A stretch of DNA of 64,000 nucleotides from Schmidtea polychroa (lineage: Eukaryota). The number at the start of each line of letters is the position of its first letter. Within the stretch, counting starts at the first letter, position 1. Of the stretch, positions 1-64,000 are shown piece after piece. The notes under the pieces are model-generated. The model did not search any database. It was not told the origin of the DNA and worked only from the letters and a program-made list of their open reading frames with translations. Location of the stretch: positions 28,150,001 to 28,214,000 of the forward strand of contig CM097885.1 in NCBI GenBank assembly GCA_044892525.1. The letters run 5' to 3'. Position numbers and translations under genes: made by a program.

Positions 1-1
1 T

Positions 2-409
2 CATCTGGATGTCAAACCTGAAAATATCATGATCAATCAAGCTAATTACCAAATAAAATTTATCGATTTCGAATGTGCCCTTAATGATCATATAAACAAA
101 AATCCAAAATATGACATTTTTGTTGGTACTGTTGGATGTTCAAGCCATAACGCTGTCAAAGGTCTGACATACGATGTGAAGAAAAATATGGTTTTTGAAA
201 TCGGCAGTTTAATGTATTATTGCATTGAAGGGAAAGATATGTTGAAATTTGAAGATGATAATTATGTCAAATGCAATTCTTATTATAAATGTTCCAAATG
301 TGCTGAAAATTTAATTGAAAAATGTTTGTCTTACAGAGAAAATGATAGAATAAAATTAACTAAAATCATAAAATGTAGCTGGTTTAATAATAAAAGTTCG
401 ATAAAATAA
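2..409 (+). CDS. Divergent Pim-like Ser/Thr kinase, C-terminal part (5' end lies outside the window)
   Basis: The frame from position 2 reads HLDVKPENIMIN...IKFIDFE...GTVG...VFEIGSLMY...LIEKCL...R...SWF. Paralogous to the three full-length kinase ORFs. Confidence 0.8.
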   Translation, partial: HLDVKPENIMINQANYQIKFIDFECALNDHINKNPKYDIFVGTVGCSSHNAVKGLTYDVKKNMVFEIGSLMYYCIEGKDMLKFEDDNYVKCNSYYKCSKCAENLIEKCLSYRENDRIKLTKIIKCSWFNNKSSIK

Positions 410-1156
410 AAATTTTGAAAATATTTGTTTTAATATTATTTTTTTATATTTTTATTTAATTTATTTATATTTTTAAAAGTTCCATAAAATAAAAATTTTG
501 AAAATACTTGTTTTAATATTATAATCAATATTGCATCATTATTTGTGTGGAATTTTGTTTTTACTGTTATCTGAATATCGACTTTCACTTTCGAATGTAA
601 TTATCAAATTTAATCAACGATTTCTTTGCAAACTGTTATACTATATTAAATTATTTTTAAACACATTTAATTTAAATACTGTTAATTTAATAGTGAAATA
701 AACATAACTGTTATAATAATAATATGTAATAATGAAATTTATTATTATTTAATTTCAGGAATTGTTGTGTTTAATAATTGTTATGAATAATATAGAAATC
801 ACTTTTAAAAATTGTATCGGGACTGCTGGGGTGATTGTGTGAACTAACACTAATAAAAAAGAACAATTGACGTACCAAAATAATAGGCAATCATGAATTG
901 AATTAAATGAATTTTCATATTTTTCGTAATTTTAATTAACAAGTATATTTTAATTTTTAATTAATTTTTTGTAATTCTATATAATAATAATTTACTATAG
1001 AGAATTAAACTATATAGTGTTTTTATTCCAAGAAGATAGATAACGCTAATAAAAATGACAATAATAATAAAATTAACAACTATTATTGAATTATTAGAAA
1101 GTGACATTCAAACATACGTTTAACGATATATTTGCAACATTTTGCAACGATATATT

Positions 1157-1213
1157 TTGCAACATTTTTACCCCCCCCACCCCTATTGCTCTTGCGGGCT
1201 ACTAACTACCTAC

Positions 1214-1214
<1 letters not shown>
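1157..1214. mobile_element. Orphan right terminus of a Maverick/Polinton-type element
   Basis: ...CCCCTATTGCTCTTGCGGGCTACTAACTACCTACT, the same end as at 2976, followed by (AAT)n. Confidence 0.75.
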
Positions 1215-3147
<1,933 letters not shown>

Positions 3148-3960
3148 TATTGATTGTATTGTTTGTTATTAAGTATTTTGTGTGGATTTCGTAATTTCTG
3201 TTGTTTTTTAATTAAAAATTCATTTAAAATTCTCATTTTTAAAGCCATATAAATATCTGTGTAGTGGTTTTACACAGGGTTATCAAGATATCAATTCTTT
3301 AGACATAATTGAAATTGTTATTAAAGTTCTTAACTCAACCTTAGTTAATATGAAAAGTCGTTCGGAAAATCGTATTGTTACCACCTCTTTATTAAATTCA
3401 AATTTCCTAGATGGATTTTATGTAGATTATTTGAATAAGTTTCGACGTGGTTCACAACAATCAAAGGCTTACAGATTCATTTTTGTCATGTCAAACCGAT
3501 CGTAAAACCAACTTTAAACAGTTTATCCATGGTTTCAAATATCCCATCAGGAGTCCATTCCATTGAAATTACGACAATCTTGTATTAGAAAAGAAAAAGA
3601 ATTAAATTTCCGCTGCACGGCAGACTATTTTATTTGGAAAGAAAATGTCTTACATAAATTAAATAGTAATTGCCATTAATTGATTGTAGCGAAAAATATT
3701 TGATATAAAAGATTTTTGCCGAAAAGGATTATTATTACTGAATATATAATTTAATTATTTATTTAAGAAAATTGATATTCATTTTAATAAATGTGGTTTT
3801 TAGGGCCCCTTTTAGTAAGTGGGAACCATAAAATATTGACATCACAAAACTAGAAACGTTTCTGGGATCTGTGAGGAAAATTGATTTTGAAAAGTGGGCG
3901 ATGGAACAAAAATGTTTCATAAACTAAGATAGTAGATAGATTAAACCTTACTTAATCACC

Positions 3961-4211
3961 CCCTCCCCTTCACTAGAAAATATCTAGGTCGACGCAGAAA
4001 TATTTGTAAATCCCGAAAACATATGGTGTGTGTATATAATATAACAACTTTCATATATTATCAATATTATGGCATGACCTATATTTTTACTTAGATACTT
4101 TGAAGCTAATTTTGTGTCAACCATGCATTTATTGTATATACATACCATATATTTTCGTGATCTACAAGAAATTCTGCGTCGATCTACATATTTTATAGAG
4201 GAAGGTGAGGG
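3961..4211. mobile_element. Old MITE-like inverted-repeat element
   Basis: 3961-4040 (CCCTCCCCTTCACTAGAAAATATCTAGGTCGACGCAGAA...) is an imperfect reverse complement of 4131-4211. Confidence 0.6.
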
Positions 4212-5107
4212 TTGAGGTAGTGGGACATTTTGAGCAATACCAAGACTTCTAAAATTTGCTAATTCACGAAATTGCCGTTTATTTTATTTCCAATTTCTTT
4301 CATTTCTATACTCCCCAAATAATATGATTGCACAAATTTATTCAAAATTTAACTAAATATAATCAATTGAATAAAAAACGGAAATCCAATAAATTTTATG
4401 AAAAAAAAATAATCGAATGGCTTTTGAAAAAATTGAGGAATAATTTTGACGCAGTGAAAGTTTCTAGGAAATTAAAACATAAAAAAAGAAGTAATTGGGA
4501 TTATTAATATTTTATTCATTACCAATTTGATTGGATAAAATTTGAAGTGTACGAGTTTTAAAAAATTTATTAATTTTAAAATAGTATGAATAGAAACAAT
4601 ATAAAATTAAAGAATATTAAAAATTATTTACAATTGATTAAAACAAAAATATTCGCGAATAAAACAACAGCAGCATGTGTATTATATAGTTTTTAGGCTG
4701 TGATCGAAACTGTCATTTTTTTATTGTTTATCATGTCAATATTGTTTAGCTGATATCGCATTTGTTGTTTTAAAGAATAATAATTAATACCGGAATTTAA
4801 TTTTATAATAATTAAATGAGATTTTAATAGATTTCTAATTGTGTTATTTTGTTTCTTCGAATAATCTTAAATAAATGTTATACTACTATGGGCCTTACAA
4901 AACGCGCAATATATTATAGAAAAATACTGTTATATTTGCTATTTATAGCATTTTCCCCGTAATTAAAATCTGAAAAAAAATCTATCCAAACTTCAATATT
5001 TTTATTTTTTTATTTTGTTCTAAATTGAAAATTTACATATTTTCTGTTTATTAATATTTGTTTGGGAATTTAGTGGTACCATTGTTTTATCTATTTTTTT
5101 ACCTACT

Positions 5108-5330
5108 AAGAAAATGTCAGAAGAATTAAAAATGGTCTTCGACGAAGCCGTTAGATTAGCAATTTTATTAAAACAAAACCCTTAAACCCAAAAATAGTTG
5201 AGAAGCTCTGCCAGTATATGATTAGGCACCATCAACAGCTTTTACTCCCGATAAAAGTGCTCTCGCTCTCTCAAGAAAACTTTTTTTCAAGGCTTTTTGA
5301 ACTAAAAGAGGAAGTCGGTATATATTTTAT
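5108..5330 (+). pseudogene. Buster-type hAT transposase fragment
   Basis: With frameshifts: KKMSEELKMVFDEAVR..NFIKTKPLNPKIVEKLCQ..HQQLLL...SRLFELKEEV, typical of the Buster/ZBED5/SCAND3-like core. Confidence 0.65.
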
Positions 5331-6461
5331 TAATTACGGAAAAAATATTCACTTACATAAATGTAATTAATTTGAGTTTGTAAGGATTCAATGTAGCAAT
5401 ATTTGATGCAGAAACATAGAAATCGATTAATAAATGTGAAAACTGTACTAAAAATTCAAATATCAAACATTTCACCTAATATCCATAAATTAACAACAAA
5501 TTTGCAACATTAATTTAATATTAATTAATAATAATTAATATAAATTTTTTAATTAACTTGTTTTTATTTTATTGAATTTGTTATTTTTATTTATTTTTAA
5601 ATTTATTTTATATCGAATTAATGATTTTGTATTTAAAATTTAATTCAATAAATACTTAAATTCTTGTTACTTCATTAAGAAGTCTTATTTAATATTTTTA
5701 GTCGATGGTCCGCGAAGAAAATAGTTTAAGAACTCAGCGGTTTCTAGTGTTCTGCAAAAATATTTAAGTTGATGACGGCTATACACCAAACACCACTGAG
5801 ATACATTTCCTATAGTGGTGGTTAGTGAGTACATCAATTGGTCTCAATAAATTGACTGACCAATTTAATAAATCTCAATTATTTAAAAATTTTTTTTAGC
5901 CATTTTTGAAATGGCTTTCAAGTAAGATGTTTTAATTTTAAGTAAATTTTAAAACTTGAATTTTGATCCATATTGATATGAAATCATTATTCAAGTTCTT
6001 AAATATTACTTTTGGTCAACAATTTTAATTATAAATTATTTTTAATTAATTTTTAGGTTTTAAGGAAATTTATTTTTAAGTATTTTGAAATTATTTTGAT
6101 ATAATGTAAGTCTGATATATTTTTAATTATAATTAAATTATTAAATCAATCGCCAAAAATGAATTTTTCTAAAAAATATTTATAAAACAAATATCAGAAA
6201 TTCTAATGAATATTTAACTTAATTTTAACTCAAATAAGATGGTATTTAATTTTCTTTAAAAAATAAATTTATAAACATTTTCAGCGATCATTTATTTTTT
6301 AAAAATTATTTAAATTAAGTCATTATATAAACGTCTCTTAGCGACGCTTTTCTATGAATCTAAAGTTTGTATGTGTTTTTAGTATGTGCTGTGTTTGTGT
6401 GCAGTATTAAATTTTTCTATCACTTTTTAGATTTCGGTAGTGTAAGGCGTATCTCATTGCA

Positions 6462-7570
6462 CTACACCTAATTCCGAAAGTTAACATTGTCTATAATATA
6501 CGTTGGTGAGCACACCAGTTGAGGTGAGTCACCATTTATATGACAATGTTAACTTAATTTCATTTTTTCAATTTTTCAAAAATCGTTTTCAGGTAAGTTT
6601 TTGAATTTTAAGTAACTTTTAAGACTTGAATTTTGATTTTATATAATTATGAGATCATTATTCAAGTTCTTAAATATTACTTGTAATCAGCATTTATAAT
6701 ATAACATATTGATAATTAGATTTCAGGTGTTTTTTTAGGAATTTTATGACATTTTATGCATTTATTTGGCAGTATCTCGCTAAAATGTAAATTAGATATT
6801 TTTATAGTTATAAATAAATAAATTAATCACCAAACACATTTATTTTTTAAAACATTTATGAAAAAAGCGGCGTATATGGATAAAATAGTTTTTTAAGTTT
6901 TTGTAATCTTCTTTCGAATTTTGTCATTTTCTGTAATTCTATGAAAATATTAATTTGTTAAAATAATTTATTAAAATTTACGATTTGCGATTTTTTCTGC
7001 AAATTCAAAGAAGGATCTTCTTCAATATTTGAAATGCTACCTTCACACAAAGGCAGCGTTTGCCAAGAAATATCTGTTATACTGTAAAATATTTTAATAT
7101 TTTATATTTTAATGAATAAATTTTACATTGTCAGATCTTCACCTTCGCAAAAAGGCACTGTGTCCTGAGAAATATCTGTAAATCTAAAGAAAGTTGATAT
7201 TCTAAATTATTTTATAATTAAATCTTATGATGTATTTTCTTCTTTTTGTCTGAAGCTCAAGGTAGAGCAGTCGGATTCTGAATCAAAAAATTTTTTGTGC
7301 ATAACTTTTTAAATAATTTGAAAATATTAATATGTTAATTATATGTTAATCAATGTTAATTTCGGTAAAAAAACACTATATTAATTTTACATGTATTTTT
7401 CATTATGTGTGCTGTGTTTGTATGCTTAATTATTTTTCTCTCACTTTTTAGATTCCTATAATAAATATGTTAACTTTCGAAACATTAAATTTCTACACAC
7501 AGGTAAGTTTGTGTGTTCCTATAATATATATATATATATATATATTTATTTATTGATTTTATTTTAGATT
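6462..7570 (+). repeat. Dispersed repeat of about 1 kb with a hairpin and many splice-like junctions
   Basis: Inverted copy at about 51790-52795; partial copies at about 5890-6300 and 44520-44760. Confidence 0.8.
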
Positions 7571-8203
7571 ATAGGCTATGCTAACTTTCGGAATTAGAAC
7601 ATCAATGCGAAATCAAAGTAAGTATGTATGTTTCTATAATGTAAACTTATTGATTTTTTCTTATATTATAGGAAACATATTTGAGTGGTGTTTGGTGTAT
7701 TATGATGAAAGTTTGTATTCACATGCATTACGGTTGAACAGCATTGGGGAATATTTATTCAATATATGATAAGTTTTGTTGTTGACATTGCTTTTCATCT
7801 AAATTTTATATATTTTTATATAATGACTTTGTAATTCTATATAAACGCTTGTGCTTACATGTTTCGTTGATCTTTTTGATAACCTATAAAGTTCGACAAA
7901 AAAAGCAAAATTTGACAAAATCATCTTTGTTTCTTAAATTATTTTTTTGTCATTACATTTTGTTTAACTGAACTACATAATTTAATTTTTATAATAAGCC
8001 AATTATTTTATTTTGTATACACATCAACCAAATTCCATAATTAAAAGCAAAGTACAATTATAATTACAAATAATGTCTGGAAATAAAAAAGAACTGGAAA
8101 ATCGGAAGTTCACGAAATGTAGGAGATACTATATTTGTTTGTGTCCGGAATGTTCCCAGACCATTACTGTCCAAAGAATCAACTTTATATTAAAGACTGT
8201 ACG

Positions 8204-8670
8204 CAGTGCAGGATTTACGTATAGGCTACACAGGCTATAGCCTAGGGCCCTTGCTTTCTTATGCTCCTAAAGTGTCCGAATGAGAAATTGTCATGTCGAC
8301 TTAAATATACTGCAGCATTATTTTTCCTACTGCCGAATGTCTGAAACGTCCCATACTCTTCATCCAATTCTTTTAGGACGTCAATTCGAAGAACAAAGGC
8401 AAAGCGCTAATGTGCCTAGGGTTTGTTTAGCCATATTTATGACAACCGAGATTACTGATAAATTTCGACAGCTTTTGAATTTAGAACAACAATGACTCAA
8501 GATAAATTATGTTCCCTCAGTCTCATGTGTCTATACTTCTTAATTGTATATCAGTTTATCCCTCTAGGTATCCGAAAATCATATTTGGCGCTGAGATATG
8601 ATATCTGGTCTTATAAAGGGCCCCGTATTTTAAATAGCCTAGGGCCTTATCAGATCTAAATCCGGCACTG
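8204..8670. mobile_element. hAT-superfamily MITE / deletion derivative
   Basis: TIRs CAGTGCAGGATTTA / TAAATCCGGCACTG. Perfect 8-bp TSD ACTGTACG (8196-8203, 8671-8678). Subterminal TAGCCTAGGGCC motifs. Confidence 0.92.
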
Positions 8671-9169
8671 ACTGTACGTCTGGTCAATCTTTGAAATTCT
8701 AATTCCTATTTCATTTTTATTGTTCTTTTTAATGATGATTCCTAATTGTATTTTATTTTTATTTTATTATCAAAAATCTTTAAATTTTGCAAAGCGGTAA
8801 AATATTCATTTTTATCAATTTTTGATAAAAAAATAAATTGAAAAAATCAAAAAAAAATCAAAAAAAAATCCAATTTTCATAAACCTTGTCAAAAAAAAAT
8901 CTGATTAATTGCATGACTTTAATCAGATTATCAATGATAAAGTTTAAACTTTGATAATTTATTTCAATAGTTTTCGTGCAAATTATATCGAAATTTATTT
9001 CCATTCATAAATATTTTTAGGAAGTAAAATTGAAATTATTTTAAAATAAAAATTGAATGGAAACTAAATAAAATACACATGTAAAAATGGGATTGTGGAT
9101 AGAATTGGTAGAAAAAAGAAATATAATGGAAACAGAGTTAAAGAAAGTTAATAATTAGATATGAAAGTA

Positions 9170-9397
9170 TTGCAAACAAGTTCGTCGTTATTCTCCTCAA
9201 TATATTGGTTTTCAGCACCATGTTCTGGACAGAGTGTTGCGACATGCCATGGCATTTTTTATCAGTGGTGAAACATCCAATCCCAATATATTGTAACACT
9301 TCTTATCAAAAATCATTGCAAATTACGAGTCATTGAAAAGAAATGTGGTTCTCAAGAACACAATCCTATCCTGACTGAGTCAAACATTAGTTGGCGC
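9170..9397 (-). pseudogene. Degraded Cys/His-rich (PHD-like, possibly NSD-type) fragment; left flank of the LTR element
   Basis: Minus-strand pieces LVICND..KCY..LGL..P..PWH..CPEHG..LVC, frameshifted. Confidence 0.3.
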
Positions 9398-9459
9398 TGT
9401 TTAATCGTCCTTTGAAGCTTGGTCCTTATTATAATCATCCGCGTTTCTCGACGGAGCAA

Positions 9460-10038
9460 CTCGTACACTTCATCGGCCACCTCATAATCTGACAGACAAA
9501 TGGAACCTGTATCATTAGTTGCGGTGATTTTCTTGACTTGTAATTTCTCAATATCTGCCTCATGTGCTGGTGTAGGACCACTCTGTTCAAATTGATTCAT
9601 AATACTCGTTACACACTTGTCGAAACTTTGATCTGAAAATATGTAATCTGACAAATCGGATCTAAAATCCAGCGGCAGCAATCCACCAAATAAATTCGAT
9701 ATTAGTTGGCCAAAAACACTATTTCTGTTATCAGGATCTCTTGGAGTCATAAAAAAGGAATCATCAGTTTCGTTTGTAGTACTTCCAACAGGAATATGAC
9801 GAATAAGATGAAAAAAATTCAAAGCCTCATCATCATTTTCCATTGAGTTATGACGAATAATATGAAAAGCATTCAAGGCATCATCATTATTTTCCATTGA
9901 GTTATCAGATTCAATTCTTTCAATAAATCCATCCTTGCACGTCACACATTTATCATCCTGAGATATGTGAACGTCCCTGTTGCATTGAAGAGCATAGTAA
10001 TTCTCGTTATTAAGTGAAGTCATTAAAGAACAAGTCAT
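9460..10038 (-). pseudogene. Intronless RNF115/RNF126-like E3 ligase fragment with truncated RING
   Basis: N-terminal Zn ribbon (YY..QC.....C..C.DGFIE), then DY....FD..VT..MNQFE.SGP.PA...IEKL, then ICL.DY...DEV.EL with the rest of the RING missing. Contains an 18-aa internal tandem duplication. Confidence 0.8.
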
Positions 10039-10290
10039 TAAAGTCCGAATATCAATTTTTTATTGAATCCAAATAGAAAAAAAATCCAAAACATTTTGAA
10101 TTTAAACGACAACTCCAGCAAAATCTCGAACAATCTAATTCAAACCGATACAATCCCGAAATTCCATATAACACAATTAACGCAAGTAGGTAATTAGGAG
10201 CCCGCTGCAGCAATGACCTCCCCGGAGAGGGGGGGGTTCTGCTGCACGATTTTTTTTTGCTGCAACTTTTGATTACGCAATTTTTTTTAT

Positions 10291-10690
10291 CAGACTATAG
10301 TGAGGGGGTCTCGATGGTCCTGGGATTTTCAATACAAAAAAAATTTTCAATACAAAAAGGTGGTCTCAATAAAAAAAGCATGGAATTTTCAGACTATAGT
10401 GAGGGGGTCTCGATGGTCCTGGGATTTTCAATACAAAAAAAATTTTCAATACAAAAAGGTGGTCTCAATAAAAAAAGCATGGAATTTTCAGACTATAGTG
10501 AGGGGGTCTCGATGGTCCAGGGATTTTCAATACAAAAAAAAATTTTTCAATACAAAAATCCGACTACCACTAAAAAAGCCAAGGATTATTCACACTATAG
10601 TGAAGGGGTCTCGATGGTCCTGGGATTTTCAATACAAAAAAATTTTTTCAATACAAAAAGGCGGTCTTCAATAAAAAAGCATGGATTTTT
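10291..10690. repeat. Subterminal tandem repeat of about 99 bp (4 copies; 2 inverted copies at about 20370-20565)
   Basis: Unit CAGACTATAGTGAGGGGGTCTCGATGGTCCTGGGATTTTCAATAC... Confidence 0.92.
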
Positions 10691-10699
10691 CTAGGTCAA

Positions 10700-11530
10700 T
10701 TCAATGGTTCTTAAAAATTAAATTACAATAAATAATGGTCCAAATTTTTCAATTACATTAAATTATGGTCCTAAAAAAATAAATTAAAGTAAATTATGGG
10801 TTTAAAAATTGAATTAAGTAAATTATAGTTCTTAAAAATTAAATTACCGTAAATAATGGTCCAAATTTTTCAATTACAGTAAATAATGGTCCAAATTTTT
10901 GAATTAAAGTAAATTATGGTCCAAATTTTTCAATTACAGTAAATTATGGTTCTTAAAAATTAAATTACAGTAAATTATGGGTCTAAAAATTGAATTAAGG
11001 TTCATATTTTTGAATTAAAGTAAATCATGGTTCAAATTTTTGAATTAAAGTAAATTATGGTTCTAAAAATTGAATTAAAGTAAATTATGGTTCTAAAAAA
11101 TTAAATTATAGTAAATTATTGTCCAAATTTTTGAATTAAAGTAAATCAAGGTCCAAATTTTTCAATTACATTAAATTATGGTCCTAAAAAATTAAATTAC
11201 AGTAAATTATGGGTCTAAAAATTGAATTACAGTAAATTATGGGTCTAAAAATTGAATTACAGTAAATTATGGTTCAAATTTTTAAATTAAAGTAAATTAT
11301 GGTCTAAATAAGTAAATTAAGGTTCATATTTTCGAATTAAAGTAATTAATGGGCTCAGATTTTTCAATTACAGTAAATTATGGTCCAAATTTTTAAATTA
11401 AAGTAAATTAAGGTTCTAAAATATTAAATTAAAGTAAATAATGGTCCAAATTTTAAAATTAAGTAATCAAAGTAAAAAATTAAAATTAAAGTTAAATAAG
11501 TAAATTAAAGTAATAATTTTTTAAATAAGT
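10700..11530. repeat. AT-rich satellite of about 30 bp
   Basis: Unit approximately AAATTATGGTCCAAATTTTTCAATTACAGT. Inverted arrays at 18105-18740, 20003-20290 and 2280-2720. Confidence 0.9.
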
Positions 11531-11784
11531 AAATTAAAGTAAATTTAAGTAAGATTTTAAAATCTATTAACAAAAAGTTGAAATAATAGAAGGGGTTTGA
11601 GAATTGAAATTTTTTAATGAAAATTTTTATGAAATATTTTTCAATGGTAATTTTTAATGGAAATTTTTATGAAATAATTTTTTAAGTTAATTTTTAATGG
11701 AAATTTTAATAGAGTAATTTTTAAGATAATTTTTAATGAAAATTTTCATGAAATATTTTTCAAAGACAAATTTTAATAATAATT

Positions 11785-12525
11785 CAACAACAAACCAACA
11801 ACTTAGTACCAACAACCAGTAACTTATGAACATGTATTAACAACCAGATACCTACAACTAGTTACTAACAACCAATTACCTGATACCAAGTACTTACAAC
11901 TAGATACCACGTACTAAATAACTCTCAAACAACCAGATACTTACAACTAATTACCTGATACTAAGTACCTACAACCACCTAACAAGTACTAACAACCAAA
12001 AACAACCAACTAACAACTAGATACCAAGTACCTACAACCGACAACAATTAGGTACTAAGCATTATCAACCAAGTACCTACAATCACCTACCAAGTACTAA
12101 CAACTAAAAAAAAAAACTAACAACTAACTACAACCTACCAAGTACTAACAACCAACAACAACCAGGTACTAATCATTAATTACCAACTACTAAGTACCTA
12201 CAACTACCTACCAAGTACATACAACCAGGTACTAAGTATTATTAACCAACTACTTACAACCTACAACCAACTAGCTACCACCTACCAAGTACTAACAACC
12301 AACATCAACCAGACACTTACAACTAGATACTAACAACTAGATACCAAGTACCTACAACCACCTACCCATTAACTAGTTACTAAGTACTAACAACTACCTA
12401 CCACCTATTAAGTACATACAACCAACTAACAACCAGACACTAAGCATTATCAACCAAGTACTAACAACCAAGTAACTTACCTAGTACTAAGCACTGTCAA
12501 CTAGATATTAAACACTTACAACCAG
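11785..12525. repeat. C/A-rich strand-biased minisatellite
   Basis: Degenerate CAACTAGATACCAAGTACCTA-type units. Also at 13560-14000 and mirrored in the right arm. Confidence 0.85.
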
Positions 12526-12960
12526 ATGACCACATGAAATTATTGGTTAAATATGAAAATAAGGATTATATTTAGTTGTTAAGTAAATTATGGTGTAAAA
12601 TTAAGAAATAAAGAATAATTAGGTAAATAAAGTTAAAAATTTTAAATAAGTAAATTAAGGTTCAAAATTTAAAATTAAGTAACCAATGGTTCAAATTTTA
12701 AATTAAAGCTAAATAAGTAAATTAAAGTAAGATTTTTAAATTTATTATCAAAAGATTGAATAACCACCAACTTTTTTGAGAAATGTAATTTTTAATGAAA
12801 ATTTAAATGGAAATTTTTTTTTAAGTTAATTTTAAATGTAAAATTTTTTAAGTAATTTTTAATAGAAATTTTTATGGAATAAGTTTTCAATGGTCATTTT
12901 TAATGGAAATTTTAATGGAATAAAAATAATAATAATAAAAATAATAATAATATTAATAAG

Positions 12961-13035
<75 letters not shown>

Positions 13036-16000
13036 TCAATAGTTACCAACAATCGGTTACTGATTATTTTTAACTAGGTGCTAACAAATACTTACAACAT
13101 GATACCACGTACTAACTAACTCTCAGACAACCATATACTTACAACTAACTACTAAATATTCTTCACTGTATTTTATGAAATGCTTTTTAAATTAATATTT
13201 ATTATACAGCTTCTATAATAATTTTAATTACAATCAGTAGAAAAACCTTTTCAAATTTAAAAAAATGTTGATTTTAATCAAAAAAAAACCACAACTCAAT
13301 CACTTTAAAACACCACGTGAAATTCAAAATAATTTAAATTACAATGAAAGACTATAGAATTCTAATTTACAAAACATTCTTCTTTTAATTGATTACTACT
13401 GACTTATTATTGCAAAGTAAAAATCGCATTCAATAAATACTTATTGTTGATCAGTTTTATTATATATGCTCTGAGTTTATCCGACAGGATGTTTTGACCC
13501 CCTAAGGGTACAGGTCGTAAGGGTACTGGCCGTAAGGGTATTGGTCGTAAGGGTATTGGTAACACTCAACCACCACCTACCCATTAACTATCTACTATGT
13601 ACTAACAAACAGCTAACAACTAGATACCAAGTACTTACAACCAAAATCAACCAGCTACTAACAAATATCAACCTACAACTAGATACTAACAACATCGCAC
13701 CAACTACCAAGTACAAGATACCAACAACTTAGTACCAACAACCAGTAACTTACGAACACGGATTTTCAACTATATACCAAGTACTTACAACTAGTTATCA
13801 AGCACTATCAGCAAAATACTATCAACTAGATACCAAGTACCAACAATAACAACACATAAAAATAATAGCAATTAAATACAAAATATTCTTCATCAAATAC
13901 AATATCTTCTTATCAAAATCTAAAAAGTCGATCGGATACCAACTACCAAGTACCAAGTACTAACAACCAACTACCTACAACCAACAACTATGTACTAACA
14001 AATTGATCTTTAAAAGAAAATACTCTTCACTTGAAAAATTGGAGGAAAAATTAATTGAATTCAAGGCATCAATAACTTGGTAAAAATTGATTAAATAATT
14101 GTAAAAATTTAAATTATTCAAAATAAATATCATAAAAATTTAATTAATGGACAAGAAAGAATTCTAATCATCAAGTAAATAAAAGAAAAATACTGATCAT
14201 TCAAGTTGAATCAACTAAGATAATAAATTAATAAAAAGTTTGAAATAAGATCTAATAAATAATTGATTTAGATTGAATAAATTTTAATTATTTTTTTAAA
14301 GTAATACATGTACTCAAATTTATTGACTGATTGCTCAAAATATTGAAAAAATCAGTATAAATTCATTACAATTATCAATGTCATCAATCTACAATAAAAA
14401 TAATTATCATTAAATTCCAAAAGAGACTGATAACTAATGATAACGTCTAATAAACCAGTAAATTCATTTAAATGTCAATAATTAGTATATCCAAGTGAAT
14501 TCTCCAATAAAATCATCTAAAAAGAATCATTTCCCCCTAAATATATCAATATTTAAAGATTGGTATTTTAATGATAAATAATTGTTAAAGATCATATATT
14601 CCCCTCAGACTAATAAGATTCCTTAAATGACTATATTTCAACCCTTAATTCATATTATTACAAATATCATCTAAAAAGGATCAAATTTCATTGAAATAAC
14701 TTTATCTTTAAAGATTAGTATTTTATCGATAAATATCCTTAAAAGGTTATATATTTACCTCAGACTAATAAGATTGCTTAAAATCCATTTAAATGACTAT
14801 AATTATATCTTTAATTCCTATTATCATACATATTTCACTATTGATAAACCCAGTTATAATTAAATTTTTGTTCTAAATGTAAATCACTGCACTCGAAATT
14901 TTAAATAAATATTACTACAATATAACTGACTAGGTCCCATTGAGAAATTTAATTTATTTATTCAATAAAATCTCTATATTCTTCAAATGAAAAAAAAGCA
15001 TGAATAATAACTCCTGAGTACCTACTTTAATTCCTATTATCACGAATATTTCCCTATAAAACATGTCAATATAAATATCAATGTTTTAAGGGAAATTGCA
15101 ATTAGTCAGTTATGAATCAATAATAATGTGAAATTATATCGTTTTATTAGGTTGTGATTAATTCATTGTATATTAATTTAGATTTATGGTTTAGAACAAT
15201 GTTTTATTAAGTAGGGATAATGATCGATTTACTTGGTTTTGACAATGAAAACTTTACAGATAATTGGGATAGACTTCAACTTTAAATTATTTTTATCTTT
15301 ATTTAGACGGACAACGACAAAAGTTGAGAAATATTGATTTAAAACATCGACAACTAAATAAAATTGATCTTTATTGGAAGGAATCTTGATTTTAATTAAT
15401 AATTAAATCGGTTGAATATCGGTAAAAATGATCATTTGAAGAAATATATTTTATTGAATGGATAAATTTAATCTTTCAATGGGACCTAGTCAGTTATATT
15501 TATTTTAAATTTCGAGTACAGTGATTAACAAAAATTTAATTATAACCAGTTTTATCATTAGATTTTATAAATTATTTAGGGTTAATGACCAATTTATTTT
15601 ACATGTTTTATAGGGAAATATTCGTGATAATAGGAATTAAAGTAGGTACTCAGGAGTTATTATTCATGCTTTTTTTTCATTTGAAGAATATAGAGATTTT
15701 ATTGAATAAATAAATTAAATTTCTCAATGGGACCTAGTTATTTCAATGAAATTTGATCCTTTTTAGATGATATTTGTAATAATATGAATTAAGGGTTGAA
15801 ATATAGTCATTTAAGGAATCTTATTAGTCTGAGGGGAATATATGATCTTTAACAATTATTTATCATTAAAATACCAATCTTTAAATATTGATATATTTAG
15901 GGGGAAATGATTCTTTTTAGATGATTTTATTGGAGAATTCACTTGGATATACTAATTATTGACATTTAAATGAATTTACTGGTTTATTAGACGTTATCAT

Positions 16001-17398
16001 TAGTTATCAGTCTCTTTTGGAATTTAATGATAATTATTTTTATTGTAGATTGATGACATTGATTGTAATGAATTTATACTGATTTTTTCAATATTTTGAG
16101 CAATCAGTCAATAAATTTGAGTACATGTATTACTTTAAAAAAATAATTAAAATTTATTCAATCTAAATCAATTATTCATTAGATCTTATTTCAAACTTTT
16201 TATTAATTTATTATCTTAGTTGATTCAACTTGAATGATCAGTATTTTTCTTTTATTTACTTGATGATTAGAATTCTTTCTTGTCCATTAATTAAATTTTT
16301 ATGATATTTATTTTGAATAATTTAAATTTTTACAATTATTTAATCAATTTTTACCAAGTTATTGATGCCTTGAATTCAATTAATTTTTCCTCCAATTTTT
16401 CAAGTGAAGAGTATTTTCTTTTAAAGATCAATTTGTTAGTACATAGTTGTTGGTTGTAGGTAGTTGGTTGTTAGTACTTGGTACTTGGTAGTTGGTATCC
16501 GATCGACTTTTTAGATTTTGATAAGAAGATATTGTATTTGATGAAGAATATTTTGTATTTAATTGCTATTATTTTTATGTGTTGTTATTGTTGGTACTTG
16601 GTATCTAGTTGATAGTATTTTGCTGATAGTGCTTGATAACTAGTTGTAAGTACTTGGTATATAGTTGAAAATCCGTGTTCGTAAGTTACTGGTTGTTGGT
16701 ACTAAGTTGTTGGTATCTTGTACTTGGTAGTTGGTGCGATGTTGTTAGTATCTAGTTGTAGGTTGATATTTGTTAGTAGCTGGTTGATTTTGGTTGTAAG
16801 TACTTGGTATCTAGTTGTTAGCTGTTTGTTAGTACATAGTAGATAGTTAATGGGTAGGTGGTGGTTGAGTGTTACCAATACCCTTACGACCAATACCCTT
16901 ACGGCCAGTACCCTTACGACCTGTACCCTTAGGGGGTCAAAACATCCTGTCGGATAAACTCAGAGCATATATAATAAAACTGATCAACAATAAGTATTTA
17001 TTGAATGCGATTTTTACTTTGCAATAATAAGTCAGTAGTAATCAATTAAAAGAAGAATGTTTTGTAAATTAGAATTCTATAGTCTTTCATTGTAATTTAA
17101 ATTATTTTGAATTTCACGTGGTGTTTTAAAGTGATTGAGTTGTGGTTTTTTTTTGATTAAAATCAACATTTTTTTAAATTTGAAAAGGTTTTTCTACTGA
17201 TTGTAATTAAAATTATTATAGAAGCTGTATAATAAATATTAATTTAAAAAGCATTTCATAAAATACAGTGAAGAATATTTAGTAGTTAGTTGTAAGTATA
17301 TGGTTGTCTGAGAGTTAGTTAGTACGTGGTATCATGTTGTAAGTATTTGTTAGCACCTAGTTAAAAATAATCAGTAACCGATTGTTGGTAACTATTGA

Positions 17399-17461
<63 letters not shown>

Positions 17462-18104
17462 CTTATTAATATTATTATTATTTTTATTATTATTATTTTT
17501 ATTCCATTAAAATTTCCATTAAAAATGACCATTGAAAACTTATTCCATAAAAATTTCTATTAAAAATTACTTAAAAAATTTTACATTTAAAATTAACTTA
17601 AAAAAAAATTTCCATTTAAATTTTCATTAAAAATTACATTTCTCAAAAAAGTTGGTGGTTATTCAATCTTTTGATAATAAATTTAAAAATCTTACTTTAA
17701 TTTACTTATTTAGCTTTAATTTAAAATTTGAACCATTGGTTACTTAATTTTAAATTTTGAACCTTAATTTACTTATTTAAAATTTTTAACTTTATTTACC
17801 TAATTATTCTTTATTTCTTAATTTTACACCATAATTTACTTAACAACTAAATATAATCCTTATTTTCATATTTAACCAATAATTTCATGTGGTCATCTGG
17901 TTGTAAGTGTTTAATATCTAGTTGACAGTGCTTAGTACTAGGTAAGTTACTTGGTTGTTAGTACTTGGTTGATAATGCTTAGTGTCTGGTTGTTAGTTGG
18001 TTGTATGTACTTAATAGGTGGTAGGTAGTTGTTAGTACTTAGTAGCTAGTTAATGGGTAGGTGGTTGTAGGTACTTGGTATCTAGTTGTTAGTATCTAGT
18101 TGTA
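12318..18104. repeat. Large internal palindrome
   Basis: 12318-14701 is the reverse complement of 15736-18104, and 14928-15066 of 15601-15738. Spacer is about 530 bp. Identical mirror ORFs at 13541(+) and 16702(-). Confidence 0.95.
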
Positions 18105-18743
18105 GGACCATTATTTACTTTAATTTAATATTTTAGAACCTTTATTTACTTTAATTTAAAAATTTGGACCATAATTTACTGTAATTGAAAAATCTGAGCC
18201 CATTAATTACTTTAATTCGAAAATATGAACCTTAATTTACTTATTTATACTATAATTTACTTTAATTTAATTTTTTAGGATCATTATTTACTTTAATTTA
18301 AAAATTTGGACCATCATTTACTTTAATTTAAAAATTTGAACCATAATTTACTGTAATTCAATTTTTAGATTCATAATTTACTGTAATTCAATTTTTATAC
18401 CCATAATTTACTGTAATTCAATTTTTAGACCCATAGTTCACTGTAATTCAATTTTTAGACCCATAATTTACTTTAATTCAAAAATTTGAACCATAATTTA
18501 CTTTAATTTAATTTTTAAGAACCTTAATTTACTTTAATTCAATTTTTAGACCCATAATTTACTGTAATTTAATTTTTTAGGACCATAATTTAATGTAATT
18601 GAAAAATTTGGACCTTGATTTACTTTAATTCAAAAATTTGGACCATAATTTACTATAATTTAATTTTTTAGAACCATAATTTACTTTAATTCAATTTTTA
18701 GAACCATAATTTACTTTAATTCAAAAATTTGAACCATTTAATT

Positions 18744-18827
18744 CAAGAAAGATTAAGCACTATAACCTCGTCTTATTACAGAGGAGCTCATGGAATTATT
18801 GTTGTGTATGATGTTACCAATCAAGAT
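18744..18827 (+). pseudogene. Rab1-like fragment (continuation after the WDTAG motif)
   Basis: [28 protein letters not shown] closely matches Rab1 switch II onward. Confidence 0.9.
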
Positions 18828-19037
18828 TGGGTCATCAATGTCAAAGATAAGTTCGTCAATAAAAGCAACGATATTGTATTATGCATTCGTGAGGAAATAA
18901 CATTGAATCATGCTATGTCGGATCTTTCAAATCGATGTGTTTGCAAAACGGAAATCAGAAATTATTTCATTGAAGAATTAGCCAACCGATCTTCTCAGTT
19001 GTCCGAATTAAAACATCAGGGTGCTTTGGCGTTTATT

Positions 19038-19772
19038 TCATGGATACCAGAAACAATGAAAATCAACATGTTTTATTCCAAAAAGACGATTTTCAAGTTT
19101 CAAGCTTTTATTTTCCGCAAAAGAGAACATTGGATCAATTGTTAATAATTGTAAAGCAGCCATAATCATACGACGATTGATTTTCATGTCGACAATCACC
19201 CCCTCCTCTCCATCATCACCGATACTCCAATTGTTAGCCGGATCCATAGCGTGCTTTGCTCTCAATTCCGTAATCAACCTCAACACCTTAGCACCGCAAT
19301 TCTGGGCCAAAGTTCTTGGAATAACTTCCAACGCATTAGCAACAGCCAGATAAGCGTTTTGTTGTACTCCAACGATATTTTGTGCTTTAAGAGTCAAGTG
19401 AGTTGATAGAGCCATTTCCAATGCTCCTCCACCAGGAACGAGAGTATTTTCCATCATAACGTTTCTAACTGACATAGCATCGCCAAGATTTCTCTCAATT
19501 TCATTCAAAACATCTTTGCTGCTGCCTCTCAACAAAATCGAGCATGCTTTGGGATCTTTACATTCAGTGATAAAAGTGAAATATTCATCTCCAATTAATT
19601 TAATCTCGAATAGACCAGCTGGGTCCCATATTTGCAATTTTATAGTTTCATCATCTAATTCAGTAGTTCTGATTTCAAAGTCAACTCCAATTGTGCTTAT
19701 GCAACTTTCCGCATAAGAATCATCTGCAGGTTCTGGATCCATTTTCGATTTCGATATTCTTTCAAGTTCCAT
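19038..19772 (-). pseudogene. Intronless in-frame Rab1-CCT3 (TCP-1 gamma) chimeric ORF
   Basis: [38 protein letters not shown] (Rab1, P-loop deleted) is fused to [30 protein letters not shown]...VPGGGA.EMA...[15 protein letters not shown]...LRAKH (CCT3). Confidence 0.88.
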
Positions 19773-19911
19773 TTTAAACTTTTACAAAATTTTATCCAGA
19801 TAAACAATAACTTATTTTCTCACTTCCAGAATTTTCTATTAAACCATAAAATCAATCAATAAAAATTACAATTCACAATTATCTTCAATCATTCACATTC
19901 GAATCCACGTC

Positions 19912-19972
19912 TCGCGTCTGTGTGCGCACACCAACAATATTCGGTCTAACCAGACCGCGCACACAGACGCGA
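19912..19972. promoter_or_regulatory. GC-rich inverted-repeat module GCGTCTGTGTGCGC-N~30-GCGCACACAGACGC
   Basis: 16-bp stem here; further copies at about 20730-20782, 20815-20871 and 23371-23432. The regulatory role is inferred from position only. Confidence 0.55.
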
Positions 19973-20891
19973 TAGAAAAACTATGCCAAATCGGCAGAAA
20001 CATTTAATTCAATTTTTAGACCCATAATTTACTGTAATTTAATTTTTTAGGACCATAATTTAATGTAATTGAAAAATTTGGACCATTATTTACTGTAATT
20101 GAAAAATTTGGACCATTATTTACTGTAATTTAATTTTTAAGAACCGTAATTTACTTTAATTCAATTTTTAGACCCATAATTTACTTTAATTTAATTTTTT
20201 AGGACCATAATTTAATGTAATTGAAAAATTTGGACCATTATTTATTGTAATTTAATTTTTAAGAACCATAATTTACTGTAATTGAAAAATTTACCACGTT
20301 TTTTAGTGTAGACCACCTTTTTCTATTGAAATTCTCAGGACCAAGAAAACCCACCTGAATTGACCTAGAAAAATCCATGCTTTTTTATTGAAGACCGCCT
20401 TTTTGTATTGAAAAATTTTTTTGTATTGAAAATCCCAGGACCATCGAGACCCCTCACTATAGTGTGAAAATTCCATGCTTTTTTATTGAAGACCGCCATT
20501 TTGTATTGAAAATATTTTTTGTATTGAAAGTCCCAGGACCATCGAGACCCCCTCACTATAGTCTGATAAAAAAAAAATTGCGTAATCAAAAGTTGCAGCA
20601 AAAAAATCGTGCAGCAGAACCCCCCCCCGGGGGGTCATTGCTGCATCGGGCTCCTAACTACCTACTAACGCACAACCTCACCAAATCGATATCACAAAAC
20701 TCTGAAAATGATAATATTGACAATTGTCCGCGTCTGTGTGCGCACACAAGTCCATCCATAAAGGTAAAAAGCGCACACAGACACGAGATAAACTAATAAT
20801 TTGACAATTGTCCGCGTCTGTGTGCGCATACAAATCAAACCCAAAAAACAGGTAAAAAGCGCACACAGACGATCGACCCGATAATCAACCA

Positions 20892-20902
20892 TCCTCCCCC
20901 TT
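20892..20902 (-). other. Polypurine tract
   Basis: AAGGGGGAGGA immediately precedes the TG start of the 3' LTR on the minus strand. Confidence 0.75.
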
Positions 20903-21105
20903 GACACCTTAGTGTTAATCTCAAATCCCCATTAGCTTCTCCTTCTTCTTTTATACTCAAACATAATTTGAAGATACATCTCAATATCTCCTTTCCTTTA
21001 CATCTAATTATCATCGCACATAGATTTCTTTCTTCTCCAGGAATCGCTTCGATTGCCCTCCCTATTGGCCGCTGCAACTGTCCATTATGCCGCATTTTCA
21101 GGAAT

Positions 21106-22310
21106 TTATTGATTCGCTTCTATTTCCCGTGTCAGTTTATCCCTTTCCCCCTTCATTTCCTGCATTTCCCTCGCCATCCTATCACTGTCAGCCTTCACCT
21201 GGTGAATGATTTGCACACTTCCATTCAATTCTTGGCATTTTCTGTCGACACGTTTATTGATCATTACTTTGGCCTTCAAAATCCAATATTTTTCGTTCAA
21301 CACACTTAAGACGTGTTGCGTTCCTGCATAATGGCTCAATCTCCAATAACCCTCACATACCCATCTTTGTATTATACCACGCACCTTTTTTGAAACATCA
21401 TTGTGAATTCTCCACCCACCATCGCCATACTCGGCCAAGCAGCTGTCCCTGCTCAGTTTGTTTAGGTGTAATATCTCAATTATTCTTTCTCCATTTTTCA
21501 ACAATTCAATATTCCACACTTTTCCTTGTTGCATTTCATTTAGTGACCAGTTTTCACTTAATGTTCTTATAAGCATCCTACAAAGACGTTCTTTGATTGC
21601 TTCGTGTTTCAATTCCACAATCGACACCTTGTTTTTTATGTGCATCTTTAGAGGCGTGCAAACGAGTTCCAGTGATCGGTGTTGTTTGAAACTGTTCGAT
21701 GATTCGTTCAACTTTTCTGTTAAATCCAAAACTTCTTTGGCCCCTTGAACATTATCACGTTCTTCTTTTAGTCGATTAACTTCCCCTTCGCCGATCTGAA
21801 TATCATTAACCGCCGCCTCGGATAATTTTATGATCTCACCATCCCGGCAAGCCTCATCTTGCTTTTCCCTGTATTCATTTTTCATTGAATATTTTGTGTG
21901 ATTGTAATGACGTTAACTAATTCGTTAGTTCGTCCAGAATTGAATATTTTCCCATCTAAATGACTCTGAGCTCCTTGCTCTTCATTAGATGCCTTACTCC
22001 TGTCGAGTTGCGTGTCCTCAATTCCCCGAAATGCACGTAACTCGTCATTTAACATTTCAGTTACCGCAAAATAACTCTGAACCGTACTCATTGATGTGTT
22101 TTCATTTAATAATTTGCTGTGTCTTTGCTTACATCCGGTAACCTTGCAGAAAGATTCTTTATGACATTCCTTGGCCATATGATTTCTTTTGAACCAATTC
22201 CTGCACAGTTTCTTTTCTTCGGTGACTTTCTTCCTTTTTGAAATTGTGAGTTGCTTGAACTTGTCACATTGGTCTAGGTAATGTTGACCACCACATTATA
22301 CACACTCTGA
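21106..22310 (-). pseudogene. Deleted BEL/Pao gag-pol mosaic
   Basis: Triple Zn-knuckle CV*CGGQHYLDQC..F......R......KLC.N....H.AKEC.....C....CKQRHSKLL (about 22105-22310) and integrase Zn region HYAGTQHVLSVLNEKYWI...C (about 21230-21335). RT and RNase H are not recognisable. Confidence 0.8.
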
Positions 22311-22679
22311 TCTATAGAAGTTAGAGTTATTCGCCTGTATAACCGTTCCACTTTTAACTCTGCCATCTGGTTGCCTCGTAAAATGCGTCCGCACTCCTGT
22401 ATTGAAGCTTTCTCTTCATCTAGACACACCCTCTACTCTTGGCCCATCATAAGTCCTGGTGCTTGGTTGAGTCCCATACACAACCTCGTTAGTGGACCAT
22501 AGCAGCACTTTCTCATGCTCAATAGGGAATGGAGGATGGTTAATTTTACAGAAATGCAAATAAAATTCAAATAAATGCAAAAATAAATTTAAATGACATG
22601 CAAATAAAATGTTTAAATCACCCTTTATCAGCCAGGGCTGTCTCCACTGAAACATTGGTGCGTAGCCCCCTGAAGGGAA

Positions 22680-23216
22680 TCACGCTCTGCAACCATGTTT
22701 AAGTCTAAGACACATCAGAAGAATTTCTTTGTAATTAATCGCATCGCACGCTTTATTTGTACAAAACCATTGTTTGTTAAACCATTTAACGTGTCCAATA
22801 ACTTGAGATTGATCCATGATTGAATTTGAAACATTGGATAATTGTTCAACACTTCGGCTAATAAACATTGGAGTTGTGTTGATCTTTTTAAGAGCTCGAT
22901 TGAATAGAATATCATATTCATAAGTTAGCAAGTTTATCTTTTTATCACTCATGTCATAAATGGTTTCAGATAATTTACGAATATCTTTAAATTTTTGGGG
23001 AAATTTCATAAACATATCTTGGAGTTCCTCTTCTGTCCTTTCATGATTTACAGAAATTAAATCGTTGATTTCCAATCGTTTTGAAAAACCTCCATTAATA
23101 ATTTGCAACGATCTTGCTGAGCCACGATCACATGGACAAGTTTCACTGCTGAAAATACATCTCTTCGCCATGTTGCTCATTGAAATACGACATATCAAAT
23201 ATTCATTATCTTCCAT
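22680..23216 (-). pseudogene. Chimeric ORF inside the 5' LTR, ending in a cold-shock-domain fragment
   Basis: QVIGHVKWFN followed by frameshifted NNGFV resembles the start of a Y-box/Lin28-type CSD. The N-terminal part is unassigned. Confidence 0.5.
22681..22695 (-). other. Primer-binding site (initiator tRNA-Met-like)
   Basis: TGGTTGCAGAGCGTG directly follows the ...TTAAACA LTR end; its first 11 nt differ by one base from the TGGTAGCAGAG iMet-type PBS. Confidence 0.65.
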
Positions 23217-23455
23217 ATTTCACTAAGGCTGAAAATTGAAATCAAAATTATAAATCAATTCTTTAAAACCACAATTCCAGAAAACATAACTCTCGAACCA
23301 TCTAAAATCCAACCGATACCATCAAAACCCGAAATCGATCAAAAAACTGAAATAAATATTCACATTTGTCCGCGTCTGTGTGCGCACACAAATCAAACGC
23401 AAAAAAACAGGTAAAAAGCGCACACAGACGCGCGACCCGATAATCAACCAGGCGT

Positions 23456-23740
23456 TACTATATGAAATTCTTGTTTCATCTATCCAATGTGTTTTGCTAT
23501 TATGATGAGCACAATGTGTTCCCTTTCACTCATTTCCTAAACCTTTCACGAATTACCAATGCACGGTGGAATTCTCGTGCAGTTTTTGCACTGTTGGCTT
23601 CCTAAAACACGCTTGCTAAATTCACAGAACCGTGTTGCTTCATTGCAAAACCATTGTCGACGATGTGGTTCCTTGACCAACAATATTGGAAGCTAGGAAT
23701 GGATGTATTAAAGCCTCAGCTGCATAATTACTCCAATGCA
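23456..23740 (-). pseudogene. Degraded PHD-like fragment; right flank of the LTR element
   Basis: Minus-strand pieces VKEP...WFCNE and CKNC..EFH with frameshifts. May be continuous with 9170-9397. Confidence 0.3.
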
Positions 23741-25307
23741 AAAAAGTGCTGTAAAAGTGTGCTATTAATTTAAGTCCTCTTGATTATCAAAATATATTCA
23801 AAACTCATTTCATAATAATTGACATTATTCGAACAACCGATTTAAATAGCAAATTAATTAATTTAATAATAATAATAATTATGCGTGCCAGCATTTATAC
23901 TTATTATACTTTTACTATATAATAATATTGTTACTTATAATACAATAAATATTTTATTTATAAATTATTTATTTAAATATCACTAACAACATGCAATGAA
24001 TTTCGACCTAAACTGTTGAAAGAGGTGGACAATTTTATTGGAAGATATTTGGAATCGTATGTAGCAAGTAATAGAAAAATAGACAGAATAAAGAAGATTG
24101 CGAAGGAAATGAAAGTCGTTTTTTTGGTTTCAGTACAGCAAATGATTATATGATTAAATTTCCGTCTTAATTAGTCCTTATGAGAAACAAAGCGTAAGAA
24201 ACAAATTGAAAGTTTTATGAAAGATCTCTAAAGAATTTTTTATGTTACTGAAGTCGGAATTTAGCTCCACTCTGAAGACAAGGAGTTTTGTAGAAAGCAA
24301 ATTGAATCGCATGTAGCATCAGATGCACTACTAGAAAATTTGTATGCCTATCTACCATTCATTTATCTAAAAGAATTAGATTGGTAGATACTCCAATTAA
24401 AGACTTAGTGCAACAAGATTTCAGTATTATATATCTGACAATTCAGACACTGTATAAGGAAATGGAAACCACAAATCAACTCTGATTACCAAAATGAGGA
24501 AGTTCAAATTGTTAAAAATTCATAAAGAGATAAAGTGCTTCGAAACTCATTGGGTTAAGGAGTCCTTAGTTATGGATGTTCCCGAATCCAATATTATCGG
24601 TGGTCATAACTCTATTGTAAATATATACTTGTCAATTTCCTTTTAGGGGAAAGAGAACCTTTTTCTTTTGATGTAAACCTTTGTTGGTGAAGTTTTTATG
24701 ATATTTCGTTCACAAAATTTAATATAGAAAGATTGGAAGTGAGCTTTCATTACAATGAAAACTACAGCTTGGTGGAAAAACCTTTTACTCTTCCTAGAAT
24801 AGTTTTTGCGAGTTAGTAATTGGAAAGAGCCCATGAAATATAACGTATGGCATAGTCTATAAGAAAAAAGCCGTTATATATATTATTAGATATTTATTAT
24901 CAAAATGTTAGTTTAAGACAATGATGGGCGGTATATTCTGACAAAACAAAAGACAAAAGTTGAACTAATATTGTACATCAAAAAGGGAGGATGTCTTTTT
25001 ATCTATGCACTTCAAATATTCATGAAACTTTAAATTAATATTTCAACAGAATATTTTCATTTTATAATCAAAACTTGTCAAAAATGATCTTTCAATGGTT
25101 GTATTTATTTTGAGGTTCTTCCAATTATACGGAATGTACTGCATTAGGACCTTGGACGAAAAAATAATTTATAAATCTAAATATTTCATCTAAGTTCATA
25201 AATCTTCACAAAGGACATTTGATAGAAAATAAAAGAGACTACAACAAATATAATTATTCAGGCAACAAAATAGTATAAACAAGCACAAAACGTTAGTAAT
25301 TGTTTAC

Positions 25308-25519
25308 TCATTTTCCAAATCCACTATCCCACATCTGATGTTTGGGTAAGAGGTTTTTTTCTCTCAATAACTGTTTGTAATATTCTCTCATGACATCCTT
25401 TTTCACTTCTCGTTTTCCGTAACTGCTAAAAAAACCTTGCTTCAAATTGGGATCTCGTCGGTTTTCTAGAAAAATTTTCATGTAATAACGAATCATTTCT
25501 CTCGCTATTTCTATTTTTT
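25308..25519 (-). CDS. Candidate terminal exon of a peptide-precursor-like gene
   Basis: Pyrimidine tract plus AG acceptor (TTTTCCTCATTTAG). Reads ...ENRRDPNLKQGFFSSYGKREVKK...HQMWDSGFGK*. Confidence 0.3.
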
Positions 25520-27215
25520 CTAAATGAGGAAAAATAATTTTATTAAAATAATCAATTATTCGGTTGAATGGTCCATGGGGAAGGGTTCTTCCCAGAAAGT
25601 TCCATGCGAAAATGTATTTTAAAAGTTATTTTCAGTTTTTATTTATATTACAACTTTATTATCTGCTGTTATAAGAAATTTAATTACGTTCACCTCGTTA
25701 TTTTTATTTTTATTTAATTTAAAATATACGTTTAAAAAGATACTTTTTGAAAACCATCCAATGTAAGATATACCACAAATTAAATTTTTTTTACTATCAG
25801 TCTTGTGGTATATTGTGCTGTGCCATGTTTTAATTGTAATACTAGTGATGTCATCTATCAATTTCTACAGTAACTTTGCTATGACAGTGGCCAGTATAGA
25901 AGATTAGTGAGCATTTCCAATATAGTGCACACTAGTTTTCGTGCCTGACGTGCCAGAATGTTAATACCCTTAATTAAAGTGTCGTAAATAGATTTGCTAT
26001 GTTCTGACTACGAAAAAATTCAATTTATTAACAAAGAATCCTACTTTGTGGAAATTCACTTATCGCAATAGAGTCCGGAACGGATTAATCATGATTAACG
26101 GGGGATTACTGTATTATCTTTAATACATTTGAAATTTAAGAAAATATATGCTTATATTATACTATGTTGTTAATAGTTTAGAATTATTTATATTTTAAAG
26201 TAAATCAAAATACACACTTGATAAAAGCTGTGCCGAAATATCGTGTTTCTTATTTATTGTATTGATGTATAGTCTTACAAATATTAATATGAAAATTTTT
26301 AAATCATAATAACTTAAGATTATTTATTTTACATTACTTAAGTCTCTTCTTTTGGTTTCCTTTTTATTTTAAATGGGGTTTTAATGAATAACTATAAAAA
26401 TATTAAAATTTATGTAATTTATAATATAAACTTGATGATTTTTATTCATTATTTGCGCGAAACTGAAGTGTGCTGTGAGTTCAGACCTCTGAAATAGTTT
26501 CAGATTATGTGAATTTTAAAATTTCATTCAATCGAAAGTTTGCTTGCGATTTTTACTATGTATTGTGATTGTATTTTTTAATTATTTTTCTATCCTATTT
26601 ATTTCTAACCAAAGCACAATTAATAATGGCTAATTGAACATTAATGAAATACAGTCAATTGCGACTTGTCTTAATTTTGATATTATTGTAATTTTAATGT
26701 TAAATTAAATGTTTTATTATCTTTTTATTTAATATAAATATTTTTTAGATTTTATTTTAATATATAGAAAAACTTCACATTTCACCTAAAATGTGAAAGT
26801 TTAAAGTTTTATAGGTTAACTACAGTTTAAAGAGAAACTTACATATTCCTGTGAATTTGTTGAGCAGAAATGGTTGATGCTGTAGAAACAGCAGATATAT
26901 CTTCATAGACATTCATACATACTTGTTTTAAAATTTAAAATATGGAGTTTATTAAATGTCTTATTGTGTATATTTTTTATGTGAGATTTTGTGAACCGTC
27001 CTTGTATGCAGGTATTTATTTTTCTTCCAACAGGAAATTTTTCTATCAGTCTATGCCATTATTTAATGTCATGGATTTAATTAAATTTCAGTTTTGACAA
27101 TAAAAGATAATTTTATTTTTGATTTAACGAAACCTGGAAAAAAATAATATAAAGATCAATAGTGCAAATAAAGTAGAAAAACAGAAAATTTGTTACTCAA
27201 TTCTAATACAATTAC

Positions 27216-27311
<96 letters not shown>

Positions 27312-28105
27312 TATAATAATTATAATAATAATAATAATTATTATTATTATAATAATAATTCCATAATAATTCCATTTTGATTGGTTAGCTGATATAAAAG
27401 TATTAAATATGCTGAAATGATTAGTGGGAATCTGCTGCATATACATTTCTAATTGAATTATTGCGTGTCACGTCATCGGTATGTGTATGACAAAAGCATA
27501 TTATCAAAAACAGCTTGACATGTAAATTTTTATATGAAATTATAATTATACAATTTATTTTCACATTCTGACCTGTTTGTTTTGCTGACGTTTTTGATGT
27601 CTCTTGGAAATAACATATATAAGAAGTAAGGGTTAAATCATGCCAAAATCAGTAAACAATTTTCAAAATCTGTCTATCCGAATAATTAATTATTAGAATT
27701 ATCTTTGTAAATTTATTGATTAAAACAATTTTCTTTTTAATTAATTATTATTGATAATATTGACAATAATAAAATTGTTATTGAAAAGATTTCAGCAATT
27801 TACACTTTTGAAATTTGAAATTGAAAAAAATTTATAACAATATTATTTAAAAGGAAAATGGATTTTTTTACTAACATTTTTGGAAATCAATTTTCATCCA
27901 GCTGCTTGTTTAATTATTTTTATTGAAAATTCACAGATAAAACTGTCGATAGATTTAAAATTCAACTTGAAAATCAAAGAAAAAACATAAAATAATTTTT
28001 GTGCTAAAAATTTTTTTTGTAGTTTGTTAATATTTTTTGAAATATTATCGATAAATTATTTTTTATTTGATTTTCTTTTCAATTTAATCTCAATAAAACT
28101 GAATG

Positions 28106-28293
<188 letters not shown>

Positions 28294-31200
28294 CTAAAAC
28301 AATTAAATGATAATTTAAGCCTTTTGCTGCGAATAATATATTTAATACAAATGAAAATATTTTCGACTATAAAAATAGCCCTTGTCAATTTCCTAGAATT
28401 GAGCTTCTTCTATTTTCAAAATGCTCTTAGATCTTCCCTTTTATTTCATTTTTCTTACTTTTTTCTTAGTTAAAAATAATAATAAACATTTTTTCTCAAG
28501 AATTTAAAATTTATAATTTTTTTTAATTAAATATCCTTTAAAATTCAAAACGAAACACTAAAAAAATATTTTTAATTTTTAAAGTTTCTATAATTATCTC
28601 ATAGAAACCTATTTTAATAAATAATATATTAAATTATTTATAAAATATAATTTCCAATAACTATTTATATACGCAATTTAAATATTTTTAAAAATGTGTC
28701 TATTTTGATTTTTATTCCTAATGATCTTTTAAAAGTTATTATTAATATGATTAATATTATAATAATAATAATAATAATTATTATTATTATTATTATTAGT
28801 TTTATTATTATTATTATTTTTTTTTTATTGTTTTTAAATAAATATTACTCAAAAATCATTAGAATAACAATTTATTTAATTTATTTAGTTAAATTTTTTT
28901 AATATTTCAAATTGAGAGGTAAACGTTGAATTTTATTTTCACCATAGGTTAAAAAGGTTTCGTTGTTAAATGACTATAAATAATTCTATATACTTATTTC
29001 TTGAAAGTAGGTCAATTTATTATATTTGATAATTAATAAAAATTAAAATTAAATTAATTTGGGAGTGATTAATAAATTAATTGTTTTTCTTTCTGTTAAT
29101 ATTTTGTTTGATTAAATTTCAACAGCAGATCTGACATTGATAGTACTAATATTTACATTTTAATATGTTTTTCAAATTTAAATTATATAACCCCAAACAA
29201 AAACAGATTTAACAAAATAATGTGAAAATTTGTAAGATTTCAAAAAAGCAATTAAATTTGTCATTTATTTTCATTCTGGCAAAAAATCAAAAATATATGT
29301 TGCATAGGATTAATTATTGATATTTATCAAATTAAAAATAAATGAAAAATCATCAAAAGATAAGTTAAGGATGATCAAAAAAATAGCACTAGATTTACGG
29401 ACTGTGCCAATTTGACTCATTTAAAATTTTATTGCTACATATATATAATACTGATTTATCATTTATTGAATACATATGTTGGTTTTTAGATACGTCATTA
29501 AATATAGGTAAATATTAATTATTCTCCTCTACCGACTCCATCAACACCCGTAAATCTAGTGTAAAAGCAATTGTTGCTAATGTTTTAAATCGTTTAATTT
29601 GAATTTCCAGAGTTTTATTACTTATTTTTATTTTATGCTTTTTTCCTTTTAATAATTTTGACGATTAAAATTTATTATAAAAATACAATTTGTTTTTATT
29701 AATTCTATATAACGTTATAATATTTAAAGTGATATAAAATTAGAAAACGAAATGGTGCATACAAAATTTGAAATTCATATTCAAGAAATTAAAACAATAA
29801 AAATATTTCTATTAAAAATTTAAAAAGTACAAAAATATATTTTAATGAATTCAATTAATAAAAGGTTAAATACTTTCATCTTTCAGAATAAAATTCACTA
29901 ATTAAATTATGAAGCTAAATTAATTTTTAATTGGTTTTATAGAATTTATAGAAGTCAATTTCAATAAATTTTAAAAATTATGATGACTTTTTAAAATCAA
30001 TTCGAGAAATCAAAAAGATTAATAATCTTTTAAATTATTTTTCTTTTACCGGTTATTTAAAATTTTTTGTATATTTATTCACATAAGATTAAATATTAAT
30101 AAAGTCACATTTCATATAGCATTTATTAGTTCGATATTATTTTATTAAATTAAATATATTAATATTCTGTAACAGTGTTTCTCAACCCAAAACTCATTGC
30201 GGATAGCCAAATAACGCAGACCGGTGATAATATAATTTTATTTAAAAATAAATTCTTTTTTGTAAAAAGAAACTGCTAACTTCATTGAGCAATAAATATT
30301 TATTATTCATTTATTAGTATTTATTTATTTTCAACCAATCACACACAGACATACACATATGTCCATTTTCCCTTTATCCTGACTTAAATTTTTAAAATTT
30401 TTGCGATGGCTGATAAACAACGTCCTATAATATTTTTTATTTCTCGAAATTTCAGACAATTATTTGCTTGCTGTCTGAAATTAAAGAAAATTGAAATTGA
30501 AAATAGTCGATCAATGGTGGGGAAATATTTTATAATTTTCACTTGATAAAGGTTATGGCGGGAAGTATATAATTTTCATATATTAATTCAAAATAAAGGG
30601 AAAATAAGCGTTTCTCAAAAATTAATATAAATAAGAGAACACCATTTTTTTAAATATATTTTGACAACTCGCCTGTCATCATCAGGCACTAAATAATTTC
30701 AATAAAAACGATTATTAAAAGAACTTTTTTCAAATTTCACCACTGATTTCTTATCTATCAACATTGTATTTATTAAAAAGCTTGACTATGAATCAATAAA
30801 TATATCGATGTTTTTATGATATGTACAAATTTTCGGCCCTGCCTTTTTCAAGTGATTATACTTATAGGTTATTTTTTAATTATATAATTACATTTAAGGA
30901 ATGCAATAAAAATTATTAATCATAATAAAACTAATTGAACACTCAAAATACACATTGCTAATGCACTTTGAATGTTCATTTTTGGATTGAATTATTTTAT
31001 TATCAAAGTCTCACAAGTAATACGTTCTCAATAGTTTTTGAAACCCTTAAATGTCTATTTTTAACTTTCAAACTTTCATTTTCAATATTCATAGTTTTAT
31101 AACCTTATTTATCAGATTATTTTAAGATCTTCCAAAATAAATTTTCTTTCATCAATAGCAACACTTTTCTGTTTCCTTTTTTGCATTACATGTAAACTGA

Positions 31201-33144
31201 TAAACGAGATCGGAACACAATTCAACCGGAGTTTTTGACTTATTAATTATTATTATTTCCTTTTTTACAACAATAGAAAATCACTATTGCAAACTTGATG
31301 TGACAATTATAAAAAAAATGAAACCGATTTGCAACAATATTCTTATGTGTCGGTGAGTTTGGGAGTACGCGCAATATGACATATTACACTCGGTTCCACT
31401 GGACAACATTTTCTATAATAAAAACAAATCAATAAACACACCAACGTGCCTTTTTATTGAAAATACTTTTACGTTGGATAAAAACTTTACTATAGGATTT
31501 CAACTTTGTCAGTGAAATAAAAATAAGGACGAAGAGACCGAAATAGATCAATTAACTGCCAATTTAATTGGTGAAAATCGAAATTTTAGTGAATAATTTT
31601 ATAAAAATTGAATCGAATCTGGAAGGTGCTCATCAACTCCGAGATATGAAGAATTGTGTAGCTGGGAACTTAGAAAGCCAAACGTTGATGACAACCGTTT
31701 GATAATAGAATTTTAAATAAAAGAAATTTAATGGTTTTGTTTGTTTGCATCGAAACTGTCATATTTGGTTAGATTAATTTATTACAATTGAAAATAAATT
31801 AATTGAAAATAAATTTTTTAAATCCATTCTTGTTTCAGTATAATGAGACGTAATAGTAAACCATTTTGCATTCTAATGAATGTTTTTAATTATTTTTTTT
31901 TTCAAATTCTGTAATGTTTATTGTCACATTGTTCGACAAAAGAATAAAAATATTCACTAAATATTTTTATAAATATTTATAATATAATTTATTTGCAATT
32001 TTCGATTTCTTCACTGTCCTAAAAATTTGCGTCTCCCTCGTTTAATAACAAATTAGAAATTGATGAATTGAAATCTTCTATTCTTATGATTACTGCCTTT
32101 TGGATCCGTTTTTCATCCTCATTTATCAATATAAAATTATTTTTAAAATTCTTTATTTTTTCGTTCATGTATGATTTGTTTTCATATGCATTGACTACTT
32201 CATCTAATTGCATTACGAATATAAATCTATTCAGTGCTTCTTTTCTGGAAAAGGGGTGCCAGAACGTATCTGTACTATCCTTTTTATGCAAATAAATGAC
32301 GCTGAAAATAGATAACAAATAAAATAATTATGCAGGACAGAAAATATACAATTATTACCGACGACTTGAAACGATTTTAATGACGTAGTATATTAATGGC
32401 GTATATTTACCGTGAGCGTGTTTTATATAATAGTAATAACACATAATATGCACGGAGTTATGATTCACTCGCTTTGGCTTACGACTACTACTTTTAATTT
32501 GATACATCAAGAAAAAAAGCACTGAATCTATCTTTTCTCTTATATAACACAAATTGATTTATAGTTTTAATGAAAATAAATGAAATGTTAAAATTAGTAA
32601 ACGATTAGAAAAGGATTCACATCACCAAATGTTTCTTTTGCTAACTTATTTAATTTATACACATATTCTCATTTACTTTGGCTTATTTCCTTTACTGGAT
32701 TTTCTACAGAATAAGGGTCTATTAATATTTTTGACTCATACTCTGAATCTTTACATGATTTTGTGCATCAATCATCAAATAAATAAAAAACAAATTCCTA
32801 ACAATACCTACTAAATCACAATTTTTAATATCCCAAGGGATATAGCAATAGTTCGGTTGACGAGGCAATATATTATGAGTTATATTCCTGTATTTCTTTT
32901 AGAAGCTTGTCTAATTTTCTCCGATCAACTGGAAACCGAAAAATGTTGTTATGGTTTATACATAATATTGGTGCCCTGCAGTTTCTAATAATTTATAGCC
33001 CAGAATAATTTCTCATTGTAATTTGTCTTTAATTGTCTTTAATTAATAACTTCATATATATATTTCTTTATTTTTTAAACGTTGTCACACTTTGTACACA
33101 TTTATTGTTAACAATAATAAATGCTGCTACCACGAAATCATCAC

Positions 33145-33209
<65 letters not shown>

Positions 33210-33895
33210 TATAATAATAATAATTATAATAATAATAAAAGTAAAAACTGATGATAGCAGCTTTCTTTGTAACAGTTTTAGTTAAATGTTAAAGAAGTAA
33301 ATGATAATTAATAAATAACTTCACCATTTTTATATTATATATTTTAAACGTTGCCAACACTTTGTACGCATTTATTATTAACAAATCACTAGCAACAACT
33401 ATTTTTACTATTTTTATTGTTCTTGTTTTGCTCTCTCCATATACCAGATTTTGTGCATTGAGAACTTTCTACAGTAAATGTCGAACAGGTCCTATTCTTT
33501 GTAACAGCTTTAATTAAATGTTAAACAAGTAAATGATAATTCAAGTCTTTTGCTGCTAAGTATATATTCAATAAGATGAAATAATTTTCGGTTAGAAAAT
33601 TAATCCTTATCGAATTGATTCTCTTTAATAAATTTAGTAAATCTTTTATTAATTATATATTATTTATATTAGCGGGATTCGGTTTACGTTCTATTGAACC
33701 CAAACAAGAAAAGGATAAAAAAATATTCTCATCTTAACTCGACAAACGATTCCATGTCATATTGATAGAAATGATATAATTAATTAATAATATATTTAAT
33801 AAATTTTATCCAATACAAAATTAAACAAATTAGAATAAATCAAGATAATTAATTATTTAGAAAATATTTAATATAAATTTAAATTAAAATAAAAT

Positions 33896-34765
33896 ATGAT
33901 TATTACAAACAATTACAAATGCATCAAAACTTTATTTTCATCAAAGAAAAGTGAAGTGTATATCGCTGCAAATAATTCTCCTCGCAATAAAAGCCATAAA
34001 ACTGTAGTTATTAAAAGTTTCTACAAATCGGAAGTTTATTTATTCATTAGAAATTCAAATTATGTATTTCCAATTCCAATTGAAATGCATTTTAACCAAT
34101 TAATCAATGATGATAAAATTTGTCCTAAATTTCTTGATTATTTTCAAAATGATAATGAATTTGCTATTGTAATGGAATATTTGACGGGCGAATGGATTGA
34201 ATTGCATGATTACATTTCAATAAAAAGAGAGGAATATGAAATAATGAAAGTCGTACGAAATGTAATTATTAGCATAGAAAAATTGATAAGCAAAGGAGTT
34301 TATCATTTAGATATTAAACCAGAAAATATCATGCTTAATAGATTGACATATGAAGTAAAGATTCTTGATTATGAAGATGCTCTTTATGATGTTGAAAATA
34401 AATATCCTAAAAGTAATATGTTAGTTGGAACGTCCGGGTTTTTTGGTCCAGAGGTATTTGGTGAAAAATTATATGATGTGACGAAAAGTATTGTATTCAC
34501 GATAGGCGCTCTTATTTACAAATGCTTAGAAAGAAAACAACCGTTTCAATTAAAAGATTCTCATTACATTCAGAACATACAATTTACAAGATGCTCGCAA
34601 ACAGTGGAGGAATTAATTTTAAAATGTCTTTCTTTGGAACCAAAGAAAAGAATAAATTTAGATAAAATACGCGCAGAAGCTTGGTTTCAAGAAAGTAGTA
34701 GTTCACTAATTAATTATTTAATTTTATTGTTTTTGATTTTAATTAATCTAATATTAGTTTTATAA
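33896..34765 (+). CDS. Divergent Pim-like Ser/Thr kinase, intronless, 289 aa
   Basis: VVIK, IPIEM, VMEY, HLDIKPENI, ILDYE, GTSGFFGPE, LILKCL..EP.KR, AWF; hydrophobic C-terminal tail. Confidence 0.88.
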   Translation: MIITNNYKCIKTLFSSKKSEVYIAANNSPRNKSHKTVVIKSFYKSEVYLFIRNSNYVFPIPIEMHFNQLINDDKICPKFLDYFQNDNEFAIVMEYLTGEWIELHDYISIKREEYEIMKVVRNVIISIEKLISKGVYHLDIKPENIMLNRLTYEVKILDYEDALYDVENKYPKSNMLVGTSGFFGPEVFGEKLYDVTKSIVFTIGALIYKCLERKQPFQLKDSHYIQNIQFTRCSQTVEELILKCLSLEPKKRINLDKIRAEAWFQESSSSLINYLILLFLILINLILVL

Positions 34766-34834
34766 ATTTATAATAATAATAATAAATAATAATAATAATC
34801 ATAATAAATATATTAATAATAAAAAATAATAATA

Positions 34835-34898
<64 letters not shown>

Positions 34899-35524
34899 CA
34901 ATAATAATAATATGAATCCCAATAGTAAACTAGTTTTAAGCTTTTAGCTCTCATTAGCTCTCATTACAGGAGACTTTACTGGAAATCACATGACTTGTTT
35001 ATTAGCTTGATCACGTGGCGTATGAAAAATTATAATCACCTCTGCATATCAATAATATTAACAATATTGAAATCATTATATAAATTTCATTATATAAATT
35101 TTATTATATATAAATTTTATTATCATTATATAAATTTACAAAATATTGAAATCATTATTTAATAATAATATAAAATTTTATTAAGACAAGATAAAATTAA
35201 GTAGTAATTAAGAAACGCACATTTTATCAGATTCTGCTAAGTTAAATTTCCATTTTGTAATATTAAAAAAATATATACTTTTCAATAAAATAAGACTTTT
35301 AAATAAAAATTCATGGCATGCACTGCGGCCATATTTAAAAATGAACAATTTTGATGACTTTATTTTATAATTTGAGAAATATGTTTTTGATATTCACGAA
35401 TTTTTAGCACTACCTTTTTCAATTAATAATAAATAAAATAATAAATATAACAATAATAATAATATGAATAATATAATACTTCGCACCAGGTAATTTGTGG
35501 CGTATGAAAAATGATAATCACCTC

Positions 35525-35684
<160 letters not shown>

Positions 35685-35806
35685 TAATAATAATAATAAT
35701 AATAATAAATATAATAATAATATATAATAATAAATATAATAAAAATCATTATAATAATATTTATAATAATAATAATAAATATTATAATTATAATTATAAT
35801 TATAAT

Positions 35807-35862
<56 letters not shown>

Positions 35863-36732
35863 CAACAATATAGAAATCATTATTGAATAATAATATTATT
35901 AATGTGAAATTTTAATAAAACAAGAATCACATTCGGCTAAGTAGATATATTATTAAATTGTCGTAAAATTTTCATTTTGTAATATTAAAAAAATATATTT
36001 TGTCAATGAATATTATTACTACTTTATAAAATATAACCAAAATATCTGTAATATTAAATTAATATTAATATCAAGAAATTCACGACATAAACAGTGACAA
36101 ATAAGAAAATGTTAAGAAAAAAACATTTAAAAAAATGTAAAAATTTCACTAATTAAGTATTTTATTTTATTATTTTTGATTTAAATAATCAACTTTTTTT
36201 TTATATTTATTGATTTTCATAGTCAAGCTTTTTAATAAATACAATGTCAATTGAAAAGAAATCAGAGGTGAAAATTAAAAAAGCACTTATAAAAAAATCA
36301 TAATAACAATAATTAAAAAGAAGATAGAAAAAAATTGTGTGTATATAGAAAAATAAATTCAAAAAAAATGGTAAAAAATTAACGGACGTGTAGGAATCCG
36401 AATAATTTGTGAAATGTTCGAAATGTTTAGGTAGTCAGATTTTAAGCGGAGAGTTCTTTAAACGGAATATCACTTTTGTGTATTGGTAATAATTTTCTTA
36501 CAAAATTTTTTAACAAATTTTTTTTCAATAATTTTCAACTGAAAATTAAATATTTTAGAAATAATTAATGATTTATTTGTATTTTTAAATATTTTATTAG
36601 AAAATTCACAATTACTTTCATGTCGCACTTAGACTAGTTGAATTAATTATGATATAAACAAGATAGAAAATGTAAATAATAATGATAATGAATTGCATTA
36701 TTTATCATGGAACATATATTTTAAAATTTGGA

Positions 36733-36763
<31 letters not shown>

Positions 36764-37911
36764 ATGTCAGTTTGTAAGGCTCTTTTGAATATATCTTTTC
36801 ACAAATTACAATATATAAAGTGATAAGTTTATTTTTTAGTAGTCTAAGTGCTGGACCTCCGTTGATTTTTATGATTTTATCCTTTTAGGTGTAGTGATGA
36901 TGAAAAATAATTATGTATTTTTTATGCATTTTTATGCATTATTTTACACCTAAGATAAAAAGTAAAAATCAATAATACATTATCTGCCAATATATATTTA
37001 AATTTTCACTTTTCTTATTATTCAGGACAAATTTTAAATTTCAGTCAAAATTAAATTAATCAAAATTCATAAATTCACTAATCAAACTTAAAATATTAAT
37101 ATTATCATAGAATTATTTTGTTGATTTTAAATATTCCTATATAACACAAATTTTCCGTACCGCCTTTATCAAGTGTTCAAAAATAATGATTTTACGGTTA
37201 TTCTAGAATTGACCAATGAAAGTAATGATGATAGTAAAATTAATCTTGATTTCCAATTAATTATTTAAGTGACAATTATAAAATTATAGTCATTATTTTT
37301 TAAGTTATGAAATATTTCAAAGTAATATTTATTTATAAACTTTTCAATAATAGTGAGAAGCATTTGTTATTTATCTGGAATAAAATATGTTTGAATTAAA
37401 TTCATATTTTAATAACAAATAATTAATAAAATTGATAAAACAAGTAGGGATTTGGCAGTAATTAATTAAAAAACATTAATTACAATCGATATAAATTAAT
37501 AATTTATTAAGTAAACACACAAAGTTCGCACCAGAGCAAGCATTAGCATTTAAGGCTTGCAAATTACAATGGAAATTGTAGCAGGTGCTTTCCAGTAGGG
37601 TCCAGCTGCATTTATTAGACATCGTACCTACGGATTCCTCAGTAAGTTTCATTAATTACTATTGTATATACAGGCATTTCAATTATTTTCCCATCAAAAT
37701 TTTAAAAATACATATATAAAATAATTACTAATTGAAAAAGTATAATAAATGTATATAAAATTATATTGATATCGACAATGAAATAGACAAAATTCATAGA
37801 ATTACATATTAATTGACTTGCAAAGTTGATATTTGATATTTTTTATTTTATCAAAAAGTTAACATTTCTCATAAACAGTGAAATTCTGAAGTAATATGTA
37901 ATTTCTCTTAA

Positions 37912-38100
37912 CCCTTTGTGGTCCGTAAAAAAAGTTACTTGAACTAAATTGGGTATTTTTTAATAAAAGGTATTTTGTGGAATTAAAATTTTATTTTATG
38001 ACAATTATACAATATAAATAATCATTCAAATTATTTTATGAATTTATATGAGTAATTATTGGAATATGTTGAGTTAGACTCTACATAGGACCTCAAAGGG
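37912..38100. mobile_element. piggyBac-type MITE
   Basis: TTAA|CCCTTTGTGGTCC ... GGACCTCAAAGGG|TTAA. Confidence 0.8.
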
Positions 38101-38147
38101 TTAAGATTATTCATAAATTCTTGATAATAATAATAATAATTATTATA

Positions 38148-38231
<84 letters not shown>

Positions 38232-38805
38232 GTATTAGTATTATTATATTTTAAATAATTAATTTTAATGAGATGAACTATCTTGTGTATTTTTGAACTG
38301 AAACCTTTCATTCTTCTTTAGTAGCATTCCAAAACTATTATTCAAAGGTTTTCAAAAATTCCATTTATTTAAAATTATTTTGTTTCGAATCTTATAACTA
38401 AATAAAGTAAAATTACATTGAAAACATTCGCTATCAAATTTTTTTGCAATATGGAAAATGAAAATATTTTAATATAACCTCCAAATTGTCATAATTACAT
38501 GTAATTATTACCAACCAAATAAATAACTCACAGCCCCATTTAATAATATATTTTATGCTATATATTTAATAATTAATGAGCAATTAGAAGTATTTTAAAT
38601 TATTATAAAATCTCTTGGTTAATTATTTGGAATATATTTTATTTTTTCATTTCTTTTAATATTTTAATTTCTGCTTTTCTTTTACTTTTTTCAATTACTT
38701 TAAAATGATTTCACTTCTTTATATTTAATATTTTAAATCGCATTTAAATTAAATTATTTTTTATTGATAACATGAAAATATATCATTAATTTTATATTTT
38801 CCCTC

Positions 38806-38886
<81 letters not shown>

Positions 38887-41232
38887 AATAATAATAGTAT
38901 TATTTTTTTACTATTGACTGCCAATTTATTTTAAAAAACCATCTATATTTTAATAATATTAATACTTTAGTTATATATACTAAATTAAAATAAAATCCGC
39001 TAGTAATTCATAAAAAATTAAAATGAAAATTTTAGAAAATTTGAAAATGAAAAGATTAAAATTATTTTATTATTTTAACAATTTATTTTCATTTACTCCA
39101 AGATTCAATGTTATCATTTGTAAAAATATTATTATTTTTTCTCGTTTAAAATAAAATTTCTATCTCATGAAATTTATCTTAACATTTCCCAAATTTTATT
39201 ACTGTCATTAAGAAAACCATTAAATTTGTAAGATTAATAATAATATTAATAAATGAAGAAAAAATAATTTTATTATAATGAATGACTTTTGAAATTTAAA
39301 CAATATTTGATAATAATATCTAAAATTTAGATAAAAATACCTTTTTCAGTATATTGCCTTTCTCCTGCTACAACGGCCAGTAGACAAATTACGGCTAGAT
39401 AAAGTATGTGATCTAGAACATGAATAAATCATATTTATTAAAACAAAAAAATATATATAATATTATGTGAATTTTAGATGAATAATAAATTTTATAAAAG
39501 GACAAAAATAATATTTTTTTATAGAAAATGTTTGAATTTCACTCACTCATTTTTGCTTTAATTTACTGTAAATTTTGAAATATAAAATTACCCGTTTTAT
39601 AAATATCTTATATTTAAATATTAACAACCAATTAAAATTCATTATATCTAAAAACTAATTTAATTGGGAGAATAAGCATTTGTTTTATCATGATTAATTA
39701 TTCAATTTATATTTATTTGTTGCTTTAAGAAATTCTGTGGATTATATTCAATTATGACAATTTTTAAATAGACATAAACAATAAATAATGATAAAAACTG
39801 TTATTTTGTTTAAATACGATAATTTATTATGGGCTTCGATGTAATTAAATTATTATCAACTATTAAAAGCTGAAAATATTTATAAAATATTAATGAAGTA
39901 TTTTAATTTTTTATTTCATTGTTTTCTTCATGCCCATTGGGAATATAAATTTAATTATTATAAATTTCAACAAAATATAAATTTCAACAGTTAAATTTTT
40001 TTAATTTCAAAAAAAATTTTGGATTAAATTTTAATTGTTTTATCAAGGTATTTGTTTAAATTATTTCACCATATTATTGAATCAAAAATATTATTGTCTG
40101 ACAAATTATTTACAATTTTGATAAAATCTCGACTGGAATTAATCACAAAAGTTCAATTTTAAAAAGGAAAGTTCCAATTATTCCAAAATTTATTTTCCTA
40201 AAAAAATGCCACCTGAAAAAATATCATTTAAAATTTAATAAATAAAACAAAAAATCTGACAAATTGCACATTTGTCTGTGATTCTAACCACCAATAATTT
40301 ATTTGAAATTAATTTATTCTAAAAATAACAATAAATCTTGACAATGTTGACATTTGTTTATTTTGAATGGCGATTTTATATTTTTTATTTATGTAAATAA
40401 TTAAAACGAATATCTTTATTTTCAGTAAAATGTTTTTATTCTCTTCAACTTTGCTATTTTTTCATATTTCTTTATTATTTTCATTTTATGTTATAGATTT
40501 TTTTGTTTTATTTTTATTAGGAATTTTCTGCACTTTCTTTTTCAACTTACTTGAAAGCTGTTAAATAATTCAAAGTCGTAAATTCTCAAATCTTTTTTAT
40601 GACATAACTGTTCAAGTATTTATCTTTTTAGGATCGAAGACTATTATGTAATACTGAACATGAAATATGAAACATGTTACAGACACACAATAACATACAG
40701 ACACCCATCAAACCAATCAAAATAATTATTATTTAAGTAATTTGATTAGGTAGATGATCGTAGAACGTGCATTATTTAACATTTACTAACTGTTTTCATG
40801 TATTTTCTTTGTTATTTCCATGGTGCCTCTGTATTGATTGTCATCTTTATTTCGTAAATCTATTTTAACTAATACTTTATCTCCAATGTTGAAAGTTCTA
40901 TGAATTCTTTTATGATTGTCGTAACGGTTGGTTTTATTAAGCTCTTAAATTTGATATTTTCGATATAGTATGGTAATTTTTCATTTTTTGTTGTCATGTC
41001 TCGTTATACAAAACAATGATTGTTTATGATTTTGACAAATACAATTTCTAAATTTTGTACAATTTATCATTAATGCAACATTGTATCTCTAATCTCGTAT
41101 TGTTTCCATCTGGCCATTTGTCTGGTGATGATATGAGCTCGAGAAATTTAAATTAATATTATCTTCAGTTGACAGTAGTTAAAATCTATTGATTCAAAAC
41201 ATTTCCCTCTATCTACATAGATTACTATTGAT

Positions 41233-43633
41233 TAGGGCATCCAAAACCGGGATTCCAAAACCCGGTTTCCAGAAAACCCGGACATTTTCTGGAACCGAAA
41301 ACGGAGATTGAATTTGGTAAAATTTCCCGGTTTTCGGTGCTGATAGCAAGCATTTCTCATATTCTAAAATAAGCAAAATACTGTTCGCAGCTTAATATTT
41401 ACATTACGAAATAATATAAGTACATATTTCCGTTAATAATGACTGTGAATTAAAAGATTAGTTCAAAATTAAGCCCTTCGATTACATTTGCAAATATAAT
41501 TCACAGTCTCTTTAAGACAACATCAATATAATAATTAAATTTGAATTTAATTTGATTTATTTATAACTATAACAAGTCGTATGAAAGTATTAAATTTACT
41601 CTAAAGTTATATTGTGTTTTTTTTATATGTGAGTTTTTATATAGGTTATATATATTATATTTTTTATGTAGTGTTATTTTTATTGGTCACTCGGAAGGTC
41701 GGAAGTAAATCAATCAAAAGTGTCCAGTTTAATCTTTAAGGCAAGTAAAATTTTTATTATTATAGAAAACATAAAATTATCGCAAATTTTTCTACTAGAC
41801 ATGTCTATAAAAAATATCAAATTTGAGGAATGCAGCCAGCGGCTGATTGAAAAAACTCCAGTATGGGAGTATTTTCTCCGTGACAACAATTCTGGTGAGT
41901 TTGCGAAATGTAAACGATGTGATAAGCCATTGAAGACAACAGATGGTTCAACAAGTTCCCTCCATAAACATATTACATCTATTCACAAGATCATAGTAAA
42001 ACCTGTGAAGAGATATGCTTCTGTAAGTACAGCAGCAACATCAACTGCACCACCAGAAAAGCGCAGAAATGTACACAGTTCTACGCTAACAAACTACTAC
42101 TGCGAGGATCGTTGCCTGCAGAATGCTGTATCAAACTTATTGAAGAAAGACTGCAAATATTTGGCTTGAATTTGCATGAAGACATCATTTGCATTACAAC
42201 GGATGGTGCCGCTGTAATACAAAAGGTTGGGAAAATATTGACCTGTAAGCAGCAACTCTGCTTCGCTCACGCAATTCATTTAGCAGTATTGGATATCCTT
42301 TATCAAAAACCTAAACCAGCTCCAACTGGTAACGATGACGATGACTGTATTTCAGATGGTGATGGTAATGGTGACGACGATCAAGACGAAGGATTTAATC
42401 TTGAATTGGAAGCGAATGAACCAGAACTGTGTGAGAATATTTATGATCTTATCCGCAAAATTAGAACTGTAGTCAAGCTATTTCGTAAATCATCAACTAA
42501 AAACGAAATTCTTCAAAAATACATCAAAGAAGAATTTGAAAAGGAATTGCAATTGATAATTGATGTAAAGACAAGATGGAATAGCCTTTATAGTATGCTT
42601 GAAAGATTTCGTAAATTAAAAAACAACATTCGAAAATCTTTAATAGATCTCAATTCAAGTTTTTCATTCGAAGACGAAGAGTGGAATATGATTAATGATT
42701 TAGTAGCAACACTTGAACCAATAAAATTAGCTGCAGAAGCTTTATGCCGCCGAGATGCGACATTATTAACAGCTGACACGACAATTTTGTGTATGATAAA
42801 CAACCTAGGTTGCAGTGAATTTGCTCTGCAAATGAAGGACTCGCTTTATTATCGCATAAATCAACGACGAACGAAAGTGGCTAGTTTGCTGCAATATTTA
42901 CATAAAAGCAAACAAGATTATGCGGAACTGGATCCAGACTCAGTTTTAAACTTTGAACATTTGACAAAGTCAGCGATAGCAAACATGATAATTGGCCTAT
43001 CAAATCCACTCGAAGGAAGCCAGCAGTCATCTGAGTCGGACTCAGACAATGATGTTGAAATTGGAATAGAATTGTCGTTGGAGGAAAAGCTTAACCGTGC
43101 CATTACCAAGGATGAATTCCACTATTACCCCACCAACAAAAACAATTAGAGACATAACTAATGTTATAAAAAAAGAATTGGCTATTTTCGAACTGGAGGG
43201 CAATCGTGGAAAGAATCTCCAGACCTGTTATGAAAACTTGTTATCCATTCCACCTACGAGCGTAGATTCAGAGTGCGTATTTTCCAATTGTGGTATGGTT
43301 TGTACAAAAATTAGATCATCACTAAACGATCAAAGTTTAGACATTTTAAGTTTCTTACGAACACATTTTAAAACGGAAGCGGACATTTAGAGAAGCTAAT
43401 AGCTTTTTATTTATTAAATTGAATTGTGTTTATTTATATATTGAATTTCTGTGATTTTATGTTTGTTCCTTTATTATAATAAAAATTATTTATAATAAAA
43501 ATGCTTTTTTACTTATAATTTATTATTTTTTATTTACATTTTCAACACCGGTTCCAGAACCGGGTACCCGATTCTGGAACATTCTAGCACCGAAAACCCG
43601 GTTCCAAAATAATTCTCGGTTTTGAATGCCCTA
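41233..43633 (+). mobile_element. hAT (Ac/hobo-like) DNA transposon, 2401 bp
   Basis: TIRs TAGGGCATCCAAAACCG / CGGTTTTTGAATGCCCTA. Perfect 8-bp TSD CTATTGAT (41225-41232, 43634-43641). Subterminal AACCGG repeats. Confidence 0.96.
41801..43390 (+). pseudogene. hAT transposase with internal deletion and two frame breaks
   Basis: BED finger (VWEYF..AKCKRC..GSTSSLHKH), ITTDGA, CFAHAIHL, DVKTRWNS and SIPPTSVDSECVFS. The region carrying the first catalytic Asp is missing. Confidence 0.92.
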
Positions 43634-45653
43634 CTATTGATGAACCAAATTTTAATATCCATTATTTTAAATAGAATATTACATACTGTCCATTCATCAT
43701 GGGCTTCAACAGCTTCTAATACTGAATTGGTTAATCATGGCCATAATATAATATACCTTATACACCTACAAACGGTTCCTTTTGACGTTTTACCCGTTTT
43801 TGATGTTAAAACCTTTCTTTTCTAACGAATTTCACAAGCATTTATCACAATTTTCTGGATTACATCTACTAACTGAAAAAGAATTTCTAACGTATTCTTT
43901 AGTTTTTTCAATACTCGCGTGACAAAGTTGTGAATTTCATCTAGAAAAGTTTTACTTTTTCGGAATATAGATTTTATTTTCATATTTAATCAAATTGTCA
44001 CTTATCAAATATATAATTGGTTGCCCGATAGTATTGTATTTTTAGTCTTTTCGATTTCATCGTCCTTATTTTGTCACTTTACACCCGTTTGCAGTGAACA
44101 AACGCATTTATAATGTAAAAATAAAATCAATACGTGTATATTATATAAACATACAAACTTACCTGTGTGTTGATTTTTAGCGTTGCAATGAACAAACGCA
44201 TTTAATATAGAAGGTGGTAGAAAAAATAAATTGACACACAAAAACACAACACCTAGTAAAATGTGCATGCAAACTTTATACATGTAGAATCGTTGTAATG
44301 AATAAATGCACTATAATAAATCATTTACAGATATTTTTAGAATTTTTTAGAAAAAAATGACGGATAAAACTTTGAAGAAAATTCCGAAAACTCAACTTTG
44401 AGTTGTATAGATAATAAAGTCATTATTTTGTAAGATTTATCTTCAATTTTTAATAAATTTAATATTAGTTTTTTTAATAGAACATGACAAAATTCGACTA
44501 ATTGCTTTATCTATTTATAGTTAAAAATATATCTGACTTACATTATATCGATAAATTTCCAAATAACTTCATAAAATTTCATAAAAATTCTAAAAAACCT
44601 TGAAATTTAATTATAACTTATAATAAAATTGTTGATAAAAAGTAATATTTAAGAGCTTGAATAATGATCTCATGTCTATATGGATCAAAATTCAAGTCTT
44701 AAAATATACTTTAAATAAAAAAAATTACTTGAAAGACATTTCTAAAATGGCTAAAATAGTTAATCGTAAATTAAATATTTCATCAGAAATACATAACAAT
44801 TATAAACTGAATACATTCCATCACAAATAATGACGCATCCATAATTGGTTGTACACACGAACCCATATTATAAATGCGTTTATTCAGTGTAAACGGGTGT
44901 AATATGTCTCCACTGTCCGTCATTGCCAAAATTTGAGTTCTAAACTTTTGCATCTGGATGATTGAGGTTATACTACGAGCACTGGCTAATATCCGTTCTA
45001 AAAAAAGCATCTGCATTGAAATGTAATTTCGCCTTTGCGATATTAAAGTTTCATATTCAATCTACTCAAAAAATTTATCTAATTTTAAAATTGTATTGTT
45101 ATTGGTTTCTTTATTGTCATCATAAATGTTATAGCTTTGTGATCAGTGCGTTATGTGAATTTTCTTTCAAAGTGCTAGAGTTTGAAATGTTGTGTAAAGT
45201 GAAATACACACAACAATTCTTTTCTTGTTATGATCTCGTGAGTATTCAAACTCTTAGAACCATAAGATATAACGTTTTCATTATTTTTATAATAAAATTG
45301 AATATGTGGTTGTTTTTTCATTTTTTTAGATTAACATTTTTTCTTGAGTTCAATTTAAGTTTGGTTTTATATGCTTAATAAGATTTGTCAATGTAGCCTT
45401 GTAGCAATAGAACTAGAGCTGATAAAATAGTTCAGTGTACGGACAAAACATTCATTAATGAGATTATTATTCTTAAACTGCTTAACAGCATTTGAAAATA
45501 TGATTTACATTAAGAAAAAAAGTTGGATTAACGAAACTAAATTTTTTTTTAATTTTATTTCTAAATAAGAAATGGCACACAAATAATTTAGAATATATTA
45601 AAAAGAAATCGCGTATTTTATACAAATATAGTGACACCCGCTGTTCTAACAAA

Positions 45654-45828
45654 ATGGCGAATGTTGATCAAAATTGTGTAGAATTGAAAGGGAAAAGTTC
45701 CAAATCAAAGGGATTAACTTTTAACCAGTGTAGAGATTACCGCAGTAAAAGAACGGTGCAAACTTTTAGTACGGCACTATTAATATTTTTATTAATATCA
45801 TGTTCCATAGAAGCTGTAGAATCGGGTA
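45654..45828 (+). CDS. Possible first exon of a secreted or membrane protein
   Basis: AAAATGGCG start context, hydrophobic stretch TALLIFLLISCSIEA, then a G|GTATT donor-like site. No downstream exons identified. Confidence 0.3.
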
Positions 45829-48236
45829 TTATTTAAATTTGTTTCAGATAAAAGATATATCGAGTTTAGGATATATATTTAACACAATTTTTCAAATTTC
45901 CAGGTGTCAAAAACTTAAATAAATTTAACAAAATCTAACAAAATCTACAAGAAAAAATATTATAAATAAAAAATATATAAAAATTAAAATCATCGAATTA
46001 CTATTAAATTTTAATTTTAATTATTTTTAGATAAATTTATATTAATATTTAGATGGATTTAATATTTTTCTTTTAATATCTTTTCATGCGGAATTTCCCT
46101 AAATGCTTCTTTTTCTTTTGATGCTTGATTAATATATAATTCTTTAAATATTAATGGATTATAAGGAAAATGTTCTGTTTATTATTCTTTTTATATTTAT
46201 CTATGTTTTTTATTAATTTATATATTTATATTAACCATTTATTAAATTTATTTATTTAATTTTTTTGAGATTTTAATATACTTTTACTTCGAAAAATATA
46301 AAATAAAATTAACATGATAATCATTTACTTAATTAAATTTTGAAATAATAATTTTGTGAATATAATAAACTAATTAAAAATTCTAAATAATCGAATATTT
46401 TTAAAGACTTCCTAATGTATTTTCTGCAATTTTTAAATTTAATATATTCACAGTTGTAATGCTAAAACTTAATAAAATTATTACCAAGACGAAAAATACT
46501 AGTAACCAAATTACTTTAACCATTTATTATAAAAATATCAAAAAATTATAAAACAAAAGTTCAAAAAAATTTAAATGTGAAGAATTTCTAATAATTTCTT
46601 ATAAATAATTTTACAGCCAAATATTCTCAAATTTATTAATTATTCAGAAATAATATTCCAATATTATTTTTGAAATAATTAATTTAAAATATTTTATTTA
46701 TTGTGTTAAGTTTATTTATATAAATAAATAATTTTAAATACCCATATTGATATCGAATATAGGTTTCACTAAATCTACTTGGAAAATGCCTGACTTTCAA
46801 TAACTCTCAAATCGAAACTCAGTTTTGACCGAATTTCAACGAAATATGTCCAAATAAAATATCTTAATGAATGTAGAAAATATCTGTATTTTAAAAATTT
46901 TTAAATATTCAAATTCATTGGGAAAAGGAAGTGCCGAAAATTCGTTAATATCTAGAACATCGATATATTTACTGATTTATAATCTTCAAGCTCTTTTTAA
47001 TAAATACAATGAGGAAAAAACCATTAGTGAAATTAGAAAACAAGTTCTTATAATAAATAGAAATGAATCAAAATTAGTGATCAGATCTATACCAAAATAT
47101 AACAATAAAAGAAATACCCAAATATAGGAAATAAATATTTTTATATATCCTAATATTGAGTTTGAACATATTTTACATCAAATATATGATGATATTTTTT
47201 GCATATGTCGAAATTAGAAAATTATATAATTGATCAAGTTTTTGAATCCCAACCTCTATTTAAAGGGCCTATTAAATGTTTTGACAAATAATATGCAATA
47301 CATATGCAAAACACGAAATGATTAACAAATACAATTTGTAATTCATATTGATGATGAAAAAATGTGATGACCAACAAATTTTGACTGAAACCAATGTTGA
47401 CTGACAACTAAATTATTCTTGAGGTTGCATATGACATATCCAAATTTATTCATTGAGTATAGCGCAAAATACAACTACGAACATGACTGCAACGCATTTG
47501 TTGGTAATAAATATGGATGAAAATAAATAATTAGATCTTAAAGGGTTCAGAGGTACTTATTCACCATTTCGTTAAAATGAATTAATTCTTTAAATTTTTT
47601 ATATTTAAAATATCAAATTCAAAATTAAATTGTCAGAAAACTGATAAAAATAAAGCTTACAAGACATTGACATGAAATGTCACACATTATTTAATCAATG
47701 AAAAAAATGTTTTAATTATAAACATATAAATCAAAAAAGATTTATAAATTAACATATATTGTCCCATAGGTGAAACAAATTGTTTGAATTAAATTAATAA
47801 AATATTAAAATTTATAAAAACAATAAAATTTTATTCCACGTTTTAAACAAAATTTTAAATTCATATTTATAACATGTTTATGTGGTTTATATCACATTGA
47901 TTTATCACATTTACACATATTATACAATTATTTAGAAACACTAAACAAATGTTACATTTTGAAGAAATATAATATCTATATTTCCTGAAAATTTAAACAT
48001 ATTTTTAATCAAAATAATATTTGTACAATCATTAAAAACTCAAATTTCAGAAAGAAATGACAGCAAATAAAAGCGTCATATTATTTAAGCGGAAATTATA
48101 ATTCAAAATTGACCACCCTTCATAATAAAGAATCATTAAATCATTTTTTAGTAAATTCTTGAATAATAATCTTTTTAATAATATATAATAAAACTAACAA
48201 CGCAAAAACTAACAAAATAACACAGAATTATAAAAA

Positions 48237-49043
48237 TTAAGATTGAAACCAAATGTCGTTGCGTATTTCCTTTATTTTCATTCTTTTTGTCGGATTAGAA
48301 GCAAGACAATTTTTAATTAAATTTTGTAATGTTTTTGAACACCTTAAAAATATTATATCCTCAACGTAGCAATTGTTTTTTAATAGATATGGAGGTTTCC
48401 TTTCTATGCAACTGTAAATTAGAGCGCCTAACATGAATACAACACTTTTGTTCACATCATAAATTTGACTGCTTATTGCCTCTGGACTGCAATAACCAAT
48501 TGTTCCAGAATAACTGTTAGTTTCAGGATAATCATTCTCATCATCGTCGAGTGCATCTTCATAATCAAGAATCTTTACCTGATATGTTGTTTTATTTATG
48601 ATAATATTTTCAGGTTTGATATCGAGATGATAAATGCCTTTATCGATTAATTTTTCAATGGCAATTATTACATTTTCTACAATTCTTTTAACACATCTTT
48701 CTTGTCGCTTTTTCTCCATAATGTATTCCCCTAGTTCAACCCATTTACCAGTCAAATGTTCCATAACAATTGAAAATTCTTTGTCGTCTTGAAAGAAATC
48801 AAGAATCTTAGGGCAAATTTCATCATCATTAATTAATTGATTAAATTGCATTTCCAGTGGAATACGAAATGGATAATTTGGATTCTGTGCAAATAATCTA
48901 TTTTCAGATTTGTGGATTCTTTTAATCACTACAGTTTTGTTCCTTTTATTGTTCTGGGAATTATTCTCAGCAATATATACTTCACCTTTTACTGATGAGT
49001 GAAGGGTTTGAATGAATTTATATTTATCACTAATATTTATCAT
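48237..49043 (-). CDS. Divergent Pim-like Ser/Thr kinase, intronless, 268 aa
   Basis: VVIK, IPLEM, HLDIKPENI, ILDYE, GTIGYCSPE, LIKNCL..NP.KR, IWF. Confidence 0.9.
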   Translation of the reverse strand: MINISDKYKFIQTLHSSVKGEVYIAENNSQNNKRNKTVVIKRIHKSENRLFAQNPNYPFRIPLEMQFNQLINDDEICPKILDFFQDDKEFSIVMEHLTGKWVELGEYIMEKKRQERCVKRIVENVIIAIEKLIDKGIYHLDIKPENIIINKTTYQVKILDYEDALDDDENDYPETNSYSGTIGYCSPEAISSQIYDVNKSVVFMLGALIYSCIERKPPYLLKNNCYVEDIIFLRCSKTLQNLIKNCLASNPTKRMKIKEIRNDIWFQS

Positions 49044-49432
49044 TTTTATTTGGTTTGTATTTCATGTTTTAGATTTTATAAATAGTAATACAATTTGTTT
49101 ATTTTATATTTGTCTAATTTATTATTAGATGAAAATATAAAATAATAAATTATAAATAATTTATAAAATATTTGGATCAAATAGAATTGACAAGAGTTAA
49201 ATATATTTGGAAATTTTTCATCATTTTTGATTCATTGACCAAATAAATACAATTTCTAAATTTCATCTGAGTAGAATTACGTGAGGGTTCTGATCCATGA
49301 GCCATTATCGCCTCAAATACTTCTCATGGTCATTATGAGATCAAGCCTGGACATACGTATCATTTTTACTTTAGTAAAACATTTAAATTTGTAACGTGAT
49401 CTTCTGATTTTCATCGGTTTGACGGTCTAAAC

Positions 49433-51510
<2,078 letters not shown>

Positions 51511-51789
51511 GAATTTTGGTGTGATATAAAGACCTCACTAAAATTCAAATTTAAATGAAATAAAACGTTTGTTTGTTGCTGTAAATATGAAACAACTTAC
51601 CTAATTTAAATGTGCAAATATAATAATTATAATCAATGCAATTAATATTAGCCAATTGAAACGAAAATAAAATACAACGATGGCTGGACGATTGTGCACG
51701 TGGTTTTCAGGTCATACACATACATAGACAAACACGTTACTATTCGCAACATATGGTGTCGAAAATACACCTAACCGCGAAATATAACA

Positions 51790-52795
51790 TTATCTATAAT
51801 CTAAAAAAAAATCAATAAATATATATTATAGGAACACACAAACTTACCTGTGTGTAGAAATTTAATGCCGCGAAATTTAACATATTTATTATAGGAATCT
51901 AAAAAGTGAGAGAAAATAATTAAGCATACAAGCACAGCACACATAATGAAAAATACATACAAAATTAAGTAAAGTGTTTTTCATGCGAAATTCAGATTGA
52001 TTAACATATAATTAACATATCAATATTTTAAAATTATTTAAAAAATTATGTACAAAAAAACTTTTGAATCAGATTCCGACTGCTCTACGTTGAGCTTTAG
52101 GGAAAAAGAAGTAAATACATCGTAAGATTTAATTATAAAATAATTTAGAATATAAAATTTCTTTAGATTTACAGATATTGAAGAAGATCCTTCGACATCT
52201 TTGAATTTGCAGGAAAAACATCGCAAATCGTAAATTTTAATAAATTATTTTAACAAATTAATATTTTCATAGAATTACAGAAATAGACAAAATTCGAAAG
52301 AAGATTACAAAAACTTAAAAAATATTTTATCCATTCTTTACTAAATGTCTTTAAAAAATAAATGTTTAGTGATTACTTTACATATTTATAATTATAAAAA
52401 TATCTAACTTACATTTTTACGAAATAAATCCAAATAAATCCAAATAAATCCAAATAAATCCAAATAAATCTAAATAAATCCAAATAAATCCAAATAAAAT
52501 ACCATAAAATTCCTAAAAAACACCTGAAATTTAATTATCAATGTTATATATTATCAATATTATAAATGCTGACTAACAGTAATATTTAAGAACTTGAATA
52601 ATGATCTCATAATTATATAAAATCAAAATTCAAGTCCTAAAAATTACTTCAATGCAAAAACTTACCTTTAAACGATTTTTGGAAAATTGAATAAATGAAA
52701 TTAAGTTAACATTGTCATATAATTGGTGACTCACCTCAGGTGGTGTGCACACCAACTTATATTATAGACAATGTTAACTTTCGCGGTTAGGTGTA
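51790..52795 (-). repeat. Inverted copy of the 6462-7570 repeat, with an internal (AAATAAATCC)n expansion
   Basis: Direct sequence match, for example the GTTAACATTGTC..GGTGACTCACC..GACAATGTTAAC hairpin. Confidence 0.85.
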
Positions 52796-53706
52796 GAACT
52801 TAGCAAATGGGGGATTAACAAAATGTGAATTTTATTTGGAATATTTTCTTATACCAAATATAAGTTTAATATGACAAATTACAACAATTTGAAATTTGAA
52901 AAATATTTTATAATAGCAATTAATTTACATACAAATTCACTATTCAAGACATCTGGTGTCAAAAATGGAACTTGTCAAATGAGGGGATTTGTGATTCTGT
53001 TGGCATACAAGTAGAACTGGTTGCATTGCACAGTACGTCGATAACTACCACACCGTTCGTAAATGATTTCGAAATAATCGGCACAACTAAATGTCACAAT
53101 ACCTACTTCAATTTGATTGTTTCGTCTGCACCCCTAGAAATCTTATACCGCACTATTACTGGTGCAGGCACCCCTGGTCTATTGTTCTTTAATTTCTAGT
53201 AATCCAATTGAAAAATATGGGAGGAAACATGAAGAATATTTTCTTCAACTTCATATCAAAACAAATTTATTAATAAAATGCGCTCATTGCAGATAATACT
53301 ATTTGCAATACTATAACGCAACTAAAATACTTAATTTAGTTTAAATATTATTTTAATCTTTTACATACGATTTTTATGTTAACTAATGATAAGGCGACAT
53401 CTTATGTTTTTGTAATACAAACTTTTTAGCTTTACTAATATTTAAATCACCACGAATTATATTAACAACAACTTATAATAAATCATCAATAACCCATTAA
53501 GGAAAAGCTTGTAAAACATTCATTTCTTTATTATTTGAAATGTTTTTCAAGGCATTAAAATCTAGCAAGTTGCGTTCTAATTTCAATATTCCAATTATCT
53601 GCAGATTACTGTAAAGAAATTATTAAAGAAATTTTCTTTATATGCTTCCTAATATAAATCATTAATAATTAAAATATCACAATGACGTGATTTTGACTCC
53701 TCTATC

Positions 53707-53850
53707 GTAATCAATAACAGTTGCATCTCAAGGATTCTTAAAAACAACTAAATATTAAACAATCAAATTACCTGTTCAATGTGCAACATCATGATGATAC
53801 ATGTTTTGAATTATAAAAATAACAATGATTTTGGTGAATAAATTATTAAA
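53707..53850 (-). pseudogene. Maverick/Polinton packaging ATPase fragment
   Basis: Single frame NLFTK/IIVIFIIQNMYH....*T.NL..*YLVVFKNP*DA matches the LFTK..ISVIFITQN..R...LN..YLV.FKNPRD motif. Stops fall at expected CGA/CAA codons. Confidence 0.75.
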
Positions 53851-54188
53851 ACATCGCTTTTCTTAAACCGAATTGACCACTTTTTATCAAATATTGGGAT
53901 GATAATTTGAAAGTAGTATATTATAACGAAATGTTAAAGACTGAGAAATTAGGGTTATATTAATTAAAAAAGGAAATTAATGAAACATATTTTGAAGAAA
54001 TTTTGTCTTCTGATAAAATAAAAATAATTAAGGTAATGAAATTTTAGTGGAAAATTATAAATAATATTGATAATAAAAAATAGTAATAATAATAATAAAA
54101 AAATAATAATAAATCAAGCAACTAGGAACCAATAAATTAACACAGAAAGAATGGCACAAGAAAATAAACACAAAATGAATATTAAACT

Positions 54189-57100
54189 TGTAGGTATTTA
54201 GTTAAACCTGCAAAAATTTTTATGAAATATATTCTTAAGATAATTTTTAATGAAAATTTTAATGAAATATTTTTCAATGTTAATTATAGATGCAAATCTT
54301 TGTCAATTAATCATTCACTATATGAAATTATTGGTTAAATATGTAAATAGGGTTATATTCGGTTAATGTTAAATTAAGTAATACAAGGATAAATAGGTAA
54401 ATTAAAGTAATAATTTTTAAAAAAGTAAATTAAAGTAAGATTTTTAAATTTATTAACATATTATTCTCAAGTGGTGAGAATCTTCATTAAAGTAAGGAGT
54501 TTATTAATTAATTTATCGTAAAGTAATGAATAATTTCCTCACTTTATTGTTAATTTTATCAAAGTTTATGAAAAAATAATTTTCTTTACATTTTATCCTA
54601 CAATTGCTTACCATTTTAGAATAATATTTTTTACCAGCAATAATCCGTAATTATTTAACTGATTCAAGGATAAATTTGATGGAGTTGTTTGGTTTTATTA
54701 TATATAGTCAGAGTTTATCCGGTAGTGGTCATAAGGGTACTGGTCGTAAAGGTACTAGTCGTAAAGGTATTAGTGTGTTTTAATGATTTTATTTAGGCAA
54801 ATTTTGGTGTTTAAGGCATTCATTAGTAGTTTTTTAGAGTTGATGGTTTTAGTAAATATTCAAATGAATTTCTATCATTTTTGTGAATTTCATGTTGATT
54901 GAATGAATATTTAAAAATTTAAAGTTTTGATGTTAATTCTAACGTAAATTTAATAAATTTCTTGATAATTGGATGTTTTTTATTGATTTGTTTTTCAATT
55001 TTAAATAAAAATTATTTTTATTGACAGTTACGTGATAAATTAAATTTTGATGATGATATTGAATTTGACTAAATAATTTTTTCAATAATTATATTTTCTA
55101 AGAATATTTCCATTTACACATTAATGAACTTGAATATTAAAAAACATAAGCTAAGAATCCAGTTAACTTTATCAAGGATAAATATTTTAAATTTACTTGA
55201 CAATTATTGTGGAATATACTGAATATATATACTCATGTGTAAGCATCAACTTCTCAACTTTAGGCCCAGATGGACACATCTTTTCATCGGCAACTAGAAA
55301 ATCATCGTGAATCGAATCAGGAATTTCCAAATCAACCTCCAAGGTAAATCCAAATGGAAGTACTTCCAAATCTGCAGATTCACAAAAATAAATTATTTTA
55401 TTTATCTCTTCTTTATTGGTTACCCATTTAAAATCCTTATATGAAAGTTTTTGGTTTAAGGCCCACCCATACAAATTATTTATATCAATGTAAAGAAGTT
55501 ATGTATTATCGGAGGATACTACATGGTATTTGTTAACAAATGTAATCCATCACGGATCCCCTCTTCGAAAAAAATTATACATCTCCATATCTTGCAACAG
55601 CTCGATAGGAGATTTCAAAGTCATTAAAGGGAACTCCAGCTCATGCATGGAATTCCCAGGAAATTAAGAAGTTCAAGTCGATTATGTGCAAGACTTTGAA
55701 CGAAATTGTTGAAAATAGTCAGCTAGTAAGAAAACATCCAATTTAAGATATAACATCATGTAATCAACCAATGATCTACAATGAAATTATTTCCAGATAT
55801 GTTGTGCCTTTTCATATTCATCGACCGTGGCTCCTTCCCAAATTGGTGGTAAGTCATACGTATCTTTTAAAACTTCTAAAGAAGTTGCAAAATTATATGG
55901 GAATATCCCCTTTGAATTAACAATAGTCCCCCTAAATTTGGCTGATGTTAAAAGCAGAGATGTCAGGGTTTTTACTGCGTCATTTAAACTGGAACTAATA
56001 CATTGACAAGAATCGATAAATTTAATGCTTAAACTATCAACTCTTGCTATTAACGTCAAAAATATTTCGCTGTTGGTAGAAATACAACTAATATCCCAAT
56101 TTTTCATTTCATTTAAACCATATTTAAGAATATGATGTAAATCATATCCATGTAAATTATGAAAAATTACAGGCATGATAAACCTAATACATTTGGAACA
56201 AGCAACCTCTAAATATTTACCCGTGTAATGATCATGATCTTTAACTGGATTTTTCAATAGTTTATTGCACATGTAACAAATGGTTGAAGAACAAAAGGAT
56301 CTTTTCTGGTCAAAAGAAAGAAATTCCATTTTCTTGTTGGAATTATTTAAGAAGTAATGTAAAACTATTTTTTCACCAATGTCATTTATTTCAGTCAAAA
56401 ACTGTTCAATACAGTTTAAACCATAAAAACTCTTATATATCTTTTCGCCAATAAAATTATTAATTAATAATAGTCCGGCTGAAATTGGCAAGTGGAGCTG
56501 AAAATATTTATCGTCCTTAGGTAAAACAGCCTCAAAATCAGCATATACAACAAACGAAGGAGTCACAATCTTAGACCAATCTTTAAATATCAAGTTCTTA
56601 TCGGAAGGTAAACTATACAAAGTTGTACCTAATTGGTTTTTCTCACATAATGTTTAGAATCCATTGGTTTTTTCTTAAAAGCTTCAGCCATTCTGAATCC
56701 ATTCAAGCATCGTTCACACCAAATACTCTGAATTCTAACATTTTAAACAGTATTACAATTCAAGAGCCTATCAAGATTAGTAACTGCTATGTAATGAAAA
56801 GAGCCACTTTCCTCCAACAAAATTAAATTAATAGGAATTCCATCTACAACTTTAGATCTATGTGTGACATCTACAAAAGGATGTTTCAAAACTTTCTTAT
56901 CATTAACATTTATTAAGTCAAATTCATCATACGAAAGAACATTAATCGCATATCCAGGATTTTTAGCCCCAAATTTCGGGATATTACACAATTTCATTGG
57001 CTAATCAGAAGAGTCGAAGACAAGATCTGGTGGATTATAACTAGATGCTCTATTTTTGGCATAACTACTAATCTCATCATATTTTATAATAGATAAAATA

Positions 57101-58384
57101 CTATAGATGTCGTCAGTGTTTTTCACATTAACCGTCAGATATTTTAAGGATAATTTTGGATGAGTATCAATACCTCCGTGACCACTCAACCTACCTATTT
57201 GTGAATATTTTGTCAATTTACAACTAATTTCCTTAATTTTATTAATTGACCAGTTGCTACCATTTTCACAGACTTGAGTTATTTTTTCATTCAAAAGAGC
57301 TATACTGTCATCTAAAAAAGTATCACTCATGGGTTTCGCCAAATTAGATATTATAAAAGACTGAAATTGTCCATCTTTTTCAAATTCTACATCAATGCAG
57401 AATTGAATTTTAACATATCCCATTTCGGATATAACAGAATTTAATTTAGTTAATAATGGTTCAGGAATAATTAATTTATTTAAATTTAAAGAAACCATTT
57501 TAACAATAGCATGTGCCTTATTCAAATTAAATTTAATTAAAGGTTCATTAGAACCACCATATTGAACAATATTTTCGTCATTTGATGAATGAACATCTTC
57601 ATCATCGGAAATTACAAATAGTTTCCTGGTTGTGGACAAACAGTAACAATTCGTCTTTTATTTAGATTAATAGATGCAAAAAGATTCTTCATTGTACAAT
57701 AAAATTGATTTAAATGTGCACAGTGTTGACTATAAAAGTCAGAAAAATTTATATTTTGGGAGCTCTTACAAATGGGACATATAAAGAAGGTGACTCTTTC
57801 ATTCACATGTCGATAGTATTTTTTCATTATTTTATGGCAATTGTAGTCATCATGGACTTTACATTGTCAATAATTTGGGTAAAGATTACCTTAATTATAA
57901 AATACCATTAAAATTATTCAAAAGTTTTTAAATATCATAAAATTAAAGAATTTCGATATATAATTGTAATTATTACACAAAATATTATTATTATTACTAA
58001 ATAATATTAAAGAGTTCTGATTAAATTAATGTTTACGCAAAAATTTACAAGTTATTATTATTTATTACAAGAAATATTTACAAAATTTATTACTAAAATA
58101 TTTACTAAATTAAAAGCATTAACATTTACTTAAATAAAAAATAATATTAAATTTTCTTTAAATCATAAAAGGTAATCAATACATTGTAAATTTTCATTTC
58201 GATTTATTGACATATTGACATAATTTTTTCTATAGGCCCTTTATTTGTATTGAAAAAAATATGAGTGGTCCACTGCAACAATTACGAAAACAAAAAAGCA
58301 AAAAACCGAGTTGCAGCAAAATAAAGTTGTCGCAACCCCCCTTCCCCGGGGGTAATTGTTACAGGGAGCCACTAACAACCTACT
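54189..58384 (-). mobile_element. Deleted Maverick/Polinton remnant (may extend left to about 52800)
   Basis: Right terminus ...CCCCGGGGGTAATTGTTACAGGGAGCCACTAACAACCTACT resembles the 20666 end. TAAACT occurs at 54183-54188 and 58385-58390, with a degenerate left end TGTAGGTATTTAG. Shares internal blocks with 10185-20666. Confidence 0.75.
55193..57827 (-). pseudogene. Protein-primed DNA polymerase B (Maverick type), frameshifted, C-terminal half lost
   Basis: GSNW, VNVKN.DD, INLILL..HY, VVYADFEA (ExoI), DHDHYTG, PVIFHNLHGYD (ExoII), FIDS, KGIFPY, YLKLDVFLLAD (ExoIII) and YIDINNLYGWAL. Confidence 0.93.
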
Positions 58385-58614
58385 TAAACTTTATTCTTTA
58401 TCACTTATTTACATGATCTCAAAAAAAATATGTGTAATTATTTTGAATGATAAATATTTGAATAGAAAAATTAAGCTAATACAAGTAAATTTTGCTCATA
58501 ATCTTTTTGTACATGATTTTGTGGTTTTATTAAAAACACGTGTAATTTATTTTAATAGAGAATTTTGTTCATTGGATTGTGTAGTACCTTTATAGAATTT
58601 TACACATATATATA

Positions 58615-61152
58615 AGTTTAATCCATCTTTAAATTTCTAAGCAAAATCTTGTAACAAACAATATATATTTAATCAAAAGATTTATAAATAACAAATTTTT
58701 CACAAAAACCGCCAACTCCAATTATTAAAACAAAAAGATATCTAACTATCCCCTTCTTAAGACTTTTTCCACTTCTTCAGCCACTCAACTCTTCTTTCTT
58801 TCGTCCCTTCTTATGAATGTAGTTCGACTCGATGAGGTGATAGAAATCTGACGATTTTATATGGGCCATCGTATTGCATACCATCCTTGCGCCTGTTCTG
58901 CGGCTCTTTACGTACGAGTACCTCCTCCCCCACCTCGAAAACACGAGTGCCCCTCTTTTTCTTATCCATAGCTCTCATAATGTCTGCGGATTTACTCGAG
59001 TTAAATCTCGCGTCTTCGATTCTTTCGCTTCTTGATATCTTGGCTTGTTTCAGATTAGAGTGTAGGTTAACACTCCGTCAATAAATTATCTCAAATGGTG
59101 ATAAACCTGTAACACTTTGTCGACTGCTATTTATAGTGAACTCTATTCTGGGTAGAAGTTCGTGCCAGTTTCTTTCTTCACATCCGCCTGCCAATGTTGC
59201 TGTAATAAGATCTTTTATTGTTCGTATGGCTCGTTCAGCTAAACCATTTGATTGGTGCTGGTAATGTGAGCTGAATTCCTGTTTGATTCCAAGTTTCTGT
59301 AGCTACTGTCTTAGGAAATTCCCTTCGAGATTTCGGCCTCTATCAGTTAAAATGCTCTTTGGTTTTCCAAATCGATAGATCCAACTATTAAGCATTGTTT
59401 TGAAAATTGTCTCTTCGTCTTGCTTTGTGATTGCAGTTAAAGAAATCAGTTTGCTAAAACGGTCCACCATTACTAGCATATATTTTTTATGGCGTTTATT
59501 TCCATGTAAGCCACTTCTATAACAATCTGTTCTAGGAATTCAGAGCTATATCTAGGAATAAATATTTCCTTGGTTCTTGTCTGGACGATCTTTCTCTTAG
59601 CGCAGATCTCGCAACTTCGTAAAAAGAGTTGGATTGTTTCTTGCATTTTCGGCCAATAAAATATCTTTTCCATATAATTAAATAATTTCTTAACTCCAAT
59701 GTGACATAGTTCTTCATGAAAGGTTGTTGCTAACAGGCCTGCAAATGTTTCTGTTCTTTTCTACTGTTATTAATCCTCAATTAATTAGTGTATTTTTTAC
59801 GTTAAAAGGAAAGCAATTCTTTTTCTCCCGCGTACACCCATTTTCCAACATCTCTCGCAGCTCTCGAAACCGAATGTCCTTTTGTTGTTGTTCCCATACT
59901 TTTTTCATAACTTCAGTTCTTAGGATAGTATATTTAAATCTAATCTTTGATTTTCCTTCCTTAGCTTCTTCATGTCTTGTTTGACACTGGGTGCAAATCA
60001 TACTTTTTAATCTTGATAGTCCATCTGCATTCGAGTGTTCTTCGCCTTTCCGATATTTTAGTTCAAAATCATATTCCGACAGGTTAACTAACCATGTTTG
60101 GAACTGCGGACTGATTGGCGTTTTTGTAGTGTTCATGAAAACCAATGCCTTGTGGTCGGTGCGAATTATGATTTTTTTTCCGTACAGATATTCTCTAAAA
60201 TGCATGACGTATTCATGTACGGCGAGCAGTTCCTTCCTGGTTACACAGTATCCCTTTTCATGTAATGACATATGTCCCGAGCCATATGCTATGACAGATT
60301 CTTCTCCATCTTCTGTAATTTGACTCAAAACTGAGCCAATGGCTCCGAAACTATCGTATGTGTCTAGGATAAAAGTCTTATCTTTTCTTGGAAAATCAAG
60401 GATAGGTGCTTCGTACAACCGTCTCTTCAGAGTTAGGAAGCTCTCATTGCATTCTTTAGTCCAGATGTTGCAGCGTATATTGGTTCGACAATTTTGGCAT
60501 AGTCTTTGATGAATCTTCTATAGTAGTTCGTTAATCCGAGAAACGATCTCAATTGTTTTGAACATTTTGGTACTTCTGCTTTCTCGATCTCTTCCACTTT
60601 CTTCCTGTTTGTCTGGATACCCTTCTCGTTAACTGTGTGACCAAGGAAACACAATTCTATTTTATTGAATTTGCATTTTTCTGGATTTATCTTCAGTCCT
60701 ACCATTTGAATTCTTCTGAATATTTCCCCTAATAGCTCATCGTGGTGTTTTTGACTTTTACCATATTCCAAGATATCATCTAGATAAAATACTACTCCCT
60801 TGAATAGCATTCCTTCTAGTATTGTGTGCAACCCTCTCTGGAATGTCGCAGGGGCTGTTGCTAAGCCAAACGGTAGTCTATTGAAGCAAAATTGTTCTTC
60901 TCTTGTACTGAATGCAGTCATTCCTTGATTTTCTGGAGTCAACTCGACTTGATAATACGCCTGACCTAAATCGATTGACGAAAATATTTTTGCATTCGTG
61001 AGACAGTGAAGTAAGAATTTGGTGTTAAGCATCGGAAATAACTCTTTTTCTGTTATGGAATTCAATCCACGATAATCTACACATATCCTGAAGTTTTTAA
61101 TTTTTCACAAAAACCGCCAACTCCAATTATTGAAACAAAAAGATATCTAACT
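58615..61152 (-). mobile_element. Ty3/gypsy retrotransposon with gag/protease deleted
   Basis: RT (CVDYRGLN, LPFGL..APATFQR, YLDD), RNase H (TRKELLAV, TDHKAL, ADGLSR) and integrase. PPT AAGAAGGGGA, a 133-bp 3' LTR at 58615-58747, and a 5' LTR stub at 61099-61152 fused to RT. Confidence 0.93.
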
Positions 61153-61779
61153 ATATATATATATATATTTTTATTAAAATTTATATAACATAAAATAAAT
61201 TAGATGAAATTAAATAATATTTTTGTCTGGGAATTTGAATATAATCTTTTAAAGTGTAATAATAAATATTTAGTTTATCTAGTTGATATACACAATTTAT
61301 TTTGTTGTCATAGTAAAAACAATCTTAAAACCTATCGGTGTAAAAATAATTGGGAAATATAAAACCAACACAGAATAGGTACTGAAAAGATACTATAAGT
61401 TTTCATTAATTTAGTAAATACAACTTTTGAAAAACAAAATATGGATGATTTAGAGAAAGATTGTGTACATATTTGTTGTAAAACATTAATTTTTTGTAAT
61501 AATAATCATTAAAGTAAACCTTAATTTTTATATGTTGAATAAAATAAGGAAGTTGCTAAAAGTAAATCATAAATTTGATAAATTTTTAATTTTTTAAAAA
61601 AATTTAATAAAGACTTTATAATAAATTTTAATAAATTATTGATTTAAATTGTAACAATTAATGCTTTTTATAAAAATGTATGTAATTGATTGATTTTTAA
61701 AGAAAACATTCAAAATTTGAGTGAATTGTTAAGAAATTGGTTGTTGAATAATGAATAATGCTTTTTGAAAAGTCAACTC

Positions 61780-62621
61780 TTGCAAATTTTTGGTATGCAA
61801 CTAGAACCATTCCCAAAGATAGCGTTGGAGGTACTTGTTCCATTTGCCACCACCTACCTACCTCTGCGAAGCAGGATTTTTAGCTCTAGTAAAAAACTAT
61901 CAAGAAAAAAACACCAACAAAGTTCACATTAAATATTGTGCAGTTGTGTGTGTTACTTAAATATATTTTGAATTGTAATTATTAAATATTAAATGTAGAA
62001 ATAAAGTTGTAATTATTTCATTTAATTTCATTTATATTTTTGATATTGCGTTTAATTTAACCCTGAGATCCCCCCGACAATTATATTCTATAGAAAGATT
62101 GACTGAGAACCACTTCTGATTATTTTGTATTCGGACTAATTTGTTCTGTATTCGTAATAATGAATAATCTAATTATATTCAGTGGATTGAATTTAGGAAA
62201 ACAATTCCGGATTATTTCGTTTCGTGTTGGTCTTATAATATTTAGTTCCGATTCAAATTTTATTTTCAGAATTTTTATTACTTTGCAATTCTTATGTTTC
62301 TTATTGATTTTTCTATTTTTACTATAGTAAATTATCGATATATAGTTTTTGATTTTTCATCTTTTTATGCAGTACGCGAAAACAAAACTAATAATCACAT
62401 TTGTATATCACAGTTGTATATGTGTTACATAAATATATTTTGAATTGTAATGATTAAATATTAAATGTAGAAATAAAGTTGTAATTATTTCATTTAATTT
62501 CATTTATATTTTTGAGATGGCGTTTAACTTAACCCTGAGATCCCCCGACAAATTTAGATGTGCTAAATCATTTTATAAAATTCAAAGAAGTGCGGGCTTT
62601 GACAAAGGTTAAGAACCCCTG
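61780..62621 (+). mobile_element. Buster-type hAT 3'-end fragments (composite)
   Basis: [21 protein letters not shown] fragment; a block of about 120 bp duplicated at 61960-62080 and 62430-62550; end GGTTAAGAACCCCTG. Confidence 0.8.
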
Positions 62622-63010
62622 GTTTAGACCGTCAAACCGATGAAAATCAGAAGATCACGTTACAAATTTAAATGTTTTACTAAAGTAAAAATGATACGTA
62701 TGTCCAGGCTTGATCTCATAATGACCATGAGAAGTATTTGAGGCGATAATGGCTCATGGATCAGAACCCTCACGTAATTCTACTCAGATGAAATTTAGAA
62801 ATTGTATTTATTTGGTCAATGAATCAAAAATGATGAAAAATTTCCAAATATATTTAACTCTTGTCAATTCTATTTGATCCAAATATTTTATAAATTATTT
62901 ATAATTTATTATTTTATATTTTCATCTAATAATAAATTAGACAAATATAAAATAAACAAATTGTATTACTATTTATAAAATCTAAAACATGAAATACAAA
63001 CCAAATAAAA

Positions 63011-63817
63011 ATGATAAATATTAGTGATAAATATAAATTCATTCAAACCCTTCACTCATCAGTAAAAGGTGAAGTATATATTGCTGAGAATAATTCCCAG
63101 AACAATAAAAGGAACAAAACTGTAGTGATTAAAAGAATCCACAAATCTGAAAATAGATTATTTGCACAGAATCCAAATTATCCATTTCGTATTCCACTGG
63201 AAATGCAATTTAATCAATTAATTAATGATGATGAAATTTGCCCTAAGATTCTTGATTTCTTTCAAGACGACAAAGAATTTTCAATTGTTATGGAACATTT
63301 GACTGGTAAATGGGTTGAACTAGGGGAATACATTATGGAGAAAAAGCGACAAGAAAGATGTGTTAAAAGAATTGTAGAAAATGTAATAATTGCCATTGAA
63401 AAATTAATCGATAAAGGCATTTATCATCTCGATATCAAACCTGAAAATATTATCATAAATAAAACAACATATCAGGTAAAGATTCTTGATTATGAAGATG
63501 CACTCGACGATGATGAGAATGATTATCCTGAAACTAACAGTTATTCTGGAACAATTGGTTATTGCAGTCCAGAGGCAATAAGCAGTCAAATTTATGATGT
63601 GAACAAAAGTGTTGTATTCATGTTAGGCGCTCTAATTTACAGTTGCATAGAAAGGAAACCTCCATATCTATTAAAAAACAATTGCTACGTTGAGGATATA
63701 ATATTTTTAAGGTGTTCAAAAACATTACAAAATTTAATTAAAAATTGTCTTGCTTCTAATCCGACAAAAAGAATGAAAATAAAGGAAATACGCAACGACA
63801 TTTGGTTTCAATCTTAA
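63011..63817 (+). CDS. Divergent Pim-like kinase, same protein sequence as 48237-49043
   Basis: Identical 268-aa translation in the ORF track; part of a ~1.9-kb inverted duplication. Confidence 0.9.
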   Translation: MINISDKYKFIQTLHSSVKGEVYIAENNSQNNKRNKTVVIKRIHKSENRLFAQNPNYPFRIPLEMQFNQLINDDEICPKILDFFQDDKEFSIVMEHLTGKWVELGEYIMEKKRQERCVKRIVENVIIAIEKLIDKGIYHLDIKPENIIINKTTYQVKILDYEDALDDDENDYPETNSYSGTIGYCSPEAISSQIYDVNKSVVFMLGALIYSCIERKPPYLLKNNCYVEDIIFLRCSKTLQNLIKNCLASNPTKRMKIKEIRNDIWFQS

Positions 63818-64000
63818 TTTTTATAATTCTGTGTTATTTTGTTAGTTTTTGCGTTGTTAGTTTTATTATATATTATTAAAAAGATTATTATTCAAGAATT
63901 TACTAAAAAATGATTTAATGATTCTTTATTATGAAGGGTGGTCAATTTTGAATTATAATTTCCGCTTAAATAATATGACCATTTATTAGTAGGGTATTGT

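What the first reader, a model, noticed from the sequence alone, without database searches (positions are those of the whole stretch)
10185..20666. 10.5-kb Maverick-type element that is one large snap-back palindrome
Seen: AGTAGG..CCTACT termini, a perfect 6-bp TSD and no Maverick ORFs. TIR, 99-bp repeats, 30-bp satellite and ~2.4-kb inner arms are all mirrored around a ~530-bp spacer. The main asymmetries are two right-arm deletions (about 11447-12317 and 14702-14927 have no partner), repeat copy number and the cargo cassette. Known: Mavericks have 6-bp TSDs, AG..CT ends and protein-primed replication. Inference: a copy-back defective genome made by template switching during strand-displacement replication and integrated in trans, analogous to snap-back defective viral genomes.
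Basis: partly seen in the sequence, partly recalled or inferred. Interest (0 to 1): 0.8.

Follow-up and report, generated by a model that had tools for sequence, protein, structure and literature searches.

The report
Gene-less mirror-image Maverick passenger element
This 10.5-kb insertion is a real jumping element with no replication genes, about three-quarters of it two mirror-image arms that match one end of virus-like Maverick transposons in the same animal genome; it likely moves on their enzymes, and its inner arms were likely re-copied from each other later than its ends, which could reveal how such elements copy themselves.

Summary
Element 10185-20666 has AGTAGG..CCTACT ends, the perfect 6-bp duplication AACGCA and a 534-bp spacer, and an uninterrupted paralog of the flanks shows it is an insertion. 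About 72% is mirrored. Two relatives in the window with similar ends carry pieces of a Polinton-type polymerase, and their repeat modules sit at the end downstream of it, so both arms derive from one Maverick end. A one-step copy-back does not fit. The inner arms differ at 2 of 2,504 sites, the outer ends at 15 of 838. The spacer continues the right arm's repeat array and is about as deeply covered as the arms in four public runs, so it is likely a leftover of a longer arm. Best reading: a descendant of a larger snap-back Maverick passenger, integrated in trans, whose inner right arm was later re-copied from the left. No genome or spanning reads were available, so other palindromic copies are untested here. 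This scan reported the same class (11-18 kb) earlier in this and other genomes (unchecked notes). Five literature searches found no description.

The parts
10179..10184 (.). left target-site duplication AACGCA
10185..10289 (+). left terminal tip, starts AGTAGG; 2 substitutions in 98 columns plus homopolymer indels against the right tip
10290..10691 (+). 99-bp repeats, 4.0 copies; the unit is 84-85% like one in relative 1278-2976
10704..11447 (+). 30-bp satellite of the left arm, collinear with the right-arm satellite up to 11447
11448..12317 (+). left-only block (13-bp repeat, CA-rich repeats). Relative 1278-2976 runs across its outer border, so the right arm lost it
12318..14701 (+). left inner arm: non-coding, degenerate repeats, AAT tract, conserved motif at 13473-13487 and 15-bp repeat shared with the polymerase-bearing relative at 54189
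14702..14928 (+). left-only 227-bp block; its first part is deeply covered in public runs, so likely lost from the right arm
14929..15066 (+). innermost left arm, exact mirror of 15601-15738
15067..15600 (.). 534-bp spacer. 15432-15561 is a diverged unit of the arm's own degenerate tandem array in right-arm orientation; its two edges are weakly self-complementary (2% of random pairs score as well)
15601..18104 (-). right inner arm, near-identical mirror of the left, lacking the 227-bp block (junction 15738/15739), 12 bp of AAT and 3 bp
18105..18746 (-). right 30-bp satellite, inner part; junction 18104/18105 skips the equivalent of 11448-12317
18747..20000 (-). host-derived cargo between two copies of a 12-bp direct repeat. 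A 244-aa ORF (19772-19038) fuses a Rab1 N-terminal piece to a CCT3 piece; the next Rab1 piece lies inverted at the other end
20001..20292 (-). right 30-bp satellite, outer part
20293..20566 (-). right 99-bp repeats (2.1 copies plus a variant unit)
20567..20666 (-). right terminal tip, ends CCTACT
20667..20672 (.). right target-site duplication AACGCA
23233..23450 (+). uninterrupted paralog of the two flanks, showing they were contiguous before the insertion
1278..2976 (+). relative E2: AGTAGG..CCTACT ends in an AAT tract, 260-bp inverted ends, last ~35 codons of a Polinton-type polymerase at 1601-1717, satellite and 13-bp repeat at one end only
54189..58384 (-). relative E3: 6-bp duplication TAAACT, related terminus at 58384, broken and truncated Polinton-type polymerase (about 57580-55220), and modules collinear with the focal arm at the opposite end

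Best explanation
This is a gene-less, TSD-flanked element whose two arms match the same end of a Maverick/Polinton family (the end downstream of the polymerase); it was likely integrated as one unit by a helper's integrase, likely descends from a larger snap-back lineage made by polymerase template switching, and its inner 2.5 kb of right arm was likely re-copied from the left arm after the outer ends had diverged. Shown: insertion as a unit, one-end origin of the modules, no own replication genes, two age classes of arm identity, a right arm carrying all the losses, and a spacer made of family arm sequence. Inferred: the helper, the replication-borne origin of the fold, and that the re-copying happened at this locus by repair with template jumps, which left the 227-bp and 870-bp gaps.
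For: TSD and ends. The flank paralog scores 53 against a maximum of 33 in 1,276 tiles and 35 in 1,000 shuffles. E3 has a 6-bp TSD, a 71-74% similar terminus and a polymerase 50-53% identical to PF03175 proteins P0029/P0030; three arm modules lie collinear at its polymerase-distal end. E2 shows the same polarity. A 15-base motif occurs 3 times in the window (both arms and E3) against 0.02 expected. Inner arms 2 of 2,504 against outer 15 of 838. The repeat-rich inner stretch has 1 mismatch in 642, so repeats alone do not explain the outer divergence. Of the 28 arm sites shown, 16 carry a letter held by under 10% of summed contig depth in run X14, and both arms share all 16 (15 also rare in X1). 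Arm-to-spacer depth ratios are 0.99, 0.79, 1.25 and 1.09, not 2.
Against: No second palindromic copy was seen by me: no genome is held, both metagenome scans were empty, and no listed contig piece spans the stretch or crosses an element-specific junction. Summed contig depth is not copy number, by the tool's own warning, and a ratio near 1 fits linear parents as well as larger palindromes. Only 40 of 243 variant rows were shown, and shared rare letters may be subfamily letters. E2 and E3 are deleted, diverged relatives (70-85%), not a full autonomous helper, and E3's polymerase-side end has weak low-complexity hits to the arm. The terminus is AGTAGG, not the (AGT)2 or (AG)3 of vertebrate Mavericks.
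Confidence: 0.52

Rival explanations
1. Replication-borne mosaic, closest to the first reader's model: during strand-displacement replication the polymerase folded back at 15066/15601 and switched between sister genomes at 18104, so the right outer end comes from another family member and the whole was integrated as it stands.
For: Weak self-complementarity at the spacer edges (2% of random pairs). Identity steps down at the 18104/18105 junction. The family is large and diverse, so sister templates exist. phi29 accumulates subgenomic molecules attributed to template switching (PMC4974454 passage).
Against: It needs three switches in one molecule plus a cargo already in the donor. The same edge homology is expected for an off-centre deletion. 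Spacer depth equal to arm depth gives no support for a family-wide fold here.
Confidence: 0.22
2. An ordinary non-autonomous Maverick with long (about 1.3-kb) TIRs and a non-palindromic interior inserted here, and a later chromosomal inverted duplication-deletion created the inner palindrome; it never replicated as a snap-back.
For: The outer mirrored part (1.26 kb) is inside the 46-1,447 bp TIR range of vertebrate Mavericks (PMC8097293 passage). It has two age classes of identity. An arm-to-spacer depth near 1 fits linear parents.
Against: In E2 and E3 the satellite or modules lie at one end only. The outer mirror ends at a deletion junction, not at a fading TIR border. Unchecked earlier notes report many gene-less palindromes of 11-18 kb in this genome.
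Confidence: 0.18
3. A foldback element of a cut-and-paste superfamily (FB, Galileo or MULE type) that merely resembles Maverick ends.
For: Long modular TIRs with tandem repeats and captured host-gene fragments are typical of such elements (recalled).
Against: 6-bp TSDs in the focal element and E3, and Polinton-type polymerase pieces inside both relatives. Those superfamilies make 7-10 bp duplications (recalled).
Confidence: 0.04
4. A fold-back read or assembly artefact.
For: No run listed holds all sampled words (best share 0.77), and no spanning read was seen.
Against: Unique non-mirrored flanks with a perfect TSD and an uninterrupted paralog. Arm-specific substitutions, indels, deletions and cargo. 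Both arms keep rare letters rather than majority letters.
Confidence: 0.04

Closest known systems
Maverick/Polinton elements and their defective copies (PMC8097293 and bioRxiv 2023.08.22.554363, passages read)
   Same: 6-bp TSD, AGTAG-type terminus, terminal inverted repeats, kinship to polymerase-bearing copies
   Different: No polymerase, integrase or capsid genes; mirrored arms of about 5 kb against TIRs of 46-1,447 bp (100-1,500 bp in the second paper); 10.5 kb against 13-25 kb; both arms from one end
Butterfly polintons with about 2-kb gene-containing TIRs (bioRxiv 2025.02.07.637071, passages read)
   Same: Inverted repeats extended far into the element
   Different: Those keep their genes and a unique coding centre; this one is non-coding with a 534-bp centre
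AAV asymmetric snapback genomes (PMC8235507, passages read)
   Same: Self-complementary molecule from one end of the parent, with a single-stranded loop, helper-dependent
   Different: Parvoviral hairpin-primed and particle-borne; here protein priming is presumed and the element is integrated with a TSD
phi29 subgenomic DNA from polymerase template switching (PMC4974454 passage; that these molecules are palindromic is recalled from Murthy et al. 1998, not read)
   Same: Protein-primed strand-displacement system giving one-end subgenomes of 1-8 kb
   Different: Transient phage by-products, not heritable insertions
Foldback transposons (FB, Galileo) and Pack-MULEs (recalled)
   Same: Long modular TIRs with tandem repeats; captured host fragments
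   Different: DDE cut-and-paste families with other TSD lengths; no link to a type-B polymerase

Membership tests
Maverick/Polinton (autonomous) | encodes protein-primed PolB and integrase | tested here: not met
   no such ORF or remnant inside 10185-20666
Maverick/Polinton (autonomous) | capsid, ATPase and protease genes | tested here: not met
   the only ATG-started ORFs of 80 aa or more are a repeat read-through and the host cargo
Maverick/Polinton (autonomous) | TIR within about 46-1,500 bp, size 13-25 kb | tested here: not met
   arms 4,882 and 5,066 bp, total 10,482 bp (ranges)
non-autonomous Maverick derivative | 6-bp target-site duplication | tested here: met
   AACGCA, chance about 1e-4, empty-site paralog
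non-autonomous Maverick derivative | terminal motif (AGT)2 or (AG)3 | tested here: inconclusive
   AGTAGG matches 5 of 6 of (AGT)2; the same start is shared by E2 and by E3's polymerase end
non-autonomous Maverick derivative | ends homologous to those of PolB-bearing elements of the same genome | tested here: met
   E3 terminus 71-74% over about 80 bp, E 1e-5 to 9e-8; E2 83% over 30 bp plus shared repeats; PolB pieces in both
non-autonomous Maverick derivative | an intact helper with the same ends exists | not testable with these tools
   no genome held; scans of viral contigs and metagenomes gave no relative
copy-back/snap-back defective genome | both arms derive from one end of the parent | tested here: met
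   modules map to the polymerase-distal end of E2 and E3; rests on two deleted relatives
copy-back/snap-back defective genome | arms are same-age copies along their whole length | tested here: not met
   inner 2 of 2,504, outer 15 of 838
copy-back/snap-back defective genome | loop is parent sequence contiguous with one arm | tested here: met
   the spacer continues the tandem array in right-arm orientation and is family sequence; an off-centre deletion gives the same
copy-back/snap-back defective genome | replicated as a palindrome by a helper (many copies, free DNA) | not testable with these tools
   contigs too fragmented; no genome
foldback DDE transposons (FB/Galileo/MULE) | 7-10 bp TSD and a DDE transposase partner (recalled) | tested here: not met
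   the TSD is 6 bp; relatives carry PolB pieces

The most novel reading that the evidence does not exclude
Mavericks sustain a class of gene-less snap-back satellites: one-end palindromes that are replicated by the helper's protein-primed polymerase, re-fold and re-homogenise their arms by repeated template switching, are integrated with 6-bp TSDs and can pick up host-gene cargo. They would be heritable defective-interfering genomes of an endogenous DNA virus and a fossil record of its strand-displacement replication.
Probability: 0.45. Interest if true: 0.8.

Novelty: new variant of a known kind. Interest (0 to 1): 0.6.

Why it matters
The Maverick replication model rests on genome analysis, and particles had not been observed as of PMC8097293 (abstract start seen). 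One-end palindromes with datable junctions and arm-identity gradients give a direct test of strand displacement, panhandle repair and template switching, and of whether an integrase mobilises gene-less passengers. Homology-based TE annotation misses such elements, although this sequence family is abundant in runs of this organism. Long near-perfect palindromes are also potential fragile sites.

Tried and rejected
The own genome was not held. Terminus or module patterns found nothing useful: one unrelated chance hit in viral contigs, 0, and 0 in both metagenome scans. Polymerase queries found no relative in viral contigs. In genome contigs they gave 25 loci (24-34% identity, one at 54%), with no DNA match to the focal element and no inverted repeat of 40 bp or more in the 12 loci over 5 kb. 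Rfam gave 0 matches. Six-frame searches of the arm gave nothing against the window or Pfam. I first took one loose contig end at 15073 in run X3 as proof of a fold junction, and rejected that after locating the true arm end at 15066. My first inner-arm count overshot that end by 13 bases (4 mismatches) and was corrected. A guess that the cargo holds a tubulin piece was not confirmed: no tubulin appeared in Pfam or in the 60 of 177 PDB rows shown. BLASTn alone did not find the left-flank paralog; it rests on local alignment with controls. Low depth in two bins and the lack of junction-spanning pieces prove no absence. Kapitonov and Jurka 2006 was not held. A search for yeast hairpin plasmids as a precedent gave nothing that I read.
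Full report
Observation. The element runs from 10185 (AGTAGG) to 20666 (CCTACT), with AACGCA on both sides; the chance of that 6-mer is about 1e-4. Self-comparison confirms the mirror order: terminal tip, 99-bp repeats, 30-bp satellite, inner arms. The inner arms 12318-14701/18104-15739 differ by 2 substitutions, 12 bp of AAT and 3 bp. A further 138 bp (14929-15066/15738-15601) is exact, and the spacer is 534 bp. Blocks 11448-12317 and 14702-14928 have no partner, and a 1.25-kb cargo interrupts the right satellite. About 72% of the length is paired. No Maverick gene or remnant was found inside, and Rfam gave 0 matches.

It is an insertion and unlikely to be an artefact. The left flank (10071-10162) aligns to 23233-23335 with score 53, against a maximum of 33 in 1,276 window tiles and 35 in 1,000 shuffles. 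The right flank aligns to 23332-23450 (E 5e-33 and 2e-19). The two flanks therefore continue each other in an uninterrupted paralog. A fold-back read would mirror the flank and would not return to a unique right flank with a TSD (inference). No spanning read was available: all four runs laid were short contigs, and none listed spans the stretch.

Link to Mavericks. Two relatives lie in the window. E3 (54189-58384) has the 6-bp duplication TAAACT and a right terminus 71-74% like the focal one over about 80 bp. Its broken polymerase reads inward from that terminus. The main ORF is 50-53% identical over its full length to proteins carrying PF03175, the organellar and viral type-B polymerase family (P0029, P0030), and the Atlas places it with such clusters. 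Three modules at E3's other end are collinear with the focal arm (11620-11707, 12534-12683, 13446-13545). They include a 15-base motif found 3 times in the window against 0.02 expected. E2 (1278-2976) has AGTAGG..CCTACT ends, the last ~35 codons of the same kind of polymerase at 1601-1717, and the 30-bp satellite with the 13-bp repeat only at the end downstream of it (76% over 635 bp). Both focal arms thus match the polymerase-distal end. Limits: both relatives are deleted and diverged, E3's polymerase-side end has weak low-complexity hits to the arm, and no intact helper could be examined.

Why one copy-back event does not fit. Six collinear outer blocks, chosen by me, hold 15 substitutions in 838 columns, against 2 in 2,504 for the inner arms (Fisher p 7e-8; terminal tip alone p 0.008). 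Repeat content does not explain this: the repeat-rich inner stretch has 1 mismatch in 642. All length differences in the inner arm are losses on the right. The family carries the left state at the 3-bp indel (tables 4 and 7), the first part of the 227-bp block is deeply covered, and E2 runs across the outer border of the 870-bp block.

The family. 17 runs were listed, 6 holding half or more of 274 sampled words, the best 0.77. In the four runs laid on 14650-17390, 388 to 51,971 contig pieces matched at 85% or better, which points to a large and diverse family; the tool warns that summed depth is no copy number. Of the 28 arm sites among the 40 variant rows shown (203 not shown), 16 carry a letter held by under 10% of depth in X14. 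Both arms share all 16, and 15 are also rare in X1. The arms therefore track each other, not the family majority. The spacer is as deep as the arm (ratios 0.99, 0.79, 1.25, 1.09) and continues the arm's degenerate tandem array in right-arm orientation (15432-15561 resembles 14838-14990). It is therefore likely a remnant of a longer arm, not a family-wide loop. A fresh fold-back and an off-centre deletion of a larger palindrome both predict this. Both also predict the weak complementarity at the spacer edges (2% of random pairs). Asymmetric deletions at inverted junctions are reported for transgene palindromes (PMC8701086 passage).

Mechanism. Shown: insertion as a unit, one-end origin, absence of replication genes, two age classes of arm identity. 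Inferred: a polymerase template switch founded a palindromic lineage; a helper integrase inserted this copy; the outer ends then aged and took a cargo; and the inner right arm was overwritten from the left with two skips (0.52). Rivals are a replication-borne mosaic integrated as it stands (0.22), an ordinary long-TIR derivative with a later chromosomal inverted duplication (0.18), a DDE foldback element (0.04) and an artefact (0.04). Earlier notes of this scan describe gene-less palindromic Maverick families of 11-18 kb in this genome and in others. They turned me toward the larger-palindrome reading but are unchecked, and sequence look-ups did not tie this copy to them.

Cargo. A 244-aa ORF fuses a Rab1 start to CCT3 (Pfam Ras and Cpn60_TCP1; CCT gamma E 1e-54). 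The next Rab1 segment lies inverted at the other end, and a 12-bp direct repeat flanks the whole. It is likely a separate insertion; its route is unresolved.

Comparison with what is known. Vertebrate Mavericks have 6-bp TSDs, (AGT)2 or (AG)3 ends and TIRs of 46-1,447 bp (PMC8097293, passages); a nematode paper gives 13-25 kb and 100-1,500 bp (passages). Butterfly polintons have 2-kb gene-bearing TIRs (passages). Halocafeteria elements have 52-nt terminal palindromes, a different feature (passages). Snapback genomes with a loop are described for AAV (passages), and template-switch subgenomes for phi29 (passage). Five searches of the held library showed no whole-element palindromic Maverick. 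I saw listings and abstract starts for most hits, and passages also of PMC6431247, PMC8504770 and PMC5499653. Subscription papers, Repbase reports and Kapitonov and Jurka 2006 were out of reach, and no supplements were read, so prior description cannot be excluded.

Verdict. A real, non-autonomous Maverick derivative with an unusual one-end palindromic build. It works like a snap-back defective genome but fails the same-age-arms test for a single copy-back. New variant of a known kind; interest 0.6. If such palindromes prove to be a helper-replicated satellite class (probability 0.45), interest would be 0.8.

Noticed in passing
window 18747-20000: Cargo: an open 244-aa ORF fusing an internally deleted Rab1 start to CCT3, with the next Rab1 piece inverted at the far end, no introns seen, between 12-bp direct repeats. 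It looks like a separate chimeric insertion into the satellite.
   Followed up: partly
window 19913-19968, 20729-20870, 23371-23429: A hairpin-forming motif pair occurs upstream of the cargo's Rab1 start, twice right of the element and in the flank paralog; possibly a housekeeping promoter element.
   Followed up: partly
window 9352-10059: The element sits about 150 bp upstream of the first in-frame ATG of a zinc-ribbon ORF (Pfam Zn_ribbon_19, E 6.5e-5, below cut-off) and separates it from that motif pair.
   Followed up: no
window 1136-1214: An orphan Maverick-type terminus faces E2 across the same AAT tract; the family may favour AAT microsatellites.
   Followed up: no
window 48066-49988 and 62073-63987: A 1.9-kb inverted duplication at 99.1% carrying a 274-aa kinase ORF, 12 kb apart, enclosing E3 and retrotransposon remnants; a third kinase copy at 33893-34765 is 72% alike.
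   Followed up: no
window 54189-58384: E3's polymerase breaks off near 55220 and is followed directly by arm-type modules; its two ends differ strongly although the 6-bp duplication is intact.
   Followed up: partly
P0030 cluster: 19 close polymerase relatives; 12 of the 15 listed lie on 11-16 kb public contigs and could be full-length elements of this lineage; their DNA could not be fetched.
   Followed up: no
L002-L026: 25 Polinton-type polymerase loci lie in contigs of prokaryotic genome bins, probably mis-binned eukaryotic or viral DNA.
   Followed up: partly
window 21106-22679: ORF pieces that resemble a Bel/Pao-type gag by recalled motifs; the two ORFs tested (21106-22295) had no Pfam or PHROG hit.
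   Followed up: no
window 5892-7590, 44106-44757, 51778-52796: A further dispersed repeat family at 67-86% identity.
   Followed up: no
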